Shown here: positions 1-64,000 of the stretch, one piece after another | Position numbering within the stretch: position 1 is the first letter of the stretch | How the letters are laid out: every line of letters begins with the position of its first letter | Source of the DNA: Escherichia phage WG01 | Strand: one strand, 5' to 3' | Sequence record: NC_031928.1 | Length of the DNA stretch: 64,000 nucleotides | Made by a program: the position numbers and the translations under genes | Notes under the pieces: model-generated | Database searches by the model: none | Told to the model about the DNA's origin: nothing | What the model saw: the letters and a program-made list of their open reading frames with translations, nothing else

Positions 1-135
1 ATCTTCGAGACGAACTTCACCGTCATAATCGTCGAGCTCAACACCAAAACTTTGAGCAGAAGCCATATCTTTTACTTTCTTATACAGTGCAGCCAGTTCA
101 AGTGCAGCTTTTTCTAATTCATTAATATCAGACAT
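1..135 (-). CDS. partial small acidic protein; N-terminal 45 aa only, gene continues past the window start
   Basis: Minus-strand ATG at 133-135 with RBS-like GGTGAT upstream; open to the window edge; N-terminal helix (ELEKAALELAALYKK) resembles the three neighbouring paralogs. Confidence 0.35.
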   Translation of the reverse strand, partial: MSDINELEKAALELAALYKKVKDMASAQSFGVELDDYDGEVRLED

Positions 136-146
136 TTTTTATCACC

Positions 147-359
147 TTAGCAAGACATAGAGGATGTAAACCAGAAACCTTCACCTTCCGGAATACCGTA
201 GTCATCACGGACCCATTCGTAATCATCATATTCCGGGTTCTTTGGAGAAATGTATTCTCCACGACCAGAAACACGGAACTCTTCACCCGTTTCGTCAGCC
301 ACAGACTGGCCTTTACGTACTAATTCACGGATTTGGTTTTCAATTTCATCAATAGTCAT
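147..359 (-). CDS. small acidic protein, member of a local paralog family ending in W-x-S-S-x-x-Cys
   Basis: 70-aa ORF; C-terminus GFWFTSSMSC matches the C-termini of the ORFs at 369..650 and 660..950. Confidence 0.5.
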   Translation of the reverse strand: MTIDEIENQIRELVRKGQSVADETGEEFRVSGRGEYISPKNPEYDDYEWVRDDYGIPEGEGFWFTSSMSC

Positions 360-368
360 TTTATTTCC

Positions 369-650
369 TTAACATTCAGAAGAAGAGGACACCCAACCAC
401 CATTTTCTAGGCTGGTAGTGTAATCATGTTGGTTTACAATAGCGTACTGAGCTTCACCGTATTCTTCCCAGTGGGCAAGGTCGGCTTTCAAGGCGCCAGG
501 AGAATAATAGTCACCGCCCATACCGCGAGCAGGGTATATATTAAAATGAGTCTCATATTTGTTTGCAATTTCCTCGGCACGACGAATAGCTTTATGGATA
601 TCATTTACTGCTTCAGCCAATTCTTTATTTTTATGGTAATCATTCATCAT
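369..650 (-). CDS. small acidic protein, W-x-S-S-x-x-Cys C-terminal family
   Basis: 93-aa ORF; C-terminus GGWVSSSSEC; shares the AEEIANKY / G-x-YYSP core with neighbours. Confidence 0.5.
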   Translation of the reverse strand: MMNDYHKNKELAEAVNDIHKAIRRAEEIANKYETHFNIYPARGMGGDYYSPGALKADLAHWEEYGEAQYAIVNQHDYTTSLENGGWVSSSSEC

Positions 651-659
651 AAAATTTCC

Positions 660-950
660 TTAGCACATTGCCGAAGAGGAGATCCAAGCACCAACTGTAA
701 CGACGCCATTTTCAACTTCACCACCGTTGTTTTCAATTTCATCTTTAAACCATTGGGAGCATTCATAACCGACAGGATAATATGTACGGCCTGAACCATA
801 ATCACCAGTACCGAATTGGATACCATACTTATCGGCAATAGCTTCACATTCATGTTCGATGGTATTCACTTTATTCAGAAGAGCATAGATAGCCTTTTCT
901 GCAGATTTCTCGTCATTGTGTTCCGGGATTTCAATTTCAATTTTATTCAT
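660..950 (-). CDS. small acidic protein, W-x-S-S-x-x-Cys C-terminal family
   Basis: 96-aa ORF; C-terminus GAWISSSAMC; paralogous to 147..359 and 369..650. Confidence 0.5.
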   Translation of the reverse strand: MNKIEIEIPEHNDEKSAEKAIYALLNKVNTIEHECEAIADKYGIQFGTGDYGSGRTYYPVGYECSQWFKDEIENNGGEVENGVVTVGAWISSSAMC

Positions 951-1300
951 GATTTACATTCCTTAATAAAGGTTTCAAGGTCATTACGTTTAGTTTGTTT
1001 TACATACTCATTATAATTAGCCATAGCTAAAGCATATCTCTTTTTACGTGGCTTGTTTATTTTATTAGTTTGGGCAATATCAAAGACCCATGGGATAAAA
1101 AATCCTATTAAAGCCGGAACCCAAATCCACGCGAGGCTCATATCTTCAAACGGATGGCGAGGCATACCATTAATAATCCCACCGACAAGAAATCCAATTA
1201 TCCCTGCAGTCATACTAGTAGCAATGCCGAGGAATAATGAAATAGAGATATCGTAATCTGCTAATGCGTAACCAGGGTCGGTTTTACTAGGCTTATGCAT
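947..1300 (-). CDS. small membrane protein (two predicted transmembrane helices)
   Basis: ORF track 947..1348; start moved to internal ATG at 1300, which has an AAGAGG RBS; hydrophobic stretches LFLGIATSMTAGIIGFLVGGII and LAWIWVPALIGFFIPWVF. Confidence 0.5.
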   Translation of the reverse strand: MHKPSKTDPGYALADYDISISLFLGIATSMTAGIIGFLVGGIINGMPRHPFEDMSLAWIWVPALIGFFIPWVFDIAQTNKINKPRKKRYALAMANYNEYVKQTKRNDLETFIKECKS

Positions 1301-1829
1301 TTTGAACCTCTTTAGCGTATTCGCGACATTCAGCAATAAAACGATCAAGCTTACGGTGTTGTTTACGACTTTCTAATGTGTACTCATTAGCCAAAATAAT
1401 AAGCTCATCTTTATCGTAATTTTTAATATCAGAGTAAGATGGGCGACGGTCAACCATTCCAAATACATCACCATTTTCTAAAGCTACATAGCATACTAAA
1501 TGGTAATCATCGTCTGCCATATTAAGAAGCACACAATCAGCGCTCTCGTTTAAAGAATATACTGAATAACGTAGTCCAGCGAATTCCACTCGTTGAATAG
1601 CCAGATTTACGTCAATAATTTCCAAAGCATCTTCAAAAGAAAGGTCTTCAGCTAAAGCAAAAATAAAAGGTAATTTGGTAGTATCGCCACGGCTAGATGT
1701 TCTGCTTAAGAAATCGTTTGAATAGCCTAGGTCTTGGCGAATTCTATAAAGAACTGAATTGGTTTCATGGGAAAGACCACTATTTTTAAACCAATCAATA
1801 TTTGATATCAGGTCGTCATATAAACTCAT
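1293..1829 (-). CDS. hypothetical protein
   Basis: 178-aa ORF with GGAGGAGAGGAG RBS upstream; no recognisable motif. Confidence 0.5.
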   Translation of the reverse strand: MSLYDDLISNIDWFKNSGLSHETNSVLYRIRQDLGYSNDFLSRTSSRGDTTKLPFIFALAEDLSFEDALEIIDVNLAIQRVEFAGLRYSVYSLNESADCVLLNMADDDYHLVCYVALENGDVFGMVDRRPSYSDIKNYDKDELIILANEYTLESRKQHRKLDRFIAECREYAKEVQNA

Positions 1830-1852
1830 AATATTCTCCTCTCCTCCAAATA

Positions 1853-1870
1853 GGGAGACCGAAGTCTCCC
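1853..1870 (-). other. stable hairpin GGGAGAC-UUCG-GUCUCCC between two minus-strand genes
   Basis: Perfect 7-bp stem with tetraloop; no clean U-run follows; same hairpin recurs as the gene 23 terminator. Confidence 0.4.
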
Positions 1871-1877
1871 GGTAACA

Positions 1878-2471
1878 TTACTTAAGTGAATTAATGTAGT
1901 CTTCGATATCAGCAGAAGTCGTATCCATTCCAACTTGCGGGCCTTTAAACGTTTCTACGCGCATCAGGGTGTCTTCGATATCAATCTTGGTCAGTGCAGC
2001 AATTTCAACAACATCGTCGGCAGTAGCAATACCAAGGGCAGCCATATTACGAGTTTCACGGATGTACTCGAGCTTAACAGCCAGTTCCTGACGAGAGTCA
2101 TCAAGTTCCTTAACCTTCAGTTTAATTTCATTACGCATTTCGATATAATCATCGGCTTTCTTACGAAGCTGGGTAGCTGTACGACGATAAAGGAGGCCAA
2201 GTTTAGCATGTACCTGGACATCAGCGCCTTCGGCAATCAGTTTACGAATTTCACGTTCTTTAGAAGCAGCGAGCTGGTCTTTTTCATTAGCCAATGCACG
2301 AATACGTTTTTCTTCATTCACAGACTTAACATGAGCAGTCTGGAGTTCAGTGATTTTATCAATCAGAGTAGAAGCAGCTTTGGTGTATTGGTCTTCGATT
2401 GACAGGTTCTGAGCCATTGCGGTGCCCAGTTTAGAACGAATGAATTCAACGATTTTCTTTAAAGTGTTCAT
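1878..2471 (-). CDS. coiled-coil protein, possibly PspA/IM30-like
   Basis: ORF track 1878..2546; start moved to ATG at 2471 (MNTLKK...) with AAGGAAA RBS; long heptad-rich helical segments; PspA resemblance is by eye only. Confidence 0.45.
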
Positions 2472-2547
2472 AGTATTTCCTTCAGTTGGTTGATATTTTG
2501 TAATCCATGAGGACATTATACCCTGTCCTCTGAGGTTTGTAAACATT

Positions 2548-2946
2548 TTATTTCATTTTTGCGAGGCAGATTTCATTGGCTTCCCATTGAGCTTGCTTAA
2601 TAATAGCTTTGGATACAGGAGCCCTTTGGCCATAAGTTTTTGACGTTGAGAGAACAATACATTTGTTTGCTTCATTATGCCAGCCCCATGATTTTTCGCC
2701 ATGAGTACCTTTAACTACAGCTGACACCTCAACAGAGCAACCACCATCAGAAATCTTGGTTTCGACAACCCATTCATTTCTCTCAGCAGCTTCAATTTCT
2801 AATCTAGTTTTTTCTTCATACATCGCGGCCCAATCAGTTTTTGCCAAGTTGAAAGTAAGAGCTTTCTCTAATTCTTTGGCATATTTTTGTTGTTCAGGTG
2901 TTAATGAATTATACAACTCTTGCATTTCTTTATCTTCGATATTCAT
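2548..2946 (-). CDS. hypothetical protein
   Basis: 132-aa ORF with GAGGAGAA RBS; tightly packed with neighbours. Confidence 0.5.
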
Positions 2947-3004
2947 TATGTTCTCCTCAAATTATGGGCTCATAATATCTTAATCATGAGCCCATGTAAA
3001 CGTT

Positions 3005-3283
3005 TTATTTCATATTATTGAAATAATTTTCTGCATCAAAATCATTACCATGGTAAACTTTGGTAGACGATTTGGCGTAACCTTCAGCTGAGAACATATT
3101 AATCACAACTTTAATTGTATACCACTGTCCATCTTCATTACCCATTACTGCATAGGTTTCATACACCGGGTGTTCAGGACCGATAACCTTAATATCGTTA
3201 ACTGTGGCACCAAATTCTTCCGGAACACATTTCATAAAGAAATTAAACACTTCACCATAATTATCCATTTTACTCTCCTTCAC
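3005..3283 (-). CDS. hypothetical protein
   Basis: 92-aa ORF with AAGGAGAG RBS; early-promoter cassette immediately upstream. Confidence 0.5.
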   Translation of the reverse strand: MKESKMDNYGEVFNFFMKCVPEEFGATVNDIKVIGPEHPVYETYAVMGNEDGQWYTIKVVINMFSAEGYAKSSTKVYHGNDFDAENYFNNMK

Positions 3284-3303
3284 TCTGTTGTTTTGATAGG
3301 TCT

Positions 3304-3332
3304 ATAGTATCATGTTCTACGAAAGAGTAAAC
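3304..3332 (-). promoter_or_regulatory. early-type promoter cassette (GTTTAC -35, 17-nt spacer, TACTAT -10)
   Basis: Minus strand GTTTAC...TACTAT with conserved downstream AGACCTATCAAAAC; upstream of ORF 3005..3283. Confidence 0.5.
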
Positions 3333-3354
3333 ATCTTTTTTAAACCTTTTAGAA

Positions 3355-3384
3355 ACAAAAAAGGCCCAACCTTTCGGAAGGGCC
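3355..3384 (-). terminator. intrinsic terminator (repeated hairpin GGCCC..GGGCC plus U-run)
   Basis: Hairpin ggcccaacctttcggaagggcc followed on minus strand by TTTTTTGTTT; downstream of ORF 3390..3965. Confidence 0.55.
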
Positions 3385-3389
3385 TAGAA

Positions 3390-3965
3390 TCAGTTCTTGT
3401 AGAACCGGAATGGGTTTATGTGGAAGGCTAACATAGCCTTAGGGATTTTACGAGACAAAAGACTCTTAAGTTTCCAACCACAGTATACACGAAGGTAAAA
3501 GGTAATCCCACCTACTTTAAGATACGGAACTGAAGCAAAGACTCCCCATGCTTCGTCATTCCACATCCATAACCATCCATGATGAGCTTTATCAGGAGAA
3601 CCGGATTCAACGTCAGGATTACCACGATAATGGAATTCTGAGCTACAATCGCGTCCAAGTTTATGGTAAGCAAAGTTATAAGCTTTATTTCGCCATAGCC
3701 AAGCTACCCTCTGGAGATAAACACCGCCCGGCATTTTCCTGATTTTAGCCCAACGTTTAATATGACCTTTGTCACCGTCAATTGGATTATCGTATGTCAT
3801 CATCCAATCAAAGCCATAAGGCAATTTACCGGTCTTTTTATTATGGAAAGGAACTACAAAAGGCGCAAGGATAACGGCCAGAACCATAGAGATGAAATCC
3901 AGTGGAACCAACAGAACCCAACTCAAATATTTTAAAAGTTTCATATATTTCTCTAAGTTAACCAA
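3390..3965 (-). CDS. Trp-rich protein with N-terminal membrane anchor
   Basis: 191-aa ORF; N-terminal hydrophobic segment LSWVLLVPLDFISMVLAVILAPFVVPF; terminator hairpin downstream. Confidence 0.5.
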   Translation of the reverse strand: MVNLEKYMKLLKYLSWVLLVPLDFISMVLAVILAPFVVPFHNKKTGKLPYGFDWMMTYDNPIDGDKGHIKRWAKIRKMPGGVYLQRVAWLWRNKAYNFAYHKLGRDCSSEFHYRGNPDVESGSPDKAHHGWLWMWNDEAWGVFASVPYLKVGGITFYLRVYCGWKLKSLLSRKIPKAMLAFHINPFRFYKN

Positions 3966-3983
3966 AAAAGCCCCAGACGGGGC
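3964..3983 (-). terminator. intrinsic terminator
   Basis: Hairpin GCCCCGTCTGGGGC followed by TTTTTT on minus strand; downstream of ORF 3989..4453. Confidence 0.55.
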
Positions 3984-3988
3984 TTTCG

Positions 3989-4453
3989 TTATTTGATTTG
4001 TTTAGCAGACCAGATACGGTCTTTGATGATTTTCTGAATATCTTCAACATACTCTAAGTCGTGAGCATGTGGATTATCTTTGAAGCTATGTGCTCGTGCC
4101 AGTTTCTGGCCTTCTGTTTTGATTACTAAAAGCTCTTTAAGAATTGCTTCATACTTAGAAATAATTCCTTTGGCGATATTTTTTTCTTGAGCGGCTTTAG
4201 GGTCCGCTTTTGACGCAGGTGCTTTACCTGTAGCTTTCTGGAACAATTCACCTGATGCAGCTAGGCTTTTAAAAACTCGGCTAACAGTATTGGCATTAGT
4301 AAAACCTTCGGCTTTAAAATCTTTAATAAAACGGAAACGTTCTTCATCAGAGGCGTCTTTGTAAGAATATTTACCTGCTTGAATTGCTGCAATCGCAGCG
4401 GCTTTTACATCTGAACTAGATTGTTCAGTCAAAAATTCATTGTAAGTTTTCAT
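3989..4453 (-). CDS. internal head protein-like (capsid-targeting-sequence-bearing) protein
   Basis: N-terminus [10 protein letters not shown] matches the T4 internal-protein leader MKTYQEFIAE with an L-x-E cleavage site; late promoter and terminator flank it. Confidence 0.6.
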   Translation of the reverse strand: MKTYNEFLTEQSSSDVKAAAIAAIQAGKYSYKDASDEERFRFIKDFKAEGFTNANTVSRVFKSLAASGELFQKATGKAPASKADPKAAQEKNIAKGIISKYEAILKELLVIKTEGQKLARAHSFKDNPHAHDLEYVEDIQKIIKDRIWSAKQIK

Positions 4454-4479
4454 ATTATTTCCTAAGTTAGTTTACTACA

Positions 4480-4487
4480 TATTTATA
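4480..4487 (-). promoter_or_regulatory. late promoter for the internal-protein-like gene 3989..4453
   Basis: Reverse complement of TATAAATA 27 nt upstream of the minus-strand ATG at 4453. Confidence 0.55.
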
Positions 4488-4488
4488 C

Positions 4489-4516
4489 AAAAAAAGCCCA
4501 ACCTTTCGGAAGGGCC
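4489..4516 (-). terminator. intrinsic terminator (second copy of the repeated hairpin)
   Basis: gcccaacctttcggaagggc followed by a 7-nt U-run on minus strand; between the RNA cluster and the late promoter at 4480. Confidence 0.55.
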
Positions 4517-4564
4517 TTTAACCTAGGGTAACCTTGTCGGGGTTCCACCTGCTAGGCAAGTGTT

Positions 4565-4725
4565 TGTACGAAACGCCGGGATTCGAACCCGGTTATTAAG
4601 TAGTTGACGCCACTCAATATTTTTAAAAGGCCATATCTCGACCATATCCGAACGTTCCGTCAAAAACGCTACTCGGCTTACGGCAAAGATATTTCCTCGA
4701 ATCGATAATTCGGTGCGCCGTTTCT
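4565..4725 (-). ncRNA. candidate tRNA-like small stable RNA (compare T4 species 1/2 RNAs)
   Basis: Minus-strand T-arm CCGGGTTCGAATCCCGG (plus 4576-4592) followed by a 7-nt acceptor-like strand CGTTTCG; a partially complementary strand lies about 150 nt upstream; no ORF over this span; boundaries approximate. Confidence 0.25.
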
Positions 4726-4898
4726 GCTGTGATGTAAGGGGACGTTAACAGATCGTAAAGATTTGTTAATGCCAGTCCTTACTCAGGGAACATCAGTCCG
4801 ACGACTTACCGGTAGCGACCCGGTTTCTTGTTTGTTGCGCCGGTGAATGCTGGTAATCAGTCTTCATACGACGGCTTGACTATATAATAGTCTTCATT

Positions 4899-4973
4899 TG
4901 GTATCCCGCCCTGGGATCGAACCAGGACCGCAAACTTAGAAGGATCGTATGCTATCCATTACACCAGCGGGAC
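4899..4973 (-). tRNA. tRNA-Arg (anticodon TCT)
   Basis: 75-nt cloverleaf on minus strand: 7-bp acceptor stem GTCCCGC/GCGGGAT, T-arm CCTGG-TTCGATC-CCAGG, anticodon loop CT-TCT-AA, encoded CCA. Confidence 0.8.
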
Positions 4974-4978
4974 GTAGT

Positions 4979-5055
4979 TGGTGACCCAGACCAGATTTGA
5001 ACTGGTAACCTTTCCCTTATGAGGGGACTGCTGCTAACCATTGAGCTACAGGGCC
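4979..5055 (-). tRNA. tRNA with anticodon CAT (Met, or Ile if lysidine-modified)
   Basis: Minus strand: acceptor GGCCCTG with 6 of 7 pairs, T-arm ACCAG-TTCAAAT-CTGGT, anticodon loop CT-CAT-AA, encoded CCA; D-arm irregular. Confidence 0.65.
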
Positions 5056-5060
5056 TTAAA

Positions 5061-5333
5061 TCAAACTACAAATCCAGCAGGAGCATTATCATCTTTAGCC
5101 ATGTGCTGAATTGTATGATAAGTCATTTCTTCAGGAGCAACCAGATAAGCCGCAGCGTTAACTAGTGGAATTATTTTTGGTTTAGCGAATGTGCTATCGG
5201 CAATTGCCATAAAGGGCTCGCCGTCGGTCTCAACTTCACCAAATTGACATTCATACGAAATAGAACAACGTTTGGTAGTGGTTGTCTTGGTTGCCGGGTC
5301 ATAAAAAGCTAATTTTAATACTAACATAAACAC
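5061..5333 (-). CDS. hypothetical protein
   Basis: 90-aa ORF directly upstream of the tRNAs on the same strand; GAGGT RBS. Confidence 0.4.
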   Translation of the reverse strand: MFMLVLKLAFYDPATKTTTTKRCSISYECQFGEVETDGEPFMAIADSTFAKPKIIPLVNAAAYLVAPEEMTYHTIQHMAKDDNAPAGFVV

Positions 5334-5444
5334 CTCAAATAAAATTAAGTAAAGTAAGTTTGATTAATAGACCTTGTCTATTATGAAAGGTTCTTTGAGG
5401 GAAGAACCTTTGGTAATAGAGGGTTACTTAATAATGTTAGAGTA

Positions 5445-5469
5445 ATAATAACACATTACTCTTAAAGCA
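5445..5469 (-). promoter_or_regulatory. candidate MotA-dependent middle promoter upstream of ORF 5061..5333 and the tRNAs
   Basis: Minus strand ATGCTTTAA (MotA-box-like TGCTTTA) followed 12 nt later by TATTAT. Confidence 0.3.
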
Positions 5470-5506
5470 TATTACTATTTTTAGGAATAGTCTGGTCAAA
5501 TTTGAT

Positions 5507-5797
5507 TCATTGTGGCCACATATTAATGTAATCAAGTTTAATAGAAGCAATCTTCAAAGGATTTTTAAAGATGTCGTATTCGACCAACCCGTTTTCAGTT
5601 GCGGTGTAGAAAGTAAAGTTAACAGAATTATAACGGCGACCATTAACTTTTAGTTTAACGTCGCTTGAACTACGACCAATATTAACCTGTTGGACATCAA
5701 GCACAGCACCTTTGCCAAAGTTGCGAATCAGTAGCTCTGCTGCAACCTGGTCTGAATTATATCCATTCTCTGGATTAGTAACCTTAACGTATAACAT
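5507..5797 (-). CDS. hypothetical protein
   Basis: 96-aa ORF abutting the upstream gene. Confidence 0.45.
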   Translation of the reverse strand: MLYVKVTNPENGYNSDQVAAELLIRNFGKGAVLDVQQVNIGRSSSDVKLKVNGRRYNSVNFTFYTATENGLVEYDIFKNPLKIASIKLDYINMWPQ

Positions 5798-6199
5798 TTA
5801 ACCCTCGTCTACAATAGTATGGGTATTGGCATTAACAATCTGCCACCAGTCAAAACGATCTGAGCCGTAAAGAGGATTATTCTCGTTTTCTTTAACAATT
5901 TCACGTAGTTCGTCTTCAGAAAATGCTTTAGCGATTAAATCGGTATAGCCACCACGTGGATAATAGTTATCACCAGCGAACAAAAGGAAATTTACCTTTC
6001 CAGAAGGAACATATGCTTCCTTAGGATACTTGTTTCCTGCATGGTCTACCACTTCAATATAACGGTAAGGAATATCAGTACTTTCAACCCATTGCCAAGC
6101 CGCAGCAGGGGATTCAAAAGCATCAACACCTAAACGGTTATCTTCATCTTTAGACGGATTATTTTCATAATCCGCATATACATAATATTCAACGTTCAT
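5798..6199 (-). CDS. hypothetical protein
   Basis: 133-aa ORF; start overlaps the stop of 6199..6384. Confidence 0.5.
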   Translation of the reverse strand: MNVEYYVYADYENNPSKDEDNRLGVDAFESPAAAWQWVESTDIPYRYIEVVDHAGNKYPKEAYVPSGKVNFLLFAGDNYYPRGGYTDLIAKAFSEDELREIVKENENNPLYGSDRFDWWQIVNANTHTIVDEG

Positions 6200-6384
6200 T
6201 ATTCACCTTTAGAGATTTTATCCATAACGATAGCGATTAAGCCGATTAGAAATGCTACTACCAATGAGATAGAATTTTCTGTTGTTGTCAGTAGTCCACA
6301 AATGAATCCTACAAACATCGAAAAGCTAAAAGCCATTGAAGCAATTACTACAGCAACATTACGAATCAGTTCAGCGCGTTTCAT
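6199..6384 (-). CDS. small membrane protein
   Basis: 61-aa ORF with two hydrophobic helices; GAGGAG RBS; early-type promoter upstream. Confidence 0.45.
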   Translation of the reverse strand: MKRAELIRNVAVVIASMAFSFSMFVGFICGLLTTTENSISLVVAFLIGLIAIVMDKISKGE

Positions 6385-6412
6385 TTTATTCTCCTCAGTA
6401 GTTGATAGGGTA

Positions 6413-6442
6413 ATAGTATCACTACCCTATCTAAAAGTAAAC
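6413..6442 (-). promoter_or_regulatory. early-type promoter cassette
   Basis: GTTTAC, 18 nt, TACTAT on minus strand upstream of ORF 6199..6384. Confidence 0.45.
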
Positions 6443-6453
6443 GGTTTTATAAA

Positions 6454-6762
6454 CTATTTTATTCCGCGTGATGCAATCGTATTCTGCCGTTTAACGCCAG
6501 TTTGTTTAAAGTTATGATTGTCGAGTTGATCGGTACGAGCAACTCCGAATGATGATTTAATCTTAGCTTTAGATCCTTTAGTTATAGAAATAAACATCTC
6601 GGGAGCCCCTTTCTTAAAGTCCGAAGCAATTACTTCAACACCGTTCTTAGCAAGTGACCTCAGAATTGCTTCCACATACTCATCATCAAGACCTGCTTGA
6701 GTATGAATAACGAATGTCTTTGGTGCAGCCGCTTCATTGATAAATTCTTGGTATGATTTCAT
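6454..6762 (-). CDS. internal head protein-like (CTS-bearing) protein
   Basis: N-terminus MKSYQEFINEA matches the T4 internal-protein leader; 102 aa. Confidence 0.6.
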   Translation of the reverse strand: MKSYQEFINEAAAPKTFVIHTQAGLDDEYVEAILRSLAKNGVEVIASDFKKGAPEMFISITKGSKAKIKSSFGVARTDQLDNHNFKQTGVKRQNTIASRGIK

Positions 6763-6792
6763 TTTATTTTCCTAATTAATTTTGATGAGATA

Positions 6793-6822
6793 ATAGTACC
6801 ACAACCCTATTTAAAAGTAAAC
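6793..6822 (-). promoter_or_regulatory. early-type promoter cassette
   Basis: GTTTAC, 18 nt, TACTAT on minus strand upstream of internal-protein-like ORF 6454..6762. Confidence 0.45.
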
Positions 6823-7095
6823 TCATTTTAAATAAATTGCATATTTTTTATAACCCGCTGTCTCATGACGAAGACCCTTATCATTAGCAAAACGCTCAAT
6901 GTTGTTAATTTGATTCTGGTCAAGTTCAGAGATGTCAAACACGAAAAAGTTACGTTTGTTGCCTAAAGTTACGTGATTAGTCAAATCGATGTTATAGAGA
7001 TGATTTATATTATCAATCATGGTCTTAACAGATTTGTTAATTTTTACTTCTTCATTAAGAATAGATTCAGCGATAAATTCTTGGTATGATTTCAT
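6823..7095 (-). CDS. internal head protein-like (CTS-bearing) protein
   Basis: N-terminus MKSYQEFIAES; 90 aa. Confidence 0.6.
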   Translation of the reverse strand: MKSYQEFIAESILNEEVKINKSVKTMIDNINHLYNIDLTNHVTLGNKRNFFVFDISELDQNQINNIERFANDKGLRHETAGYKKYAIYLK

Positions 7096-7096
7096 T

Positions 7097-7318
7097 TTAT
7101 TCTACGCCTGCGGCTTTCAAAAGTTTTTTAAGATTGGCTATGCCGCCAGCAGAAAACGTGACCTTGCCACCTTTTTCATTGATAGAGCCAGTCAATTTAG
7201 CAAGCTTATCACTAGGGACTTTTTTAAAATCAGCCAGTATGCCATCAAAGGTTTTTGTAACAACCGGCAGTTGGTCATGTTTTTTGGCTTCTGTAATAAA
7301 TTCTTGATAAGCTTTCAT
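7097..7318 (-). CDS. internal head protein-like (CTS-bearing) protein
   Basis: N-terminus MKAYQEFITEA; 73 aa; early promoter cassette upstream. Confidence 0.6.
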   Translation of the reverse strand: MKAYQEFITEAKKHDQLPVVTKTFDGILADFKKVPSDKLAKLTGSINEKGGKVTFSAGGIANLKKLLKAAGVE

Positions 7319-7356
7319 TTTTGATTTCCGTTTGGTTAGTTTGTTTTGATAGGTCT

Positions 7357-7385
7357 ATAGTATCATGCCTATAGACCTTGTAAAC
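7357..7385 (-). promoter_or_regulatory. early-type promoter cassette
   Basis: GTTTAC, 17 nt, TACTAT plus conserved AGACCTATCAAAAC; upstream of internal-protein-like ORF 7097..7318. Confidence 0.5.
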
Positions 7386-7396
7386 AACTTTTTAAA

Positions 7397-8295
<899 letters not shown>

Positions 8296-8303
<8 letters not shown>

Positions 8304-9057
8304 TTTTATTTCCTAATAATTTATCAATAGTGGTGTATAGTTCAGAAAGAGTGCCGTTATTTTCAACAACAACGTCACCAGGTAAAATTGGTAGACCCGC
8401 TTCAGTGATGTGCGAGTCTTGTACTTGACCGGTTTCAGCGCGAACTACATGAATAATCGTAGCACCCATCGCTCTGAGCGAATCAATTTCGTGTGTTTGA
8501 CGAACATCAGGTACGACATAGTATTTCGCATCAGAGTATATTTTATCAAAATAGTCTAAAGCGAACAACTTAACCCAATACATCTTATCAAATTGGTTAA
8601 CAATAATATCAGTCCCAAGGGTCTGCATGAGACGACGTACTGACCAATTGTTATTTTTATTTATTACTTCAAACAGTTGGTCTTTTGTTTCTTCAGACAG
8701 ATACTGGACTGGGGTAAGACCATAATGATATGCGGTACGAACATCCATTCCTGGAATAGGAAGGATATTATTCAGTTTGACAATAGCATTTTCAAAGATA
8801 TCAATCACATCATATGGTTTTAAAGGAATGATTTCTTCACGGTCGTAACCGATACCTTCAAAACAGTTAAAATCTAGTTTAGGCATGTAACTACGGTCGA
8901 ATACAGGGTCATCAGAGATGTATTCATAGGCTTCAGCCAGATACTTTTTAATAGGACCTGCGAGCTGAAATTTTACCGAATCCATATTTTCGATTACATA
9001 GTTAGCAACGGTATCCTTACCGCTACGTTTGATTCCTACAATTGATATTAGTTTCAT
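8296..9057 (-). CDS. 1: deoxynucleoside monophosphate kinase (gp1)
   Basis: P-loop GIKRSGKDT near N-terminus; 253 aa; T4-syntenic between 57A and 3. Confidence 0.75.
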
Positions 9058-9647
9058 TATTTTCTCATAGATGGATGCATAGACATACGAGCCACTCGTT
9101 GTTCGGCATACGAATCAATTTGTGGACGACCTGTAACTATTGTACCATCTATTTCTACAGCAAACGATTTGAAGTTGAATGTTGCTGTGGCGATAATCGC
9201 CGGGTCAGAATCCTCTTTATAAGAGTACTGGATTTCCGAGAGGTCGGATGGCCAACCACCGTAGTAATGAATGCTCATTACGATTTTCTGTTTGTTGTTA
9301 TCAAGGATGTGGAGGGTGATAGCTTCCGGTTGACCTTTAGGATGCCAGGCTTCTGAATCATGGGTTACATAGTTGTTTAATGACAACATCCACTTATAAA
9401 CGTCAAGCCACGATTTCAATTCACGGTCCACAAGAAAGTTCACAATCAACGGGTCGAATTCTACAGTAGAACCTGGCAGCTTAGCACGATGTATGCCCTG
9501 GGTCGATCCTGGGACGTCTGAGACCGGAATATGGATACCCGGTAGTGTTACATCTTGTACGTTCAATTTGAATGCCTGTGTCATTCCTGCGTCACTAACC
9601 TCTAAGATAAAGTTAGTAGTGTTAGTTTGGTTAAATAAACCGTTCAT
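9057..9647 (-). CDS. 3: tail completion / sheath stabiliser protein (gp3)
   Basis: 196 aa; position between genes 1 and 2 as in T4. Confidence 0.6.
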   Translation of the reverse strand: MNGLFNQTNTTNFILEVSDAGMTQAFKLNVQDVTLPGIHIPVSDVPGSTQGIHRAKLPGSTVEFDPLIVNFLVDRELKSWLDVYKWMLSLNNYVTHDSEAWHPKGQPEAITLHILDNNKQKIVMSIHYYGGWPSDLSEIQYSYKEDSDPAIIATATFNFKSFAVEIDGTIVTGRPQIDSYAEQRVARMSMHPSMRK

Positions 9648-9729
9648 AGGGTTCCTATATTGCTTAAGTCCCAGACAGTGTATAATGGTCCTAGGTCTGT
9701 TCCATTCAATAACTGGCTGGGATAATAGA

Positions 9730-10566
9730 TTATGAATTCTTCCATACTTTCTGAGCTGAATAACGCTTGCCTTTAGACATGAACTGTTGGAGCGGCATCA
9801 TTACGACATTAGCCCAATCAGACGGTTTTATCTCTACTAAAGGTCCCTTAATATTTCCAGGGATATAAGCCTTAATCATCACGTCGGCGCCAGCGAATCC
9901 TTTTACCTTACTCCAATCGATTTTTAATTTAGTCGAGTTCGTAATGGTAGGCGTACTCGCGTATTGCTTCAGCAATTCTTCCAGAAATTGCTGACGTGCT
10001 TTAGGTGGAATATAGTGTAAGTTCAGTCCGTACATTAAATTATGCTTACCTAACCCAAGATAAATTATTAAAGGATATTTGTCCCAGTATGGTAGGGTAT
10101 CCTTATGTTTGGCATCATAGATATAAGCATAAAGCTTACCAGGAGACGGTTTAGATACCTGGTGCCCACGAATTCCTTTCTTTAATGTTTCTGTAAACCA
10201 TTTAGCCGATTTATTGTTTACAGCGGCGCCCTCGTTAGCAATCTTATCACGAATACTCTTTCTAAAACTATTCACCAAAATTAATTGACGTTCTGCTTTG
10301 GTTAATTTATTGCCAGGTTTCTTCTGAAGTTTTTCAACCTGTACAGCAGTTTTAATTCGACTCGAGTATCGAGACATCGCAGATGTAAAGCTAGAATACT
10401 TGATGCCTTTATCTTCAGCGAATTTCTTAGCCGAAACACCTTTAGCCTTAGCGTTGGCATATTCAACGCCTAAAGTTATCCATTGTTGTTCTGAACGAGT
10501 AGGCTTGGAACCTTTTGTAGTTTCAGTAGCCTCGTTGATGTAAGAAAATATACTCATCCTTTCCAT
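9730..10566 (-). CDS. 2: DNA end protector protein (gp2)
   Basis: 278 aa (T4 gp2 about 274 aa); synteny 3-2-4. Confidence 0.65.
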
Positions 10567-11003
10567 CCTAATTTTTTCAGTGAGTTTTCGGTAATCAATC
10601 TGAAATTAATTCCCATTTTATCTGCTGTAGCTTTAGCAGCTTTCCATTTATCTTTATTTACACTCCATGTATAATGTTCGTTGATATATCTCTTTTTAGC
10701 AGCTGTAGTCATTTTAGCAGGCGCCGCTGGAGGATGGGTCTCTTTAAAAGGTTTGACTTCGAAAAAGAATTGTTGACCATTGTCGAACTTCACCCAGAAG
10801 TCCATAAAATACCGACGTTTCTTTCCATCAGCGTTACTAAAATATGGAATCACAACCTCTTCCGAGTTCCACTGGACGACATTAGGATGGTTGTCAAGCC
10901 AACGCATAAGCCATGCTTCCCAAGAGGAACGATATTGGATTTTCTTCCAATCACCTTTATATTTTTGTAAGTTTGTAGGTTTAAATTTCCCTGAGTAGGC
11001 CAT
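10554..11003 (-). CDS. 4: head completion protein (gp4)
   Basis: 149 aa; N-terminus MAYSGKFKP is T4 gp4-like; divergent from gene 53. Confidence 0.7.
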
Positions 11004-11013
11004 AGTGCCTCCT

Positions 11014-11021
11014 TATAAATA
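11014..11021 (+). promoter_or_regulatory. late promoter (TATAAATA) for gene 53
   Basis: Exact TATAAATA about 28 nt upstream of the gene 53 ATG. Confidence 0.6.
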
Positions 11022-11048
11022 TTAATATTATTTATACTCGGAGGCACT

Positions 11049-11651
11049 ATGCTCTTCTCATTTTTCGATCCTATAAATTACGAATCAAAAACAGTCAAGC
11101 CAGATTCCGGCTCATTAACTGATGCCGATGTACTGAGCGTACCGATGACTGATATATTTAGAAACTATAAAGAATATTTTGATAAAGTGGCTAAAAATTA
11201 TACACTTAAAACATATTATATCAGTGGGGCCCCTCGTCCAGAAGAATTAGCCCATCAACTTTATGGTAACGTGCAATTATATTGGGTTTTATTGATGTGT
11301 AATAACGTATATGACCCTTATTACGGCTGGATTACAGGCCAAGAATCTGCGTATCAAGCAGCTATTCAACGTTATGCTACTGCAGGCGGAAACCAAGTCC
11401 TTTATCATGTCAATGAAAAGGGTGAGAAATTCTGGAATCTAGTAAATACTCCGGAAAATCCTTATACTTGGTACGATAAAGGTGATACAGAAAAACGTTA
11501 TCCTCAATATGAAGGTCCTTTGGCTGCAGTAGATATTTACGAGGACGCCATTCGTAAAAATGAATATAAGCGCGAAATAAAGATTATAGACCCTAATGAC
11601 ATCGAGTCCTTTGTTTCCGCTTTAATTAGAGAAATGGAGAAAGCCCTCTAA
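11049..11651 (+). CDS. 53: baseplate wedge protein gp53
   Basis: 200 aa; late promoter upstream; directly precedes gene 5. Confidence 0.75.
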   Translation: MLFSFFDPINYESKTVKPDSGSLTDADVLSVPMTDIFRNYKEYFDKVAKNYTLKTYYISGAPRPEELAHQLYGNVQLYWVLLMCNNVYDPYYGWITGQESAYQAAIQRYATAGGNQVLYHVNEKGEKFWNLVNTPENPYTWYDKGDTEKRYPQYEGPLAAVDIYEDAIRKNEYKREIKIIDPNDIESFVSALIREMEKAL

Positions 11652-13438
11652 TGATTAACATGTCTGATAATGTAAGTTGGTTCGTCGGTGTAGTTGAAGA
11701 CCGAATGGACCCACTCCAACAAGGCCGAGTACGCGTGCGCGTATGGGGTATGCATCCCTATGAAAAGGTGCAAGGTCCTGTAAAAGGCCTTCGTACAGAA
11801 GATTTACCATGGATGTCGGTATTAATGCCTACATCTTCTGCCTCTGTTTCAGGTATCCAAACCGCTATGACTGGTATGGTCCCCGGTACACAAGTTTATG
11901 GTCACTTTCTTGATAAGTGGAAATTAAACGGACTTGTCCTTGGTACATACGGTTCCGCTTCAAGACAGAAGGCTAATCCTAATGAAGGGTTTAGTGACCC
12001 TACAGGCCAATATCCGCTTTATTTAGGTAACGATGCTGCTGCTTTAAACCGAGGTGGTGAAGTTGGATACGATGCCACTTCTAACGTAATACAAGATGCA
12101 AACACTGATGTAGGTATTAATCCTGACGGGTTGGATTTAAGTCAAGTCAAACCAGACGATAATCCTAATTTCACAATAGAAAACATGCTTCATCGTGATG
12201 AAGGGCTTAGACTGAAGGTATATTGGGATACCGAAGGTTATCCTACTATAGGTATAGGCCACCTTATCACACCACAACCTATTAGAGATATGAATCGAAT
12301 AAACAAAATATTATCTAATCAGGTAGGACGAGAAGTTAAAGGTAACCCTGGTGCAATATCAATGGATGAGGCTTCTAAATTATTCCAAGAAGACCTTAAA
12401 AAAGTCCAAAACGATATAGGTCGGCATAGTGTTGTAGGTCCTGTTTACAATAAAGAAAACCGTTCAAGACAAATGGCTCTTGAAAACATGGCTTTCCAAA
12501 TGGGATTAGGTGGATTGGCTAAATTCCGTGGAATGCTTAGTGCAATGCTAATAGGCGATTATAAAAAGGCATTTGAGGAAGCTCGTAATTCAGTATGGTT
12601 TAACCAAACTAAAGGTCGCGCATCAAGGGTGTCAATGATTATCCTCACAGGTAACATGGAATCATATGGTATTATGGCCCCTAAAGAAAGGTCATTTAAT
12701 GGCCGTTCGTATAGAATGATTCAAACCTTTGTGGCCCCTACAAATTCAGACCCTGCCGACCCGTGGACTCCAGAAGACACAAGGATTCTTTTTAAAGAAC
12801 CTGATTCTAGTTATAAAGGCGAATATCCATATGTCCAAACCATGCAAACTGAAGGCGGGCATATCCAAGAATTCGATAATACCCCAGGGCAAGAACGATA
12901 CCGTTTAATCCATCCTACCGGTAGTTATGAAGAAGTTGCTCCTGATGGACGTAAAACTTCTAAGACGGTAGCCGATGGTTATTATATGACCCAAGGCGAT
13001 TCAAATACTTATGTTGGTGGTAATAATAAAGTCAACGTTGGTGGCGATGAAACCTATTATAATATGGCAAACGTGCGCCGTCAAACTGATGGGTCTGAAA
13101 GCATTCATATTCGAGGGAATGAAACCAAAACTGTAGAAGGTAATGGAACTCTGCTTGTTAAAGGAAATGTTAAAATAGTTATTATGGGTACTGCTGATAT
13201 AACTGTTGAACAAGAAGCATATATTACGGTTGAAAAAGATACAACAGTTAATGTCAACCAGAATGCAGATATAAGCGTTAAACAAAAGGCCACAATCAAT
13301 GCTCAAAATATGGATGTAAATGTCGAACAAGATTTAAATTTTGCAGCGACGAACATTAATTTAAACGCATCAAATACTGTGCATATGGATGGCGGTTCAT
13401 TAGCTAAAGTATCTGGTGGCAACGTACAGGTCGGTTAA
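11651..13438 (+). CDS. 5: baseplate central spike with lysozyme domain (gp5)
   Basis: 595 aa; T4-lysozyme-like segment LRLKVYWDTEGYPTIGIGHLI; C-terminal repetitive beta-helix-like region. Confidence 0.9.
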   Translation: MINMSDNVSWFVGVVEDRMDPLQQGRVRVRVWGMHPYEKVQGPVKGLRTEDLPWMSVLMPTSSASVSGIQTAMTGMVPGTQVYGHFLDKWKLNGLVLGTYGSASRQKANPNEGFSDPTGQYPLYLGNDAAALNRGGEVGYDATSNVIQDANTDVGINPDGLDLSQVKPDDNPNFTIENMLHRDEGLRLKVYWDTEGYPTIGIGHLITPQPIRDMNRINKILSNQVGREVKGNPGAISMDEASKLFQEDLKKVQNDIGRHSVVGPVYNKENRSRQMALENMAFQMGLGGLAKFRGMLSAMLIGDYKKAFEEARNSVWFNQTKGRASRVSMIILTGNMESYGIMAPKERSFNGRSYRMIQTFVAPTNSDPADPWTPEDTRILFKEPDSSYKGEYPYVQTMQTEGGHIQEFDNTPGQERYRLIHPTGSYEEVAPDGRKTSKTVADGYYMTQGDSNTYVGGNNKVNVGGDETYYNMANVRRQTDGSESIHIRGNETKTVEGNGTLLVKGNVKIVIMGTADITVEQEAYITVEKDTTVNVNQNADISVKQKATINAQNMDVNVEQDLNFAATNINLNASNTVHMDGGSLAKVSGGNVQVG

Positions 13439-13439
13439 T

Positions 13440-15503
13440 ATGAATTACTACGATAAAGTTGATGAAGTGGTAGGGACTGTAACAAGTCCCTGTGATGACG
13501 CAGTAGGACCCGGTGAATATCGCCGGGTTAAATGGGAATTATATAACCCAACAGGTGCTTTTATTCAACCTGGGAATGGCGTTGAATGGGATACCGAGAT
13601 TATTCCACTAGCTACACATTTATACACACAAAATCCATTTGGTAATAAGTCCGAAACTTTTCCTGCACCTCCCCCACCGGAAGATGGAACAAGTCAAGGT
13701 ATCTGGTGTGCTAAACTCGGAATATTCTTTATTACGCAATTGGATTTAGAAAATTATGTAGAATCGATTGGTGCAACTCTTTTGCCCGGTAATGATTGGT
13801 ACGGCGCTGATTTATCAAAATCTGTATTGTATAAAACATCTATTGAATATGATATGTATCGCATCGAAAACTGTGGCGGTGTATGGACATCACAAGGCCC
13901 CAGAATGGACCCCAGGACGATGATTGCAGTTACGGCTGATTATCATATGTATGTCAACTTTAACGGCCTTGGTGACTCCCGCAGGGCTTATTTGAAGTAC
14001 TATGAGACAAAACCTTGTACTTATGTTGGACTGGTATTAAATCTAGATGTTGATATGAGTATCCCAGGAACTCCGATTCCGGGACCGGTATCCATCGGGT
14101 CTTTACCGCCAGAAATAACCGGGCGAGCCAGGGCAATAAGCTGTGTTCCTTTTACAGCGGAATTCCCTTACAACGGATTGACCAATGCGATTATGGCTTC
14201 ATGGAATACATCTAGGAATTCATTCAAATTATATTGGGATATGCTCCCTGGATGGCCATCATCTGGTGGAACCGATTGGGAAAAATTCTTCGATTCTGGT
14301 TATAGTAAGCTATCGGTCGCAATGGAAGAGCTAGGCAACTCGGCTGTTGCTATGTGTCAATATGTTCAGCAAATGGCTTTTCTTGCATTTAAAGATGCCA
14401 TATCACAGGTCTTGAATATTGTTGGCGGTGGGTGGGACTTACTTAAAAGCTTTTTACCCTCGATTACTATTATGGGCATGACTATTGACCTAGAAGACCT
14501 CTGCACTTCAGGTGATGGTGTACAGAAATTAAAAGAAGCATGGAAAAACTTTAATTTAGAAGAAACCATCCAATCGATTTATTCTGCCATTGGGTCTGCA
14601 TACGATTATTCGGTTGAACGCGTCAAGATGTATTCGCGTGACCTTATTGATGCAATTACAGACTTGTATGACTGGGCCTGGTCTCAATTGCTTATGGCTG
14701 GTGTTGCATTATCAAAACTGTGTGTAGACCTCGCTCAAATATGGAGTATGCCTCCTATAGTTCCGAACCCAGTTTGGAGCGTTATTACTGCGGTCAAGGA
14801 AATGATGAAGCAAGTTAAACCACTGGACATGATAATGAGCGGTAACTTTCCAGGATTCACAGCATCAGATGTTTATCAAATGGTTATGGAAAAGGTAGAC
14901 CAGAAAATAGACGAAGCTTATGCAATGATTGAGGCTCTTAAAACCCAGGCACTCAATCTGTGGAATGAGATTAAGCTCAAAAAGCAAGAAGTACAAAAAC
15001 AAGCTATTGAATTTAAACAATATCTTTCAGGAATGTACGAAAAAGTTACAGACGAGCTAACTGCTCAGAAGGAAGCCGCATTAGCACAAGCTGAAGCTGC
15101 ACTCGAACTTTTAAAGAATAAATATAATCAGATTAAGAACTCTATTACCGAAAGTCAAACCTCCGTTTCTGATGTATTAGATATGGCTTTAGAAGAATTC
15201 AAAAAACTTCCTATTGTGGCTCAAATGGAAGAACTTCTCGGTATGCTCGGAGCTACTGTAGATGATATCATGGTTATATACGAGAACTCAGTAACTAAAG
15301 CAAAATCTTTATATCACGAATTTACTGATGGTTCCAGGTCAATGAAAGACTTGTGCAAATCAATGTATAACCAAATATCAACATTATCCTTAAGTAAGGT
15401 GGTACAATGGATTAATAAGATGCTGGGAATATTCGGTTTAACGATTGCATTTCCATCCCTTTCCATTTGCATACCTTGTTTAGAATCTCCTACTAGGAAT
15501 TAA
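13440..15503 (+). CDS. large hypothetical protein inserted between genes 5 and 6
   Basis: ORF track 13416..15503 starts at GTG; ATG at 13440 sits in a TAATATG junction with the gene 5 stop; 688 aa with Pro-rich PAPPPPEDG, C-terminal coiled coil and hydrophobic tail; no T4 gene of this size here. Confidence 0.6.
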   Translation: MNYYDKVDEVVGTVTSPCDDAVGPGEYRRVKWELYNPTGAFIQPGNGVEWDTEIIPLATHLYTQNPFGNKSETFPAPPPPEDGTSQGIWCAKLGIFFITQLDLENYVESIGATLLPGNDWYGADLSKSVLYKTSIEYDMYRIENCGGVWTSQGPRMDPRTMIAVTADYHMYVNFNGLGDSRRAYLKYYETKPCTYVGLVLNLDVDMSIPGTPIPGPVSIGSLPPEITGRARAISCVPFTAEFPYNGLTNAIMASWNTSRNSFKLYWDMLPGWPSSGGTDWEKFFDSGYSKLSVAMEELGNSAVAMCQYVQQMAFLAFKDAISQVLNIVGGGWDLLKSFLPSITIMGMTIDLEDLCTSGDGVQKLKEAWKNFNLEETIQSIYSAIGSAYDYSVERVKMYSRDLIDAITDLYDWAWSQLLMAGVALSKLCVDLAQIWSMPPIVPNPVWSVITAVKEMMKQVKPLDMIMSGNFPGFTASDVYQMVMEKVDQKIDEAYAMIEALKTQALNLWNEIKLKKQEVQKQAIEFKQYLSGMYEKVTDELTAQKEAALAQAEAALELLKNKYNQIKNSITESQTSVSDVLDMALEEFKKLPIVAQMEELLGMLGATVDDIMVIYENSVTKAKSLYHEFTDGSRSMKDLCKSMYNQISTLSLSKVVQWINKMLGIFGLTIAFPSLSICIPCLESPTRN

Positions 15504-15504
15504 A

Positions 15505-17463
15505 ATGGCTACTCCTACGAATTACCAATTAACAAGAACCGTTAACGCTATCCCAAAAGTATTTGTGGGAGCTACGTTTGAAGAGATTAAAAAGAATATT
15601 ATCGATTGGCTTTCTAGCCAGGACGAATTTAAGGATTACGATTTCGTTGGTTCGCGAATGAATATCCTGATTGACATGTTAGCTTACAACACCCTGTATA
15701 TGCAGCAGTTTGCTAATACCGCGGTATATGAATCTTTCATCGGTACTGCTAACTTGCGTTCCTCCGTCGTCCAGGCTGCACAGGATAACGGCTATTTGCC
15801 AAGTTCTAAATCAGCAGCCAAAACAAGTATCATGTTGACCTGTACCCAAGCCCTGAATGAAAAGAATATTCGTATCCCACGTGGTACTAAATTCTTGGCC
15901 TATGCCCGTGATACTTCAGCAGACCCGTATGCTTTTGTTACCACGGAAAACGTTATTGCCGTACGTGATGTTAATAACCAATATCTTCCTATCGTATCTT
16001 TAGCACAAGGTCGTATTATCCGTACTGAACTTAAGTATGACCCTAAAACTCCTATTCTTATTCGTGACCCGGATATTGATAGACAGGAAGTTAAACTTTA
16101 TGTCGATGGCGCAGAATGGACTAACTGGACTAATAAATCCATGGTTCATGCTGGTAGTACATCAACAATTTACTATATGCGTGAAACCGTAGATGGTAAT
16201 ACTGAATTCTTCTTTGGTGAAGGTGTTGCTGAAAAATCAGTTGCAGGTGGGGTATTAGAAGCTAATTATATTGGTGGTTTAAAACCTGTTAAAGATGCTA
16301 CCATTGTTATAGAATACCTTCGTACAGATGGTGAAGTTGCTAACGGGGCAGTGGACTTTAGTTATGCGGATTCTTTGGCATATATTACGGTTGAAAAAAT
16401 TACAGAAAACTACGATGAAAACCCGGATTATGTAGGTGCTGACGGTGGTGGTGACCCTGAAGATATTGAACGTATTCGTGAACTTGCTGTAGTTAAACGT
16501 GAAGCCCAGATGCGTGCTGTAACCGGTACAGATTATGATACATTCGTTTCGGAGCGATTTGGTTCTATTGTACAAGCAGTACAAACCTTTACAGACCCAA
16601 ATAAACCAGGTTATGCCTTTGTTACCATTAAACCTAAATCAGGATTGTATTTGACTGCGGTTCAACGCGAAGATATCCAAAATTATCTTTCAGAATTTAA
16701 CTTGGCACCTATTACCCCTTCGGTTATTTCTCCTGACTACTTGTTCTTGAAGCATAAAATTAAGGTTTCATATGCACTGAACAAATTACAGGAATCCGAA
16801 CAATGGTTAACGGCTCAAATCCTTTCCCAAATAGACCGTTATTATATTAACGAAGTTGAAATATTCAACCACGGATTTGCCAAGTCTAAAATGCTGACTT
16901 ATATTGATAATGCAGACCACAGTATCCTTGGCTCTTCGGCTACGGTAACAATGGTTCGCGAGGTATTAAACTTCTTCAAAACACCTGAAGCAGGTATTAA
17001 ATACTATAATCAATACACCAACCGTTCTGTAACTTCTAGTGAATTTGAGTTCGTCCCAACAAACGTATCTGATGTTGTTAAATCTTACAACGTACGTATT
17101 GTTGCCACAGATAAAGACGAACGAGGCGATGGTAAAATGGTTATAGGTCCTTTCCGACCTGGCGATGTAATTGAAAACCAATACATCCAACCTTACACCG
17201 GAGATGACTTCGATAAAATGGCAGCGCCTGCAGACCAATCGGTCTACTATGTTATTGGCGAAATTGATTATTACTCGGACTTTATTTTCTGGGATATCGC
17301 CGCAATAGGCCTTACTTCCGACCGTTTTGAAGTCCAGTCTATTGAACTTTATGCAGGGCCAGACCAAGACAACATCTTTACCAAAGACGGTTCTTTAATC
17401 GTATTTGAAGATGACCTTCGTCCTCAGTACACAACTATAGAGTTGGAACCAATTACAATATAA
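15505..17463 (+). CDS. 6: baseplate wedge protein gp6
   Basis: 652 aa; N-terminus MATPTNYQLTRT is T4 gp6-like. Confidence 0.9.
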   Translation: MATPTNYQLTRTVNAIPKVFVGATFEEIKKNIIDWLSSQDEFKDYDFVGSRMNILIDMLAYNTLYMQQFANTAVYESFIGTANLRSSVVQAAQDNGYLPSSKSAAKTSIMLTCTQALNEKNIRIPRGTKFLAYARDTSADPYAFVTTENVIAVRDVNNQYLPIVSLAQGRIIRTELKYDPKTPILIRDPDIDRQEVKLYVDGAEWTNWTNKSMVHAGSTSTIYYMRETVDGNTEFFFGEGVAEKSVAGGVLEANYIGGLKPVKDATIVIEYLRTDGEVANGAVDFSYADSLAYITVEKITENYDENPDYVGADGGGDPEDIERIRELAVVKREAQMRAVTGTDYDTFVSERFGSIVQAVQTFTDPNKPGYAFVTIKPKSGLYLTAVQREDIQNYLSEFNLAPITPSVISPDYLFLKHKIKVSYALNKLQESEQWLTAQILSQIDRYYINEVEIFNHGFAKSKMLTYIDNADHSILGSSATVTMVREVLNFFKTPEAGIKYYNQYTNRSVTSSEFEFVPTNVSDVVKSYNVRIVATDKDERGDGKMVIGPFRPGDVIENQYIQPYTGDDFDKMAAPADQSVYYVIGEIDYYSDFIFWDIAAIGLTSDRFEVQSIELYAGPDQDNIFTKDGSLIVFEDDLRPQYTTIELEPITI

Positions 17464-17480
17464 ACCTCTTCGGAGGTTTA
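17463..17480 (+). other. intercistronic hairpin between genes 6 and 7
   Basis: AACCTCTTCGGAGGTT (UUCG tetraloop) directly before the gene 7 RBS; no U-run. Confidence 0.4.
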
Positions 17481-17490
17481 AGGAGATTTA

Positions 17491-20400
17491 ATGTCTGTAC
17501 AAGCGCCTTATGTTACTAGTCTGAGAATTGATAAACTCTCGGCTAACCATGTGAGCATTCTTTGGGATGACGTAGGCGCCAACTTCTATTATTTCGTAGA
17601 ACTGGCCCAAACGAAGGATGCGGGTGTAGAAATTCCCGACGATAGATTATTTTGGAGAAATTTAGGTTACACCCCTAATAACGAATGGTTTGAAGAGGCA
17701 TTCATTTCTCCTAATTCATTTTATAAAATGCGAGTTGCGGTGGCCGCCCAGGGGTTTGAGCAGTCCGAATGGGTTTACACTGAAGAATTTGAAACTTTCT
17801 CTACCAACGCATATACATTTGAGCATATGCGCGAATTCACTTTGTCTAATAAATTTATTGAAGAAAAATTCACAAAAAATAATCAGAATTATGTGAACTT
17901 TAATACCGATGCCATTATGGCTTCCTTAATGACGGAAGATTTTAACTTTACGCCAGCGTATTCGCATTTGTCATCTATATCAAATTATGTTTTAAAAGCC
18001 GACCGTTTCCATGAAATCCAAGGAAGCATCCAAGCGGTTTGTAAAGACCCTAAACGTTCTATTTTAATGGAACTTGGTGGTGTACTTTACCTTTTAGAAA
18101 GATTCCAAAGTACTGCTAAGGTTTCTAATGATAAAGGGCAGAACTGGCATTATATCCGTTTGTTTAATGACCGAGTAGGTAACCCTGTTTCGCGTACAGC
18201 ACATTACCAAACTGAAACTACTACGTATGTTCTAGGTTATGACCAAATATTTTACGGACGTAAATCAAGTGATATTCGTTGGTCTGCTGATGATGTCCGT
18301 TTTAGCTCCCAAGATATAACATTTGCTAAAATAGGTAGTGATATCGACCTTCCATTTGAAATCGAGATATTTGGGTCATATGCAAAACTTCCTTTGCCTA
18401 TTTCCACTATTGCTGAAGCTATATGCGCTTCTGATGATTTCATTTATGTTGCAGGTAGAGACAGAGTTTATAAAGCAAAAACATCTGAGGCCCCTATAGA
18501 CACCGACCCTAGTTCTCCGACTTATGGAGAGAAGATATTTGAAAGCGGATATTCGACTATCACAGGGAACCCTAAAGCAGTTTGTTATAAATTAGATTCT
18601 ATCCAAGGCCATACATTTGCTTTAATTACAGGTGAAGTTAAAGAAGAAAAAATGGACCCTACGGTCGAATCCAATGTGGTTGATTCTGAATCCAAAGGTG
18701 TTTATTGGTTAGACACTTCAACTGATACATGGACCCGTGTATTTGGAAACACTGAAGAAGAACGTCGTCGTATAGAGCATGGATATACCAGCATGTCTAC
18801 TGATGGAGAGGAATTATTTTTCAGTTCAAGCAACTTTAGATATGAAGTAGAGGTTGATTCTGAGCTTCCTTTGGAATACCCTGAAATTGTCACCTCCGCC
18901 GTTAAATATGTTAAAGATGAACAATGGATTCACGATAAACATTATTTGATGATGAGTTTTAGGTCTAACTCTAAATCCGATTTCAAAGAATTTAAACCTG
19001 GGCGTATGGCTTATTATGCCGAACCATTCTTTAGTTGGTCTCGACGCGATGGAACCCGTTCATGGATTACCACTGGTGACCATGCGATGGTTGTTTATAA
19101 CGATGCTTTATACCAGAAAATTATCGACCTGAACAGTGGTTCTTCACCTGAACGTATTGTTCATGAGATTTGGAATAAAGGTTTTTGTAAAGTCACATCT
19201 CCTAATATAGAGTTCAACGGCTTTAAGAAATATTCTTCTGGAATGATGATTCACAAATCTACAGGTGAATTGGTTGGATATTTTGAATTCGACTATCGTG
19301 TACGCGATGAAGTCCGTGTTATTTGGAAGCCTAAAGAAATTATGTTTACGGCTGAATTGCAAAACCAAGAACATGAAATCCCGTGGAAACCTAAAGAGGA
19401 AGTTGGTGAGCAAGACCCGGACCTCCAGCCTTTACTGGTTAAAATGATTCCAGATAGTTATTTGCTTCAAGATAGCAACTTTGAAAAATTCTGTGAATAC
19501 TATCTCCAATTTATTAGTGATGGCTCAGGTACACACTATAATAATTTGTTGAATCTTATTCGTAACCAATACCCACGTGAAGAAGATTCATGGGAATATT
19601 TGTGGTCGGAAATCTATAAGCGTAATATCTATTTGTCGAAAGAAAAACGCGACGAAGTAGTTCGTTTTTTCCAGGCGCGCCAAACCGATTTTTGGTCTAC
19701 AAAAGGTACCGAAGCTTCATATAAATTCCTGTTTAAATTGCTTTACAATGAAGATGTAGAAATTGATATCGAGTCCAAGAACTCTATCGAATATGATATC
19801 ATCGTAGAATCTGATAATATCAGTGAAGATATCGTAGGCCAAACGATTTATACTCCTACAGGTCGTAGTAATGTTACTTATATAGAACGAAATTACAAAG
19901 ATGGTAAACTGCAATGGCGTTTAACCATTCATAATCTTTTAGGTCGTTTTATAGTCGGACAGGAAATTAAATCTGAACGTACTTCGTTCAAGGGTATGAT
20001 TGTTCAGGGCGTACGTGGTAAAGAGCTTTTGAGTAACAATATCGACTATATCAACCGTAACCGTTCTTATTATGTGATGACCATTAAGTCTAATCTCCCT
20101 ACTTCTCGTTATCGCAACGATGTTTTGAGATTTGTTCATCCAGTAGGTTTCGGCTTTGTAGGTATAACTTTGCTTTCTATGTTCGTTAACGTAGGTTTAA
20201 CGCTAAAACATACAGAAACTATTATTAATATCCTTAAGAACTACAAATGGGACTCAGGTTTGCCATCTGAATGGTATGATAGAGTTGCTGTAATAGGTTT
20301 TGATGGTAATATAGAACGAGACCCTAGAACAGGACTTCCGGTTTATAACGTTGGACCTAAAGCAGGAGAACCGTTTGATATCCCTGCAGATTATGATGCG

Positions 20401-20586
20401 GAAAATGATTTCTCTGTATTCCAAGGTCAATTACCACACGAACGTATTAAAAAGCATAGTCCATTGTTTGACCAAAGTGCTGTGACCTTTGCCAATTGGC
20501 GTGCACTGGTTGATAAGCGTCTTAAAGACGATATTGGAAATCCTAGAGACCCTAAAGTTCCAACTCAGGTAAAAATTAATGATTAA
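17491..20586 (+). CDS. 7: baseplate wedge protein gp7
   Basis: 1031 aa (T4 gp7 1032 aa); synteny. Confidence 0.85.
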   Translation: MSVQAPYVTSLRIDKLSANHVSILWDDVGANFYYFVELAQTKDAGVEIPDDRLFWRNLGYTPNNEWFEEAFISPNSFYKMRVAVAAQGFEQSEWVYTEEFETFSTNAYTFEHMREFTLSNKFIEEKFTKNNQNYVNFNTDAIMASLMTEDFNFTPAYSHLSSISNYVLKADRFHEIQGSIQAVCKDPKRSILMELGGVLYLLERFQSTAKVSNDKGQNWHYIRLFNDRVGNPVSRTAHYQTETTTYVLGYDQIFYGRKSSDIRWSADDVRFSSQDITFAKIGSDIDLPFEIEIFGSYAKLPLPISTIAEAICASDDFIYVAGRDRVYKAKTSEAPIDTDPSSPTYGEKIFESGYSTITGNPKAVCYKLDSIQGHTFALITGEVKEEKMDPTVESNVVDSESKGVYWLDTSTDTWTRVFGNTEEERRRIEHGYTSMSTDGEELFFSSSNFRYEVEVDSELPLEYPEIVTSAVKYVKDEQWIHDKHYLMMSFRSNSKSDFKEFKPGRMAYYAEPFFSWSRRDGTRSWITTGDHAMVVYNDALYQKIIDLNSGSSPERIVHEIWNKGFCKVTSPNIEFNGFKKYSSGMMIHKSTGELVGYFEFDYRVRDEVRVIWKPKEIMFTAELQNQEHEIPWKPKEEVGEQDPDLQPLLVKMIPDSYLLQDSNFEKFCEYYLQFISDGSGTHYNNLLNLIRNQYPREEDSWEYLWSEIYKRNIYLSKEKRDEVVRFFQARQTDFWSTKGTEASYKFLFKLLYNEDVEIDIESKNSIEYDIIVESDNISEDIVGQTIYTPTGRSNVTYIERNYKDGKLQWRLTIHNLLGRFIVGQEIKSERTSFKGMIVQGVRGKELLSNNIDYINRNRSYYVMTIKSNLPTSRYRNDVLRFVHPVGFGFVGITLLSMFVNVGLTLKHTETIINILKNYKWDSGLPSEWYDRVAVIGFDGNIERDPRTGLPVYNVGPKAGEPFDIPADYDAENDFSVFQGQLPHERIKKHSPLFDQSAVTFANWRALVDKRLKDDIGNPRDPKVPTQVKIND

Positions 20587-21583
20587 TTCTACAGTAGTTT
20601 ATCGTTCTATTGTTACTTCAAAATTTAGAACGGAAAAAATGTACAACTTTTACAGAACAATAGGTGATGGTGAAGACCAGAACACCATGTATGTATCTTT
20701 CGGAAGGGCCCGACCATGGGCCGATAACGAAAACGACCCAGGTTTTGCCCCGCCATATCCTGTAGATGATTCTGAAGGCGTAGAAGACGTCTGGACAAAC
20801 ATGATGGGATGCGTTAAGGTTTATAAGAGCATGTTGGATTGTGTTGTCCCGCGCAAAGACTGGGGCGATACCTCTTATCCTAATCCGTTTACTTTCCAGA
20901 TTGGTGAAATTGTAGTGGCGAACAGCCAGCCGCAAAACCGTACTGATGTCGGTGCCGGGTGGATGGTTTATCGTTGTGTAGATATCCCAGAATCAGGTAC
21001 ATGTTCTATTTTGTCCCTTGATAATAAAACTGAGTGTATTAAACTTGGTGGTAAATGGACCTCAAATGTACAGTCGGTTAAAGCTCCAGCAGGTCAAGGT
21101 GATACGGAAGGTATGGTTGATACGGGTGATGGGTATCTCTGGGAATATTTGTATGAGATTCCACCTGATGTAAGTATTAACCGTTGCACTAATGAATATA
21201 TTGTAGTACCATGGCCAGAAGAAATTGCCGAAGACCCTGAACGTTGGGGATACGAGAATAATCTTACTTGGCAGCAAGACGATTATGGATTGATTTATCG
21301 TATTAAAGGCAATACCATTCGTTTTAAAGCATTCTTAGATTCAGTTTACTTCCCTGAATTTAGTCTTCCTGGTAACAAAGGATTTAGACAGCTTTCGATA
21401 ATTTCTAATCCATTAGAAGCTAAAGCTCACCCATCCGATCCGATCATTAAAGCCGAAAAAGAGTACTATGATGTTATAGACCTCTCCCGCCATTCAGGTG
21501 AAATGATTTATATGGAAAACCGTCCTCCGGTTATTCGTTCCATGGACCAAACAGAAGAAATTAACATTATCTTCGAATTCTAA
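20579..21583 (+). CDS. 8: baseplate wedge protein gp8
   Basis: 334 aa, same length as T4 gp8; terminator downstream. Confidence 0.85.
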   Translation: MINSTVVYRSIVTSKFRTEKMYNFYRTIGDGEDQNTMYVSFGRARPWADNENDPGFAPPYPVDDSEGVEDVWTNMMGCVKVYKSMLDCVVPRKDWGDTSYPNPFTFQIGEIVVANSQPQNRTDVGAGWMVYRCVDIPESGTCSILSLDNKTECIKLGGKWTSNVQSVKAPAGQGDTEGMVDTGDGYLWEYLYEIPPDVSINRCTNEYIVVPWPEEIAEDPERWGYENNLTWQQDDYGLIYRIKGNTIRFKAFLDSVYFPEFSLPGNKGFRQLSIISNPLEAKAHPSDPIIKAEKEYYDVIDLSRHSGEMIYMENRPPVIRSMDQTEEINIIFEF

Positions 21584-21586
21584 TAA

Positions 21587-21610
21587 GGGCCGCAAGGCCC
21601 TTTCGGGTTT
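21587..21610 (+). terminator. intrinsic terminator after gene 8
   Basis: GGGCCGCAAGGCCC hairpin followed by TTTCGGGTTT. Confidence 0.6.
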
Positions 21611-21644
21611 AATAAATACAGTATATCAATAATGAGGCATACCT

Positions 21645-22505
21645 ATGATTAAGCAAACTGGTAAAGAACTAATTGACGTCGGTGAAATTGGTAATGCCAG
21701 CACCGGCGACATTCTTTATGATGGCGGTGTTAAACTGAACACTGACTTAAACAACATATATAATACTTTCGGCGACCAACGCAAAACTGCTTTAACTGGT
21801 GAATTAACCGGTCAGAAATTACACGCTACAGGTTATTATCAAAAATTTGGTGATATGGACCAAGCAAGCTCAGTAGATTTAGGCTCTTTGGTGGATATCG
21901 ATGCTTCTACCGGTTCTATCGTATTAACCACTGTAAAAGGTGCAGTCGGTGAAGGAATCGAGATTATCAACTCTAACGGGAGTATTTCTTCCACTAATTA
22001 TCTTGAAATCCGTATATTGGATACTTTTGCAAGCCATTCAACTTCGACTTTGCGTATCGTAACACCCTATACACGGGTTCTTTTATGGTGTGTATCGGAT
22101 ACAAACGGCGTTGCAGTATGGGATTATTCAATTGAAAGTATGTTTGGTGATAAACGAGTTCCATTAAATAAGACATATAATATATCTTCTGTCGCTCGTG
22201 ATATTCCGGTGGTTTATTCCGGCCAGTATTCATTGGTCAAACTTTTAGTTACGGCAGTGAATGCCAACGAAACCATTTACAAAGCTTCAGAATATCTTGT
22301 GTTTATCGACAACCAAGCTAAAAAGATTTATTCCACCGAATACGCTGTTATTAAACGTGGGCAAACTTCAGATGATGACGAAATTTATTCCCTAGATTTT
22401 AAATTCGATACATCAAACTATATTATCGCGACCGCTTCTTCTGTCAATCCTATGAGGCTTGCAATTAAGGTCGTAGAAACCCAAACTATTGGAGTTCCAG
22501 TATAA
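21645..22505 (+). CDS. 9: baseplate wedge / long tail fibre attachment protein gp9
   Basis: 286 aa (T4 gp9 288 aa); synteny. Confidence 0.8.
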   Translation: MIKQTGKELIDVGEIGNASTGDILYDGGVKLNTDLNNIYNTFGDQRKTALTGELTGQKLHATGYYQKFGDMDQASSVDLGSLVDIDASTGSIVLTTVKGAVGEGIEIINSNGSISSTNYLEIRILDTFASHSTSTLRIVTPYTRVLLWCVSDTNGVAVWDYSIESMFGDKRVPLNKTYNISSVARDIPVVYSGQYSLVKLLVTAVNANETIYKASEYLVFIDNQAKKIYSTEYAVIKRGQTSDDDEIYSLDFKFDTSNYIIATASSVNPMRLAIKVVETQTIGVPV

Positions 22506-24316
22506 TGAAACAAGACTTAAAAGTAGGTTCCGCTGTTGATGACGGGTCCGGTGATTACCTGCGTGCAGGTGGTCTTAAAATTAATAACAACTTCAATGAG
22601 CTTTATTACCAATTAGGTGATGGCAACAACCCTCATGCAGCAGGCGCTTGGAAACAGCATTCTACTGCAGATGGTGCTTTGTTGAACGCTGTAATGGGTC
22701 ATAGCTATACCCTTAATACTCAAGGTGGGCGTATTAACGTTCAGCTTCCTAAAGGCTCTCCTGAAGAATATAACTTTGTTATCCGTGTACGTGATGTGTA
22801 TTCCTCATGGCAAGCTAACCCTGTAACCCTAATCCCTGCCACGGGTGATACCATTAAGGGTTCAGCTACTCAAGTAGAAATTGCTCGCAACTTCTCGGAC
22901 CTTGAATTAGTTTATTGTGCCCCAGGACGATGGGAATACGTTGAAAATAAGCAAGTAAACCGTATTCCAAATAACGACCTCGCTACTGTAGCAACTAAGC
23001 AGTTTATTGCCACTGAAGGTCAAACAGACTTTCTAGACATTTTCCCAGGGCTTTCTTATAACGTAGCAAGTTTAAGCGTTTCGCAACGTGGTAACAATTT
23101 GTTCTACGGTATTGATGATATTTTTGATGCGGCTACTGCAGAATTCGGTTCTCCGGGTGCTCAACCAGGTGAATTGGTTGCCTTGAATGGTAAAGACATC
23201 CGTTTAAAATATCCTTGTGAAGCAGGTGATACTGTTATTATCAAATCATATAATGACGGGCTTGCTCAATGGCGCAGTTCTTATAACCGCCGTGATATAA
23301 CAATCCAAAGTTCAGAATTGACTAAAAACGTTTCTGTTCCTGGTTCTTCTTTCGTGGCTGATTTGAATACTTCGCATGTTATATCGGCCGCAGATTTGAA
23401 TATTTCTGTTAATAGTCCTATCAACCCAAATGCTTGCCAAGTTATGCTGAATAGCACATTACTTCATCAAGCTGGTACGGCAGGACTTCCTTCGTTTTAT
23501 TGTGAAGGTGCTGATGGTCGTACTGCTACCGAGTGTTTTAATGCTGGTGGTCAATGGACCCAATCTAAATCAGATTATATTTTTAATTTGACTCCTGAAG
23601 ACAAGATTGAATCTATTGAATTTGGACGTAACTTTGAACACGGCGATATTCTTACAGTAATTTGGTACAATAATGATATCGGTACCACCATGGAAATTGA
23701 TGAGATTTTGGATTATACCAACAACATCTATATTTCTAAAGGGCCTTCTATCGATATAACAGGTCAAGTTCGTATCACTGATGTAGACAATCCTTTTGCA
23801 CCTAACGTTGAACCGGTCGCCGCGTCCAATATTACAATAGATACAGCAGCAACGTTTTTTGATTTGGTTTATCCAATAGGAACCATCTATGAGAATACGG
23901 TGAACCCTAATAACCCTAAAACTTATATGGGCTTTGGTTCATGGAAGCGTTTATCTGATGTGTTCTTGGTAGGTTGGTCTCCTGACGCTAGTTCTTTGTT
24001 TAATGCAAATAACAACGATCTGGATTCTGCTGGTATTCCACAGTCAACTGCTGGCGGTACTGGTGGCGCTCATGTGGCTAATTTGAAATATGAGAATATC
24101 CCTGAACTTAATACCGATGATAAAGTCCTTATTGCTGATAACGATGGCCCTATTTTTGTAGGTGGATGTTTAGTTGACCCTGATTCACAAGGACCGGCTT
24201 ATACAAAATATCGTGAAGATAAAGCCAGTATTAATAAGGCTCAAGGAACCACTCCTATCCCGGTTAATACTCTACCACCATACTTAACTGTTCATCGCTG
24301 GATGAGGATTGCATAA
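22505..24316 (+). CDS. 10: baseplate wedge protein gp10
   Basis: 603 aa (T4 gp10 602 aa); synteny. Confidence 0.85.
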   Translation: MKQDLKVGSAVDDGSGDYLRAGGLKINNNFNELYYQLGDGNNPHAAGAWKQHSTADGALLNAVMGHSYTLNTQGGRINVQLPKGSPEEYNFVIRVRDVYSSWQANPVTLIPATGDTIKGSATQVEIARNFSDLELVYCAPGRWEYVENKQVNRIPNNDLATVATKQFIATEGQTDFLDIFPGLSYNVASLSVSQRGNNLFYGIDDIFDAATAEFGSPGAQPGELVALNGKDIRLKYPCEAGDTVIIKSYNDGLAQWRSSYNRRDITIQSSELTKNVSVPGSSFVADLNTSHVISAADLNISVNSPINPNACQVMLNSTLLHQAGTAGLPSFYCEGADGRTATECFNAGGQWTQSKSDYIFNLTPEDKIESIEFGRNFEHGDILTVIWYNNDIGTTMEIDEILDYTNNIYISKGPSIDITGQVRITDVDNPFAPNVEPVAASNITIDTAATFFDLVYPIGTIYENTVNPNNPKTYMGFGSWKRLSDVFLVGWSPDASSLFNANNNDLDSAGIPQSTAGGTGGAHVANLKYENIPELNTDDKVLIADNDGPIFVGGCLVDPDSQGPAYTKYREDKASINKAQGTTPIPVNTLPPYLTVHRWMRIA

Positions 24317-24981
24317 TGACTTTAACTGAAATGAAAAGCGGGTTAAAATCCCGCTTAGCCGATTATTTGGAATTATCTTACACTAGTGACAAGCCTACTG
24401 CTGTCGCTGACCAACGTCCTATTGGTGGTCCTTCTGCAAACCAAACCCAGAAGGGTGTTTATTTTCCTACGGTCCAAAGTGCAATAGATGATATTGCATT
24501 TAGAACAGAGCTTCCTGTGAACTCTGTTATTATTACCACAGAAAACAGAGCACCTGGATTTATCCAGCAATCTGATAAAATTACATTTACCGGTTCTATT
24601 TCTTCAGGCGGTGAACTTGGCGACCCGGTTATTATTAAAGTGTTCGGACTTCCTGTAGAGGTCTTAGTTGGCGATTCATCTGTATTGGTTGCATCTAAAG
24701 TAAATGATGTGTTTTTAGACGCTATTGCTAATAGCTATATTTTGGCCGAAACTGCTATTGATGCCTTAGACCAATCTACCTTGAATATTAAATACAATGA
24801 CTATCAGAATCATATTTTTTCACCATATAAACAATCGGGTTGTACAATTTCCCATACTATAGTCCAACAGCCAAGGGCTGGATACGGTAAGTGGGAATAC
24901 TTAGGTAACTCTACCCAATCGTTAGCAGGTGGTACAGTTAACGGCACGATTCCTTTATATTACTATAAGAGATTATATTAA
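24316..24981 (+). CDS. 11: baseplate wedge protein gp11
   Basis: 221 aa (T4 gp11 219 aa); synteny. Confidence 0.85.
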   Translation: MTLTEMKSGLKSRLADYLELSYTSDKPTAVADQRPIGGPSANQTQKGVYFPTVQSAIDDIAFRTELPVNSVIITTENRAPGFIQQSDKITFTGSISSGGELGDPVIIKVFGLPVEVLVGDSSVLVASKVNDVFLDAIANSYILAETAIDALDQSTLNIKYNDYQNHIFSPYKQSGCTISHTIVQQPRAGYGKWEYLGNSTQSLAGGTVNGTIPLYYYKRLY

Positions 24982-26507
24982 TGTCAACAAACACACTAAA
25001 ACACATTAGTGATAAATCGGAATTCAAATCATTCGACCCTACTGGGTCGAATTTCCCGCCTGATATTACTAATGTTCAAGAAGCATTGGCAACTATTTCA
25101 TTAATCGGCGTCACAGGTAATGTTCCTTCAGCTACAGAAACGTCCCAAGGCATTATTCGTCTTGCCACAACACAAGAAGTAATGGATGGTCTGGATGCTT
25201 ATAGTGCAGTGACACCGGCAACTTTAAAAGCCCGTTTAGATATTCCTACTCAGGCAACAGAAACTTATGTAGGTATCACCCGTTATGCTACTAACGCTGA
25301 AGCTATAGCAGGCACAGAGCCCCAGGCTGCAATCGTAGCAACTTCTTTGAAAGCGGTAATGGATTATACATTTGAGAACCGTTTATCAACAGAGAACGCC
25401 ACAGGCGTTATCAAGATTTCAACTACACCTGCCGCATTAGCTGGTACCGATGATACCACAGCAATGACCCCACTTAAAGTATCTCAGGCAATTGGTGCAG
25501 CGACGGCCGCGTTACCGGTTTATTCTACAGCAACGACTACAAATGAAGGTTTAGTTCGTTTAGCGACCAATGCAGAGGTTGGTAATGGAAGTCTTTCGGT
25601 AGGTATCGCTATTTCTCCGGCAGGATTAGCCACATTAACTTCCACCGAAGAACGAAGCGGTATTATTAAACTCGCAGGTTGGGATATGGTATCTAATGGT
25701 ACCGACCATACCGCCGCAGTTACACCGGCTTCTTTGTTAGCTCGTACAGGTAATACTGGACGTATTGGGTTGGTTCGTTTATCTACTACTGTAGGCCAAG
25801 GCGATGGTAATACGGCGCTGGCTTATAATGCTAACGTTATTTCTACTTCAGGCGGCGAAATATGGGGTACTTTAAACGTTAATGGAGCATTACGTCGTAA
25901 TGGTGTTGATGTTGTTACCCATGACCAATTATCAGATAGCGTTCCGGTGGGTACTATTTGCATGTGGGGTGGCAATGAAGGTAATATACCTGGTAAATGG
26001 CGTGCTTGTGTAGGTGGGACTTACACTGGTGGTGCATATTTAAATGCTGTTGGTGGGCGTTGGGGATGGTGGGGTGCTATTCCAGATTTCCGTGGATTAT
26101 ATCCTCGTGGCGCTAACATGGTCGGTGGATATTCTGAAGGCGAAGTTAACCCGCATATTGCCGGTAACCGAGGAGAAGACGGTAAAGGTAAAGCCCGTTT
26201 AGGTAATGGTGTTGGTTCTTTCCCGCAATCTTCCGTTCAAGCCCAAGCATTACGTTATCATAAACATGCTGGTGGTTTTGGTGAACATGATAACTATGGC
26301 GCTTTTGGTAACACCGCTAACTCCGGATATGTTGGTACTCGTAAAGGCCTTGACTGGGATAACCGTAGTTATTATACCAACGAAGGTTTTGAGACCACCG
26401 ATCCTTGGAACCGTGATGGACATACCACATTGAATAGTGAAGGTCTTATTGCCAACGAAACACGTCCATGGACAATGTCCGTTCTTTTTATTATTAAAGT
26501 AGAATAA
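24981..26507 (+). CDS. 12: short tail fibre protein gp12
   Basis: 508 aa; repetitive Gly/Thr/Ala-rich fibre-like segments; synteny 11-12-wac. Confidence 0.85.
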   Translation: MSTNTLKHISDKSEFKSFDPTGSNFPPDITNVQEALATISLIGVTGNVPSATETSQGIIRLATTQEVMDGLDAYSAVTPATLKARLDIPTQATETYVGITRYATNAEAIAGTEPQAAIVATSLKAVMDYTFENRLSTENATGVIKISTTPAALAGTDDTTAMTPLKVSQAIGAATAALPVYSTATTTNEGLVRLATNAEVGNGSLSVGIAISPAGLATLTSTEERSGIIKLAGWDMVSNGTDHTAAVTPASLLARTGNTGRIGLVRLSTTVGQGDGNTALAYNANVISTSGGEIWGTLNVNGALRRNGVDVVTHDQLSDSVPVGTICMWGGNEGNIPGKWRACVGGTYTGGAYLNAVGGRWGWWGAIPDFRGLYPRGANMVGGYSEGEVNPHIAGNRGEDGKGKARLGNGVGSFPQSSVQAQALRYHKHAGGFGEHDNYGAFGNTANSGYVGTRKGLDWDNRSYYTNEGFETTDPWNRDGHTTLNSEGLIANETRPWTMSVLFIIKVE

Positions 26508-26516
26508 GGGTAAAAA

Positions 26517-28106
26517 ATGATTAACAAATTGGAACTTAGTGAGTTACCATTTGTTGACGGCGTACCTGATGCTCCTCAAAAGCGTATCCAATGGATACGC
26601 GAGGGTGATTGTATGTCTGCAGCAAAAACAAAATACGGCAATGAAGGTAATTTGAACGCTGCTGCTTTAGGAGTTCAGAAAAACGTTGAAGCTCTTGATG
26701 CGAATGATTTGAAAACCGCAGATAAAGTTAACGAACTGGTAGAAAACGTTAATAATATCAATGATGCCTTAGAAATGGCTACGGATATTTCCGTCATCCA
26801 ACAAATTGAGAAAAACCGTGTTGATATCGTAGAGCTTAAGAGAGTAGAAGGCGAAACCACTACTGGGCTAAACAATTTAACCATAAATTTAGACCACCTA
26901 AAAGAAGACGTTGGTTACCATGACCCTTTACAAGATGGCCCATATTTAACTGTACGTGAAAATATTGTTCTTCTTAAAACCGAAATAGGTCATTATGAAA
27001 ACCAGGATATAAATGGTAATCCGTTGCCTCCTGGTGAAACCAGCGAAGCCACCGGTATGAAACGTCGCATCATTGATAATACCACTCAATTGGTCGACCA
27101 TCGTCTTCGCATTGATACCCTTGAAAGGAATTATGAAGATTCTGACGTCGGGCAACTAGGTATTAAATTAAATGAAATTCGTGCTGAACTCGGGCCCCAT
27201 TCCGATACGGTAGGTAAACAACAGGCTTATACCCGAATTTCTGTATTAGAAACGGCTGCAATTAATTTCAATACATCTATCGACGAAATTAAGACTAATA
27301 TTGATTTCTCCGGTATGCCTATAAAGGACCGAGTAACTACTTTAGAAAGCAAAACTCTTACCCTAGAAAATTCAGTCAACGTTGATTTAAAACCTCGTGT
27401 AACATCAATTGAAACCCAAATAGGTTCTGAATCAACTCCTACTTCTATTAATGGACGTTTAAGCGGTCTTCGTACTGATGTAAATGACCTTAAAACCATA
27501 GTGGGTGTTAGTTCAAGTGATGGCTTACGTTTCCAAGTTACTGATATCAACCGCCGTTTAGGTAGTGAAGTATCTCCGGCAGCTGGGACCATTAATAAGC
27601 GTTTAAATGACGTTATTATCCAAGCAAACCAATCTACTTCATCTATCCAGGATATTCAAGTAGAAATTGGAAATAACCAATCCGGTATTAAGGGTACTTT
27701 ACTTAAACTCACCAATAAGGTTGACGGGACAAACCCTAACGGTACTACTGTAGAAGAACGTGGTCTTATTAACGCGGTTACTTCTTTAGAAACCCGGATG
27801 TTAGGTAAGTTGAATGATGCCCCTTCCGATGGTAAGCTTTATGCTCGTCGTAATGCTACGTGGACCGAAGTTCCTAACGTTTCTACTGAAATAGGGACCG
27901 TTAAAGCTGATTTAGTTGTTACCGATGGTAATGTGGCAGCTTTAACTTCTAGAGTTACTACAGCAGAAGATAAAATCACTGCATTAGAAACTGAACTTGC
28001 TAAACGTCCACCAGTGGCTCCAGTTGCTGATGGACTTCCATATGTTCTTGTTAATAATGCGTGGGTGCTATTGTCAGATTTTGTGACTTTAAACCCAGCA
28101 CCATAA
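26517..28106 (+). CDS. wac: fibritin (whisker) neck protein
   Basis: 529 aa with long segmented coiled-coil repeats; between gene 12 and gene 13. Confidence 0.8.
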   Translation: MINKLELSELPFVDGVPDAPQKRIQWIREGDCMSAAKTKYGNEGNLNAAALGVQKNVEALDANDLKTADKVNELVENVNNINDALEMATDISVIQQIEKNRVDIVELKRVEGETTTGLNNLTINLDHLKEDVGYHDPLQDGPYLTVRENIVLLKTEIGHYENQDINGNPLPPGETSEATGMKRRIIDNTTQLVDHRLRIDTLERNYEDSDVGQLGIKLNEIRAELGPHSDTVGKQQAYTRISVLETAAINFNTSIDEIKTNIDFSGMPIKDRVTTLESKTLTLENSVNVDLKPRVTSIETQIGSESTPTSINGRLSGLRTDVNDLKTIVGVSSSDGLRFQVTDINRRLGSEVSPAAGTINKRLNDVIIQANQSTSSIQDIQVEIGNNQSGIKGTLLKLTNKVDGTNPNGTTVEERGLINAVTSLETRMLGKLNDAPSDGKLYARRNATWTEVPNVSTEIGTVKADLVVTDGNVAALTSRVTTAEDKITALETELAKRPPVAPVADGLPYVLVNNAWVLLSDFVTLNPAP

Positions 28107-28107
28107 T

Positions 28108-28130
28108 AAAAGGGCTTCGGCCCTTTTTTG
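28108..28130 (+). terminator. intrinsic terminator after wac
   Basis: AGGGCTTCGGCCCT hairpin (UUCG loop) followed by TTTTTT. Confidence 0.7.
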
Positions 28131-28131
28131 C

Positions 28132-28139
28132 TATAAATA
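28132..28139 (+). promoter_or_regulatory. late promoter for gene 13
   Basis: Exact TATAAATA just after the wac terminator, 22 nt before the gene 13 ATG. Confidence 0.65.
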
Positions 28140-28160
28140 CGGTTATTAGAGGAATAAACC

Positions 28161-29096
28161 ATGGCAAGTGAATCATATAACCCTAAGCAACTCAAGGACG
28201 CAATCCTGCGCCGCCTGGGTGCACCGATTACGAATATTGAAGTAACTACAGACCAAGTATACGATTGCATCCAGCGCGCCCTGGAGCTCTACGGTGAGTA
28301 TCATTATAACGGCTATAACAAAGGTTATCAGGCTTTTTATATAGGCCATGATGACGAAGAAAAATTCCGTAACGGCGTATTTGACCTTAAAGGCCGTAAT
28401 ATATTTGCAGTAACACAAATTTTAAGAACTAATGTAGGTTCTTTAACATCTATGGATGGCCAAGCGACTTATCCATGGTTTACTGATTTTGTATTAGGCC
28501 TAGCTGGTATTAACGGCGGTCTTGGAACTTCTTGTAACAGCTTTGGGCCTAATGCCTTTGGTGCTGACCTCGGGTATTTTACACAATTAATGCAATATCG
28601 TTCTATGATGCAGGACCTTTTGGTTCCATTGCCTGATTATTGGTATAACGATGCCACTGAACAGTTGAAGGTAATGGGTAACTTTGTTAAAGGCGATTTT
28701 ATTGTAATTGAAGTTTATACTCGCTCTTTTAATGGGGTCGATTCTATGGTAGGAAATACCGCAGGATATGGATATGCCTCTGGTGGGTGCGACGAAAATG
28801 AATGGAGCCCCGGAGCTATTTGGGATAACCCGGCTCGTCGTATTTCAGGTATGAGGGCAGGTGAAGACCTTGGTTTGCAAGATGGTTCATATAATAACCG
28901 TTGGGTCAAAGATTATGCGACGGCATTGGTTAAAGAAGTCAATGGTAATATTTTGGCCAAACACCAAGGCATGCAACTTGCGGGTGGAACCACTGTAGAT
29001 GGTATTCGATTGATTGAAGAAGCTCGTTTAGAAAAAGAACGCCTTCGCGAAGAATTAGATTTACTCGACCCACCAACACCTATTTTAATTGGATAA
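28161..29096 (+). CDS. 13: neck protein gp13
   Basis: 311 aa (T4 309 aa); late promoter upstream. Confidence 0.85.
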
Positions 29097-29098
29097 TT

Positions 29099-29872
29099 AT
29101 GGCTACTTTCGATTCGAGTTTATTTGCCAAGCTGGAAAATAATACTGGCTATGCTAACACGAACGAAACTGAAATAATGAATCCGTTCGTCAACTTCTAC
29201 AAGCATGAGAATACCCAAACATTGGCTGATGCTTTAGTTGCTGAGTCTATTCAAATGCGTGGTATTGAGCTTTATTATATACCACGTGAATACGTTAATC
29301 CAGACCAGCTATTTGGCGAAGACCTTCAGAACAAATTTACTAAAGCCTGGAAATTTGCAGGTTATTTGGATTCCTTTGAAGGTTATTCCGGTGACAATAC
29401 TTATTTCAGTAAGTTCGGTATGATGGTTAATGATGAAGTAACAATCACAATTAACCCTAACCTTTTTAAACATCAATGCAATGGCACTGAACCTGTTTCA
29501 GGTGATTTGATTTATTTCCCAATGGACAACAGCCTATTCGAAATTAACTGGGTACAACCTTACGACCCATTCTATCAAGTAGGAGCTAACGTCCAGCGGC
29601 GCATCACCGCTACCAAGTTCATTTACAATGGTGAAGAACTTCGCCCTGAATTACAGAGAAATGAAGGTATTAATATCCCTGAGTTTAGTGAGCTTGATTT
29701 AATGCCTGTTAAGAATATCGACGGATTGGCTGATATCTCCGACATTCAATATGAAGAGGTCAATGAGATTAATGCTGAAGCGGCGGAATTCGTACATCCT
29801 TATGTTGTAATTAATGGACGAGGAGAGGATGCTCCTCCTACAGCATTTGATGATGCTTTTTTAGATGATTAA
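29099..29872 (+). CDS. 14: neck protein gp14
   Basis: 257 aa (T4 256 aa). Confidence 0.85.
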
Positions 29873-29880
29873 ATAATACA

Positions 29881-29901
29881 TGGCGCATGGTGCGCCATTT
29901 T
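29881..29901 (+). terminator. terminator-like hairpin after gene 14
   Basis: TGGCGCATGGTGCGCCA inverted repeat followed by TTTT. Confidence 0.45.
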
Positions 29902-29911
29902 AGGAGGTTTG

Positions 29912-30774
29912 ATGTTTGGACATTGGTATAATAGTTCGCTACGTCGCTATATTGTTTTGATGGGTGATTTATTTTCCCATGTTCAAGTAGCACGTCAAAG
30001 AGAAGATACAGGACTTAAATTTATTAAGGTTCCTATTACGTATGCTTCTAAAGAAAGATTTATGGCAAATTTGGGTAAATGGACGGCAGTACAGAATATT
30101 CCAAATCCTAATATGACAGCTAAAGAACGGGCCGAACAAAAAGCTAAAGTGGAAACAGTTCTTCCGCGTATGAACCTCCAAATGGTTGATATGCTTTACA
30201 ACTCACAATATAAAACAGCCCTTCAAAACAGAACACAAATTCAATTTGAGAATGGCGACCCACGTAAGCGTGTCAGCCAATATTCTCCTACTCCGGTTAA
30301 AATGATTTTCGAACTGGGTATTTACACTAGAACCCAAGATGATATGTTCCAAATTGTAGAACAGATTATGCCTTATTTCCAACCTCACTTCAATACAACT
30401 ATCACTGAACTCTATACAAACGAAATTAAATTTGACCGTGATATCCGTATTGTGTTCCAATCTATAGCAATGGATGAACAATTAGAAGGTGATACCACTT
30501 CTAGACGTCGCTTAGAGTGGTCTATGATGTTTGAGGTTAATGGTTGGTTATATCCTCCTGTGAAGGAAATGGAAGGCGAAATTAAAACCATTTATCTTGA
30601 TTTCTTTGCCAACTCAAAGGAACTCGCTCCTGAAGGTAATTTCGAATCGGTTGATAGCGAAGTGGTTCCTAGAGGTGTAGAAGAAAAAGAATGGGATGGT
30701 AAGTCCATTCAAACATATTCACAAGATATTCCAGTGCCTGTCGAGCCAGCGCCTCCAGCACCAAGGAGAAACCC

Positions 30775-30778
<4 letters not shown>
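29912..30778 (+). CDS. 15: tail sheath stabiliser / tail terminator gp15
   Basis: ORF track 29909..30778; ATG at 29912 with AGGAGG RBS; 288 aa. Confidence 0.8.
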
Positions 30779-33088
<2,310 letters not shown>

Positions 33089-33117
33089 ACAATAAAGCAT
33101 AACCAAGAGGATTCAAA

Positions 33118-35100
33118 ATGTCTTTATTATCACCGGGCATTGAGCTCAAAGAAACGTCCGTACAGAGTACTGTCGTTCGTAACGCAACGGGTCGTGCAGC
33201 GCTGGTTGGTAAATTCCAGTGGGGCCCTGCTTTCCAGGTAACTCAGATTACTAATGAAGTTGAACTGGTCGACTTATTTGGAGGTCCTAATAACGAAGTT
33301 GCTGATTACTTCATGTCGGGTATGAACTTCCTCCAGTATGGTAACGACCTTCGTACTGTTCGTGTTGTTAACCGTGAATTCGCTAAAAACGCGTCTCCGG
33401 TAGCGGGTAACGTCCAAACCACTATTACTACTGCAGGTTCTAACTATGCGGTAGGCGATAAAATTAATATCAAATATAACCAGACTGTTGTTGAATCTGA
33501 AGGTCGTGTAACTTCGGTCGATACAGACGGTAAAATTCTATCAGTGTTTATTCCTACCGGCAAGATTATTTCTTATGCTCGTTCTGTTAACCAGTATCCG
33601 AACCTAGGCCCTGCGTGGACTGCTGAAGTTACTTCTGCCTCTTCCGGTGTTTCTGGTACTATTACTGTCGGTAAAATTGTAACCGATTCCGGTATTCTGT
33701 TGACTGAAGCAGAGAACAGTGAAGAAGCTATTACTTCCCTGGAGTTCCAAGCATCTCTTAAACAGTTTGGTATGCCTGGTGTGGTCGCCCTTTATCCTGG
33801 TGAAATTGGTAGTACTCTGGAAGTTGAAATTGTTTCTAAAGCGGCTTATGATGCTGGTTCTACTAAAATGTTGGATATTTATCCAAACGGTGGTACTCGT
33901 GCTTCTGTAGCTAAAGCGGTATTCAACTACGGCCCGCAAACAGATGACCAATACGCAATTATTGTTCGTCGTGATGGCGCTATCGTAGAATCTGTCGTAC
34001 TTTCTACCAAAGAAGGTGAAAAAGACGTTTACGGTAATAACATTTATCTTGACGACTATTTCGCTAAAGGTACTTCTAACTATATTTTTGCTACCTCTTT
34101 GAACTGGCCTAAAGGCTTCAGTGGTATCATTAATCTTATGGGTGGTGTATCTGCTAACGATCAGGTTACTGCGAGTGATTTGATGCAGGGTTGGGATTTG
34201 TTTGCCGACCGTGAAGCACTCCATATTAACCTTTTGATTGCTGGTGCCGTTGCCGGTGAAGGTGATGAAGTTGCTTCTACCGTCCAGAAACACGTTGTTA
34301 GTATTGCTGATGAACGTCAGGATTGCTTGGCATTTATTTCTCCTCCTAAAGGACTGTTGGTTAACGTTCCATTGACTCGTGCAGTAGATAATCTTATCGA
34401 CTGGCGTACCGGTGCAGGTACTTTCGATACCAACAACATGAACATTAGCACCACTTATGCTGCTATTGATGGTAACTATAAATATCAGTATGACAAATAT
34501 AATGACGTAAACCGTTGGGTGCCTCTGGCCGCTGATATGGCTGGTTTGTGTGCACGTACTGATGATGTTTCTCAGCCTTGGATGTCTCCGGCAGGTTATA
34601 ACCGTGGCCAGATTCTTAACGTTCTGAAATTGGCAATTGAACCGCGCCAAGCTCAACGTGACCGCATGTACCAAGAAGCTATTAACCCAGTTGTTGGTTT
34701 TGCTGGTGGCGATGGTTTCGTATTGTTTGGTGATAAGACTGCAACCAAAGTTCCATCTCCGATGGACCACATTAACGTTCGCCGTCTGTTCAACATGCTT
34801 AAGAAAAATATCGGTGATGCCTCTAAATATAAACTGTTTGAATTGAACGACAACTTCACTCGTTCAAGCTTCCGTATGGAAGTTTCTCAGTACTTAGATG
34901 GTATTAAGGCACTTGGTGGGATTTATGAAGGACGTGTGGTTTGTGATACTACAGTGAACACCCCTGCGGTTATCGACCGTAATGAGTTTATTGCTAATAT
35001 CTACGTTAAACCGGCCCGTTCTATTAACTACATCACGTTGAACTTCGTTGCAACGAGCACTGGTGCTGATTTTGATGAATTGATTGGACCTTTAGTATAA
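33118..35100 (+). CDS. 18: tail sheath protein gp18
   Basis: 660 aa (T4 659 aa); late promoter upstream. Confidence 0.9.
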   Translation: MSLLSPGIELKETSVQSTVVRNATGRAALVGKFQWGPAFQVTQITNEVELVDLFGGPNNEVADYFMSGMNFLQYGNDLRTVRVVNREFAKNASPVAGNVQTTITTAGSNYAVGDKINIKYNQTVVESEGRVTSVDTDGKILSVFIPTGKIISYARSVNQYPNLGPAWTAEVTSASSGVSGTITVGKIVTDSGILLTEAENSEEAITSLEFQASLKQFGMPGVVALYPGEIGSTLEVEIVSKAAYDAGSTKMLDIYPNGGTRASVAKAVFNYGPQTDDQYAIIVRRDGAIVESVVLSTKEGEKDVYGNNIYLDDYFAKGTSNYIFATSLNWPKGFSGIINLMGGVSANDQVTASDLMQGWDLFADREALHINLLIAGAVAGEGDEVASTVQKHVVSIADERQDCLAFISPPKGLLVNVPLTRAVDNLIDWRTGAGTFDTNNMNISTTYAAIDGNYKYQYDKYNDVNRWVPLAADMAGLCARTDDVSQPWMSPAGYNRGQILNVLKLAIEPRQAQRDRMYQEAINPVVGFAGGDGFVLFGDKTATKVPSPMDHINVRRLFNMLKKNIGDASKYKLFELNDNFTRSSFRMEVSQYLDGIKALGGIYEGRVVCDTTVNTPAVIDRNEFIANIYVKPARSINYITLNFVATSTGADFDELIGPLV

Positions 35101-35225
35101 TCTATTATCCCAGGCTGTAATATAAAGAACCTAAAACCATTATACCATGAGTTTGGTTACAGCGTACATCACGTAGAATTGCGCCTGGGATTGATTATTC
35201 TTTAGGAATATGATTTATCAACTGT

Positions 35226-35233
35226 TATAAATA
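35226..35233 (+). promoter_or_regulatory. late promoter for gene 19
   Basis: Exact TATAAATA upstream of gene 19; an 8-bp-stem hairpin (35247..35267) lies in the leader. Confidence 0.6.
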
Positions 35234-35285
35234 AATTAATCAGAACGTTCCTGGTGTGTCCAGGAACTGACTTAAGAGGCATCCC

Positions 35286-35777
35286 ATGGAGTTGACAGAT
35301 ATCACTCGTGCGTTTGAGTCAGGTGACTTTGCACGCCCTAACCTTTTCGAAGTGGAAATTCCATTTCTGGGTAAAAACTTTAGCTTTAAATGTAAAGCAG
35401 CACCTATGCCGGCAGGCATTGTAGAAAAAGTACCGGTTGGCTACATGAACCGTAAAATTAACGTAGCCGGTGACCGTACGTTTGATGATTGGACCATTAC
35501 CATTTATAACGATGATGCACATGACACCCGTCAAGCAATTGTCGATTGGCAGAATCTCTGTCACGGTATGACCAATGAAATTACCGGTGCAGCACCTGCA
35601 GAATATAAGAAACAAGCAGTAGTTCGCCAGTTCCATCGTGACGGCAAGACTGTGACCAAAGAAGTTACAATTTACGGCTTATGGCCTACTAACGTTGGTG
35701 AAGTCCAGATGGATTGGGACAGCAACAACGAGGTAGAAACTTTCGAATCTACGTTCGCTATCGATTGGTGGGAATGA
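35286..35777 (+). CDS. 19: tail tube protein gp19
   Basis: 163 aa, same length as T4 gp19; late promoter upstream. Confidence 0.9.
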   Translation: MELTDITRAFESGDFARPNLFEVEIPFLGKNFSFKCKAAPMPAGIVEKVPVGYMNRKINVAGDRTFDDWTITIYNDDAHDTRQAIVDWQNLCHGMTNEITGAAPAEYKKQAVVRQFHRDGKTVTKEVTIYGLWPTNVGEVQMDWDSNNEVETFESTFAIDWWE

Positions 35778-35778
35778 G

Positions 35779-35786
35779 TATAAATA
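35779..35786 (+). promoter_or_regulatory. late promoter for gene 20
   Basis: Exact TATAAATA straddling the gene 19 stop; UUCG hairpin 35797..35810 at the predicted transcript 5' end. Confidence 0.6.
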
Positions 35787-35834
35787 GAATTATCAAGGAG
35801 CTTCGGCTCCTTATCCCATTCATCGGAGACTCTA

Positions 35835-37409
35835 ATGGCAAACTTTAATACAATATTAAGTTTTCTTAAGCCATGGGCTAATGAAGACGAAAAAGAATAT
35901 AAACAACAAATTAATAACAATTTAGAGTCTGTCACCGCACCTAAGCTTGATGATGGCGCTCGCGAAATTGAGACACAAGAGCAAAATATTCCTTATAATG
36001 CTCTTATGCAACAGATGTTTGGTAGTAATGAGCCTGAAGTTAAAAATACCAGGGAACTTATTGATACCTACCGTAATTTAATGAACAACTATGAAGTCGA
36101 CAACGCCGTACAGGAAATTGTGTCTGACGCTATTGTCTATGAGGATGATAAAGAAGTAGTTGCATTGAATTTAGACGGGACAGAATTTAGTCAAGCAATT
36201 AAAGATAAAATCTTGGCCGAATTCAGTGAAGTTTTAAACCTTTTAAATTTCCAACGTAAAGGTACTGACCATTTCCAACGCTGGTATGTAGACTCAAGAA
36301 TTTTCTTTCATAAAATTATAAACCCTAAAAAAATGAAAGATGGCGTACAAGAGCTTCGTCGCTTAGACCCACGCCAAGTCCAATATATTCGTGAAATCGT
36401 TACACGTATGGAAGATGGCGTTAAAGTTGTAGACGGATATCGCGAGTTTTTCGTTTATGATACAGGCCATGAAAGTTATTGCGCTGATGGACGCATTTAT
36501 TCAGCCGGGACTAAAGTTAAAATTCCTCGTGCTGCAGTGGTTTATGCTCATTCTGGATTATTAGATTGTTGTGGTAAAAACATCATTGGCTATTTGCAAC
36601 GTGCTATTAAGCCTGCAAACCAGCTTAAATTGATGGAAGACGCAATGGTCATCTACCGTATTACACGTGCTCCTGACCGTCGTGTGTTTTATATCGATAC
36701 AGGTAATATGCCTTCACGTAAGGCTGCAGCACAAATGCAACATATCATGAACACGATGAAAAACCGTGTGGTGTATGATGCTTCGACAGGTAAAATTAAA
36801 AACCAACAACACAATATGTCCATGACTGAAGACTATTGGTTGCAACGTCGTGATGGTAAAGCGGTAACAGAAGTTGATACAATGCCAGGTGCTACTGGTA
36901 TGAGTGATATGGATGACGTTCTTTATTTCCGCACAGCACTTTACCGTGCGTTGCGTGTTCCTGAATCACGTATCCCTAGCGAGTCTAATTCTGGTGTTAT
37001 GTTTGATGCCGGTACAGCAATCACTCGTGACGAATTAAAATTCTCTAAATGGATTCGTCAACTACAAAACAAATTTGAAGAAATTTTCCTAGACCCGTTA
37101 AAAACAAACCTCATTCTTAAAAAGATTATTACAGAAGATGAGTGGGAAAAGGAAATAAATAATATTAAAGTTACGTTTAACCGTGATAGCTATTTCAGTG
37201 AAATGAAAGATGCTGAAATCATGGAACGCAGAATCAATATGCTAACGATGGCTGAACCATTTATTGGTAAGTATATTTCACATCAAACGGCTATGAAAGA
37301 TTTCCTCCAAATGACCGACGAAGAAATTAATCAAGAAGCTAAGCAAATTGAAGAAGAGTCTAAAGAGGCTCGTTTCCAAAACCCAGATGAAGAAGAAGAG
37401 GATTTCTAA
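35835..37409 (+). CDS. 20: portal vertex protein gp20
   Basis: 524 aa, same as T4; late promoter upstream. Confidence 0.9.
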
Positions 37410-37654
37410 TGGAAGATTTAATCGAAGCTATTAAATCAAACGACCTCGTAGCAGTTCGTAAAGCAGCAGCCCCGCTTATCGAATCTCGAGTAACCGCTTT
37501 GATTGAAGCCCGTAAAGCAGAAATTGCTCGCTCCGTTATGATTGAAGGCGAAGAAGCTGACGAAGATGACGAAGACGACGAAAAATCCGATAAAGCAGAT
37601 AAGAAAGACAAAAAAGAATCTGACGATGCGGATGATGACGAGGACGACGAATAA
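37409..37654 (+). CDS. 67: prohead core protein gp67
   Basis: 81 aa with highly acidic C-terminus; between portal and gp68. Confidence 0.8.
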
Positions 37655-38082
37655 TGTTCCTTATCCCTGATGATTACGAATTAACTCTAGAAAGCGTAGA
37701 GGCCAAAATTCCAGAAGCACAGGGACGTTTTGCTGCTCTTTCTGAAGCGCTCGAGAAAAGCGATATAAATAATCTTGTAGAGAACATGATTGCTGAAGGC
37801 GATATCGAATGTGCTATCGCTCTTGGTTCTTTAAATGAATCAATGGCTCTTAACGAATTTATCGTTAAACACGTTTCCTCTAAAGGTGAGCTTACTCGTA
37901 CTAAAGATATTAAAACCCGTCAACGTAATGCGTTCCAAACGACAGGTTTATCTAAAGCAAAACGCCGTCAGATTGCTCGTAAAGCATCTAAAACCAAACG
38001 TGCTAATCCGTCTACTCAAGTACGTGCCGAACGTAAGCGTAAGAAAGCCCGTTCTAAACGTAAAGCTTTTGGACTTAACTAA
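37654..38082 (+). CDS. 68: prohead core protein gp68
   Basis: 142 aa (T4 141 aa); basic C-terminus. Confidence 0.8.
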
Positions 38083-38717
38083 TGAAACCTGAATTGCTCA
38101 TCGAACATTGGGGACAACCAGGTGAAATTATCGATGGGGTTCCTATGTTGGAATCTCATGATGGAAAAAATTCTGGGCTTGCTCCCGGCCTTTATATAGA
38201 AGGCATTTTCATGCAAGCAGAGGTAGTTAACCGTAATAAACGCCTTTACCCAAAACCTATTTTGGAAAAAGCCGTTGCCGATTATATGGCAGAACAGGTT
38301 GCTACTAAACAAGCTTTAGGAGAATTAAACCACCCACCTCGTGCTAACGTTGACCCTATGCAAGCTGCTATCATTATTGAAGATATGTGGTGGAAAGGTA
38401 ATGATGTTTATGGACGTGCACGTATCATCGAAGGTGACCATGGCCCGGGTGATAAACTAGCTGCAAATATCCGAGCTGGCTGGGTTCCTGGTGTTAGTTC
38501 TCGCGGTCTTGGTTCTTTAACTGAAACCAATAAAGGATATAAGCGTGTAAACGAAGGTTATAAATTAACCGTCGGTGTTGATGCAGTATGGGGACCATCT
38601 GCTCCTGATGCTTATGTAACTCCGAAGCAAATTACAGAATCACAAACGGTAGAAACCGATACCAGTGCCGATGACGCCTTTATGGCTCTCGCAGAGGCCA
38701 TGAAAAAAGCGTTATAA
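38082..38717 (+). CDS. 21: prohead core protease gp21
   Basis: 211 aa (T4 212 aa); position before scaffold gene. Confidence 0.85.
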   Translation: MKPELLIEHWGQPGEIIDGVPMLESHDGKNSGLAPGLYIEGIFMQAEVVNRNKRLYPKPILEKAVADYMAEQVATKQALGELNHPPRANVDPMQAAIIIEDMWWKGNDVYGRARIIEGDHGPGDKLAANIRAGWVPGVSSRGLGSLTETNKGYKRVNEGYKLTVGVDAVWGPSAPDAYVTPKQITESQTVETDTSADDAFMALAEAMKKAL

Positions 38718-38720
38718 ATA
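38713..38720 (+). promoter_or_regulatory. late promoter for gene 22
   Basis: Exact TATAAATA 28 nt upstream of the gene 22 ATG. Confidence 0.65.
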
Positions 38721-38747
38721 TTATTATCTAAACAACAGGACTACAAA

Positions 38748-39563
38748 ATGCTTAAAGAACAACTGATCGCCGAAGCACAGAATATTGATGCTTCCGTTGC
38801 TCTTGACAGTATTTTCGAATCAGTTAATATTTCTCCGGAAGCAAAAGAAACTTTCGGCACTGTATTCGAAGCTACCGTCAAGCAACACGCCGTGAAACTG
38901 GCTGAATCTCACATCGCTAAAATCGCTGAAAAAGCGGAAGAAGAAGTCGAGAAAAATAAAGAAGAAGCTGAAGAAAAAGCCGATAAGAAAATCCAAGAAG
39001 CTGCCGGTCGTTTCCTTGACCACGTTGCTAAAGAATGGATGGCTGAAAACCAGCTGGCTGTTGATAAAGGTATTAAAGCCGAACTGTTCGAATCCATGTT
39101 GATGGGTATGAAAGAACTGTTTGTTGAACACAATGTGGTTGTTCCAGAAGAAGCAGTAGATGTTGTTGCTGAAATGGAAGAAGAGCTCCAAGAGCAGAAA
39201 GATGAAACCGCTCGTCTGTTCGAAGAAGTTGGTATGCGCGATGCGTATATTAATTACGTACAGCGTGAAGTTGCTGTTACGGAAGCAACTAAAGACCTGA
39301 CCGAATCTCAAAAAGAAAAAGTCAGTTCTCTGGTAGAAGGCATGGATTATTCCGATGCATTCGGTAAAAAAATTGGCGCTATTGTTGAAATGGTTAAAGG
39401 TCAGTCTGACGTTGGAAACCCAATCACCGAAGCCGCTATAAATAAAAATGTAGACGATGCTGCGGCACTGAATTACATTTCAGAAGCAGTTGAAGAAAAA
39501 GGCGCTAAGCCTACCCTGTCCTTCGCGGACCTGTCTGCAATCGCAGCATCACGAATTTCTTAA
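38748..39563 (+). CDS. 22: prohead core scaffold protein gp22
   Basis: 271 aa, Glu/Lys/Ala-rich helical; late promoter upstream. Confidence 0.85.
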   Translation: MLKEQLIAEAQNIDASVALDSIFESVNISPEAKETFGTVFEATVKQHAVKLAESHIAKIAEKAEEEVEKNKEEAEEKADKKIQEAAGRFLDHVAKEWMAENQLAVDKGIKAELFESMLMGMKELFVEHNVVVPEEAVDVVAEMEEELQEQKDETARLFEEVGMRDAYINYVQREVAVTEATKDLTESQKEKVSSLVEGMDYSDAFGKKIGAIVEMVKGQSDVGNPITEAAINKNVDDAAALNYISEAVEEKGAKPTLSFADLSAIAASRIS

Positions 39564-39584
39564 TTTAATAAGGTTATACAACAC

Positions 39585-41144
39585 ATGAAAAAGAATGCAT
39601 TAGTTCAAAAATGGTCCGCTCTGCTGGAAAACGAAGCCCTTCCTGAAATCGTGGGTGCTTCTAAACAAGCTATCATCGCTAAAATTTTCGAAAACCAGGA
39701 ACAAGACATCCTGACTGCTCCGGAATATCGTGATGAAAAAATCTCTGAAGCATTTGGTTCTTTCCTGACCGAAGCTGAAATTGGTGGTGACCACGGTTAT
39801 GATGCTACCAATATCGCAGCTGGCCAGACTTCTGGTGCTGTAACTCAGATTGGGCCGGCAGTAATGGGTATGGTTCGTCGTGCTATTCCTCATCTGATTG
39901 CTTTTGATATTTGTGGTGTTCAGCCTCTGAATAACCCTACCGGCCAGGTATTTGCCCTTCGTGCAGTTTATGGTAAAGACCCTATCGCTGCTGGCGCTAA
40001 AGAAGCTTTCCATCCGATGTATTCTCCGGATGCTATGTTCTCTGGTCAGGGTGCTGCTGAATCTTTCGAAGCACTGGCTGCAAGCAAAGTTCTGGAAGTT
40101 GGTAAAATTTATTCTCACTTCTTCGAAGCTACCGGTGCTGCACACTTCCAGGCTGTTGAAGCCGTAACCGTTGATGCTGCTGCTACTGATGCCGCTAAAC
40201 TGGATGCTGCTGTTACCGCTTTGATTGAAGCTGGTAAGTTGGCTGAATTGGCTGAAGGTATGGCTACTTCTATCGCTGAACTTCAGGAAGGCTTTAACGG
40301 TTCTACCGATAACCCGTGGAACGAAATGGGCTTCCGCATCGACAAACAAGTTATCGAAGCTAAATCCCGTCAGCTGAAAGCAAGCTACTCTATCGAACTG
40401 GCACAGGACCTTCGTGCAGTACACGGTATGGATGCAGATGCTGAACTGTCCGGTATCCTTGCTACCGAAATTATGCTCGAAATCAACCGTGAAGTTATCG
40501 ATTGGATTAACTACTCTGCACAGGTTGGTAAATCTGGTATGACCAACACCGTTGGCGCTAAAGCTGGTGTGTTTGACTTCCAGGACCCGATTGATATCCG
40601 TGGTGCTCGTTGGGCCGGTGAGAGCTTTAAAGCCCTTCTGTTCCAGATTGATAAAGAAGCAGCCGAAATCGCTCGTCAGACCGGTCGTGGTGCTGGTAAC
40701 TTCATCATCGCTTCCCGTAACGTAGTTAACGTACTGGCTGCAGTTGATACTTCTGTAAGTTATGCAGCTCAAGGTCTGGGTCAAGGTTTCAACGTTGACA
40801 CAACCAAAGCAGTATTTGCCGGTGTTCTTGGTGGTAAATATCGCGTTTACATCGACCAGTATGCACGTTCCGATTACTTCACCATCGGTTATAAAGGCGC
40901 TAACGAAATGGACGCAGGTATCTACTACGCTCCGTACGTTGCACTGACCCCGCTGCGTGGTTCCGATCCGAAGAACTTCCAACCGGTAATGGGCTTCAAA
41001 ACTCGTTACGGTATCGGTATCAACCCGTTCGCTGACCCGTCTGCACAGGCTCCTACCAAACGTATTCAGAGCGGTATGCCTGACATCGTTAACAGCCTTG
41101 GTCTGAATGGTTATTTTCGTCGGGTTTATGTCAAAGGAATTTGA
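39585..41144 (+). CDS. 23: major capsid protein gp23
   Basis: 519 aa (T4 521 aa); strong terminator downstream. Confidence 0.9.
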   Translation: MKKNALVQKWSALLENEALPEIVGASKQAIIAKIFENQEQDILTAPEYRDEKISEAFGSFLTEAEIGGDHGYDATNIAAGQTSGAVTQIGPAVMGMVRRAIPHLIAFDICGVQPLNNPTGQVFALRAVYGKDPIAAGAKEAFHPMYSPDAMFSGQGAAESFEALAASKVLEVGKIYSHFFEATGAAHFQAVEAVTVDAAATDAAKLDAAVTALIEAGKLAELAEGMATSIAELQEGFNGSTDNPWNEMGFRIDKQVIEAKSRQLKASYSIELAQDLRAVHGMDADAELSGILATEIMLEINREVIDWINYSAQVGKSGMTNTVGAKAGVFDFQDPIDIRGARWAGESFKALLFQIDKEAAEIARQTGRGAGNFIIASRNVVNVLAAVDTSVSYAAQGLGQGFNVDTTKAVFAGVLGGKYRVYIDQYARSDYFTIGYKGANEMDAGIYYAPYVALTPLRGSDPKNFQPVMGFKTRYGIGINPFADPSAQAPTKRIQSGMPDIVNSLGLNGYFRRVYVKGI

Positions 41145-41175
41145 TAACATAAGTTATTAATTCTTAAAATTATTT

Positions 41176-41205
41176 GGGAGACTTCGGTCTCCCATTCTTG
41201 TTTCT
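41176..41205 (+). terminator. intrinsic terminator after gene 23
   Basis: GGGAGACTTCGGTCTCCC hairpin followed by a T-rich tract. Confidence 0.7.
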
Positions 41206-41208
41206 GTA

Positions 41209-41490
41209 TTATGCAATCTTAACTCGGCGGTTGATGATATCACGGAAGTCAATACGATTTTCTTGGATTTTCAGCCAGTTACCAGATTTGTCTTTGGTAT
41301 GGGTAGAGTATTCACCGTTCCACCAGAAGTCGGTAGCATAAGCCATGGCTTCGTATTTCTTAACTAAGGCATTCACTGCATTACCATTAGGATTGTTACC
41401 GAATTTTTCTACCAGAGCTTTGATGTCTTTATCAAGAGCGGAAAGAGTAGTACGAATAAAGTTTAACTTGTTCATTTTTAATCTCCTCAT
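41209..41490 (-). CDS. hypothetical small protein in the 23-24 intergenic slot
   Basis: 93-aa ORF on opposite strand with early-promoter cassette and AGGAGA RBS; T4 has segD at this position. Confidence 0.45.
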   Translation of the reverse strand: MRRLKMNKLNFIRTTLSALDKDIKALVEKFGNNPNGNAVNALVKKYEAMAYATDFWWNGEYSTHTKDKSGNWLKIQENRIDFRDIINRRVKIA

Positions 41491-41504
41491 GTTTTGATAG
41501 GTCT

Positions 41505-41534
41505 ATAGTAACATGTGAGAATCTTGCTGTAAAC
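41505..41534 (-). promoter_or_regulatory. early-type promoter cassette
   Basis: GTTTAC, 18 nt, TACTAT plus AGACCTATCAAAAC; upstream of ORF 41209..41490, back-to-back with the gene 24 late promoter. Confidence 0.5.
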
Positions 41535-41540
41535 AACTTT

Positions 41541-41548
41541 TATAAATA
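41541..41548 (+). promoter_or_regulatory. late promoter for gene 24
   Basis: Exact TATAAATA 29 nt upstream of the gene 24 ATG. Confidence 0.65.
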
Positions 41549-41576
41549 AACATATACCCTCAATAAGGAAAGCGCA

Positions 41577-42860
41577 ATGGCAAAGATTAACGAATTACTG
41601 CGCGAGTCAACAACTACTTCCAGCAACTCATTGGGTCGCCCTAATCTTGTTGCTTTGACCCGTGCTACAACCAAATTGATTTACCGTGATATTATCGCCG
41701 AACAACGTACTAGCCAGCCTATTGCTGCACTGTATGGTGTCAAATATCTTACCCCTGATAATGAATTTAGTTTCCAGACAGGTGCCTCTTATGGTGGTGA
41801 AGTTGGTTCTAAAGACCGTGAAACTATCCCAGAACTCACAGATAAGGCCCAGGCGATTGCTCAGGGTGAATATTTCAAGTACCAGAATGTGGTTTATAAG
41901 GCTCTTAAAGCAAGCCCACTCGCGTCCACTAGCGCCCCAGAATTGGCTGATGCTCTTCAAGAAGGTTTAGTGTCATTAACATGTCGTCTGGTTCCTGATG
42001 CTGCCCATACCACTAAATTTGAAGCGAGTGATGTAGAAATCTCTGATGCTGTATTCCAGGTTAATAAATGGAATGCTCCGGTTAAGACCCGTAAATTGAA
42101 GACGGCTTTGACTGTAGAATTAGCGCAGGATATGGAATCAAATGGCTTTGACGCGCCGGCGTTCTTAGAAGACCTCTTGGCTACAGTAATGGCAGATGAA
42201 ATTAATAAAGACGTTCTGCAATCTCTAATAACCGTATCCAAACGTTATAAAGTTACTGGTGTATCTGATAACGGCATCATCGATTTGTCTTATGACAGTG
42301 CTCCTGAATCTGCACGTAAACTTTATGAACTCGTTTGTGAGATGAATTCTGAAATCCAGAAAACTACTTCTTATTCTGGCACGTTTGTTGTGGCTTCAAG
42401 TCGTGTGGCTGCAATGCTTGCAGGTTCTGGCTGGTTAAAACATAAACCCGAAGATAATAATTGGCTTCCGGAAACTGCATACGGATATTTGTTGAATGGT
42501 CTGCCTCTGTTTTGTGACGTTAACAGTCCATTAGATTATGTTACCGTTGGTGTTAAAGAGAATTACGGCGGTAATGAAGTTGTCGGTTCTATTTTCTACG
42601 CTCCCTATACCGAAGGCTTAGATTTAGATGACCAAGAACACGTCGGTGCTTATAAGGTTATTGTTGACCCGGATTCATTACAACCTTCTATTTCTCTGAT
42701 GGTTCGTTATGCACTATCAGCTAACCCGTACACCGTGGCTAAAGACGATAAAGAAGCTCGTGTTATCGATGCAACCAATATGGATTTAATGGCTGGACAG
42801 AGCAATATGTCTTATCTGGTTGGCGTTAAACTTCCGGCAATTATTTACGAGGCTGATTAA
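41577..42860 (+). CDS. 24: capsid vertex protein gp24
   Basis: 427 aa; N-terminus MAKINELLRESTTT is T4 gp24-like; late promoter upstream. Confidence 0.9.
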   Translation: MAKINELLRESTTTSSNSLGRPNLVALTRATTKLIYRDIIAEQRTSQPIAALYGVKYLTPDNEFSFQTGASYGGEVGSKDRETIPELTDKAQAIAQGEYFKYQNVVYKALKASPLASTSAPELADALQEGLVSLTCRLVPDAAHTTKFEASDVEISDAVFQVNKWNAPVKTRKLKTALTVELAQDMESNGFDAPAFLEDLLATVMADEINKDVLQSLITVSKRYKVTGVSDNGIIDLSYDSAPESARKLYELVCEMNSEIQKTTSYSGTFVVASSRVAAMLAGSGWLKHKPEDNNWLPETAYGYLLNGLPLFCDVNSPLDYVTVGVKENYGGNEVVGSIFYAPYTEGLDLDDQEHVGAYKVIVDPDSLQPSISLMVRYALSANPYTVAKDDKEARVIDATNMDLMAGQSNMSYLVGVKLPAIIYEAD

Positions 42861-44140
42861 TGTCTAAGATTGTAGACCTAATTAAAGAATCCACATTGAC
42901 GGCTGCCAGCTCGGTTGGCCGTCCTGCTCTTCTTTCATACACCCAAGCAACTAATAAACGAATCTTTAAAGCCCTAGTTGCTGAACAAAAAACAAATCAA
43001 CCGGTTGCTGCTCTGTATGGGGTACGTGTACTGAATCCTGACGACAAAATGACTTATCTTGGTGGAGCAACATTTGCGGGCCAGATTGGTATGACGGAAC
43101 GTGAAAATATTCCAGAATTTACTGATTCATCTACAGCTTATGCGGTCGGTGATATGTTCCAGTTTGAAAGCGTAGTGTTTAAAGTTCTAGAAGCATCTCC
43201 TTTCGCCGGAACCACAGAAACCAACCTCAGCGAAGTTATTTCTGAAGCAGTGGCAGCCGGCCATATCCGTATGGTGTCGGATGCTGCTATTACTTCTAAA
43301 TTTGAACAAGGCCATCCTGAAATTGCTGAAACCGGATTCCGTATCGACAAATGGCAATCTGAAGTTAAATCACGTAAACTGAAAACTTCATTGACAGTCG
43401 AATTAGCCCAAGACCTAGAATCTAACGGGTTTAATGCTCCTAATTTCGTTGAAAATCTGCTAGGCATTCAAATGGCAGAAGAAATTAATAAGGATGTATT
43501 ACAGTCATTAATTACCGTGAGCTCTCGTTTTAAAGTCCAGGGTGTTTCTGAAAAGGGTGTATTAGACCTTACCAACCCTCGCTACGATAATGCCCAGGAC
43601 CGTGCTCGCACATTATATTATTATATGTGTGAGATGAACTCTGCCGTCCAACGACAGACTTCTTTTGCCGGGACTTATGCAGTAGCTAGTTCTCGTTGTG
43701 CTGCTATTCTCGCCGCCTCTGGTTGGGTTGAGAAAAAGGAAGACCAGGACGAATTGGCTTATGGTATATTAAAGAATGGCCTACCACTTTATGCCGATAT
43801 GAATAGTCCATGTGATTATGTTATTGTTGGTGTAAATGCCCAGATGGGTGAAGGACAGACGGTCGCATCTTTATATTATGCGCCTTATACGGAAGGTTTG
43901 AATGTGGTTGACGAAGAAGGTGATACTTCAGTTGGTGAATTTAAGGTTATTGTTGACCCGGAAAGCTTACAACCTACAGTAGCATTGCTTGCCCGTTATG
44001 CATTGACTGCAAACCCTTATACCGTCGCTAAGGACGATAAAGAAGCCCGCATTATTGATGGTTCTGATATGGACAAAATGGCTAATCAAAGTCAATTGAG
44101 TTCTTATCTCGGCGTAAAATTACCGCCTTTAGAAAAATAA
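42860..44140 (+). CDS. second gp24-like capsid vertex paralog
   Basis: 426 aa, colinear with the adjacent gp24 (shared GRPxL, AEQxTxQPxAALYGV, LQSLITVS, ANPYTVAKDDKEAR blocks) but clearly diverged. Confidence 0.8.
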   Translation: MSKIVDLIKESTLTAASSVGRPALLSYTQATNKRIFKALVAEQKTNQPVAALYGVRVLNPDDKMTYLGGATFAGQIGMTERENIPEFTDSSTAYAVGDMFQFESVVFKVLEASPFAGTTETNLSEVISEAVAAGHIRMVSDAAITSKFEQGHPEIAETGFRIDKWQSEVKSRKLKTSLTVELAQDLESNGFNAPNFVENLLGIQMAEEINKDVLQSLITVSSRFKVQGVSEKGVLDLTNPRYDNAQDRARTLYYYMCEMNSAVQRQTSFAGTYAVASSRCAAILAASGWVEKKEDQDELAYGILKNGLPLYADMNSPCDYVIVGVNAQMGEGQTVASLYYAPYTEGLNVVDEEGDTSVGEFKVIVDPESLQPTVALLARYALTANPYTVAKDDKEARIIDGSDMDKMANQSQLSSYLGVKLPPLEK

Positions 44141-44166
44141 AAGGGACCTTACGGTCCCTTTATCGT
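44141..44166. terminator. bidirectional terminator between the gp24 paralog and rnlB
   Basis: AAGGGACCTTACGGTCCCTT hairpin with A/T-rich flanks on both sides, between convergent genes. Confidence 0.6.
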
Positions 44167-45174
44167 TTATTTGGATACTAGTTCAATCCATACATGTCTT
44201 AATGTTTCTTTTACACACTCAACGAGCTGCTTTTTAACTTCAACGGGATTTTCCGCATCAGTTAATTCCAATTCTTCACGGGCGGCTTCTTCAAGGATAT
44301 CCTGGACTGTCAAGCCCATCACCTTTCCGAAATCCTTCGGCGATACTTCGCCAATCTTACTGATGACATTGTTAATGCGGTTAACAGTCACATAATCGGT
44401 GAATTGCCACATCAAATCCATATCGTCTTGGGACAATACCACTGCAACTTTAATAGGCTTATCAGACTTTTTCTTCTCGCTGAATTTAGAGTTCTTACAT
44501 TTAATCGCCACACGATTTCCGTTTGGAAGCCAGGTAGGAACATCAGGTTTCAATACAAAGCCTTCAGCCGTGAATACCTTACCTTCTACCTTAGGAATAA
44601 AATCGGTTGAGTTTGCAATAGTTAAGCCTGCGTTATCCACTGCAAAATTATAATCAGGAACAACTGAATCAAAATCATTAGGAAGTTTAATAAGGTCTTC
44701 AAAGCTACCAGTGGCCAGACATGGAGCTACCTTAAACTTATGGATAATACAGAAGGCTTCCATCAATGTATCGGTTAGAACAGATTCTGAGCCATCTTCT
44801 TTAGTAACTCGGATATCGAACACATAAAAGTCTTTATCGCCGTAGTCCACATTCTTCTGGATACCTGTCCCAGCGAATTCGCCATAAATCTGGTATGACT
44901 GATAATTAATCGATTCAATTAGATGTTGAACTGATTTAATAGAATCAGCGTAGTTCTTAAGTACAATTTCATAACCATAGAAATCTTCAGCAGGGAGGAT
45001 AGGGCCAGTGCGCTTGGCGCATGTGACTGCGTCACGTTCTATGATTAAACTAAAGTTGGTTCCATGAATCTTCTCACGTGCTACCCATTCACCACCAGTC
45101 AAACCGTTAGTACGGAGTTTTTCGATAAACTTACTGTTGTAGTGGTTTTCGAGACTGCTATATTTCTTGAACAT
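44167..45174 (-). CDS. rnlB: RNA ligase 2
   Basis: 335 aa; N-terminus [20 protein letters not shown] and nucleotidyltransferase motif I EKIHGTN match T4 Rnl2; T4-syntenic after gene 24. Confidence 0.9.
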
Positions 45175-45288
45175 AAATCACCATAATAAATATAATTAAA
45201 TAGAAGAGCTAGTAGTCTTCTGTCACCAAGCCAAATGGTTTAACGGAAGGACCTAGACCCATTATATCACACCTAAATTTAAAGCATA

Positions 45289-45537
45289 TTACTTTGAACT
45301 AGAACGCGCTTTGCGCCGAACCTTGTTGTTCAATCTTTTACGATAAACAACCTTTTCTTTCGCTTTAAATTTGGCCTTGGCTTGTTCTACATCAACCCAT
45401 GCTTTGGCCATGTCCTTAGCGGTCCCGCCCATTTTTTTAGCAATTTCTATAAAATTCAACCCAGATTCGTGTAAAAAATGTACTTTAACCTTATCCATAA
45501 CAATTCTCTCGTTGAGTTGGTAAACCCATCTTAACAC
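45289..45537 (-). CDS. small basic protein with helix-turn-helix-like segment
   Basis: 82-aa ORF (start may be the internal ATG at 45498); segment SGLNFIEIAKKMGGTAKDMAKAW; Lys/Arg-rich C-terminus. Confidence 0.4.
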   Translation of the reverse strand: MLRWVYQLNERIVMDKVKVHFLHESGLNFIEIAKKMGGTAKDMAKAWVDVEQAKAKFKAKEKVVYRKRLNNKVRRKARSSSK

Positions 45538-45580
45538 AGAATTTTTAACTTGTAAACAGGAATTTTGTACTTTAATGCAA

Positions 45581-45600
45581 AATGGGCCTTGCGGCCCATT
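45581..45600 (-). terminator. terminator-like hairpin after hoc
   Basis: AATGGGCCTTGCGGCCCATT hairpin immediately downstream of the hoc stop on minus strand. Confidence 0.5.
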
Positions 45601-45601
45601 A

Positions 45602-46450
45602 TTAATAAATGTAATCGTATATAATACCAGCTTCTAAAGCGGTGCGATGAATAATTCGACCATTACGAGATTCTTGTACATCAACCTCTGAATAGTCGGT
45701 AATCATTTTTTGAAGTGTATATCGGTGCAAATAATACGGGCTATCCGGGTCATCTGTTTTCCAGTCTTTGCCTTCAAGAGTCATTTTCTGGATTTCATCC
45801 ATAACCCACCAACCAACCCAAATATATGCTGAATTACGAACAGGGAGTGGATGAACGTAAGGTAATTCGCCATCCGGAACCGGTGCGACTTTAGCCGTGA
45901 CTGTTACATTACCGGTTTTTGTGACAGTCGCCGGGTTATAATCAGTCGCCGAAACCACAACAGAAACTTCAATAACCTGTGAACCTTCAGTGCTTGTATC
46001 GATTGCTAGAGTATCCGTGGTGCCAACTACAGGAGAACCGTCTTTCTTCCAAGAATAGGCAAAAGTAGCACCAGCAGGAGCGCCGACCACATCCGCTTTA
46101 AAAGAAGCTGGAGTGCCTTCCGGAACATTAATCGAAGCTGGGGTTAATGTCACAGAAACACCGGAAATGGTTTTATTCTGGATAGTTAAAGTTGTTTCGG
46201 CTTCAGCTGTTTCTGGTTCGCCGTCAGCCGGTGTAGTTGTTGCAACAACTTTAATAGTCTTGCTGCCTGCCGGGCCAACAGCAACATAATCCATTGCAGC
46301 AGTCACAGAAGATTGAGGAACGCCATCAACGGTCCAGACAAATGATTCGGTACCTTCAGCTGCAGCACCGGAACCGGTCGCAGTGAAATTGGTTGTTGCT
46401 CCAATAACGGCCGTAGCCGCCAAAGGAGCCATATCTACGGTATAAGCCAT
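45602..46450 (-). CDS. hoc: Hoc-like outer capsid decoration protein (shorter than T4 Hoc)
   Basis: 282 aa; Thr/Val/Ala-rich Ig-like repeats then Trp-rich C-terminal module; T4-syntenic between rnlB and inh. Confidence 0.65.
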   Translation of the reverse strand: MAYTVDMAPLAATAVIGATTNFTATGSGAAAEGTESFVWTVDGVPQSSVTAAMDYVAVGPAGSKTIKVVATTTPADGEPETAEAETTLTIQNKTISGVSVTLTPASINVPEGTPASFKADVVGAPAGATFAYSWKKDGSPVVGTTDTLAIDTSTEGSQVIEVSVVVSATDYNPATVTKTGNVTVTAKVAPVPDGELPYVHPLPVRNSAYIWVGWWVMDEIQKMTLEGKDWKTDDPDSPYYLHRYTLQKMITDYSEVDVQESRNGRIIHRTALEAGIIYDYIY

Positions 46451-46459
46451 AATAAACCC

Positions 46460-47131
46460 TTATTTTAAAGTGACAAAAGATGAGTTACGAGTTTCACGTA
46501 CTAATACTGAACCATTACGATTAATGTAATAAATCAGACTAAATAATGTTTGGTGGGCAGAAGGATGTTGGAAAGCAGTTGGACGTTCTTTCCAATCCGG
46601 AGTCTCAGAAATCCATTGGTAAATCCACCAAGGAACGGTGCAATAACCTGGGTTCTTACCGATAAGCAAAAGATTAGGACTGAAGTTTTCAGGTAAAGAG
46701 AATACAGGTTTTTCAGATTCAACAACCTTGGCTATAGCCCCTTTGAATTTCTCTTCGTCAAATGGAACATCCTCTTCGATAATCTCTACCTTAGGAAGTT
46801 CGGCTACCTCAACGACTTCTACTGCAGCCTCAGGGGCATCGAACAACAGGGTGGCTTCTTCTTTAGCTGGTTCAGCACCATCAACAAATTCGTTAGCACC
46901 TGTAAGTTCGTCGGCAGCATCAATCAAATCAGAAATGGACAACCCTTCGGTTTCTGGGAGTGGTTCGTCAGCCAAGGCTTTAAGGCCTTCAGAGATATCG
47001 ATAATCAAATTATCAAACGAACGGGTTTTCTTAAGTTTTAAACCGAACTGTTCGCCGTATTCGATTAACTTAGCTTTAGCTTCTTTTTTATCTTCGAGTG
47101 CACGAAGCTCTTCAATATATTGAGTATCCAT
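46460..47131 (-). CDS. inh: Inh-like protein (inhibitor of prohead protease)
   Basis: 223 aa (T4 Inh about 226 aa); position between hoc and uvsW. Confidence 0.5.
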   Translation of the reverse strand: MDTQYIEELRALEDKKEAKAKLIEYGEQFGLKLKKTRSFDNLIIDISEGLKALADEPLPETEGLSISDLIDAADELTGANEFVDGAEPAKEEATLLFDAPEAAVEVVEVAELPKVEIIEEDVPFDEEKFKGAIAKVVESEKPVFSLPENFSPNLLLIGKNPGYCTVPWWIYQWISETPDWKERPTAFQHPSAHQTLFSLIYYINRNGSVLVRETRNSSFVTLK

Positions 47132-47150
47132 AATTAGTCTCTTGTTGGTG

Positions 47151-47158
47151 TATAAATA
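47151..47158 (+). promoter_or_regulatory. late promoter for uvsW
   Basis: Exact TATAAATA 29 nt upstream of the uvsW ATG. Confidence 0.6.
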
Positions 47159-47186
47159 TAACTATATTTATAACTGAGAATTACTT

Positions 47187-48683
47187 ATGCAAATTCAAGT
47201 ACATTTTGATAATTTTAGTCATGTCCGTATTGAATGCGATGAATCTACATTCTACGAACTCAGAGACTATTTTAGCTTTGAAGCTGATGGATATAAATTC
47301 AACCCTAAATTTCGTTATGGTCAATGGGACGGACGTATTCGCCTTCTGGATTACAACCGTAAACTTCCTTATGGATTGGTCCCTCAAATTAAAAAGTTCG
47401 CTGAACAATTTGAATACTCTCTGTGGATTGACCCACGTATTCTTGAACAGGAAGATATTTCTCGTGAAGATTTTGATTCATGGGTGGCTTCTCAAGAAAT
47501 TTATTCAGGGTCTACCAAGATTGAGCCTCATTGGTATCAGAATGAAGCCGTATACAACGGCCTGACAAAACGTCGCGCAATTCTGAATTTACCTACATCT
47601 GCAGGTAAATCATTAATCCAGGCACTCCTGAGTCGATATTACGTTGAGAACTATGAAGGTAAAATCCTCATCTTAGTTCCTACTACTGCACTTGTCGACC
47701 AGATGATTAACGACTTCATCGATTATCGTCTGTTCCCTAAAGCCGCAATGCTTGGTATTCGTTCAGGTACTGCTCGTGATTCCGATGCAATGATTTATGT
47801 TTCAACTTATCAAACCGCTATCAAGCAACCTAAAGAATGGTTTGCTCAGTTCGGTATGTTTATGAACGACGAATGCCATTTGGCTACAGGTAAATCTATT
47901 TCTACTATCATCGAAGGCCTAACCAACTGTATGTTTAAATTCGGTTTGTCGGGTTCTTTAAAAGATGGTAAAGCTAATTTAATGCAATATATGGGTTTGT
48001 TTGGTGATGTGTTTAAGCCAGTATCCACCTCCCAGTTAATGGAAGAAGGACAGGTTACTGACCTTAAAATCAACAGTATTTTCCTTCGATACCCAGACGA
48101 ATTCACGGTTAAAATGAAAGGTAAAGATTACCAATCAGAAATCAAGGTCATTACTAAGGCTACTCGTCGTAATAAATGGGTTGCTAATTTAGCTGTTAAA
48201 CTCGCTAAGAAAGAAGAGAACGTATTCCTGATGTTTAAAAACATCGAACACGGTAAAACTCTTTTTGAAATGGTTAAAGAGCAACATAAAGAAGTTTATT
48301 ACGTATCAGGTGAAGTTAATACCGAAACGCGTAATGCTCTGAAAGTAATGGCGGAAAATGGTAAGGGTATTATTGTTGTGGCAAGTTATGGTGTGTTCTC
48401 TACTGGTATTTCCGTTAAGAACCTTCACCACGTTGTATTTGCCCATCCAGTAAAATCTAAAATCATTGTACTCCAGACAATTGGTCGTGTACTCCGTAAA
48501 CATGCCTCTAAATCAACAGCACAGGTGTGGGATATCATCGACGACATGGGTGTTAAGCCTAAATCAGCTACGGCTAAAAAGAAATATGTTCATTTGAACT
48601 ACGCCCTCAAACACGCTTTAGAACGTATTCAACGTTATGCTGATGAGAAATTTAATTACGTAATGAAACAGGTGGATTTATGA
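47187..48683 (+). CDS. uvsW: UvsW recombination/repair helicase
   Basis: 498 aa; Walker A TSAGKS and DECH box in NDECH; late promoter upstream. Confidence 0.85.
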   Translation: MQIQVHFDNFSHVRIECDESTFYELRDYFSFEADGYKFNPKFRYGQWDGRIRLLDYNRKLPYGLVPQIKKFAEQFEYSLWIDPRILEQEDISREDFDSWVASQEIYSGSTKIEPHWYQNEAVYNGLTKRRAILNLPTSAGKSLIQALLSRYYVENYEGKILILVPTTALVDQMINDFIDYRLFPKAAMLGIRSGTARDSDAMIYVSTYQTAIKQPKEWFAQFGMFMNDECHLATGKSISTIIEGLTNCMFKFGLSGSLKDGKANLMQYMGLFGDVFKPVSTSQLMEEGQVTDLKINSIFLRYPDEFTVKMKGKDYQSEIKVITKATRRNKWVANLAVKLAKKEENVFLMFKNIEHGKTLFEMVKEQHKEVYYVSGEVNTETRNALKVMAENGKGIIVVASYGVFSTGISVKNLHHVVFAHPVKSKIIVLQTIGRVLRKHASKSTAQVWDIIDDMGVKPKSATAKKKYVHLNYALKHALERIQRYADEKFNYVMKQVDL

Positions 48684-48907
48684 AAACCTTTAAAGAAGTT
48701 ATTCAAGAAGCATCTATTGAAAGCTTCATGGCTAAAATTGGTTCTTGTCAGACTATGGACGGTCTGAAGGAACTAGAGAAGTATTACAAAACTCGTAGTA
48801 AGGAAGCTGAACTTCGTGATTCGGACGATATTAGCGTGCGTGATGCATTGGCTGGTAAGAGAGCTGAATTGGAGTCGATGGACGACGAGGAAGAGGAAGA
48901 TTTCTAA
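48680..48907 (+). CDS. uvsW.1: UvsW.1 small protein
   Basis: 75 aa; ATGA overlap with uvsW stop as in T4. Confidence 0.7.
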   Translation: MKTFKEVIQEASIESFMAKIGSCQTMDGLKELEKYYKTRSKEAELRDSDDISVRDALAGKRAELESMDDEEEEDF

Positions 48908-48937
48908 ACAAAAAAGGCCCAACCTTTCGGAAGGGCC
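48908..48937 (-). terminator. intrinsic terminator (third copy of the repeated hairpin)
   Basis: ggcccaacctttcggaagggcc followed by a U-run on minus strand; between convergent uvsW.1 and the small Cys ORF. Confidence 0.55.
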
Positions 48938-48966
48938 AATAACCATAAATGGCTATACACACTAGA

Positions 48967-49134
48967 CTAAAGTAGTAATTGGGTTTCGTTCAGCTGTTCT
49001 TCAGTGTTTTCCGTAACCGGCAAGCTTTGAACGTAATTATAGCATGAGCCCGGATGAACCGGACCTTTTTCTGTTTCAACAACCAATGCAGCATCGATTG
49101 GAGTTTTACAGACAACGCAAATCTTATCTGACAT
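48967..49134 (-). CDS. small Cys-containing protein (uvsY.-2-like position)
   Basis: 55-aa ORF below the track cutoff: MSDKICVVCKTPID...HPGSCYNY; AAGGAG RBS; terminator downstream. Confidence 0.4.
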   Translation of the reverse strand: MSDKICVVCKTPIDAALVVETEKGPVHPGSCYNYVQSLPVTENTEEQLNETQLLL

Positions 49135-49162
49135 GATTGTCTCCTTAGTTTAACTTACATAC

Positions 49163-49261
49163 CTATTTATTACTTGCTAAAGCAGCATTAATGAATTCTT
49201 GGAGAAGTTTCATCTTATCGGCATCTACTTTAATGGGTTTGGTATTTTTAGTACGTCTCAT
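49163..49261 (-). CDS. micro-ORF (uvsY.-1-like position)
   Basis: 32-aa ORF MRRTKNTKPIKVDADKMKLLQEFINAALASNK; its ATG overlaps the uvsY stop (TAATG). Confidence 0.25.
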   Translation of the reverse strand: MRRTKNTKPIKVDADKMKLLQEFINAALASNK

Positions 49262-49695
49262 TATTTACCCGCCTCAAATTGTCTCATCTCATGCATGGTC
49301 TTAAGGTTAAAACCACGCGCCTTAATAGCATCAAGTGCTGAACTACAAAAGTCTTGTAATAAAGCCCAATACTGAATTGATGTGTCGATTTTAATTACAC
49401 TAGAATCCGCAGCCATAACGGTCTTTAATTCAGATTTCTCATATTGGTCCATACAAACCTCATCACCAGGCTCTCCACGTCCCGTGTAGAAATCTAATCG
49501 CTTCTTAAGTGAGGTCTTTTTCTGGATTTCTAATCTCATTATTTCTTTCTTACAATTCGTATACAGCCTTAGCCATTTGCTGTGCAGCAAAACGTTGTTC
49601 TGTACTTCATATTGTAAACGAGTTCCATCAATCTTTAAATCCTCGTCTAATGCGTCCTGGAATGATTCTAACTTATATTCAATCTCTTTACTCAT
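49261..49695 (-). CDS. uvsY: UvsY recombination mediator
   Basis: ORF track 49261..49728; start moved to ATG at 49695 with AGGAAA RBS; 144 aa; T4 UvsY-like blocks LQYE, NNV, SKWL, SALDAIKARGF, FEAGK. Confidence 0.85.
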   Translation of the reverse strand: MSKEIEYKLESFQDALDEDLKIDGTRLQYEVQNNVLLHSKWLRLYTNCKKEIMRLEIQKKTSLKKRLDFYTGRGEPGDEVCMDQYEKSELKTVMAADSSVIKIDTSIQYWALLQDFCSSALDAIKARGFNLKTMHEMRQFEAGK

Positions 49696-49753
49696 CGCAT
49701 GTTTCCTGTGTAATAACCATAGGACCATTATACACTATTCATTTGAACAGCAA

Positions 49754-50143
49754 TTAACCACTCTGTGAGAGCTGGATTCTAATTTGCTCTAATGTATCTG
49801 GGTCATCAACGATACTAAACTGAACGGTCACGATAATCGAGTTATCATCGTACACAGGTGTCACACCTACAGCTAGAGCAGAAATTCTGGGTTCGAAGTT
49901 CCGCACTGCGGAAACTATATTACGCTTAATGGTATCCGTGATTAATGGAGTAATATTCTCAAACAATTGGTTGCTGATGTCACAACCGAATTCAGGCATA
50001 AAAGGGCGCGAACCCTTGCGAGTAGTAATAATGCCTAACAAACTATTTTTTACTGCGCGAGCACCTGTAGCTTTAGCGACGTCTCTATTCCAAGACGTCC
50101 TCATTTCAGGGTCTAAATCTGAATACATTTTATTGATATTCAT
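49754..50143 (-). CDS. 25: baseplate wedge protein gp25
   Basis: 129 aa (T4 132 aa); synteny. Confidence 0.85.
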   Translation of the reverse strand: MNINKMYSDLDPEMRTSWNRDVAKATGARAVKNSLLGIITTRKGSRPFMPEFGCDISNQLFENITPLITDTIKRNIVSAVRNFEPRISALAVGVTPVYDDNSIIVTVQFSIVDDPDTLEQIRIQLSQSG

Positions 50144-50766
50144 TACATCACCTTAAAGAACTCTTTAAGTCCCTCAATAACGTGGACGGTGTGTTCACCA
50201 CATTCACAAGAAATAGGTATAGCCAAAATAGGCTTAGGGGCGACTAGTGCATCATAAACTTCTTTTATATCTTTTTCTGTTATCACAGAATAAAGGTCAT
50301 CAAGTTCCGCATCGCTTAAATCGGAAAGAAGAAGCTTTTCGCCTGCAGAAGTTAAAATATAATCGATACACCCTGCGACCATCATAGCTCTATTTTTATC
50401 TTCAAAGAGTTTAGGATATCTGAAAACAATTTTAAAGTTGCCAAAGTCTTTAATAACATCCGGCTCTTTACCCAATGTTGCTCGAGTTAGTGTCATAGGG
50501 ACAACCTGTGAGCGGCCACAACTACAACTCCACTCACGTTCTATATTCACTTCAGCTAATGAATGGGCCCATAGGTTTATCACCAGGAGCTCAGATTCTT
50601 GCTTGTTTAAATCACGGGCATCTGTGCAATTCGAAATGAGTTCATTGATAAAGGACTCTATTCTGCCTTCTAATTTAGCTTGGAGCAAGTCCTTATACTC
50701 TCTGAGGGTAAATGCTCTGCATTTTATGGTTTTGTTTTTAATTTTTACGTCAAAAGTATAATTCAT
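50143..50766 (-). CDS. 26: baseplate hub protein gp26
   Basis: 207 aa (T4 208 aa); divergent from gene 51. Confidence 0.75.
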   Translation of the reverse strand: MNYTFDVKIKNKTIKCRAFTLREYKDLLQAKLEGRIESFINELISNCTDARDLNKQESELLVINLWAHSLAEVNIEREWSCSCGRSQVVPMTLTRATLGKEPDVIKDFGNFKIVFRYPKLFEDKNRAMMVAGCIDYILTSAGEKLLLSDLSDAELDDLYSVITEKDIKEVYDALVAPKPILAIPISCECGEHTVHVIEGLKEFFKVM

Positions 50767-50788
50767 TGTCTTCTCCTTTAAGCTTATT

Positions 50789-50796
50789 TATAAATA
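50789..50796 (+). promoter_or_regulatory. late promoter for gene 51
   Basis: Exact TATAAATA 21 nt upstream of the proposed gene 51 ATG at 50817. Confidence 0.6.
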
Positions 50797-50816
50797 CATC
50801 AATAAGAGGACACCCT

Positions 50817-51569
50817 ATGGCTAATATAGTACGTTGTGAAATGCCTGATGGAGTCCACCGATTTAAACCTTTTACAGTAGCTGATTATCGTGATTTTATT
50901 TTGATTCGAAATGACATGAATAATAAATCACCTGAAGAGCAAAAACAAATTTTAGATGAGTTACTGGAAGAATACTTCGGTGAATATCCTATGTCATGGC
51001 GCCCGTATATGTTCATTGAACTTTACACGTCATCACTCGGCAAGACCAAAATTCCTATCCGATACACTTGTAGTAAGTGTGAAAAGGATAGACAAGTTTT
51101 ATTCAATTTGAAACAGACCAAGTTAGATAATCCCACAATTGAAGTGGCCGGCTTGAAGCTAACATTCAAATTTCCGGAAATAGAATATCAAGACAAATCC
51201 GAATTGATTCTGAACACCCTCCAAACCGTGGAAGATGAAAACGGGAAATATAATTGGACTGACCTTTCTGAAGAAGACCAATTAGCCGTAATAGATGCTA
51301 TAGACTTATCCACTTTAGAGGATATAGTCAAACAAACTAGCCCTATTAATTTTGAACTAAAATATGGATGCTGTAATCGTAGAACAATTACGTATACCGA
51401 TATTTTAGAGGTGTTTAAGCTTATAGTCAACCCGGATGAGATATTTTTATTTTACCAAATAAACCATTTATTGGTAAAGAACAATTATTCATTAGAAAGC
51501 ATTATGCAGATGATTCCAATCGAACGCGGTATTGCTTTGTCTTTGGTTGAAAAGGACCTTAAGAAATGA
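50817..51569 (+). CDS. 51: baseplate hub assembly protein gp51
   Basis: ORF track 50766..51569; ATG at 50817 with AAGAGGA RBS and late promoter; 250 aa (T4 249 aa). Confidence 0.75.
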
Positions 51570-52735
51570 GTTCAAAAACTATGCAACGTGAAGGCTTTCC
51601 TAATATTAGTATACGCCTTTACGAAGATTATGACGCCTGGTTAGAGCATCGTTTTGTTGAACTAGGCGCGACATTTACTACTCTAACAATGCGAGATGGG
51701 CTTTACGGTAGTAATGAAGGGTTGCTTCAGTTTTATGATGCAAAGAACCTTCATACTAAAATGGATGGTGAGCAGATTATTCAAATTTCTGTTAAGAATG
51801 CTAACTCTGAACGTACCCAATCAAGAATTTATGGAAGTAAACACTTTGCTGTAGGAGTGGATTCGAAGGGCGACAATATCATAACAATACAACTCGCCCC
51901 AATCCACTTTTTAGAGAATCTTAAATTTAGTCGTATGTTCTTCCCGAGTGTTCAAGAAACATTAACTGAAATGATTGGTGTTATTTATCAAGACCGTCCG
52001 CTTCTTGCTCCTCCTTTGAACGGGATAAACGTTTACGTTCCTAATGTTCCTTGGTGTGATTCAATGGACCGTTATATGGAATTTGTACGAGAAGTAGGTA
52101 TGGCCGTTGAATCTGATAAATTTGTATTTGTCTGGGAAGATATAGATGGTATTTCTATCATGGACTACGAATTTATGGTTAACCAAGAGCCTATTAATTT
52201 TGTAGTGGGTGAGCCGCGATTAATAGGTCAATACGTTCAAGATATGGATACACCTATCGCATTTGATTTTGAATGGTTAACTAAAGCCAACCAACATTCC
52301 AGAAAACCATATGAAAACGCTACTGTATACGCCCACTCTTTCTTAGACAAAAACGCCACACGAATTACTTTTGGTGACGGGCAAAACAGTATATTGGTTT
52401 CTCGCTCCGGTGGATATTCTGATTATACCTACCGAAACGGTTTTGAAGAAGCCGATAGATTAGTTACTATGGCCCAATACGATGGATACGCTCATTGTAA
52501 GGTATATGGTAACTTTGAACTAACTCCAGGCGATAAGATTAATTTCTATGACCCTAAAAACCAATTCCAGTACGATTTTTATGTAGACGAAGTTATTCAT
52601 GAAGTGAGTAACAATACATCAATTACAAACCTTTATATGTTTACTAATGGTAAGCCTATTAAGATTGAAGAACCGCCGAAGGTTAAAAATGAACTTAAAA
52701 CTGATACTCCCGATCAAGAAAATAACGCTGGGTGA
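51566..52735 (+). CDS. 27: baseplate hub protein gp27
   Basis: 389 aa (T4 391 aa); synteny. Confidence 0.85.
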
Positions 52736-53216
52736 CAAAGAGATTTCCATTCCTAAATTGGGTCTTAAACACCAGAAATTGGTTAAAGATGAAAAGGACC
52801 CTTACAAGGCCCTCTATATGACAATGGAATCCATTTGTAAAGGACTGTCTGCAGCAGAAACAGATTTTGCTGCTTTACACCTTTTAGAATTCAACGGACG
52901 ATTAAAAGAAAAAGTAACTAAAGATGGATTCACATATAATTTAAATGACCTTTATATTTGCCAACGACTTGAATTCCAGTTCCAAGGTAAAACGTTTAAA
53001 TTTAAATCACATGAACCATTTCAAACATTTGGTCCTGTTGATAGTGTACTACAATCTCTTTATCTTGGTGATGATGTACCAGATTTTCTGGATATGCCTG
53101 CCTTTGTTGCTACATGGGCCGACGATATAACTTCTACTGTAGCTATCCCTGGTCCTAATGGTCCTATCAAAGGATTGCTTAAAATCATGGATATCTTAAA
53201 TGAAGAACGAATCTAA
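52689..53216 (+). CDS. 28: baseplate hub distal protein gp28
   Basis: ORF track 52647..53216; ATG at 52689 gives 175 aa (T4 177 aa). Confidence 0.75.
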
Positions 53217-54936
53217 TCAGAATAGTTTTCGTCGCAATAAACTGATTGAAGAAATGGCTCCTCAGCGTCGTGCTGAGGCGCTAGCCCAAACTCAGAACGA
53301 CGAATTAGGAAATATATCAGATGTTTTATCCGATTCCCAGGCGGCGTCTGAATTGCTCTCTGAAGTTGTTGAGACAAAGTCTAACCAGATTATTAATTCT
53401 GTAGACCGAGTAGACAAAAGCGTCCAAGATGTTGTCGCTGGAACAGAATTAACGGCCGAAGCCATATCAGAACAAACCCAACAGTCTAAAGCTCTTTCGG
53501 ATGCATTAAACGAAAAGATTAATAAGCTTTCTAATATGTTGGAGGCTAAATTTTCTGGTATTTCTATTCCACCGGAAGGGAGCTCATTAAAGGTTATTGA
53601 AGACTCTATTCCAGAAGAACCTAAGGCCGAAACTCCTAAAGTTCCTGCTGTTGTTGAAGATATTCTTCCACCTGAAGATAATAAACCTGACGCCGAATTT
53701 ATGCCTGAGCCTCCTAAAAATTCAGATGAAGGTAAAGAAGGTGATAAGACTTCTCTTTCTGATAAAATTGAAGCCCTTACTAAAATAACTGAAAAGGGAT
53801 TTAAAGCTTCTATAGGCGTCGCTGATAGAATTTCAGGCATGCTTTTTAAGTATACCATTACCGCTGCCGCTGAAGCTGCTAAACTCGCAGCAGGTTTAGT
53901 CCTTTTAATATTTGGTATAGATGCCATTCGCGTATACTTCCAATATTTCATGGACCAATTTGAGTCAGGGTGGAAAGAATTTAACGATAAGTTTAAAGAG
54001 TGGGGACCATTACTTGAAGGGCTAATGACATGGGCCAAGAATGCTGAAGCCATGTTTAGTGAAGGAAACTGGTTAGGTCTGGCTGAAGCTATTATTCGTG
54101 GTATGGTTAATCTTACCAAAAATATGGCACAACTTTTAATGCTTGGTATTTCTAAGTTGATTTCTGCTATTTTAAGTAAAATACCTGGTATGGGTGATTT
54201 AGCTGAAAACGTAGAGGCTTCTGCTTTAATGTCATATCAGCAAAATACCGGAGCCACTTTGGACGATGAAGACCAAACTAAAGTGGCCAAGTACCATGAT
54301 AGACGTTCAGCCGAGGCTTTAGAAACAGCCGAGAAAATGAATAAGAAGTATAAGGATAAACCTGAGCTTATAAACCAGGCAGAGAAATACGGTAATCTTA
54401 CTAAAGAACAAGCCGACCAATTACGCGCAGGTGGAATTGACACAAGCTTCCGTGACCTCCCTGAAGAAGAACGTTTAGAGTATTTCAAGAAACGTGATAA
54501 AGCTCAGGCTGATATTATTCGTTTGACACAAACCGCTGATAATATAATGAAGCCAGATTCTAAAGATATCGAAAATGCTAAAGCATTTAAAGCTGATATC
54601 GAGAAACAATTGGCCGACCCTATTATGGCTAAAGGTGGGGCACCGAAAGACCTTAATATCCAGCAATTACTTGATAAGATGAATAAATCTTTAGAGAAAT
54701 TTAATGAAGCTGAAAAGCCTAAACCTGCTTCTGTAGCGGAATCTCCTGAAAATACCCAGGTTAAAAAGGTTGATGAGCAAATGAGAGCAAAGGAAAATGC
54801 TAAATATAGTCAGCAAGCTCCAACTCAAATAAATCAGCAAACGAATATCAAGAAAACGAGTAAGACAAGCTATAATATGCCTCCACAGTCCTCTACTCCT
54901 GCTCCTGGTATGCGTCAAGCTACTAAAGTTAATTAG
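53200..54936 (+). CDS. 29: tail length tape-measure / baseplate hub protein gp29
   Basis: 578 aa (T4 590 aa); extended helical, low-complexity. Confidence 0.85.
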   Translation: MKNESNQNSFRRNKLIEEMAPQRRAEALAQTQNDELGNISDVLSDSQAASELLSEVVETKSNQIINSVDRVDKSVQDVVAGTELTAEAISEQTQQSKALSDALNEKINKLSNMLEAKFSGISIPPEGSSLKVIEDSIPEEPKAETPKVPAVVEDILPPEDNKPDAEFMPEPPKNSDEGKEGDKTSLSDKIEALTKITEKGFKASIGVADRISGMLFKYTITAAAEAAKLAAGLVLLIFGIDAIRVYFQYFMDQFESGWKEFNDKFKEWGPLLEGLMTWAKNAEAMFSEGNWLGLAEAIIRGMVNLTKNMAQLLMLGISKLISAILSKIPGMGDLAENVEASALMSYQQNTGATLDDEDQTKVAKYHDRRSAEALETAEKMNKKYKDKPELINQAEKYGNLTKEQADQLRAGGIDTSFRDLPEEERLEYFKKRDKAQADIIRLTQTADNIMKPDSKDIENAKAFKADIEKQLADPIMAKGGAPKDLNIQQLLDKMNKSLEKFNEAEKPKPASVAESPENTQVKKVDEQMRAKENAKYSQQAPTQINQQTNIKKTSKTSYNMPPQSSTPAPGMRQATKVN

Positions 54937-54944
54937 GATTAATA

Positions 54945-56033
54945 ATGAAAGTAAAAGAACTTGACTTTGATGTAGCCTCCTTGTTTAAAGGAGGTTCAAA
55001 GACCTCCGCAGGTCAATCTAAAACACCACCAATAAAAACCACGGTAACCGCTCAGTATCCAGCTGAGCGGGCTTCAGGTAATGATACCTCAACCGATATG
55101 GTATTAAACGACCTCTATAAAAATGGATTGCTTTTTACCGCATATAATTTTAGTTCTCGTGTATCTCCGGATTTGCGTAACGACCGTTCGAGTCAAATGA
55201 CTAAAAAGTTCTCAAGTGCAGCCAGCAAATTAACAGGCAATAGTGGAACATATAGTGCTGTTAAAAACTTATTTGGTGGAAATACTAAGGGCGTTAAATT
55301 TGATACCCAAGCCTTAGCTAATATCCTTTTACCTCGTTCTAAATCTGATGTGGATTCCGTATCACACAAATTTAATGATGTTGGTGAGTCCTTAATTACT
55401 AAAGGCGGTGGTACTGCTACAGGTATTTTAAGTAACGTTGCTAGTACCGCGGTATTTGGTGCATTAGAATCTGTGACTAACGGCGTAATGGCTGATTCAG
55501 GCGAACAGATATACACTACAGCTCGTAGTATGTACGCCGGTCCGGATAACCGTACTAAGGTATTCACTTGGGAAATGACTCCACGAAATGCCCAAGACCT
55601 TATCCAGATTATTAAAATATACGAAATCTTCAACTATTATTCTTACGGCGAAACGGGTAATTCGGCTTTCGCAGGTGAATTAAAAGAGAAGATTGATACT
55701 TGGTATCGTTCTACATTTAAAAAAGAAGCTATTGACAAGTTTGATGGTAAGCTATTAGGGGAAAGTATTACAAGCTTCCTTTCTAATGTTATTGTGGTAA
55801 GTAACCCAACCATTTGGTATATCCGAAACTTTGGTGATAGCAGTTCATATGATGGTCGTGAAGATATTTTTGGCCCATGCCAAATCCAGAGTATCCGTTT
55901 TGATAAAACTCCGGACGGCCATTTTAACGGATTGGCTATTGCTCCTAACTTACCATCTACGTTTAGTTTAGAAGTTACTTTCCGTGAAATTATTACTCTG
56001 AACCGTGGCTCACTTTATACGGAAGGATTCTAA
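54945..56033 (+). CDS. 48: baseplate-tail tube junction protein gp48
   Basis: 362 aa (T4 364 aa). Confidence 0.85.
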   Translation: MKVKELDFDVASLFKGGSKTSAGQSKTPPIKTTVTAQYPAERASGNDTSTDMVLNDLYKNGLLFTAYNFSSRVSPDLRNDRSSQMTKKFSSAASKLTGNSGTYSAVKNLFGGNTKGVKFDTQALANILLPRSKSDVDSVSHKFNDVGESLITKGGGTATGILSNVASTAVFGALESVTNGVMADSGEQIYTTARSMYAGPDNRTKVFTWEMTPRNAQDLIQIIKIYEIFNYYSYGETGNSAFAGELKEKIDTWYRSTFKKEAIDKFDGKLLGESITSFLSNVIVVSNPTIWYIRNFGDSSSYDGREDIFGPCQIQSIRFDKTPDGHFNGLAIAPNLPSTFSLEVTFREIITLNRGSLYTEGF

Positions 56034-56962
56034 TGTATACTTTACAAGAATTTCAGAATCAGGCAATTAATATTGACCTACAAAGGAATAACCTGTTTAG
56101 TGTGGTATTTGCCACAGTTCCTTCTTCTAAATCTCAGACGCTCCTCGACCAGTTCGGTGGAGCTTTATTTAACAATATCCCATTGAATAGCGATTTGTTT
56201 GGTATTACACAAGGAGAGTTGACCCAAGGTGTTACGACATTAGTGACAGCGGGCACTCAGAAGTTGATTCGTAAGTCAGGCATAAGTAAATATTTGATTG
56301 GAGCTATGTCATCCAGGGTTGTGCAGAGCTTACTAGGAGAGTTTGAAGTAGGTACATATCTGATGGATTTTTTCAATATGGCCTATCCTACGGCAGGTCT
56401 TTTAGTCCACGCCGTTAAAATCCCGGATAATACTTTGAACTATGAAATGGATTTGAACCACAACTCACCTAACATCAAAATTACCGGAAGAGAATATTCT
56501 CCATTAGTATTAAGCTTCCGTATGGATTCTGAAGCTGCTAACTACCGTGCTTTTAATGATTGGGTCAATAGTGTTCAAGACCCTATTACACAATTAAGAG
56601 CATTACCGGAGGATGTTGAAGCTGACATTCAAGTCAACCTTCATTCCCGTAATGGATTACCCCATACAGTAGTAATGCTTAATGGTTGCGTTCCAATGAG
56701 CGTATCTTCCCCGGAATTATCTTACGACGGTGATAACCAAATTGCTTCATTTGATGTTACATTTGCTTATAGAAGTGTACAGACTGGTGCAGTTGGCAAA
56801 CAAGCTGCTTATGAATGGTTGGAAGATAAAGTCCTTAAAGGCGTGGCGGGTATAAGTGAGAGCAATTCCCTGAGTTCTTCAGTAGCTAAATTAAGCCGAC
56901 TTTCAGGAGCTTCTAGTGGATTAACAGGATTGGTTAATAGTGGAATATCGAGGTTGTTATAA
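56033..56962 (+). CDS. 54: baseplate-tail tube initiator protein gp54
   Basis: 309 aa (T4 320 aa); terminator downstream. Confidence 0.85.
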   Translation: MYTLQEFQNQAINIDLQRNNLFSVVFATVPSSKSQTLLDQFGGALFNNIPLNSDLFGITQGELTQGVTTLVTAGTQKLIRKSGISKYLIGAMSSRVVQSLLGEFEVGTYLMDFFNMAYPTAGLLVHAVKIPDNTLNYEMDLNHNSPNIKITGREYSPLVLSFRMDSEAANYRAFNDWVNSVQDPITQLRALPEDVEADIQVNLHSRNGLPHTVVMLNGCVPMSVSSPELSYDGDNQIASFDVTFAYRSVQTGAVGKQAAYEWLEDKVLKGVAGISESNSLSSSVAKLSRLSGASSGLTGLVNSGISRLL

Positions 56963-56963
56963 C

Positions 56964-56995
56964 AAAAAAGGAGAGCATATGCTCTCCTTTAGGGG
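56964..56995. terminator. bidirectional terminator between gene 54 and ORF 56997..57287
   Basis: GGAGAGCATATGCTCTCC hairpin flanked by an A-run and a T-run. Confidence 0.65.
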
Positions 56996-56996
56996 T

Positions 56997-57287
56997 TTAT
57001 TTACGGAACGAAATGAAACCTGCTGTGGTCATTAGTGGTTGCTTTTTAACAAACACCGTAACCGAAATAGGAGCTTCGGATTCGAGTTGTCCTGTCACTA
57101 CACCGTTAAAAATGTTTTCGGTTTGTTCTGGATAAGAAAAATTCTCAACAGGTCGGATATCAAACTGTTTGTCTTCACCGAAAACTCGACGTAATTCATT
57201 ACCCACTGCACTGTCAAACTCTTCAGAAGCAGGGATAACGTTTTCAACTACCAGTTCTTGACCATTAAAACGGAATGCAGATTTCAT
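56997..57287 (-). CDS. hypothetical small protein downstream of the alt array
   Basis: 96-aa ORF with GAGGAG RBS; early-promoter cassette upstream. Confidence 0.45.
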   Translation of the reverse strand: MKSAFRFNGQELVVENVIPASEEFDSAVGNELRRVFGEDKQFDIRPVENFSYPEQTENIFNGVVTGQLESEAPISVTVFVKKQPLMTTAGFISFRK

Positions 57288-57315
57288 AATGTTCTCCTCA
57301 TGTTTGTGTAAGGTA

Positions 57316-57345
57316 ATAGTACCACATCCTTGTGGTGTTGTAAAC
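57316..57345 (-). promoter_or_regulatory. early-type promoter cassette
   Basis: GTTTAC, 18 nt, TACTAT on minus strand upstream of ORF 56997..57287. Confidence 0.45.
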
Positions 57346-59468
57346 TACATTTTGAATTTATTTGATAAAGAAGAGATATCCAAAGACGCTGCAAGGATTT
57401 CCATAGCCTCGTTGCTTTCAGAAACAGATTCATTAACCAAGAATTGACTGAACCCATCCATCAGGCGAACTTCACCAGTTTCCATCAAATGGTCACCATC
57501 GTAAACAGATTCGCTGAGCTCTGAAGGAGGTGTTACGGTAGCTTCCATAAGGTATTTGTGAGATACTCTATCATTCATGGCAAAAGCCGCTACTTTATCA
57601 ACCTTCAACAATAATCCACGCGGAAGGATAATTTCTGCTTCTTCGGCATATTCTGTAAGGTCACCAGGAGCGATAACTTTAACTGCTTCAGCACCTCGAA
57701 TAACCATACCAATTTCAGCAATTCTATCTGCAGGACCTTCAGGTGCAATTGGATTACCAAACTCGTCTTCTTCCCATTCTACCTCTTCGTCATCGACTTC
57801 ACCTACATCAGATGAACTACCACTAGCCAATTTAAACAACTCATCAGCGGAGGATAAAGAACCTTCACCGCCAACAAAAACGGCTTGGTTGTCGAGGGCC
57901 ATATAATTTTTACCAAATTCACCAAAGATGTTAGGTTTTAGTGAGGCTGACACAAAGTTCTTAAAGTAAAATGTTTTGTTATCGATATTATGGCGCAGAA
58001 TTTTGTATGGCAAATCCTGACCACGATACAAAATAGTACCCTTAGGAAGTTTAATACCCTTAGTAAATGCCGAGTCTAAATCCTTAATCAATTTAATAGC
58101 CGTTGTATTGTTTTCGGATTCAGGTTTACCTAAAAGGAATAAGTTCATAGGAGCATATTCAGCCGCGCAATATTCAATAATAGCATTGCTTTCGTCTTTG
58201 GTTAGGTCCTTAGGTTTAATGAGCTCGCCTGAATAAGCATATGCATCACTAATAGAATCGTTAACCAGTTTATAAACGGCTTCCATAGCGAAAGCAATTC
58301 TAGATGCTTTCTCTGAAGGGGAACCCTTAAAACGGGTACTCAGGTTATTAACAATTTTCTTAATAATATCCAGACTATTGGTTGTATTGATTTGCGAAAG
58401 GCCACTTAAAAGTCTATCGACTTCTGTATTAAAAAATGCCATATTATTAGAGTAAATTTCAAACCCTTGTTTATCTCTATTAGCATAATTTAGTTTAAAT
58501 TTACTATCAGTCATTAAAGCGTGTGTGAGAGCAATAGTGTATCTAAAGTTGGCAAGGTCCTCGCTCTTAGATTTAAACTGAGAAGCCTGACGCATTTTAG
58601 TAATGGCACCTTTTTTAAAGTTCTGACTAATCTGTTCAATACCTTCGTTCTCAGGGCCTTCAGCCGTGTGAACCGGTACAGAAGCTTCAAACTCGTTATA
58701 AACCTGCAATTCTTTAGGGGACAAAGTTTCAGGCTCAGCAGTAGAATACTGCGCCGCCGCTGCCATACGACGCGAAATCTTAGTACGAGTAATGACAGCC
58801 TTATCAGTACGTTTCTCTTCAACTTGTGCAATAGATGCCGCTACGGCTTCGACCTTACTTACAGCCTGGCCGGTTTTCTTAGAAACATACACTTCGCCAA
58901 CTTTAGACTCAACTTTAGTATAAAGATCGGCATTAATTTCAGGCATACCCTTGATATCTTCAATATTAGCACCACGACGTACTAAAAGAACGTAGGTATG
59001 TTTTCCGCTGAATTGGAACATGTCGTCAACAACTTTAAACTTACCACCGGTACGAGCCATAGCCAAGCGAGCTAATACGCGCTGAACGGTAGGACCTTTA
59101 CCTTTCATTTTCTTGGTAGGGAACCGGAAAAGAACTGCATCCATTTTAAGTTTGTTTACTTGTTCGTATACAGTATCAAAAATGGTATTCAGCGTACCAA
59201 GTGGGTCAGAACCTAACCCACCTTTCAACTCGGCTGGGCTACCCTTAGCAGACAAACTCATCAAAATAACATGAACATATTTGTCGCCCGGCTTAACCAT
59301 TTTAATAGCGTCTCCTTGAGACGCATAAGATACCATACGAGCAACCAGATTATCATTACCTGGTGCTTGGATAGAGAAAATCTGTGGAATACCGGAACCC
59401 GGTTTAAGATTTGTTACTGGATAGTTTTTAGCGGAATCACTATCAAAAACCTCATTTAAATTTTCCAT
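57345..59468 (-). CDS. alt: Alt-like ADP-ribosyltransferase, paralog A
   Basis: 707 aa (T4 Alt 682 aa); conserved N-terminal module; C-terminal ART motifs ILYRGQ, FVSASL, EEAEIILPRG. Confidence 0.8.
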   Translation of the reverse strand: MENLNEVFDSDSAKNYPVTNLKPGSGIPQIFSIQAPGNDNLVARMVSYASQGDAIKMVKPGDKYVHVILMSLSAKGSPAELKGGLGSDPLGTLNTIFDTVYEQVNKLKMDAVLFRFPTKKMKGKGPTVQRVLARLAMARTGGKFKVVDDMFQFSGKHTYVLLVRRGANIEDIKGMPEINADLYTKVESKVGEVYVSKKTGQAVSKVEAVAASIAQVEEKRTDKAVITRTKISRRMAAAAQYSTAEPETLSPKELQVYNEFEASVPVHTAEGPENEGIEQISQNFKKGAITKMRQASQFKSKSEDLANFRYTIALTHALMTDSKFKLNYANRDKQGFEIYSNNMAFFNTEVDRLLSGLSQINTTNSLDIIKKIVNNLSTRFKGSPSEKASRIAFAMEAVYKLVNDSISDAYAYSGELIKPKDLTKDESNAIIEYCAAEYAPMNLFLLGKPESENNTTAIKLIKDLDSAFTKGIKLPKGTILYRGQDLPYKILRHNIDNKTFYFKNFVSASLKPNIFGEFGKNYMALDNQAVFVGGEGSLSSADELFKLASGSSSDVGEVDDEEVEWEEDEFGNPIAPEGPADRIAEIGMVIRGAEAVKVIAPGDLTEYAEEAEIILPRGLLLKVDKVAAFAMNDRVSHKYLMEATVTPPSELSESVYDGDHLMETGEVRLMDGFSQFLVNESVSESNEAMEILAASLDISSLSNKFKM

Positions 59469-59471
59469 TAT

Positions 59472-61553
59472 TTACCCTTGGATGAATTTTTCTGGGATGT
59501 CATAGAGGTCTATGCATGAAGCCAAAAGAGGCAGTACATCAAACCGTGTAGATTTAACAAATGAATCAAAAGATAAGGGGCTTTCGGAAGTATCGAAGTC
59601 ATCTTGATATACGACCAACTCGCCGGTTTCCATTAGTACATCACCATCATATACCACAGATTCTTGAAGCTCATCTGTTGTCATAACTTCAGCTTGAATG
59701 AGTTTTGTATTACTAGATGTTGTTCCATCATTATTAGAAGCATCTGTTATTTTATTAACTTTGACCATTAATCCACGCGGTAGAATAACTTCAGCTTCAG
59801 TTGCTATTCCGAGATTTCCTGGATATACGACATTAACTTTATGGGCCCCATCAATAGCCCATCCTATTTGAACTTTAACATAATCAGGATTTTCTTTATA
59901 TGCTCTTATTTCATTAGGATTAATAGTTATTCCTTCTTCATTTTTATCAACTGTCAATTCGTTGCGAACTTCCGGTTCTAAAAGACCAATACCAGCGTGC
60001 GTAACACCAAAACGTCCGAAAATTATAGGAGTTAAAGAAGTAGATACAAAATTTCTAAAATAAAACACTTTATTTTTAACTAGTGCTTCGTATATAGGAG
60101 CAGTCATACTCTGGGCACGATAAACTGTAATGCCTTCCGGTATACGGTCACCATTTTCAAAAGCTGAATCTAAATTATTTACAGCGGATTCGATATCTTT
60201 TTCGCTCATAACCTCATAGTTCTGAGGATTATAACGTCCTAAAAGAAGATTATTTATGTCTGTATATCCTGAACCACAATATTCTCTGATACCACGCTTT
60301 TGTGATGGAGTATATTTAGAACCTTCACGAGCAATAGTAATATCAACCATAATACCACCACCCACACCAGCAAAACTATACACGCGTTTTTTAATGAACT
60401 TAGTCTTGGCTGCTTTCCACTTGGCCTCTGTCAATTCGTTCCAAAGGTCATCAGGTTGGCCTTTACGAGTTCTGTTATGGATAGCCAGCCACTCGCCTTT
60501 ATATTCTTCGAAAATGGTATTAATAGCAGAGGCATATTTTTCTAGAGCTTTAACAGATGTCAAAGGTTCGTTTTTTATTGCTGTAAGAATTTTCTCTTTA
60601 ATTTTCTCTTGGATTTCACCAATACCGTGAAGTGGGAACAATTTATAGTCGTAATGCAATTCTTCAGCAGTGCCTTCAGCTACTATATTAGCAACCTTAT
60701 TTTTAGCCGCAGGAGAATTGTTATTAGTAACCATTTCCTGAGCCTCAGGGATTAATGGAACTGTTGCCGGTTTATTAAAATCCGCTGCAGTAGCTTCATA
60801 TTTCTTAAACAATTCACTTTCATTACGATAAGATTCCAATGATTGGCTTGCTGCAATGGCGCGCCTAGAAATCTTAGTCTTGGTTATAACCATTTTATCA
60901 GTGCGACGTTCTTCAACCTTAGCAATACTACCGGCGATAGCAGTTTCTTTAGTAACCTGCACGCCTTCTTTTTTAGAAATATAAACTTCACCGACATCAG
61001 AATCTACCTTAGTATACAATTCAGCATTAATTCCAGGCATACCTTTGATATCTTCTATATCAGCTTGTTTACGAACTACCAGGATGTAAGTATGTTTACC
61101 GGTAAATTGGTACATAGCCGGAACTACTTTAAAACGTCCACCTGTTTTCTGTGCTACCAAACGTTGGATAATCCGTTGAACGATAGGGCCTTGACCTTTC
61201 ATTTTCTTAGTAGGGAAACGGAACATCACGGCATCCATACGAAGCTTTTTAACCTGTTCGAATACTACGTCGAAAATGGTATTAATAGCATCAATAGGAG
61301 TAGGGCCTAAGCCACCTTTAAGTTCTGCTGGAGTACCTTTAGCTGAAAGGCTCATAAGGATAACGTGGGCATATTTATCACCCATCTTAACCTGTTTAAT
61401 AGCATCGCCTTCAGAAGCATAGGATACCATACGTGCTACTAACTGAGACTCCGCGTCTCCAATCTTCCAAATCTGAGGTACTTTAAGTTTTGGGTTCAAG
61501 TTCACAACAGGCAGTGTACCTTCGGACTCGAACACTTCATTTAATTGGGTCAT
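59472..61553 (-). CDS. Alt-like ADP-ribosyltransferase, paralog B
   Basis: 693 aa; N-terminal 240 aa closely similar to paralog A; ART motifs ITVYRAQ, FVSTSL, EAEVILPRG; central region divergent. Confidence 0.8.
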   Translation of the reverse strand: MTQLNEVFESEGTLPVVNLNPKLKVPQIWKIGDAESQLVARMVSYASEGDAIKQVKMGDKYAHVILMSLSAKGTPAELKGGLGPTPIDAINTIFDVVFEQVKKLRMDAVMFRFPTKKMKGQGPIVQRIIQRLVAQKTGGRFKVVPAMYQFTGKHTYILVVRKQADIEDIKGMPGINAELYTKVDSDVGEVYISKKEGVQVTKETAIAGSIAKVEERRTDKMVITKTKISRRAIAASQSLESYRNESELFKKYEATAADFNKPATVPLIPEAQEMVTNNNSPAAKNKVANIVAEGTAEELHYDYKLFPLHGIGEIQEKIKEKILTAIKNEPLTSVKALEKYASAINTIFEEYKGEWLAIHNRTRKGQPDDLWNELTEAKWKAAKTKFIKKRVYSFAGVGGGIMVDITIAREGSKYTPSQKRGIREYCGSGYTDINNLLLGRYNPQNYEVMSEKDIESAVNNLDSAFENGDRIPEGITVYRAQSMTAPIYEALVKNKVFYFRNFVSTSLTPIIFGRFGVTHAGIGLLEPEVRNELTVDKNEEGITINPNEIRAYKENPDYVKVQIGWAIDGAHKVNVVYPGNLGIATEAEVILPRGLMVKVNKITDASNNDGTTSSNTKLIQAEVMTTDELQESVVYDGDVLMETGELVVYQDDFDTSESPLSFDSFVKSTRFDVLPLLASCIDLYDIPEKFIQG

Positions 61554-61561
61554 AATCTATC

Positions 61562-63457
61562 CTATTTAAATAAATTTGCTAATTTTTCCATAGAATCTTC
61601 ATACATAATTCTATCATAATTTCCAAACGAGAATCCGGTGCTATATGAATTTTCCTCTGTGATTTGCTCGGTAGCTACAACTTCACATTCCACTAAAACA
61701 TATTTACCAATTGAACCCATAGGTCCCTTGGAAGCACCGTATACTTTATTAATCTTAAGCATAACCCCACGAGGAAGAATTACTTCGGTTTCTGTAGACC
61801 AATTAGCCAAGTCACCGGGCACAATAACCTTAATTTTATCAGCACCTTTAATAATTAACCCTAGCTTAATGGTATCTCTAGCACTTCCGGTCGCACTTTT
61901 AATGGTGTCTTCAAGATTACTATCTATATCGCTAGAAAGAGCTTCAGGGTCTAAGTTGGATTGAGCATGACCCATTTCACCGAAAATATTAGGAGCCAAT
62001 GAAGTTGATGCAAAAATAGGAAGATACATCACCTTATGTTTTATAGAATTCAAAGCCATTTCGGTAGGCATTATCTGAGAACGATACACTATGGTTCCTT
62101 TAGGAAGTTTTGTACCATTTTCAAATGTAGAATCCAACTCACCAATCATTTTTATCATTTCATCGGTGGTATCTGTTTTACCTAGCAAAAAGTTGTTTAT
62201 ATGGTTGTAGCCGCCACGAGTATACTTTTTGACTGCCTCTTCTTGAGGTTTGGATAAATTAGGATTATCAGATATCTTAAACAACGGTTGGATAGATTTT
62301 GTATAAACTGCTACTAAGGATTTTATTACTTCCTTGATTTTAGATTCTCTAGCCCAAGTACCTTTAACTGAATCATCTAAAAGGGCCGCAGCGACTAGTC
62401 TAAGAATGTCTACATGAGATTTACCTGATTTTAAAGCCTCTATGACACTATTAGATTTATCTAAAGAATCTGATGCCTCTAAAGCAAACTTTATATCAGC
62501 AATTAGTTTAAGTTTGCGCTCGTCTACTTCAAATGATGGATTAACACCGTTAAAAATATAATCCAAATATTCTGCCATTTCTTTAGAGGCGTCTTTTAAT
62601 ATTTTATTACTGGCTAAAGCTATTTGGCTTTCTTTAGAATCTTCAGAAGAATGAACGGAACTAGTAGCAGAATAATCTGCATAAGCTTTTTTGTGCTCTG
62701 CCGAAAATTTACTCAATCCTGTAGGCTCGGCGGTAGAATATAACGCATTTATAGCGGCCCGTTTAGAAACCTTAGTCTTGGTTATAACCATTTTATCAGA
62801 ACGTGATTTTTCTATTTCGTCTATAGACTTAGCTATAGCTTCTAATTTGGTAACATCTTCGCCTGTTTTCTTTGAAACATACACATCACCGACTTCAGAT
62901 TCGACTTTAGTATACAATTCCGGATTAATATTAGGAATACCGTTTATTGATTCTATATTTTTATTTTTACGATAGATAAAAACATATGAATGTTTGCCTG
63001 TATATTGATACAAGGCATCAAGGACCTTGAATTGCCCACCTGCTCTAGTAGCTATTAATTTGGCTAGAACTCGTTGTACAGCTTTTTCCTGACCTTTCAT
63101 TTTCTTAGTAGGAAAACGGAACATAACGGCATCCATACGGAGCTTTTTAACTTGTTCATAAACCGTATCAAATATAGAACGAATAGCGGAAATGGGGTTA
63201 CTACCTAAACCACCTTTGAGTTCTGCCGGGGCCCCTTTAGATGATAGGCTCATTAAAATAATATGAACGTATTTGTCACCCGGTTTAACTTGGCGGATTG
63301 TATCACCTTCAGAAGTATATGAAACCATGCGTGCAACAAGGTTCTCATTACCTTCAGCCTTTATATTCCAAATCTGTGGTACTTTAAGTTTAGGGTTTAA
63401 ATTGACAGCTGATAAATCTATAGCGCCGTCAAATACCTCATTCAATTGTTCGGACAT
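61562..63457 (-). CDS. Alt-like ADP-ribosyltransferase, paralog C
   Basis: 631 aa; same N-terminal module; ART motifs TIVYRSQ, FASTSL, ETEVILPRG; central region divergent. Confidence 0.8.
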   Translation of the reverse strand: MSEQLNEVFDGAIDLSAVNLNPKLKVPQIWNIKAEGNENLVARMVSYTSEGDTIRQVKPGDKYVHIILMSLSSKGAPAELKGGLGSNPISAIRSIFDTVYEQVKKLRMDAVMFRFPTKKMKGQEKAVQRVLAKLIATRAGGQFKVLDALYQYTGKHSYVFIYRKNKNIESINGIPNINPELYTKVESEVGDVYVSKKTGEDVTKLEAIAKSIDEIEKSRSDKMVITKTKVSKRAAINALYSTAEPTGLSKFSAEHKKAYADYSATSSVHSSEDSKESQIALASNKILKDASKEMAEYLDYIFNGVNPSFEVDERKLKLIADIKFALEASDSLDKSNSVIEALKSGKSHVDILRLVAAALLDDSVKGTWARESKIKEVIKSLVAVYTKSIQPLFKISDNPNLSKPQEEAVKKYTRGGYNHINNFLLGKTDTTDEMIKMIGELDSTFENGTKLPKGTIVYRSQIMPTEMALNSIKHKVMYLPIFASTSLAPNIFGEMGHAQSNLDPEALSSDIDSNLEDTIKSATGSARDTIKLGLIIKGADKIKVIVPGDLANWSTETEVILPRGVMLKINKVYGASKGPMGSIGKYVLVECEVVATEQITEENSYSTGFSFGNYDRIMYEDSMEKLANLFK

Positions 63458-63479
63458 AATAATTCCTCTTTAATAACCT

Positions 63480-63487
63480 TATTTATG
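63480..63487 (-). promoter_or_regulatory. possible late promoter (CATAAATA) for the alt array
   Basis: Near-consensus late motif on minus strand 23 nt upstream of the paralog C start, just after a terminator hairpin. Confidence 0.35.
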
Positions 63488-63509
63488 CCAGAAAAGGCCC
63501 GAAGGCCTT
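63487..63509 (-). terminator. intrinsic terminator upstream of the alt array
   Basis: AAGGCCTTCGGGCCTT hairpin followed by TTTTCTGG on minus strand. Confidence 0.5.
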
Positions 63510-63690
63510 AAAGTGGTAGCAACGTACGGTATACTTCAAATTTAGGACCCTTTTCATAGCGGTCGAAATTATCTTTAAAATCAGCGAATGCGATTTCATT
63601 TTCAAATTCAAGGACAATTTGGGACACTGCAGTGGAGACATCCCCACCTTCTTTATATCCAATAACCACGGTTTCTAAATAAGCTTTCAT
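63508..63690 (-). CDS. hypothetical small protein
   Basis: ORF track 63508..63732; start moved to internal ATG at 63690 to avoid overlap; 60 aa. Confidence 0.35.
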   Translation of the reverse strand: MKAYLETVVIGYKEGGDVSTAVSQIVLEFENEIAFADFKDNFDRYEKGPKFEVYRTLLPL

Positions 63691-63691
63691 A

Positions 63692-64000
63692 TTATAGTCC
63701 AGTTTGAGACCAATCACCAAATACATCTTCAAATGTATCAGCTTCTGTTTTATCGAAACGCCAACCTTTAATGATTGGAAGGAAAATACCTACAGTATCG
63801 GTACGTCCTTTAGAATGAACCCAACCATTACATTCACAGTCAGCAATACGTCCAATCAACTTACCTTCACGAGCTTGTTTCATAAGAAGTTCACGGTCTA
63901 AATCAGGACGGTCTTCCAATGGAATCAATACTTTTTTACCTGATTTATCTTTCTTATGGGTGGTATCTTTAAAGCCTGAACCACAGTCGCTTGTAATTCG
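63692..64000 (-). CDS. partial CDS; C-terminal part of a gene that starts beyond the window end
   Basis: Track ORF 63692..63928 begins at TTG and stays open in frame to position 64000; product unknown. Confidence 0.4.
   Translation of the reverse strand, partial: RITSDCGSGFKDTTHKKDKSGKKVLIPLEDRPDLDRELLMKQAREGKLIGRIADCECNGWVHSKGRTDTVGIFLPIIKGWRFDKTEADTFEDVFGDWSQTGL

Follow-up and report, generated by a model that had tools for sequence, protein, structure and literature searches.

In this study, we analyzed a window of 64,000 nucleotides from Escherichia phage WG01 (NC_031928.1), a T4-like phage of the genus Dhakavirus. Bases 1-3000 of the window are 99.9% identical to Escherichia phage vB_EcoM-E33 and 93-97% identical to phages MX01, QL01, and Bp7. 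At its left edge, within the variable early region between the lysozyme e/nudE/e.2 genes and the e.6 homolog, four small paralogous genes are arranged in tandem on the minus strand. The first in the direction of transcription (660-950) encodes a 96 aa protein ending GAWISSSAMC and is an annotated CDS in E33 and Bp7. It is followed by a gene for a 93 aa protein (369-650) ending GGWVSSSSEC, and by a gene for a 70 aa protein (147-359) ending GFWFTSSMSC, for both of which orthologs were found in related phages. The C-terminal tails W-I-S-S-S-A-M-C, W-V-S-S-S-S-E-C, and W-F-T-S-S-M-S-C are encoded at 663-686, 372-395, and 150-173, respectively, the last being checked codon by codon. Window 1-135 contains the first 45 codons of a fourth gene, which runs off the left edge. 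In the corresponding E33 region (locus L001, where window position equals L001 position minus 5000; L numbers denote the retrieved loci) this gene lies at 4911-5135 and encodes 74 aa ending GKIWYPSSC with an additional internal WLNSSC. Two tRNA genes, Arg-TCT and Met-CAT, are located at window 4899-5055.

An earlier note, made from the sequence alone, had described three complete adjacent ORFs and probably a fourth partial one encoding small acidic proteins with a shared invariant C-terminus, and this observation is confirmed by our analysis. However, two details had to be corrected. The note gave the tail as W-x-S-S-x-x-C, whereas the register in the three complete proteins is W-x-x-S-S-x-x-C with one residue more between W and SS, and the fourth copy ends W-x-x-S-S-C without the x-x spacer. 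Also, the G-x-Y-Y-(S)P core described there corresponds to the family motif Y-G-M-G-G-x-Y-Y-P, and the 93 aa protein carries the G-M-G-G-x-Y-Y core. The proteins are acidic with pI values of 4.2-5.0 and net charges of -7 to -10. All four match the C-terminal ~90 positions of the profile of phrog_899, a phage protein family of unknown function, with E-values of 2.8e-23 (96 aa), 2.4e-20 (93 aa), 6.2e-14 (70 aa), and 1.4e-9 (74 aa). Scans against Pfam, NCBIfam, and PADLOC and a sequence search of the PDB with the family profile revealed no relative, and a Foldseek search against viral models returned only uncharacterised family members. The AlphaFold model of the 96 aa protein (pLDDT 91) shows a long N-terminal helix plus a small beta sheet.

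The note had named two findings that would speak against it, namely lack of conservation of the motif outside this genome and a frame proving to be non-coding, and neither was observed. Differences between orthologs in related phages fall mostly on third codon positions, although the proteins evolve fairly fast, and related records annotate the genes as coding sequences, while the overlapping plus-strand ORFs have no such support. An exhaustive profile search of 1.84 billion cluster representatives yielded 308 proteins at E<=1e-3, and nearly every match runs to the last residue of the protein. Of 183 family proteins collected at this stage, 174 end in Cys and 7 have one residue after it. In the alignment, the W, the first S, and the C columns are each 100% conserved; the second S is 97% S and 3% T, and the position before it is S, P or A. 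Further conserved elements are A-D-x-x-G-x-x-F at the end of a long helix, Y-G-M-G-G-x-Y-Y-P, and a central W or Y. Adding members found in the retrieved loci gave 362 distinct sequences, of which 330 carry the terminal motif W-x(1-2)-S-[ST]-x(0-2)-C, with 322 ending exactly at the Cys and 8 having one extra residue. The spacing is W-x2-S-[ST]-x2-C in 296, W-x2-SS-C in 22, and W-x-SS-x-C in 10 sequences, while in some distant members the second Ser is Ala. Some members carry one to three extra internal copies of the motif. In 23 of 25 of these, Asp or Glu follows the Cys within three residues (typically C-Y-G-E-E), compared to 45% expected from composition; these copies are not all independent. 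This suggests that a negative charge right after the Cys matters, be it the terminal carboxylate or an acidic side chain.

To analyze the genomic context, 32 viral contigs carrying family members were retrieved with a sub-alignment of the Y-G-M-G-G subgroup, and all neighboring ORFs were clustered. Besides the small proteins themselves, exactly one family is shared by 34 of 36 loci, a single 280-410 aa protein encoded just downstream on the same strand, while the next most common neighbor occurs in only 9 loci. In E33 this gene (L001 3068-4027, minus strand) carries Pfam DUF7277 and DUF7275 and matches phrog_2141. It lies about 880 nt downstream of the last paralog, separated by three small ORFs, and about 1 kb beyond the left edge of the window, where it could not be seen by the author of the earlier note. 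In the reverse test starting from this protein, 80 loci were retrieved; in 71 of them the family profile detects at least one small member within 5 kb, and 4 more have ORFs recognized by the motif alone. Pooled, 111 of 125 loci combine 1-6 copies of the small gene with this ~300 aa protein. All 239 small genes are located on its strand, 232 of them upstream, with a median gap of 690 nt. The link holds in 41 of 51 clusters of the larger protein at 70% identity and in 19 of 23 at 55%. It spans Tevenvirinae (Dhakavirus, Mosigvirus, and relatives), Aeromonas Straboviridae, Twarogvirinae of Acinetobacter, Stephanstirmvirinae, Pseudomonas Otagovirus, Stenotrophomonas Menderavirus, where the small genes are downstream, and contigs of 300-390 kb, with otherwise different neighbors. 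Several paralog types recur across genera, each keeping the tail; for example, the type with W-x-x-S-S-C plus an internal copy occurs in Dhakavirus, Karamvirus-like, and Serratia phages and in a Klebsiella Stephanstirmvirinae phage.

Exceptions were found on both sides. Locus L004 has the small protein alone, and a few lineages (L068, L107/108/110, L124) carry the complete larger protein with all invariant residues but without any detectable small protein; a tblastn search for a remnant of the array in phages of this kind found none. The shorter DUF7275-only proteins of Streptomyces and Gordonia phages and the divergent one of Vibrio nt-1 lack the N-terminal D-x-D region and have no such neighbors. 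Bases 1-80,000 of T4, the part scanned, contain neither family. The module is phage-specific, and the larger protein is essentially absent from bacterial genomes, with only 5 metagenome-assembled (MAG) contigs found among the genomes of 185,579 species. By tblastn, the larger protein is present in at least 732 phage records, including common E. coli, Klebsiella, Acinetobacter, Aeromonas, and Pseudomonas phages used in therapy collections, and the 96 aa paralog alone finds relatives in 391 records. A few depositors call the larger protein nucleotidyltransferase, but otherwise both families are annotated as hypothetical or bear mutually inconsistent names (tail completion protein, DNA helicase, baseplate hub, prohead scaffold), which do not fit its predicted fold.

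The model of the partner protein is confident (pLDDT 93) and shows a Pol-beta nucleotidyltransferase fold, with MenT1, MenT3, and MenT4 toxins and ANT(2'') as closest structures. In agreement with this superfamily, the alpha-beta sandwich, the hG[GS] and [DE]h[DE]h motifs, and a third acidic residue on a neighboring strand are present: I-G-S at positions 4-6, D24-x-D26, E68, and K124-x-S-H127-R128 are invariant or nearly so in 44 diverse sequences. The protein is therefore probably an active enzyme, as inferred from sequence and model. Nevertheless, none of the 44 sequences matches PF08843 (DUF1814/AbiEii) or PF10127 (RlaP) at E<=1, as only DUF7275 and DUF7277 were hit, and a profile search of the PDB found no MenT sequence. 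K124-x-S-H127-R128 could be motif III (K...R, base stacking) of the DUF1814 enzymes, while the candidate position for their motif IV (a conserved Asp), assigned without a residue-level superposition at position 142, varies (D 24, H 14, T 3, S 2 of 44). The auto-phosphorylation position of MenT is not conserved either.

We conclude that the four ORFs are real early-region genes encoding members of a phage-specific family of small acidic alpha/beta proteins defined by the tail. Most likely, they do not stand alone but form the upstream, multi-copy half of a conserved two-component module, whose other half is a single predicted nucleotidyltransferase of the MenT/AbiEii/ANT kind. Family membership, tail conservation, and the genomic linkage with the conserved signature residues were shown by our analysis, whereas nucleotidyltransferase activity and what the coupling does are inferred only. 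As a tentative explanation, we propose that the invariant tail is the element recognized by the enzyme. It would dock in the acceptor site with Trp as anchor and the terminal carboxylate, or in internal copies the acidic residues following the Cys, as charge determinant, and the invariant Ser hydroxyl, or less likely the Cys thiol, would then receive a nucleotidyl or phosphoryl group from an NTP. The diverged bodies of the 1-6 paralogs would be clients sharing one modifying enzyme and acting on different host or phage targets. While functional coupling to the enzyme is well supported, a role of the tail as recognition element is only slightly more likely than not, and covalent modification of Ser or Cys is doubtful. 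There is no direct evidence of binding or modification. The client reading is supported by the several diverged paralog types that each keep the tail, by the internal repeats of the motif, by the replacement of the second Ser almost only by Thr in the core alignment, and by the single conserved enzyme serving all copies. Enzymes of this fold transfer groups to hydroxyls of tRNA, antibiotics, and proteins; MenT1 and MenT3 phosphorylate their own Thr or Ser (PMC11375011), and MntA adenylylates its partner HepT (PMC7641770). On the other hand, the model of the 96 aa protein places the tail inside a confident fold (last strand 88-91 plus a helical turn 92-95, mean pLDDT 79 over the last six residues), so W and S-S could be structural. 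Known MenT-like enzymes act on tRNA rather than proteins, and their upstream small partners are inhibitors. From the lineages carrying the enzyme alone, some partner-independent activity is inferred, and nothing we found accounts for the invariance of Cys in particular.

The interpretation given in the earlier note is partly supported. It had not recognized the family and considered the terminal Cys a possible processing, conjugation or metal-binding site. The family is indeed not recognized by any curated library beyond phrog_899, the Cys is extraordinarily conserved, and a processing or conjugation site gains indirect support from the tight and wide linkage to a nucleotidyltransferase-fold enzyme that could act on it. 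A simple metal site within one monomer is unlikely, because half of the members have a single Cys and the alignment has no invariant or nearly invariant His or second Cys.

The main alternative, possible but less likely in our view, is an antitoxin-like regulator. In this case the enzyme would act like MenT on tRNA 3′ ends, either shutting off host translation or repairing tRNA, and the acidic small proteins would bind its positively charged substrate groove with the tail as pseudo-substrate plug, holding the enzyme off or tuning it as MenA1 does for MenT1. This is consistent with the closest structures, with the gene order of MenA-MenT and AbiEi-AbiEii (PMC10435456), and with MenA1 being a mainly helical 68 aa protein that blocks the active site; the small proteins here have a long N-terminal helix and a median pI of 4.45. 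Furthermore, in Tevenvirinae the module lies near the phage tRNA cluster, and in L068 seven tRNA genes occupy the place of the array. However, tRNA genes are absent near the module outside Tevenvirinae, one inhibitor would suffice while 2-6 diverged paralogs conserved as distinct types across genera are the rule, and internal repeats of the motif make little sense for a single plug. Phages keeping the enzyme without partner are unexpected for a toxin that needs neutralising, and the missing PF08843 match and the variation at the candidate motif IV and auto-phosphorylation positions do not favor this reading.

An independent function is unlikely but, like the adaptor role described below, not excluded. 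The small proteins could act as acidic nucleic-acid mimics or inhibitors of a host factor, with the terminal Cys as inter-subunit metal ligand, redox or reactive thiol, or mimic of a thiol-plus-carboxylate ligand of a host metalloenzyme, and the linkage would then reflect only co-regulation or a shared target pathway. The long helix could drive oligomerisation and bring several terminal Cys together, and both families occasionally occur without the other. Yet, same-strand adjacency in 111 of 125 loci across unrelated phage lineages, with no other shared neighbors, is hard to explain without direct functional dependence, and the Cys and His pattern mentioned above also argues against it. Similarly unlikely are specificity adaptors, in which each paralog would dock onto the enzyme by the common tail and recruit a different host protein, RNA or small molecule by its variable body without being modified itself. 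The invariant tail with diverged bodies, the service of several types by a single enzyme, and the conservation of these types across genera fit this idea, but there is no evidence of any third partner, internal repeats are not needed for docking, and proteins of 60-100 aa are very small to hold two interfaces. An artefact, as might be suspected from short ORFs in an AT-rich genome with spurious overlapping plus-strand ORFs, is effectively refuted by the hundreds of homologs with significant profile scores, the third-position bias, the confident structure prediction, and the conserved gene order.

Further readings of the tail were rejected. It does not correspond to the C-terminal Gly-Gly of ubiquitin-like sulfur carriers (ThiS/MoaD) or to CaaX-type lipidation signals with Cys at position -4, as the last residue is Cys and the residues before it are variable, and for PDZ-ligand and degron readings no supporting genes or matching motif positions were found. 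Tandem diverged small genes sharing one short motif beside a single enzyme resemble RiPP precursor arrays, and S-(S)-x-x-C at the free C-terminus resembles the Ser...Cys pair forming aminovinyl-cysteine (AviCys) in epidermin-type lanthipeptides. However, the products are predicted to be folded cytoplasmic proteins rather than leader-core peptides, the neighboring enzyme is a predicted nucleotidyltransferase, and among the ten neighboring genes scanned the only significant Pfam hits are DUF7275 and DUF7277, so no dehydratase, cyclase, LanD-type decarboxylase, protease or exporter was found. A contact or shared metal site between the tail Cys and an enzyme Cys was also set aside, since C242 is replaced by Tyr in lineages that still have partners and C271 is lost only in the truncated actinophage and Vibrio nt-1 versions lacking partners, which are too few cases and confounded by phylogeny.

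In the library searched, no paper mentions phrog_899, DUF7275/DUF7277, the protein accessions or a phage MenT-like enzyme with such partners, and a search on AMPylation found nothing on this module. Pairs of a nucleotidyltransferase and a small cognate partner are already known. With MenA1-MenT1 and the MenAT/AbiE pairs, the module shares a small, largely helical protein encoded upstream on the same strand and the G-S / D-x-D / E signature, but the partner comes in 1-6 diverged tandem copies with an invariant Cys-terminated tail, which no MenA or AbiEi is known to have, and the module is found in lytic phages rather than bacterial chromosomes. It is speculative and rather unlikely, but not excluded, that the module represents a new protein-tagging chemistry, in which the enzyme would nucleotidylylate, or prime an oligonucleotide on, the invariant Ser or the terminal Cys of a C-terminal tag shared by small effector proteins, thereby arming or switching several clients during infection. 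A new protein modification, a phage version of the MenT toxin-antitoxin logic or a new way of retargeting a nucleotidyltransferase would each add a mechanism to phage takeover or counter-defence biology, and the near-invariant eight-residue tail of very diverged proteins offers a precise and cheap experimental handle.

Regarding other systems, HepT-MntA (HEPN/MNT, type VII toxin-antitoxin) provides the precedent for a minimal Pol-beta nucleotidyltransferase covalently adenylylating the small partner encoded next to it (PMC7641770). There, the acceptor is a Tyr of a HEPN RNase, whereas here the partner has no HEPN hit, the conserved candidates are Ser and Cys in a C-terminal tail, and the enzyme is larger with a DUF7275 helical domain. 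GlnD-PII and GlnE-glutamine synthetase are Pol-beta-fold enzymes with their protein substrates, in which a hydroxyl of a specific protein is reversibly nucleotidylylated; the acceptors are Tyr residues, and no homology was detected. RlaP, the RNA-ligase-associated Pol-beta nucleotidyltransferase of phages (PF10127; PMC7824862, PMC12776372), which lacked sequence matches here as stated above, is a phage-borne family of the RNA-repair neighborhood and is not described with Cys-tailed small partners; polynucleotide kinase-like genes lie within the flanks in 19 of our 125 loci.

The conserved partner gene, coding for the DUF7277+DUF7275 protein with a predicted nucleotidyltransferase fold, is located just outside the window, about 1 kb left of window position 1, at 3068-4027 on the minus strand of L001, the corresponding region of phage vB_EcoM-E33 (OL780484.1 30164-31123). 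Between this gene and the array of small-protein genes, three small unrelated ORFs of 75, 109 and 79 aa were found, which belong to phrog_7065, phrog_9796 and phrog_3723, respectively. The 79 aa ORF is also located directly upstream of the enzyme gene in Mosigvirus ST0. In the latter phage (Escherichia phage ST0, NC_041990.1; locus L005), the second member of the small-protein family is split over two overlapping frames (6295-6531 and 6387-6575, within 6295-6575), which is due to either a frameshifted pseudogene or a sequencing error. The record annotates no CDS across 6295-6587. Within the window, ORFs of 66-122 aa at 426-794 (plus strand), 647-853 (minus strand) and 816-1016 (plus strand) overlap the real genes in other frames or on the other strand. 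They have no homolog support here and are best treated as spurious.

With respect to RNA genes, ARAGORN and Rfam revealed two tRNA genes, Arg(TCT) and Met(CAT), at window 4899-5055 on the minus strand, about 4 kb upstream of the array in the direction of transcription, and no other RNA gene in the 64 kb window. In a T4-like phage represented by the IMG/VR contig 650627040 (locus L068, 3612-4564), the nucleotidyltransferase is present without a small-protein array, and seven tRNA genes occupy the corresponding position about 430 nt upstream of the enzyme gene. This position is suggestive for an enzyme whose closest structures modify tRNA.

Two further gene families were observed in the vicinity of the module. 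In 22 of 125 loci, e.g. at L007 2035-2772, L014 12750-13463 and L013 11971-12747 (phage loci), a gene for a PPP-type Ser/Thr phosphatase (metallophosphoesterase) lies within a few kb of the module. These loci are from Stephanstirmvirinae-like phages, a lineage represented by 300-390 kb contigs, and others. The phosphatase could be a remover of a phospho- or nucleotidyl-Ser mark, or its presence could be coincidence. In 34 of 125 loci, another small acidic family (77-90 aa, 'MSIAIYIKSESCDSY...') co-occurs with the module; in this phage, its member is located outside the window at L001 1253-1486. In T4-like phages, this family is encoded about 1.6 kb downstream of the enzyme gene, while in the 300-390 kb contigs it is encoded directly upstream of the array.

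The most conserved stretch of the enzyme, K-V-C-T-S-I-T-S-G-W-F-R at residues 269-280 (P0184 numbering), contains C, S/T, S and W in the reverse order of the W-x-S-S-x-x-C tail of the small proteins. C271 is kept in all partnered enzymes examined and is replaced by Ile in the three partner-less truncated versions. This may be numerology. In the public records of both families, the depositor names given to identical or near-identical proteins are mutually inconsistent, which suggests automatic mis-annotation: the 93 aa protein is called 'tail completion protein', the 70 aa protein 'DNA helicase', and the enzyme 'baseplate hub subunit' or 'prohead assembly scaffold protein'.

Follow-up and report, generated by a model that had tools for sequence, protein, structure and literature searches.

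The small genes around the tRNA region of a T-even phage stand behind short, nearly repeated sequences, which raises the question of whether these are ordinary early promoters or cassettes of the promoter-early stem-loop (PeSL) type, proposed to mediate the shuffling of accessory genes. The window, the whole 64-kb stretch of DNA analysed here, is by its sequence that of a Dhakavirus, a JS98/QL01-like T-even phage, and the gene order 57B / IP genes / trna.4-2 / tRNAs / rnaC-D / e.8-e.6 matches T4. The Dhakavirus genome that hosts these promoters has a GC content of 40%. Judged from its sequence, the window very probably carries nine T4-type early promoters that belong to a family of which about one third has a PeSL-like hairpin, and that provide shared short homologies where cassettes swap.

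Early promoters of the window

A motif search on both strands found six exact matches to GTTTAC-N17/18-TACTAT in the window, all on the minus strand and each with a start codon 14-38 nt downstream, where shuffled sequences gave 0.03 on average and never more than one. These are precisely the six intergenic sites before small ORFs that the sequence-only reading had described. The rate of the motif inside coding regions had been set beforehand as the point of refutation; all six sites lie between genes, although non-coding DNA makes up only about 6% of the window, so the reading withstands this check. The elements can also be read as TTTACA-16/17-TACTAT, so that every site combines GTTTAC at -35 with a canonically spaced sigma-70 -10 hexamer (TAnnnT). 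TACTAT is directly preceded by TGn (TGA, TGG or TGT) at all six sites, and the 20-25 nt upstream are A/T-rich and resemble an UP element (-40 to -60), with the 3' end of alt forming this upstream region at 57316. A promoter matrix with QL01 1-50 kb and one T4 locus as its only training set returned, at a threshold of 16 bits, nine sites in the 64 kb. All of them are on the minus strand; the six exact sites come first (37-51 bits), and P7357 scores highest (50.6 bits). The three extra sites belong to the same family with other -10 hexamers. All nine are followed after 14-45 nt by an ATG with a Shine-Dalgarno sequence in the same orientation, and six of the nine lie in the e/tRNA/IP region (Table 1).

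Table 1. Predicted promoters, terminators and genes of the window; roles are assigned from sequence
Feature	Position	Strand	Remarks
Early promoter	2515..2544	-	-10 TATAAT; before e.6, whose annotated start in relatives is downstream of the promoter
Early promoter	2972..3001	-	-10 TATTAT; orthologue of T4 promoter before e.7
P3304, early promoter	3304..3332	-	exact motif; before e.8
P6413, early promoter	6413..6442	-	exact motif; before trna.4; orthologue of T4 trna.4 promoter
P6793, early promoter	6793..6822	-	exact motif; before 102-aa internal protein; chimeric
P7357, early promoter	7357..7385	-	exact motif, GTTTAC-17-TACTAT with TGA extended -10; before 73-aa internal protein; predicted +1 A at 7350
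P41505, early promoter	41505..41534	-	exact motif; for stand-alone antisense 88-aa ORF
Early promoter	45528..45557	-	-10 TAAGAT; intrinsic terminator upstream
P57316, early promoter	57316..57345	-	exact motif; before alt.-3; -35 overlaps alt stop codon
Intrinsic terminator	3355..3385	-	GGCCC..GGGCC then T6; 22 nt upstream of P3304 -35; copy of 31-nt repeat
Second terminator-repeat copy	4487..4517	-	downstream of rnaC/rnaD homologue; 97% repeat identity
e.8 homologue, 87 aa	3005..3268	-	PHROG/homology
154-aa ORF, IP-type leader	3989..4453	-	outside classical IP locus
trna.4 homologue, 61 aa	6199..6384	-	PHROG/homology
Internal head protein, 102 aa, Ip7-like	6454..6762	-	leader MKSYQEFINE; absent from QL01, IME281, 04086
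Internal head protein, 90 aa, Ip9-like	6823..7095	-	leader MKSYQEFIAE; without own promoter
Internal virion protein, 73 aa, Ip8-like	7097..7318	-	leader MKAYQEFITE
69-aa ORF, IP-type leader	7397..7606	-	absent from QL01, MX01, 04086; junctions at TAAAAT microhomology
Antisense 88-aa ORF	41209-41475	-	between g23 and g24
alt.-3, DUF5498	56997-57287	-	behind P57316

The extended sequence CATGATACTATAGACCTATCAAAAC is present exactly at 3290-3314 and 7343-7367, where the identity between the two copies spans 27 nt, and with one mismatch at 41491-41515. This bears out the sequence-only reading as to its occurrence at three of the sites, but not its role as the signature of a cassette with a conserved initial transcribed sequence. 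It corresponds to the nnnCCTATCAA around +1 in the general T-even consensus (..AT-rich..GTTTACat..aTGa TAcTAT nnnCCTATCAA, from 30 promoters including those of T4), and is kept at orthologous positions from T4 to Dhakavirus. T4 early promoters are known to contain UP, -35, TGn and -10 elements with further consensus regions (PMC2988021), and to carry GTTTAC at -36 to -31 behind an A-rich stretch at -40 to -44 (PMC1524935). The T4 promoters before ipI, trna.4, e.8, e.7 and denV are orthologous or near-identical to those of the window.

On this sequence evidence we take the six sites for early promoters of the T4 type in a JS98-like coliphage, with an activity that we infer from the anatomy and the family consensus observed. 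The rank of the six in the matrix and their fit to the T-even PeSL consensus thus uphold the earlier suggestion of early-promoter modules of a T4-type phage. The nine sites would act as sigma-70-dependent early promoters through an UP-like region, GTTTAC, a 17/18-nt gap, TGn, the -10 hexamer (TACTAT at six) and a C-rich discriminator, with transcription predicted to start at the A of CCTATCAA. Unmodified host RNA polymerase would thereby produce short early transcripts immediately after infection.

It is highly improbable that the sites are MotA-dependent middle promoters or chance matches. In such middle promoters a MotA box, (a/t)(a/t)TGCTT(t/c)A with its centre at -30, takes the place of the -35 element (PMC2988021; PMC1524935), yet all sites have GTTTAC at -35 and none has TGCTT; only the -10-like hexamer with TGn, a trait of half of T4 middle promoters (PMC2988021), speaks for MotA, and six matches were observed against 0.03 expected by chance.

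Genes behind the promoters

The description of the downstream genes as orphan ORFs does not stand, as all ten ORFs tested belong to PHROG families. Those linked to promoters, and so to the proposed early transcripts, are e.8, trna.4 with the genes downstream of it, internal head proteins, alt.-3 and the conserved antisense 88-aa ORF. The most likely start of the last of these is the second ATG (41475), with its GAGGAG Shine-Dalgarno sequence; in the longer reading, the PHROG match spans residues 6-93. This ORF has a terminator behind it, and its promoter and the late promoter of g24 (41541-41548, plus strand) stand back to back.

Five ORFs begin with the capsid-targeting leader MK(T)Y(Q)EF(I)xE, whose common form in internal head proteins is MK(T/S/A)YQEF, and three of them match PHROG families of internal head or virion proteins. 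The bodies of the five show no mutual relationship by BLASTP. The leaders of T4 IPII and IPIII are of the same type. Judged by sequence, the five are probably genes for injected internal proteins. The 154-aa member stands behind the terminator at 4487-4517 and a late-promoter motif, TATAAATA (4480-4487); in JS98 and IME281 this ORF is missing, and an unrelated 205-aa leader-bearing ORF stands nearby instead.

Stem-loops and terminators

Strong stem-loops were found at only two of the six exact sites, P7357 (arms 7369-7378 and 7351-7360, 10 bp, z -5.5) and P6413 (arms 6420-6431 and 6404-6415, 12 bp, z -3.0), where they pair the spacer with the -10 element. The additional promoter at 2972-3001 has a 13-bp hairpin of spacer and -10 (z -6.0). 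P57316 has a weak 6-bp hairpin in its spacer; folding gave no stem-loop at P6793 (z +1.2) or P41505 and no internal hairpin at P3304, which has the intrinsic terminator just upstream instead. The proposal of PeSL cassettes therefore holds for the promoter form and the hyperplastic region, but only in part for the stem-loop. Over 23 promoters the mean z is -1.7, with eight below -2.

The pairing recurs across the family. Across the T-even genera, about one third of such promoters have a spacer that can pair with the 3' half of the -10 and the discriminator, and so a hairpin could form there in read-through RNA or extruded DNA. The arms covary (GGTCT/AGACC, GGGCT/AGCCC, GGGTT/AACCC, GGGTA/TACCC, GAGGTA/TACCTC). 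De-replication left 29 cassettes, drawn from seven sampled genera. In this set, left halves paired with their own right halves fold at -7.9 kcal/mol; with shuffled partners the value is -5.6 +/- 0.46, and none of 5000 permutations was as low (z = -5). In some promoters the hairpin extends to the Shine-Dalgarno sequence instead.

Although the arms covary across several T-even genera, it is doubtful that the hairpin of spacer, -10 and discriminator is itself a selected functional element and not a by-product. If it were, it might insulate the cassettes, with read-through transcripts silenced or processed and each cassette expressed from its own promoter only, or it might be a DNA structure bound by a phage protein that directs integron-like cassette exchange. 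There is still less to be said for the palindromic sites being mainly terminators or attenuators of upstream transcripts with the promoter-like hexamers secondary. GenBank record SA35RD does label a homologous hairpin as a rho-independent terminator, and a PeSL stem-loop is reported to have lowered lacZ expression to a similar extent as rrnB T1 (Arbiol et al. 2010), but ATCAAAAC, ATCAACTA and AATTTGAG, and not a U-run, come after the hairpins at 7357, 6413 and 2972, respectively. A PeSL-style terminator function is therefore not evident from the sequence of these internal hairpins; the look of an intrinsic terminator is confined to the hairpins at 3355-3385 and in the 45580 region.

Recombination junctions and variability of the locus

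When the window was mapped against six relatives, the indel junctions fell in promoters, leader-coding repeats and terminators. Those in or beside promoters are at 6817, 6442, 6421-6425, 7405, 3344-3358, 41528 and 57348. The absence of the 102-aa gene from QL01, IME281 and 04086 has its junctions at 6817, just past the -35 of P6793, and at 6421-6425 in the TGn/-10 of P6413; the absence of the 73-aa gene from MX01 and 04086 has them in leader repeats (7296/7098). Within the -35 of P41505, at 41528, lies the end of a TH15 alignment, and 57348 marks the end of an alt replacement. P6793 is itself a mosaic of three parts, with an upstream flank like that of MX01 P-Ip7, the -35 and spacer like P6413 and the downstream part like T4 PipI. 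Twelve of 20 distinct junctions lie within promoters, leaders or terminators, which make up 14% of the 2400-8200 region (binomial 2e-6, with classes defined post hoc). The e/tRNA/IP region is hyperplastic: at least 80% of 3000-8000 is covered by only four of 793 records and at least 80% of 5900-8100 by only three of 754, and among 50,697 phage genomes, coverage of this IP locus segment (5900-8100) never exceeds 81%.

The suggestion that the cassettes mediate shuffling of accessory genes is thus supported in that junctions lie in or at promoters, but leader repeats are hit about as often. In the IP locus four junctions are in leader-coding repeats and four in or beside promoters, and about half fall in leader-coding repeats or the 6-nt microhomology TAAAAT and not in promoters, so that the promoter is not the sole linker. 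This spread fits generic short-homology recombination as well as a promoter-specific mechanism.

The most serious alternative, which we regard as possible though somewhat less than probable, is that the sites are plain early promoters and no more, their likeness, including the 25-nt extension, reflecting selection for strong RNA polymerase binding, while the shuffling is common homologous or microhomology recombination at any conserved stretch, in which promoters have no special role. The family-wide conservation of the extended sequence and the equal frequency of leader repeats and TAAAAT as junction places agree with this, as does the report that short homology suffices for T4-type recombination (Arbiol et al. 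2010). However, five junctions (6817, 6421-6425, 6442, 41528 and 57348) lie precisely inside promoter cores, P6793 is chimeric within the promoter itself, and recognition by the polymerase alone leaves the covarying hairpins unexplained. The reading preferred here, early promoters that also offer joints for exchange, would have the promoters act as conserved stretches of 40-60 bp between otherwise unrelated genes. Together with the leader-coding repeats of about 30 nt and the repeated terminators, they would supply the short homologies by which the phage recombination system may gain, lose and swap cassettes. Such recombination may be targeted or merely driven by homology.

Significance

Promoters and short conserved sequences are already known as gene-swap joints at IP loci (Repoila et al. 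1994; Arbiol et al. 2010; Comeau et al. 2014). The discovery value is accordingly low, the promoters being orthologues of described T4 early promoters and the shuffling idea having been published in 1994, 2010 and 2014. What is added is a quantitative test that promoter halves are co-adapted for pairing, and clean sequence-level cases of recombination joints inside promoters, among them the chimeric P6793. The practical use lies in the annotation of nine early promoters and five leader-bearing genes in this genome. T4 internal proteins are anti-defence cargo, and therefore the variable four-gene IP array may bear on host range.

Comparison with known systems

The T4 early promoters share the architecture, strand, gene neighbourhood and nearly the sequence of the window copies; the denV promoter reads GTTTAC-17-TGATACTAT-AGACCTATCAAC, and P6793 and P6413 have their positional orthologues in the promoters of ipI and trna.4, respectively. 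Only the Dhakavirus host genome and the particular downstream genes differ, and the window copies are known from sequence.

PeSL cassettes were described in RB49/phi1 (Arbiol et al. 2010) and in PST/T4 and nt-1/KVP40 (Comeau et al. 2014). Like them, the window modules set an AT-rich stretch before an early promoter and lead into a Shine-Dalgarno sequence and an ATG, in some cases with a stem-loop that overlaps the -10 or lies between it and the -35, or with a terminator just upstream; they are placed within hyperplastic regions, close to small accessory genes and to indels between close relatives. They also fit the PST/T4 T-even consensus TTTACW-N17-TAYWAT (Comeau et al. 2014). In contrast to the RB49 PeSLs, the stems are AT-richer, lack GGGG/CCCC and are present in about one third of promoters; the T-even IP-locus elements have been considered analogues and not homologues of the RB49 PeSLs (Arbiol et al. 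2010).

The T-even IP loci, polymorphic according to Repoila et al. (1994) as cited by Arbiol et al. (2010) and with more than 30 IP variants (Comeau 2007), occupy the same place (57B to trna.4). Their genes are unrelated save for the MKTYQEFIAE-type capsid-targeting leader and stand behind early promoters with weak AT-rich stem-loops, and their content likewise varies among close relatives. Here, unlike in other T-even IP loci, four leader-bearing genes stand in tandem, a full combination found in no other record, and unlike in the classical ones an extra leader-bearing ORF (154 aa) lies outside the two loci. Finally, single genes with their own promoter and terminator between conserved genes, such as the antisense ORF between g23 and g24, recall the morons of lambdoid phages (Hendrix 2000), from which the window differs in that junctions fall in promoters and terminators.

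Probable promoters of the early type

The motif GTTTAC-N17/18-TACTAT matches the 64-kb window exactly six times, on the minus strand in every case and at the coordinates of the sequence-only reading; since dinucleotide-preserving shuffles of the window yield 0.03 matches on average, chance matches are ruled out on sequence. Each site stands shortly before a start codon, as the reading had it (14-38 nt 5' of it, on the minus strand), and all six are intergenic despite an ORF content of 94% on a crude gene map, so that a comparison of frequencies inside and outside coding sequence does not speak against the reading. All six also carry TGn directly 5' of TACTAT, an extended -10 that the earlier description lacked. 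The 25-mer CATGATACTATAGACCTATCAAAAC, said to be common to three sites, is exact at 3290-3314 and 7343-7367, a pair whose identity reaches 27 nt (repeat family D13), and has one mismatch at 41491-41515. Recent gene conversion as the source of these near-identical copies is ruled out by the retention of the same sequences at orthologous positions in 6/6 relatives.

A relaxed-pattern scan of 50 kb from the QL01 early region and of one T4 locus of 13 kb returned numerous further sites of this type. From 30 promoters a consensus was derived that begins with AT-rich upstream sequence and continues with GTTTACat, a spacer that has aTGa at its end, TAcTAT and nnnCCTATCAA, with TACTAT as the commonest -10 variant (16/30); the promoter upstream of denV in T4, for instance, reads GTTTAC-17-TGATACTATAGACCTATCAAC. 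The 25-mer, which had been taken for a cassette signature, is thus the family consensus of the discriminator and start region and is seen in T4 too. A position matrix trained on QL01 and T4 promoters only and applied to the window with a cut-off of at least 16 bits finds nine sites, again all on the minus strand, headed by the original six at 37-51 bits. Published accounts give T4 early promoters UP, -35, TGn and -10 elements plus further consensus regions (PMC2988021) and place GTTTAC at -36 to -31 and an A-rich stretch at -40 to -44, with a C-rich stretch at -3 to -1 in RB69, RB49 and 44RR (PMC1524935); the window sites agree with these descriptions. The matrix, the consensus and the published accounts all bear out the early-promoter call and strongly support the assignment of the six sites as T-even early promoters. 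If transcription starts 7 nt from the -10 box, as is usual, the putative first nucleotide is an A at all six. MotA-type middle promoters are ruled out on sequence because the sites have no TGCTT box. No usable T4 start-site maps for these promoters turned up in the literature searched.

Predicted early promoters of the window (minus strand throughout), with putative start sites and stem-loops
Site	Coordinates	Putative +1	Downstream gene	Stem-loop	z	Basis
P7357	7357-7385	7350	73-aa, then 90-aa internal virion/head protein	10 bp, AGGTCTATAG/CTATAGACCT	-5.5	predicted promoter
P6793	6793-6822	6786	102-aa internal head protein	none (folding)		predicted promoter
P6413	6413-6442	6406	trna.4	12 bp	-3.0	predicted promoter
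P3304	3304-3332	3297	e.8	none internal; intrinsic terminator 3355-3385 (T6 tail) 22 nt upstream of -35		predicted promoter
P41505	41505-41534	41498	conserved ORF, probably 88 aa from ATG 41475; antisense between g23 and g24, own terminator	none (folding)		predicted promoter
P57316	57316-57345	57309	alt.-3 (DUF5498)	weak, 6 bp, in spacer	not significant	predicted promoter
P2972 (additional, below the six in rank)	2972-3001			13 bp	-6.0	position matrix
Additional, below the six in rank	2515-2544					position matrix
Additional, below the six in rank	45528-45557					position matrix

Stem-loops within the promoters

The sites had been proposed to be promoter-early stem-loop (PeSL) cassettes, which are defined by an early promoter, an AT-rich region and a stem-loop, followed by a Shine-Dalgarno sequence and ATG; the stem-loop can be found in the interval from -35 to -10, across one of the two boxes, or immediately upstream or downstream (Arbiol et al. 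2010). All six fit the T4/PST-type PeSL consensus TTTACW-N17-TAYWAT (Comeau et al. 2014). Of this proposal, the assignment as promoters and the PeSL-like context hold, but a stem-loop is present at just 2-3 of the six sites and is strong at P7357 and P6413. The terminator upstream of P3304 contains an interior loop and was hence missed by a simple terminator scanner; it is shown by RNAfold.

The strong hairpins place their 5' arm in the spacer and their 3' arm from inside the -10 box through the discriminator, so that the structure could form only in read-through transcripts or in extruded DNA. No U-run follows any of the strong internal hairpins, and terminator action is therefore not readable from their sequence. 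The GenBank record of phage SA35RD annotates the hairpin homologous to that of P7357 (158-196) as a rho-independent terminator (TransTermHP/WebGeSTer); the annotated element lacks a U-run and overlaps with a perfect early promoter.

Folding of 23 promoters, taken from the window and from QL01, gave an average z of -1.7, and eight of them fall below -2. Homologous cassettes from Tequatrovirus, Mosigvirus, Gelderlandvirus, Tegunavirus and Jiaodavirus have differing but matching arms (GGTCT/AGACC, GGGCT/AGCCC, GGGTT/AACCC, GGGTA/TACCC and GAGGTA/TACCTC) in a constant geometry. An alignment-free test, in which the left and right halves of 29 GenBank-derived cassettes de-replicated at 85% were swapped, gave a mean fold of -7.9 kcal/mol for native halves vs -5.6 +/- 0.46 kcal/mol for halves re-paired at random, the native value being reached in 0/5000 permutations. 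An IUPAC scan of IMG/VR for orthologues of the trna.4 promoter, with stem positions left free, returned one contig. The permutation and the matching arms indicate, at the level of sequence, that the stem-loop is a real and co-adapted feature of a subset of T-even early promoters, about one third of them. In QL01 (47311 and 7855), in T4 upstream of denV and in fHe-Yen9-01 the spacer pairs with the Shine-Dalgarno sequence of the downstream gene instead, an arrangement in which the ribosome-binding site would be sequestered in read-through RNA and free in RNA started at the promoter. This complementarity is perfect over 9-11 bp in QL01 47282-47339 and 7825-7883 and in T4 2337-2395 (coordinates of the respective records).

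Genes behind the promoters and their neighbourhood

The genes behind the promoters had been called orphan ORFs, a description that does not hold, as 10/10 small ORFs tested belong to PHROG families, two of them with Pfam DUFs. Five ORFs (7397-7606, 7097-7318, 6823-7095, 6454-6762 and 3989-4453) start with MK(T/S/A)Y(Q/N)EF(I/L)xE (repeat family D1), a leader of the same type as the MKTYQEFIAE of T4 IPII and IPIII, and past it their bodies are unrelated. In T4 a leader of this type is the capsid-targeting sequence, which the prohead protease removes. The 154-aa ORF at 3989-4453 (minus) lies outside the two classical internal protein (IP) loci, is preceded by the T4 late-promoter motif TATAAATA (4480-4487) rather than an early promoter, and has a copy of a 31-nt terminator repeat on either side. 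In JS98 and IME281 an unrelated ORF of 205 aa, also leader-bearing, is present instead at a neighbouring position. In phage 04086, window 4338-4537 (terminator, late promoter and 5' part of the ORF) is partially duplicated, at 4475-4730 of its own record, which yields a truncated 61-aa copy with one ambiguous base.

For 3000-8000, matches come from 793 phage records, with Dhakavirus (QL01, MX01, JS98, IME281, E33 and others; 91-98% identity) at the top; the matches are mosaic, and just 4/793 records cover at least 80%. Annotated relatives share the gene order of T4 (e.6, e.8, tRNAs, trna.2-4, internal head proteins, 57B, 57A, 1, 3, 2, 4). Past tRNA-Arg, the non-coding stretch 4500-4834 (minus) is 91% identical to the T4 rnaC/rnaD region (species 1 and 2 small stable RNA); it ends in a T-arm-like GGGTTCGAATCCCGG and matched no Rfam family. 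At a permissive threshold, Rfam found two tRNAs and nothing else in 3200-7700, so the conserved sequences are not a known RNA family. The 180-nt gap between trna.2 and an 88-aa ORF (5328-5506) holds a 19-bp inverted repeat (5377-5395/5402-5420, 89%) and a second, AT-rich hairpin; in JS98 and IME281, orf138 is inserted into this gap as an additional gene (junctions 5472/5480).

Between the late genes g23 and g24, 41150-41580 forms a stand-alone antisense module of early promoter, 88-aa ORF (PHROG 6003) and terminator. T4-type phages are without the ORF. The g24 late promoter TATAAATA (41541-41548, plus) coincides in part with the UP region of P41505. Upstream of alt.-3, 57345-63457 (minus) encodes three large tandem ORFs (707, 693 and 631 aa), the one adjoining alt.-3 being annotated in relatives as Alt RNA polymerase ADP-ribosyltransferase.

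Recombination junctions

Junctions were collected by aligning 2400-8200 with six Dhakavirus relatives and inspecting the promoters. The gene for the 102-aa internal protein is missing in QL01, IME281 and 04086, with junctions at 6817, immediately past the -35 of P6793, and at 6421-6425, in the TGn/-10 of P6413. The two promoters are 85% identical over 41 nt (repeat family D5), and a crossover between such direct repeats would be expected to leave this pattern. The QL01 trna.4 promoter equals the MX01 Ip7 promoter up to and including CTATCAAAACAA and then diverges. Within ~100 nt, P6793 is itself a three-way mosaic (alignment A1): the upstream flank matches MX01/QL01, the -35 together with the spacer matches P6413, and the part downstream of these, TATCTCATCAAAATTAATTAGGAAAATAAAATG, matches T4 PipI. 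This make-up accounts for its broken stem-loop. Elsewhere, alignments with phages that have a different alt paralogue end at 57348, the edge of the P57316 -35, and that with one phage without the 88-aa ORF ends at 41528, inside the P41505 -35.

Junctions also lie outside the promoters. The gene for the 73-aa protein is missing in MX01 and 04086, with junctions inside leader-coding repeats (7296 and 7098); the 69-aa ORF (7397-7606), which QL01, MX01 and 04086 lack, has its junctions at a microhomology, TAAAAT. Between the two terminator repeats (3355-3385 and 4487-4517, 97% identical) lies a two-gene module that differs in content and order in JS98 and IME281. Overall, 12 of the 20 distinct junctions in 2400-8200 fall within the 14% of sequence taken up by promoter cassettes, leader repeats and terminators (binomial 2e-6, classes chosen post hoc). 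The IP locus segment 5900-8100 is covered to at most 81% by any of 50,697 phage records, none of which holds the complete four-gene leader array (69, 73, 90 and 102 aa); the WG01 array is the union of those of IME281 (69-74-90) and MX01 (90-102).

Of the proposal that the cassettes mediate shuffling, the junctions support the part by which conserved promoter cassettes at the IP locus are among the joints of modular exchange. They do not show the promoters to be special recombination targets; the equal service of leader repeats and small microhomologies is compatible with homology-driven T4 recombination on any short conserved linker.

Comparison with known systems

Only two points are mildly new: the permutation result, which speaks for co-adaptation of the promoter halves across genera, and P6793 as a clean example of a chimeric promoter. 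Elements of this kind have been published before, as have their locus and the evolutionary role proposed for them: where Arbiol et al. (2010) summarise Repoila et al., promoter cassettes appear as exchange joints at the IP locus, an idea extended to T4/PST by Comeau et al. (2014), and orthologues are visible in T4 itself.

Follow-up and report, generated by a model that had tools for sequence, protein, structure and literature searches.

A diverged second gene 24 directly follows the T4 gp24 orthologue in a Dhakavirus-type phage and may encode a second capsid vertex subunit

Introduction

A closely related described system is the vertex protein gp24 of phage T4 (structures 1YUE, 5VF3, 7VRT, and 7VS5), which the proteins considered here, 24a and 24b, resemble in length, in their N-terminal cleavage motif, and in the position of their genes after gene 23. 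In T4, gp21 cuts gp24 after Glu10, removing 10 residues, versus a propeptide of 65 residues in the case of gp23, and all 55 gp24* subunits, distributed over 11 vertices, adopt one conformation (PMC9546572), which gives no obvious structural reason for a second kind of vertex. The gene-24 bypass mutants of T4 show that vertices can be built even from gp23 (PMC10580926). The gp23/gp24 paralogy of T4-like phages is itself similar to the arrangement described below, in that a duplicated HK97-fold capsid gene lies beside its parent. The T4-like copies are specialised for different lattice positions, as 24a and 24b may be; gp23 and gp24 are about 25% identical and of unequal length, whereas 24a and 24b are 55% identical and have a common gp24-type architecture.

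T4 and most Tevenvirinae carry one gene 24, while the phage analyzed here carries two. The window, i.e., the whole stretch of 64,000 nucleotides under analysis (Escherichia phage WG01, NC_031928.1), is 99.8% identical at the nucleotide level to the record of Escherichia phage Bp7 (genus Dhakavirus), in which both genes are called head vertex protein. The pair is a known genome feature and not a discovery, since the label "24a/24b gp24 head vertex protein" already stands in GenBank for JS98, JS10, and IME08, and "capsid/head vertex protein I and II" for VR5, VR25, VR26, CGG4-1, and ZX14; one or the other naming is found for JS98, JS10, IME08, VR5, CGG4-1, and about 100 further records. The 24a/24b of JS98, JS10, and IME08 are the same feature as that in the window, with no structural difference: the gene order 23, small minus-strand ORF, 24a, 24b, rnlB is shared with the JS98-type phages, and the JS98 and JS10 genes are 95-96% (24a) and 91-97% (24b) identical to those of the window. 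The JS98-, JS10-, IME08-, and VR5-type records give gene names only. The JS98 papers of Chibani-Chennoufi (2004) and Zuber (2007) reportedly mention a duplication of gene 24, and full-text searching of the literature that was searchable returned no statement on what the 24a and 24b products do, nor any proteomic or structural data for them.

Results

Organization of the locus

A sequence-only reading of this DNA had described a T4-like gp24 of 427 aa followed directly by a second, colinear but substantially diverged gene of 426 aa. Both open reading frames were present on the plus strand, at 41577-42860 and 42860-44140, and the features of the region are as follows.

39585..41144, plus strand: gene 23 homologue (major capsid protein, 519 aa; Pfam PF07068, E = 3e-122)
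41175..41194, either strand: GC-rich hairpin 3' of gene 23, terminator-like on both strands (consensus scan only)
41541..41548, plus strand: T4-type late promoter motif TATAAATA, 28 nt 5' of the 24a start (pattern search)
41577..42860, plus strand: gene 24a, T4 gp24 orthologue, capsid vertex protein precursor, 427 aa, beginning MAKINELLREST
42849..42852, plus strand: GAGG, Shine-Dalgarno-like element within the final 24a codons, 7 nt before the 24b ATG (sequence reading)
42858..42862, plus strand: TAATG, stop/start overlap of 24a and 24b
42860..44140, plus strand: gene 24b, second gp24-type vertex protein gene, 426 aa, beginning MSKIVDLIKEST
44140..44161, either strand: hairpin AAAGGGACC-TTAC-GGTCCCTTT, terminator-like on both strands (consensus scan and sequence)
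44167-45174, minus strand: rnlB, convergent with 24b

Gene 24b lies in the late head-gene cluster, in the order 20-67-68-21-22-23-24a-24b. The hairpin 3' of gene 23 separates that gene from the 24a-24b unit, and the distal one takes in the final base of the 24b stop codon and is common to the convergent rnlB.

In a pattern search of the window, the late promoter motif matched 17 times, where 7.7 ± 2.5 matches would be expected. The match upstream of 24a was the sole one between 39444 and 47151, with none inside 24a and none before 24b. Motifs of this type are the late promoters of T4, and the copy at 41541..41548 presumably acts as one here. A hairpin within 24a (42566-42585) was considered as an internal terminator, but it is weak (3 GC pairs) and was treated as a chance occurrence; terminator-like hairpins in that region numbered 5, against 2.4 ± 1.6 expected, which is not compelling.

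24b is a full-length gp24-type member of the capsid family

The two proteins aligned end to end with 55% identity and 77% positives (E = 5e-176), a similarity well above that expected by chance, which bears out the description of the copies as colinear yet diverged. The pairwise comparison that the sequence-only reading had proposed placed each of them at about 25% identity to the gene 23 homologue (E = 2e-19 for 24a and 1e-21 for 24b), which is thus a distant paralogue of both. All three proteins matched PF07068 (Gp23) in Pfam, PHROGs assigned both 24a and 24b to phrog_138 ("major head protein"), a family in which gp23 and gp24 types are not split, and NCBIfam held no model matching either. 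The suggestion that the gp23/gp24 family has a third member here was borne out, 24b being a full-length diverged gene-24 paralogue directly 3' of the T4 gp24 orthologue.

24a is 70% identical to T4 gp24 and matched PDB entry 1YUE with 660 bits (E = 1e-197); its N terminus, MAKINELLRE/S (the slash marks the cut), is the same as the T4 gp21 cleavage site. 24b is 56% identical to T4 gp24 and matched 1YUE over residues 1-423 with 505 bits (E = 1.4e-150), versus only about 48 bits for gp23 chains. Its homology to T4 gp24 is therefore full-length and exceeds that to gp23, as would be expected of a gp24-type vertex protein. An AlphaFold2 model of 24b (pLDDT 74, pTM 0.71) had its best Foldseek matches in 5vf3_a (TM 0.81/0.83), 7vrt_he (0.77/0.85, rmsd 3.2), and 1yue, versus a TM of about 0.55 for gp23 chains; the predicted fold is of the HK97 type and has the insertion domain seen in the solved gp24 structures. 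The 24b N terminus, MSKIVDLIKE/ST, contains a putative prohead-protease motif, and L-I-x-E/S occupies residues 7-11 in all 24b orthologues (LIKE, LIQE, LIRE, LIHE, or LIYE, followed by S).

24b is an old paralogue lineage

In three neighbour-joining analyses (28, 34, and 63 sequences), the 24b clade was monophyletic with 100% bootstrap support. 24a grouped with the gp24 of T4, Mosigvirus, Karamvirus, and Moonvirus with 99-100% support. T4 gp24 and 24a thus share a clade, while 24b branched outside the one uniting 24a with T4, RB69-like, Karamvirus, and Moonvirus gp24. The window 24b was 66-100% identical to members of the 24b clade and 53-62% identical to any other gp24, which by sequence places it in a distinct 24b orthologous group, apart from 24a and T4 gp24. 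The stem branch of 24b is long, at 0.17-0.22 substitutions per site. The subtree of 24a is mirrored by that of 24b.

The branching of the 24b clade outside the T4/24a crown clade indicates that 24b is an old paralogue lineage and not a recent duplication; of the notion of a tandem second gp24 paralogue, the tandem position and the paralogy stood, while recent duplication did not. Neither recent duplication nor gene conversion was compatible with the copies themselves, which in every genome share 55-57% identity without any long identical tract, the longest nucleotide run common to 24a and 24b being 21 nt. Origin of 24b from a Jiaodavirus-like donor was weakly supported, with a bootstrap value of 52-55% with few taxa, which was lost with 63 taxa, and only 5/19 Jiaodavirus-specific states were shared. 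A gp23 tree was built to stand in for the phage tree, so that gains and losses of 24b could be placed on it, but it was unresolved, gp23 being too conserved (82-90% identity among the sampled Tevenvirinae).

The survey of T4-like genomes called for by the sequence-only reading found a 24b-type gene in 115 of 1,417 gp24-bearing phage records, belonging to six Tevenvirinae genera, and 24b was directly 3' of 24a at every locus inspected. Extra gp24 places numbered 117 among the 1,417 records, which, taken with the 115 records carrying a 24b-type gene, means that 24b apparently never occurs without 24a. The adjacency, colinearity, and nearly equal length of the two genes would fit a second copy without functional importance, produced either by tandem duplication in recent times or by faulty assembly. 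We give this explanation a negligible chance: the synonymous sites are saturated (dS of 1.4-3.9 between 24a and 24b) and amino acid identity is only 55%, the subtrees are mirrored, and the occurrence of the same diverged pair in 115 independent phage records from six genera, and in metagenomic contigs as well, excludes an artefact of assembly.

The 24a/24b junction is conserved

The overlap reported at the junction was confirmed, the 24a stop codon TAA (42858-42860) sharing its final A with the 24b ATG (42860-42862). The genes likewise abut or overlap in JS10, JS98, VR5, ECML-359, S16, PWKp16, IME523, Kosakonia phage 305, and Cronus, the junction taking the form TAATG, TAAATG, ATGA, TAATATG, or TGATATG in the other genera, and in two metagenomic contigs the pair also has a common boundary base. 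GAGG or GAG stands at the position matching that of the Shine-Dalgarno-like element in nearly all the genomes examined; PWKp16 has GAG, and Cronus only a weaker GAGTGA run. An abutting or overlapping junction kept in every genus examined is consistent with translational coupling, in line with the co-translation that had been suggested for the two genes.

Both copies are under equal constraint

For unsaturated pairs, dN/dS was about 0.05 for both copies, indicating strong purifying selection of equal strength: 0.047 (24a) and 0.051 (24b) between Bp7 and JS10, and 0.062 and 0.053, respectively, between Bp7 and JS98. Over most pairs, the values for 24a were about 0.04-0.08, with a maximum of 0.12-0.17 where the comparison was with PWKp16 and saturated, and those for 24b were about 0.02-0.08. 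Across a common set of 12 genomes, mean identity within the clade was 0.74 (24a) and 0.77 (24b). The second copy is therefore not a relaxed one, and its constraint matches that of 24a along the entire length.

The region most diverged between 24a and 24b is the insertion domain, which packs on the neighbouring subunit. Substitutions that are fixed between the paralogues and conserved inside each group fell mainly at residues 25-39 and 56-72 (V25L, A26S, T32N, L34R, Y36F, I39L, K56R, Y57V, Y72F, and others, with L27Y, F66Y, and T68G among the further sites). Residue 244 (P/Q) is another fixed difference. In T4 gp24*, residues 26-29 pair, by a parallel beta interaction, with an insertion-domain linker belonging to the next subunit within the pentamer, and linker 1 comprises residues 63-81 (PMC9546572).

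The long stem branch of 24b and the grouping of fixed changes in its N-terminal arm are what a shift in function would be expected to leave, as would follow if 24a alone were the structural vertex protein and 24b were absent from mature heads or rare in them, having become, for example, a prohead assembly factor, a gp23 substitute at special lattice positions, or an anti-defence decoy or variant. We regard such a shift as quite improbable. 24b has retained the gp24 architecture in full, surface insertion domain included, as well as the cleavage motif, and its predicted fold is nearer gp24 than gp23; it is constrained as strongly as 24a over its full length, and it is part of the late head-gene unit, where it lacks a separate promoter.

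Phage 04086 carries a single foreign gp24

In phage 04086, whose backbone is that of a Dhakavirus, one foreign gp24 replaces the pair. Its gp23 3' region is 99.2% and its downstream region 96.3% identical to the window at the nucleotide level. A blastn run extending from 24b into rnlB had hinted at a 24a/24b chimera, but sliding-window protein identity showed the 04086 gp24 to be uniformly 24a-type and most similar to those of phages 4S and PM2. One vertex protein is thus apparently enough to close the same gp23 lattice, and the replacement offers a natural control for functional experiments.

The single gene of 04086 fits the view that 24a and 24b are interchangeable vertex subunits that form mixed pentamers or fill vertices at random, with no positional specialisation, the pair being retained as a co-adapted or dosage-sharing set. 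That one gp24 serves the 11 vertices of T4 with 55 conformationally alike subunits agrees with this, and coupled translation would supply both proteins at one time and place. We nevertheless consider interchangeability, including retention of this kind, unlikely, since redundancy is not expected to last at equally low dN/dS and 45% divergence without gene conversion, the fixed changes are located in elements touching the neighbouring subunit of the same pentamer, and it is the insertion domain packing on that neighbour that has diverged most.

Discussion

We favor a reading, with a probability of roughly 60%, in which the locus is a two-gene late unit whose products are co-produced vertex subunits, each assembling into pentamers of its own. 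The unit would run from the late promoter motif through 24a and 24b to the terminator hairpin, and translation of 24b would be coupled to that of 24a through the stop/start overlap and the Shine-Dalgarno-like element lying in 24a. Because of these two elements, the proteins would probably be made together late in infection and at a linked ratio. Both have kept the gp24 architecture and the gp21 L/I-x-E/S motif, which makes it most likely that both enter the prohead and are processed as T4 gp24 is. The evidence leans toward both copies being genuine vertex subunits. Two kinds of vertex are made less likely by the single conformation of gp24* in T4, by the one gp24 of phage 04086, and by the T4 bypass mutants with vertices built from gp23.

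Separate 24a and 24b homopentamers, which would give one prolate head two kinds of pentameric vertex, are favored over mixed pentamers because the fixed substitutions fall mainly in segments that include contacts between neighbours within the T4 gp24* pentamer; the preference is based on the locations of these substitutions and not on a multimer model. The N-terminal contact cited above is a backbone beta interaction, weakly constrained by side chains, which weakens this argument. A more specific proposal, which we put forward tentatively and hold to be doubtful, is that the 11 non-portal vertices are divided by symmetry class between 24a and 24b homopentamers (e.g., the apical vertex or the distal-cap ring versus the portal-proximal ring), which would make these proteins position-specific vertex proteins of a tailed phage, and that the T4 lineage lost 24b from an ancestor with two vertex proteins.

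As a genome feature the pair is ordinary, the curators' labels 24a/24b or vertex protein I/II being years old. Its interest lies in the long retention of two equally constrained vertex genes in about 8% of sequenced gp24-bearing phages, in contrast to T4, in which one protein serves all 11 vertices and can even be bypassed. If 24a and 24b do occupy distinct vertices, the pair would offer a simple genetic system for the study of vertex discrimination in a prolate capsid and would also be relevant to T4-based capsid display and vaccine engineering.

Identity of the two gene 24 copies

41577-42860, plus strand: ORF A (24a), 427 aa
42860-44140, plus strand: ORF B (24b), 426 aa, head to tail after ORF A

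The two open reading frames aligned over their full length in BLASTP, with 55% identity and 77% positives (E = 5e-176), which bears out the sequence-only reading of a second gene 24 copy colinear with the first and diverged from it. The start/stop overlap that it proposed was found in the TAATG junction, where the last base of the TAA stop of ORF A is the A of the ATG of ORF B. A distant kinship of both copies to the major capsid protein gp23 also held, the gene 23 homolog (39585-41144) being about 25% identical to each and all three matching Pfam PF07068. Copy A matched the sequence of the T4 gp24 crystal structure (1YUE) with 660 bits (E = 1e-197); T4 gp24 is 70% identical to it and has the same N terminus, MAKINELLREST, and on sequence copy A is the T4 gp24 ortholog, 24a. 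For copy B, the match to T4 gp24 was 505 bits and 56% identity. An AlphaFold2 model of B, made from a 75-sequence alignment (pLDDT 74, pTM 0.71), had T4 gp24 chains as its best structural matches (5vf3_a, TM 0.81/0.83; 7vrt_he, TM 0.77/0.85), while gp23 chains reached a TM of about 0.55; since its predicted fold is nearest to T4 gp24, copy B is, as modeled, of the gp24 and not the gp23 type.

The 2.9-kb region was 99.8% identical to Bp7 and Escherichia phage vB_EcoM_FB, 99.7% to QL01, and 85 to 93% to JS10 and JS98, relatives that belong to the genus Dhakavirus (Tevenvirinae). The records of these and other phages already name both genes, as "24a" and "24b: gp24 head vertex protein" (JS98, JS10, IME08), "capsid vertex protein I/II" (VR5, VR26), or "head vertex protein (x2)" (Bp7), so that the pair, real and rightly described earlier, was known at the annotation level and is not new. 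The JS98 and Bp7 genome papers reportedly mention the duplication of gene 24; no paper found in the searchable literature addressed the reason for two copies.

Expression signals and neighboring genes

41175-41194: hairpin with terminator-like features, after gene 23
41541-41548, plus strand: T4-type late promoter motif TATAAATA, 28 nt before 24a
42849-42852: GAGG, 7 nt before the 24b ATG
44140-44161: hairpin with terminator-like features at the 24b stop, common to the convergent rnlB

No further TATAAATA was found between 39444 and 47151. The 24a/24b junction abutted or overlapped in every genus, although the proteins had diverged by up to 27%, and an SD-like GAGG or GAG lay inside the 3' end of 24a in nearly all genomes examined. 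From these promoter, hairpin, GAGG, and junction signals, we infer that 24a and 24b are carried on a bicistronic late mRNA and translated in a coupled manner. Across the window, TATAAATA was enriched (17 matches versus 7.7 +/- 2.5 expected; none of 100 shuffles reached 17), and its matches clustered on the plus strand in and around head and tail genes (e.g., 32579, 33081, 34477, 35226, 35779, 37764, 38713, 39437, 41541, and 47151).

Between gene 23 and 24a lies a conserved 93-aa ORF (41209-41490, minus strand; PHROG 6003, E = 8e-50), called hypothetical in the JS98, JS10, and VR5 records and present in phage 04086 too; in T4, this site is occupied by the segD homing endonuclease gene. The stretch 3' of 24b varied among related phages: JS10 (10543-13876) encodes a "tail fiber-like protein" there along with two Hoc-like genes, in Cronus (4827-6342) 24b is immediately followed by one tail-fiber-like and one Hoc-like gene, and S16 and others have a DprA-like gene inserted beside rnlB. 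In the window, the hoc position is taken by a 282-aa ORF (45602-46450, minus strand) with weak Ig-domain matches only (E of about 4e-3), which corresponds to an 849-nt JS98 gene annotated Hoc. A third coding sequence annotated "capsid vertex protein gp24" in Enterobacter phage vB_EhoM-IME523 (7370-8275, minus strand) is probably a misannotation; it lacks a Gp23-family domain, gave only a weak PKD/Ig-like match, and occupies the place of a Hoc-like gene in other phages.

Distribution, age, and constraint

A tblastn search with 24b found gp24 homologs in 1,417 phage records, at 1,534 places in total, with two places in about 117 records. The survey of T4-like genomes suggested by the sequence-only reading had a positive outcome: the 24b type, set apart by a cutoff of E <= 1e-172, was present in 115 records of phages of Escherichia, Salmonella, Klebsiella, Enterobacter, Kosakonia, and Erwinia. 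At the loci inspected, the pair was present in Dhakavirus, Gaprivervirus, Gelderlandvirus (S16), Marfavirus, Kanagawavirus, and Roskildevirus, six genera in all. The order gp23-24a-24b recurred in metagenomic relatives, whose 24b was 68 to 70% identical, and 24b without 24a was not seen in the loci surveyed.

In bootstrapped neighbor-joining trees of 28, 34, and 63 sequences, 24b was monophyletic (100% bootstrap) on a long stem (0.17 to 0.22 substitutions per site). It was excluded from a crown clade comprising every 24a and the single gp24 of T4, Mosigvirus, Karamvirus, Moonvirus, and others, with a bootstrap of 99 to 100% (28- and 63-sequence trees) or 89% (34-sequence tree). Because 24b carries the outgroup state at six of the eight crown-defining sites, its outside position appears to be real rather than due to long-branch attraction, although the support is modest, as the substitutions at those sites are conservative. 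Weak signs of kinship between 24b and Jiaodavirus gp24 were lost on denser sampling. The 24a and 24b subtrees mirrored one another, with Roskildevirus-like sequences basal in both (75 to 94% and 90 to 96%, respectively), and single-copy lineages, including T4, nested between Roskildevirus 24a and the remaining 24a genes. Two histories would fit the trees: either the gene duplicated long ago and 24b was then lost from several lineages, that of T4 among them, or 24b, alone or as part of the entire cassette, moved laterally; a gp23 tree, tried as a species tree, gave no resolution.

Identity between 24a and 24b was 55 to 57% in every genome, with saturated synonymous sites, and no gene conversion between them was found, the longest common nucleotide run being 21 nt. 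The dN/dS ratios of 24a and 24b were 0.047 and 0.051 for Bp7 versus JS10 and 0.062 and 0.053 for Bp7 versus JS98; over all pairs, 24b ranged from 0.02 to 0.08, and 24a was about 0.04 to 0.08 in most pairs and up to 0.17 in saturated PWKp16 comparisons. Mean within-clade identity in the same 12 genomes was 0.74 (24a) and 0.77 (24b), GC content was 0.425 and 0.424, and the codon-usage cosine was 0.94. Given the low dN/dS, the saturation, the lack of conversion, and the like GC content and codon usage, 24b is a long-term resident that is not decaying. The pair are ancient, conserved paralogs, and a second copy arising as an artefact or by recent duplication is refuted.

Divergence between the paralogs and likely function

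All 24b orthologs kept L-I-x-E followed by S at residues 7 to 11, corresponding to the site at which the prohead protease gp21 removes 10 residues from T4 gp24 (PMC9546572). A nonvertex role for 24b, to be weighed against this motif and the gp24-type model, is improbable. Divergence between the paralogs peaked at residues about 61 to 170, the insertion domain and linkers, which were variable inside each clade too. Residues 21 to 40 were also strongly diverged, with a within-clade conservation of 0.85 to 0.87 and a between-paralog identity of only 0.42. Fixed differences, in this segment and beyond it, include V25L, A26S, L27Y, T32N, L34R, Y36F, I39L, K56R, Y57V, F66Y, T68G, and Y72F. In the expanded T4 head, residues 26 to 29 of gp24* make a parallel beta interaction with an insertion-domain linker of the neighbor within their own pentamer, linker 1 comprises residues 63 to 81, the insertion domain is packed against the adjoining gp24* subunit, and residues 11 to 20 reach onto a neighboring gp23 hexamer (PMC9546572).

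By this analogy, the paralog-specific changes fall largely on within-pentamer contact elements, a position that would favor separate 24a and 24b pentamers; proteins that are interchangeable or used mixed within pentamers seem unlikely, if somewhat less so than a nonvertex role. The likeliest function, with a probability of about 0.6, is that 24a and 24b would be two coproduced vertex subunits, both processed by gp21 and forming separate pentamers within one head. A two-vertex claim is limited by the uniformity of T4, in which all 55 gp24* subunits are alike at every vertex (PMC9546572), by gene 24 bypass mutants, whose vertices are made from gp23 (PMC10580926), and by the single gp24 of phage 04086.

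Apparent replacement of the pair in phage 04086

Escherichia phage 04086 (OR842557) has a Dhakavirus backbone with a single foreign gp24 in place of 24a and 24b, positions 957-1628 (minus strand) and 2001-3281 (plus strand) of its locus corresponding to window 41209-44140. The 3' end of its gp23 gene was 99.2% identical to the window at the nucleotide level, and the downstream region 96.3%, from about window position 44139. Its gp24 shared 68% identity with 24a and 54% with 24b and was nearest (72 to 75%) to that of Serratia phage 4S, Pectobacterium phage PM2, and Edwardsiella phage PEi20; a 24a/24b chimera was ruled out, the protein being uniformly of the 24a type. Adjoining it is a 223-aa minus-strand ORF, absent from the window, whose DNA was 72% identical to a stretch of Erwinia phage Vettismorki with an annotated homing endonuclease at the same position. 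The locus looks like an endonuclease-associated cassette replacement, and the sparsely annotated record could be a chimeric assembly. If the assembly is sound, a single gene can take the place of the pair without a change of gp23 lattice, and the two-gene arrangement would then be a coadapted option, not one that the structure requires; 04086 is also an illustration of how such cassettes can move.

Follow-up and report, generated by a model that had tools for sequence, protein, structure and literature searches.

The window analysed here, a 64,000-nucleotide stretch of the Escherichia phage WG01 genome (NC_031928.1), carries three consecutive minus-strand genes at 57345-63457. They encode proteins of 707, 693 and 631 aa, exactly as an earlier note on this DNA had read them from the list of open reading frames, and are referred to below as A1, A2 and A3. 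All three start with ATG and are spaced by 3 nt (A1/A2) and 8 nt (A2/A3). The genome belongs to the T4-like genus Dhakavirus, and comparison of the window's open reading frames and Pfam matches with the T4, IME08, MX01, SP18 and RB51 records placed the array between gp54/alt.-3 and alt.1/ligase, as for T4 alt, on the minus strand relative to the baseplate genes. The ligase gene lies past the window end and was found in a 98% identical record. The features of the locus, and the protease gene considered below, are as follows:

63508..63732, minus strand: alt.1 homologue, 74 aa, Phage_blade (PF24647, 101.4 bits)
63496..63507, minus strand: hairpin, GGCCTTCGGGCC then TTTT, immediately behind the alt.1 homologue's stop codon
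63480..63487, minus strand: late-promoter-like box, CATAAATA, with one mismatch to the T4 late promoter box TATAAATA
61562..63457, minus strand: A3, 631 aa, a rare Alt type
59472..61553, minus strand: A2, 693 aa, the nearest counterpart of T4 Alt
57345..59468, minus strand: A1, 707 aa, 'altb' type
56997..57287, minus strand: alt.-3 homologue, 96 aa, DUF5498 (PF17602, 116.7 bits), positioned as T4 alt.-3
56967..56990, minus strand: strong hairpin terminator, a 10-bp stem then a T run, separating alt.-3 from the convergent gp54 gene
38082..38717, plus strand: gp21 prohead protease homologue (Peptidase_S77, 342.8 bits)

The alt.1 homologue is the upstream neighbour and forms the ligase-side border of the locus, as in the T4 and IME08 layouts. 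The GGCCTTCGGGCC hairpin behind it is the same element as that upstream of T4 alt and is identical in T4, IME08 and MX01; a conserved terminator upstream of alt was listed by Nolan 2006 (PMC1524935). The CATAAATA box lies 22 nt upstream of the A3 start codon, is followed by the ribosome-binding site AAGAGGAA and departs from the T4 consensus in its first base. T4 has TATAAATA at the corresponding place, and no exact TATAAATA was found on the minus strand of the array region. From these sequence features we infer that CATAAATA is a putative late promoter of the array. The alt.-3 homologue is the last gene of the minus-strand unit holding A1-A3, and the terminator at 56967..56990 is the probable end of this transcription unit.

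A1-A3 share one build: the Tevenvirinae_ADPRT domain at the N terminus is followed by a helical middle and then by an R-S-E ADP-ribosyltransferase (ART) domain. PHROG 802, 'Alt-like RNA polymerase ADP-ribosyltransferase', covers each protein end to end from residue 1 (E 1e-207 to 1e-263), and PF03496 (ADPrib_exo_Tox) scores 63.2, 124.5 and 51.9 bits on A1, A2 and A3, respectively, all above the Pfam cut-off of 23.4 bits. The N domain characteristic of the Alt family (PF26846, Tevenvirinae_ADPRT, residues ~1-240) was found in all three; it is precomputed, together with PF03496, for a protein identical to A3 and all ~120 homologues, and likewise for the orthologues of A1 and A2. This domain of ~230 aa is alpha/beta, basic (pI ~9.6) and 42-46% identical to that of T4 Alt. 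Membership of the GNAT (acyl-CoA N-acyltransferase) superfamily was considered for the N domain only, judged by its fold plus the acetyl-CoA-binding motif A (Q/R-x-x-G-x-G/A) at strand 4/helix 3. The all-helical middle (160-180 aa) and the ART domain together make up the effector part; the A1 ART domain holds an acidic insert of ~45 aa, and the AlphaFold model of A1 aa 1-420 has a pLDDT of 81.9. Judged by these profile matches, A1-A3 are full-length Alt-family paralogs with the following parts:

A3, minus strand: propeptide aa 1-7 (LNE7); N domain to ~240 (nt 62738-63436); helical middle 241-399 (62261-62737); ART 400-601 (61655-62260); short C-terminal propeptide 602-631, after ITE601
A2, minus strand: propeptide 1-6; N domain 7-238 (60840-61535); middle 239-412 (60318-60839); ART 413-631 (59661-60317); C-terminal propeptide 632-693, after LQE631
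A1, minus strand: propeptide 1-6; N domain 7-241 (58746-59450); helical middle 242-420 (58209-58745); ART 421-653 (57510-58208); C-terminal propeptide 654-707, after LSE653

The gp21 sites of T4 Alt, ITE-6 and LTE-619, were mapped experimentally, and cleavage there gives a product of 68.2 kDa (PMC5694885); the mass we computed for doubly cut T4 Alt, 68.2 kDa, agrees with the published value. Both site glutamates are kept in A1 (LNE6/LSE653), A2 (LNE6/LQE631) and A3 (LNE7/ITE601), and at the level of sequence each protein has the gp21 sites of the Alt family at both ends. The C-terminal glutamate forms an invariant column in alignments of 79 and 80 sequences, while its N-terminal counterpart is invariant in the former and conserved in at least 90% of the latter. 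The N-terminal propeptide of 6-7 residues ends in L-N-E, which aligns with the ITE-6 gp21 site of T4 Alt (PMC5694885) and bears out the earlier note, which had quoted the leaders correctly (MENLNEVF, MTQLNEVF and MSEQLNEVF) and taken L-N-E-V-F as typical of protease-processed packaged proteins. The C-terminal propeptide is acidic and starts at a conserved [L/I]-x-E. A3 is without most of it, the LMETGE and ASCID...KF motifs included, and retains 30 aa compared with 63 aa in T4 Alt.

The arginine, S-x-S and E-x-E of an R-S-E ART domain were found in all three proteins, the E-x-E being of the arginine type, and the catalytic residues occupy invariant alignment columns. Careful alignment with T4 Alt revealed no lost catalytic residue, in agreement with the earlier claim of a retained signature, whose motifs recur as quoted:

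A1: R482, S507/S509 (S-A-S), E610/E612; ILYRGQ, FVSASL, EEAEIILPRG
A2: R479, S504/S506, E586/E588; ITVYRAQ, FVSTSL, EAEVILPRG
A3: R459, S484/S486, E556/E558; TIVYRSQ, FASTSL, ETEVILPRG

In T4 Alt, activity is abolished by 'E577A', the second glutamate of E-x-E (PMC11404850). Two copies are unusual around the serines: A1 carries S-A-S in place of the S-T-S found in more than 90% of the family, and A3 reads L-P-I-F-A beside the motif versus the nearly invariant F-R-N-F-V of the family. Because of these neighbours of S-T-S and the absence of most of the C-terminal propeptide, A3 could differ in packaging or regulation. The same peculiarities of A3 and A1 would fit a reading in which one or two copies, most likely these, are non-working enzymes serving as structural head-core proteins or decaying as genes. 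A head-core role of Alt besides its enzymatic one has indeed been described (PMC11404850), T4 alt.-1/alt.-2 sets a precedent for the decay of a second copy, and the A1 copy of phage 04086 is ~100 codons shorter as annotated, with a 740-nt unannotated gap upstream. We nevertheless regard non-working copies as improbable, since all three reading frames are intact, no copy has lost the Arg, either Ser or either Glu, and the predicted A3 model is confident throughout the ART core. Moreover, dN/dS relative to the nearest orthologues was at most 0.28 in the N, middle and ART modules (at most 0.24 in the middle), with 0.40, from 25 aligned codons of the A3 C-terminal propeptide, as the sole higher value. 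Every module of A1-A3 is thus under purifying selection.

Module identities were derived from an alignment of A1-A3 with T4 Alt. Between paralogues, the N domains (~240 aa) are 63-68% identical, confirming the close N-terminal similarity noted before, compared with 10-21% for the middles (~aa 240-410), 36-41% for the ART domains and 18-38% for the tails. The previously claimed strong divergence of the central regions therefore stood in that the middles resemble one another far less than the flanks do, but it was drawn too narrowly, as the ART domain, the stretch from S-x-S to E-x-E and the C-terminal tail differ too. That stretch (72-103 aa) is essentially unrelated in sequence between A1, A2 and A3, and the ARTT-loop region before E-x-E is completely different. 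Within the N domain, 43-53% of the codons for identical amino acids differ between paralogues (51-59% versus T4), silent sites are nearly saturated, and any two paralogues share exact DNA matches of at most 15-29 nt. Adjacent, co-oriented genes of one architecture with N domains of this similarity could have arisen by a simple, fairly recent tandem duplication, beneficial through dosage or redundancy by supplying more Alt per head for the same targets. We give this origin very little credence: N-domain silent sites are about as diverged between paralogues as they are from T4, identity is only 10-21% in the middles and 36-41% in the ART domains, and each of A1, A2 and A3 is closer to copies in other phage genera than to those in its own genome. 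By all these sequence comparisons, A1-A3 are not recent duplicates.

Such arrays are already known, and this one, annotated in near-identical public genomes, is largely ordinary. The same trio, annotated as Alt-like, is present in six phage genomes (vB_SalD_ABTNLS3, LQ5, PSD9, E33, PSD2002 and 04086) at 96-98% DNA identity; in 04086 the DNA match extends over 75% of the region and the A1 copy is shortened in the annotation. Identity to IME08 is 97% both for A1 (to altb) and for A2 (to alta), A2 being the orthologue of IME08/JS10 'alta'. The only relative of A3 outside the trio genomes is SP18 alta (63% identical), which likewise occupies the promoter-proximal slot. Otherwise near-identical Dhakaviruses carry A1 and A2, A1, A4 and A2, or A1, A2 and A3. 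MX01, QL01 and AnYang resemble WG01 in having three alt copies, but in phages of the MX01 type A1 and A2 are separated by A4 (681 aa), a fourth type, whereas A3 lies upstream of A2 here. Further annotated arrays among the Tevenvirinae are found in JS98/JS10/IME08 and SP18 (alta+altb each), RB51 (two copies) and Aeromonas phage 44RR, and tandem alt duplications were described in 2006 (PMC1524935). T4 does have a single full-length alt (682 aa), as previously stated, besides alt.-1/alt.-2, an old broken duplication of the alt 5' part according to the T4 record annotation. To call three copies unusual on that ground was, however, a weak premise, given this remnant, the two full copies of the T4 sibling RB51, the two or three of Dhakaviruses and the trio in six public genomes. 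As a genome-scan finding the array adds little, with the Alt-like annotation public and tandem alt paralogues noted since 2006.

Comparison by module revealed exchange between phages. Relative to RB51 (Tequatrovirus) Alt, A2 is 47% identical in the N domain, 66% in the middle, 95% (amino acids; ~92% nt) in the ART domain and 51% in the tail, with breaks near aa 400 and aa 630. The A1 effector part is at least 95% identical in 42 phage records, those listed being Dhakavirus by name or taxonomy. Next, at 50%, comes the second alt that RB51, RB68 and AR1 carry intact at the T4 alt.-1/alt.-2 position; by module, the identity of the A1 effector part to the second alt of RB51 is 46-67%. A 684-aa copy in Bp7 joins an A1-like N domain (92%) to a T4-type ART (79%), while in a 695-aa copy of KIT01 the N domain (95%) and tail (89%) are A2-like and the middle and ART (67% and 62%) are of the RB69 type. 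Finally, a single N-domain cluster (at least 80% identity) was found attached to four different ART clusters. Modules have been exchanged between genera, and as far as these alignments indicate, middle and ART behave together as exchangeable effector cassettes. A1-A3 are old lineages joined by module recombination, without in-place divergence after duplication.

T4 Alt (gpAlt, 682 aa; UniProt P12726) shares with A1-A3 the locus, the upstream hairpin, the four-part architecture and the R / S-x-S / E-x-E signature. A2 is 47% identical to it over the full length, compared with 11-14% (middle) and 38-42% (ART) for the effector parts of A1 and A3, and where T4 has one gene and a broken remnant, three full-length genes are present here. 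About 40 copies of T4 Alt are carried per head and ejected with the DNA (PMC9026906), and the targets of the enzyme number at least 27 host proteins, among them RNA polymerase alpha (R265), EF-Tu and MazF (R84) (PMC8120803). T4 Alt by itself is already promiscuous, and divergence in sequence alone is no proof of different substrates. [quoted passage not shown] No tblastn match to ModA or ModB was found in the window. C3-like exoenzymes and binary-toxin enzymatic components (C3bot, VIP2, iota/CPILE-a, CdtA, Certhrax, Vis) are only 16-20% identical, lack the long insert that Alt has between S-x-S and E-x-E, and are delivered by secretion or a pore rather than by a phage head. Our search for a solved structure of Alt found none.

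Together, we consider it likely that the locus is the Dhakavirus alt locus expanded to three genes in one late transcription unit, supplying different effector cassettes for packaged Alt enzymes. The unit would run from the hairpin and the CATAAATA box through A3, A2, A1 and alt.-3 to the terminator. By analogy with T4 Alt, we infer late transcription, packaging, processing, activity and different targets: late in infection A1-A3 would become part of the prohead core, and the gp21 protease, whose gene also lies in the window, would trim them at their two ends. They would remain inside the filled head and reach the next cell along with the DNA, and there move ADP-ribose from NAD+ onto arginine residues in host proteins. 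The cassettes of the three copies differ and come from a pool circulating among T-even phages; the sets of host proteins that A1-A3 modify at the very start of infection would therefore most likely be different, though they may overlap. A similar suggestion of different targets has been published for a two-copy phage (PMC13600099).

Functional copies might instead act mainly on the same key host proteins, for example RNA polymerase alpha, and be kept because hosts vary, be it in target residues, ADP-ribosyl hydrolases or defence systems sensing or blocking particular Alt types. Such bet-hedging, as opposed to a division of labour, would accord with the swapping of effector cassettes between phages of different genera and hosts, with the variable array make-up of otherwise near-identical Dhakaviruses, a pattern typical of conflict genes, and with the ability of T4 Alt to counter MazF (PMC8120803). 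We think it unlikely, as no known host factor tells Alt types apart and the ARTT-loop region and the S-x-S to E-x-E insert are wholly different between the copies. In C3-like enzymes, such differences point to different substrate recognition, and by this comparison different host targets of A1, A2 and A3, as the earlier note had suggested, are plausible.

Beyond different cassettes for packaged Alt enzymes, a broader reading is possible, which we hold only tentatively. In it, the array would be a polymorphic set of head-delivered effectors, whose N domain (PF26846, GNAT-like fold) and two gp21-cleaved propeptides form a lineage-specific module for loading into the head core, with middle and ART cassettes, swapped between T-even genera, that each have a different set of host targets, including anti-phage defence proteins. 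Polymorphic toxins and head-delivered effectors also place conserved delivery termini around a variable, horizontally exchanged enzymatic payload (PMC9503650, PMC9026906), and the array resembles them in its tandem genes at a single locus. Head-delivered examples include the T4 internal proteins with their capsid-targeting sequence, MuF-fused ARTs and polyvalent proteins; the N domain of A1-A3 is neither MuF nor a 10-residue capsid-targeting sequence. We rejected membership of a polymorphic toxin system, as there is no immunity gene and, with gaps of 3 and 8 nt, no room for one; the likeness is one of evolutionary mode only. As a loading module, the N domain may even be a general one, able to carry non-ART cargo too. 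Hints of this are an environmental contig, in which the ligase is followed by N+ART and then by an N domain fused to an unrelated C-terminal part of 380 aa, and Foldseek matches of N-domain size within large uncharacterised proteins from unrelated phages.

Alt is the first phage enzyme to act in T4 infection and also disarms the host toxin MazF. If the cassettes differ in their targets, the array would offer a natural system for studying the share of the pre-loaded head in host takeover and counter-defence, and the module boundaries (~aa 240, ~aa 400 and the C-terminal cleavage site) would provide ready-made junctions for engineering head-delivered payloads.

The three consecutive minus-strand genes that an earlier note had proposed as full-length Alt-like ADP-ribosyltransferase (ART) paralogues are real open reading frames whose coordinates match exactly, and all motifs quoted for them were found in A1, A2 and A3. 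Their catalytic residues were placed by alignment with T4 Alt, the packaged head enzyme, and MX01 gp195:

57345..59468, minus strand: A1, open reading frame of 707 aa; catalytic residues R482, S507/S509 and E610/E612
59472..61553, minus strand: A2, open reading frame of 693 aa; catalytic residues R479, S504/S506 and E586/E588
61562..63457, minus strand: A3, open reading frame of 631 aa; catalytic residues R459, S484/S486 and E556/E558

All three products scored above the cut-off of Pfam PF03496 (ADP-ribosyltransferase exoenzymes) and matched PHROG 802, 'Alt-like RNA polymerase ADP-ribosyltransferase', over their full length. T4 Alt was closest to A2 (47% identity over 682 residues), followed by A3 (34%) and A1 (32%). 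The columns of Arg (YR[GAS]Q), S-x-S and E-x-E were invariant among A1–A3, T4 Alt and MX01 gp195, and alignments of 79 and 80 family members kept the first Ser and both Glu invariant, with Arg retained in at least 90% of sequences. The second Glu of E-x-E aligns with the T4 Alt residue published as E577, mutation of which (E577A) abolishes activity (PMC11404850). On all criteria testable from sequence, A1, A2 and A3 can be assigned to the Alt family. According to the NC_000866 translation, the catalytic Glu of T4 Alt is E576 (E574-M-E576; L004:5455-7503, our T4 comparison record), a one-residue offset from the published number that should be kept in mind when T4 Alt mutations are transferred. 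A sequence search of the PDB returned no solved Alt structure, only weak matches of about 70 residues to CPILE-a and CdtA, and T4 ModA and ModB were without counterpart within the 64-kb window.

The region is the classical alt locus, in which the plus-strand genes gp29, gp48 and gp54 are followed by alt.-3, the alt genes, alt.1 and DNA ligase, all encoded on the opposite strand. Directly 3' of the alt.1 stop codon lies the hairpin GGCCTTCGGGCC with a T run, and then come CATAAATA (63480-63487), AAGAGGAA and the A3 start codon. T4 carries an identical hairpin at the equivalent position 5' of alt, but its box is TATAAATA, the T4 late promoter box; the exact TATAAATA is absent from the minus strand around the array, and in IME08 and MX01 the upstream signals are exactly as in the window. 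Intergenic gaps measure just 8 nt (A3–A2) and 3 nt (A2–A1), and the array contains fewer sigma-70-like sites than expected by chance (12 versus 21 in shuffles), giving no sign of internal promoters. Two features mark the far end:

56997..57287, minus strand: alt.-3 homologue (96 aa, DUF5498), last gene of the putative alt transcription unit
56990-56967, minus strand: strong terminator, 3' of alt.-3

Taken together, the upstream signals, short gaps, terminator and scarcity of internal sites would most simply be read as a single late transcription unit, A3-A2-A1-alt.-3. In T4, C-terminal extensions of Alt.-3 allow phage escape from the CmdTAC defence system (PMC11618068).

Dividing each protein into four parts, on the basis of alignment with T4 Alt and MX01 gp195, gave identities among A1, A2 and A3 of 63–68% in the N domain (up to about aa 240; 42–46% to T4 Alt), 10–21% in the middle (about aa 240–410), 36–41% in the ART domain and 18–38% in the tail. 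The earlier interpretation, namely paralogues with diverged centres and perhaps different host targets, was mostly right, but understated the extent of the difference. Within the N domain, 43–53% of the codons specifying the same amino acid differ between paralogues, compared with 51–59% against T4 alt, and the longest exact DNA matches between paralogues span 15–29 nt. Recent gene conversion between the N domains was ruled out by this near-saturated silent divergence and the shortness of the shared DNA, and recent duplication of A1–A3 by a silent divergence close to the level seen against T4 alt. The high amino acid identity in this domain therefore reflects constraint. We further calculated dN/dS for nearest-orthologue pairs (A3 with SP18 alta, A1 with RB51 ORF198, A2 with T4 and RB51 alt). 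Values were at most 0.28 in the N, middle and ART modules, and at most 0.24 in the middle, which argues that the divergent middles are functional sequence and not drifting linkers; the sole higher value, 0.40, came from the C-terminal propeptide of A3, where only 25 codons were aligned. A1 also carries a strongly acidic insert of about 45 residues (…DVGEVDDEEVEWEEDEFGNP…; about aa 534–585, window region 57573..57700) between the S-x-S motif and the ARTT/E-x-E region, which is absent from A2, A3 and T4 Alt; the spacing from STS to ExE is 103 aa in A1 versus 71–82 aa in the other three.

Mass spectrometry has shown that the prohead protease gp21 cuts T4 Alt at ITE-6 and LTE-619, leaving a product of 68.2 kDa (Ali et al., PMC5694885). 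Our calculated mass for residues 7–619, 68.2 kDa, equals the published one. The aligned sites are LNE6 and LSE653 in A1, LNE6 and LQE631 in A2, and LNE7 and ITE601 in A3, with predicted mature masses of 71.1, 69.5 and 65.3 kDa, respectively. Glu at the C-terminal site is invariant in both the 79- and the 80-sequence alignment, and at the N-terminal site it is invariant in the former and nearly so in the latter. The N domains are basic (pI 9.6–9.7), whereas the C-terminal propeptides are acidic (pI 4.1–4.5); that of A3 comprises 30 residues only, and A3 lacks the LMETGE and ASCID...KF motifs common to A1, A2, T4 Alt and MX01 gp195. The window holds a gp21 homologue, a second case of tandem head-protein paralogues (a gp24-like pair, 55% identical and both assigned to Pfam Gp23, adjoining the major capsid gene) and, elsewhere, two adjacent tRNA genes:

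38082..38717: gp21 homologue (Peptidase_S77)
39585..41144: major capsid gene
41577..42860, plus strand: gp24-like vertex/capsid paralogue, 427 aa
42860..44140, plus strand: gp24-like vertex/capsid paralogue, 426 aa
4899..4973, minus strand: tRNA-Arg(TCT)
4979..5055, minus strand: tRNA-Met(CAT)

Over the 6.1-kb region, identity is 98.3% to Salmonella phage vB_SalD_ABTNLS3 and 96–98% to the Escherichia/Shigella phages LQ5, PSD9, E33 and PSD2002, all of them T4-like. ABTNLS3 and phage 04086 are placed in the genus Dhakavirus by their records, and the JS98/JS10/IME08/MX01 group, which is closest to the alt genes of the window, is likewise Dhakavirus. The array is already known at annotation level, and its rarity had been overstated in the earlier note: all three ABTNLS3 genes are annotated 'Alt-like RNA polymerase ADP-ribosyltransferase', the names alta and altb are in use in JS98-group genomes, and the T4 record describes alt.-1/alt.-2 as a broken duplicate. 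The description of tandem alt paralogues dates back to 2006 and covers a full-length duplicate in Aeromonas phage 44RR (PMC1524935), and the moderate identity (43%) of two paralogous Alt-like proteins in the T4-like phage 6phi13 and its relative SHFML-11 has been interpreted (PMC13600099, 2026). Beyond these passing notes, we found no study in the literature dedicated to alt arrays.

Across 50,697 phage records, the N domain occurred at 1,819 places in 1,200 records. Tequatroviruses mostly had two such places each in the rows sampled, corresponding to alt and the alt.-1/alt.-2 remnant in T4 and to full genes of 697 and 685 aa in RB51. The A1-type effector (middle plus ART) was found at 95% identity or more in 42 records; those listed were all JS98/IME08/MX01-group phages, Dhakavirus wherever taxonomy was read, and the next-best match (50%) was the second alt of RB51, RB68 and AR1. 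The A4 type, represented by MX01 gp195, reached at least 95% identity in 12 records and 80% to alt of the Gapriverviruses SP18, VR7 and VR25. The A3-type effector was confined to six records at 99% or more, with none between 60% and 99%; its only other relative, SP18 alta (624 aa; N 71%, middle 48%, ART 71%), likewise occupies the promoter-proximal slot. From this census, Dhakavirus arrays are A1,A2, A1,A4,A2 or A1,A2,A3. The first gene after the promoter in two-copy phages begins MTEQLNEV; in the window the same upstream unit stands before A3 (MSEQLNEV), and A2 begins MTQLNEV, a pattern that would fit insertion by recombination within the shared 5' leader. In the otherwise near-identical phage 04086 (record L010:1509-4075), the annotated A1 copy has 608 aa, which makes it about 100 codons short, and an unannotated 740-nt gap separates it from A2; the cause could be an insertion, gene disruption or an assembly fault.

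A word-indexed search for proteins matching the isolated N domain recovered just three fragments, and clusters were therefore counted by exhaustive search of 1.84 billion representative proteins. The domain appeared in only 71 clusters, always N-terminally, and nearly all outliers that could be examined carried an ART or ART-like remnant downstream. Scanning four N domains at E<=10 against a Pfam model set without PF26846 gave nothing relevant. One syntenic environmental alt locus (L006:1-4817, an ENA metagenome scaffold) comprises DNA ligase, a 582-aa N+ART gene and a 541-aa gene that joins an Alt N domain to an unrelated C-terminal 380 aa matching no ART or other family. Foldseek against BFVD, with model mf0670ef2a31d, yielded N-domain-sized matches (about 180 columns, probability 1.0, 11–19% identity); the matched proteins, large and uncharacterised, belong to Dickeya phage RC-2014, Vibrio phages Kuja and VP-1, Erwinia phage phiEa2809 and Agrobacterium phage Atu_ph07. 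The N-domain fold may extend beyond the Alt family.

In a domain-by-domain identity matrix, the N domain tracked phage lineage or array slot, and the middle and ART tracked effector type across genera. In the 684-aa copy of Bp7, the N domain is A1-like (92%) and the middle (59%) and ART (79%) are T4-type; in the VR5 copy, the N domain is A2-like (93%) and the ART T4-type (80%); and in the 695-aa copy of KIT01, the N domain (95%) and tail (89%) are A2-like, and the middle (67%) and ART (62%) RB69-type. A metagenomic protein joins a T4-like N domain (66%) to an A1-type effector. Clustering of 80 family members placed four different ART clusters on one N-domain cluster. Between A2 and RB51 Alt (L009:1142-3235, the RB51 comparison record), amino acid identity is 47% in N, 66% in the middle, 95% in the ART and 51% in the tail, stepping up near aa 400 and collapsing near aa 630, the C-terminal cleavage site; the ART-coding stretch (59661..60317, minus strand) shares about 92% of nucleotides with RB51 alt at a dS of 0.42. 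This profile points to recent cassette exchange between genera, RB51 being a Tequatrovirus, with breakpoints at domain borders. Overall, these comparisons offer clear evidence that ART cassettes move between T-even genera.

To what annotation already recorded, the analysis adds a module map, conserved double cleavage sites and evidence for this movement of ART cassettes. Known substrates of T4 Alt number at least 27 host proteins, among them RNA polymerase alpha, EF-Tu and MazF (PMC8120803), so that a division of host targets among the three cassettes is plausible, if unproven.
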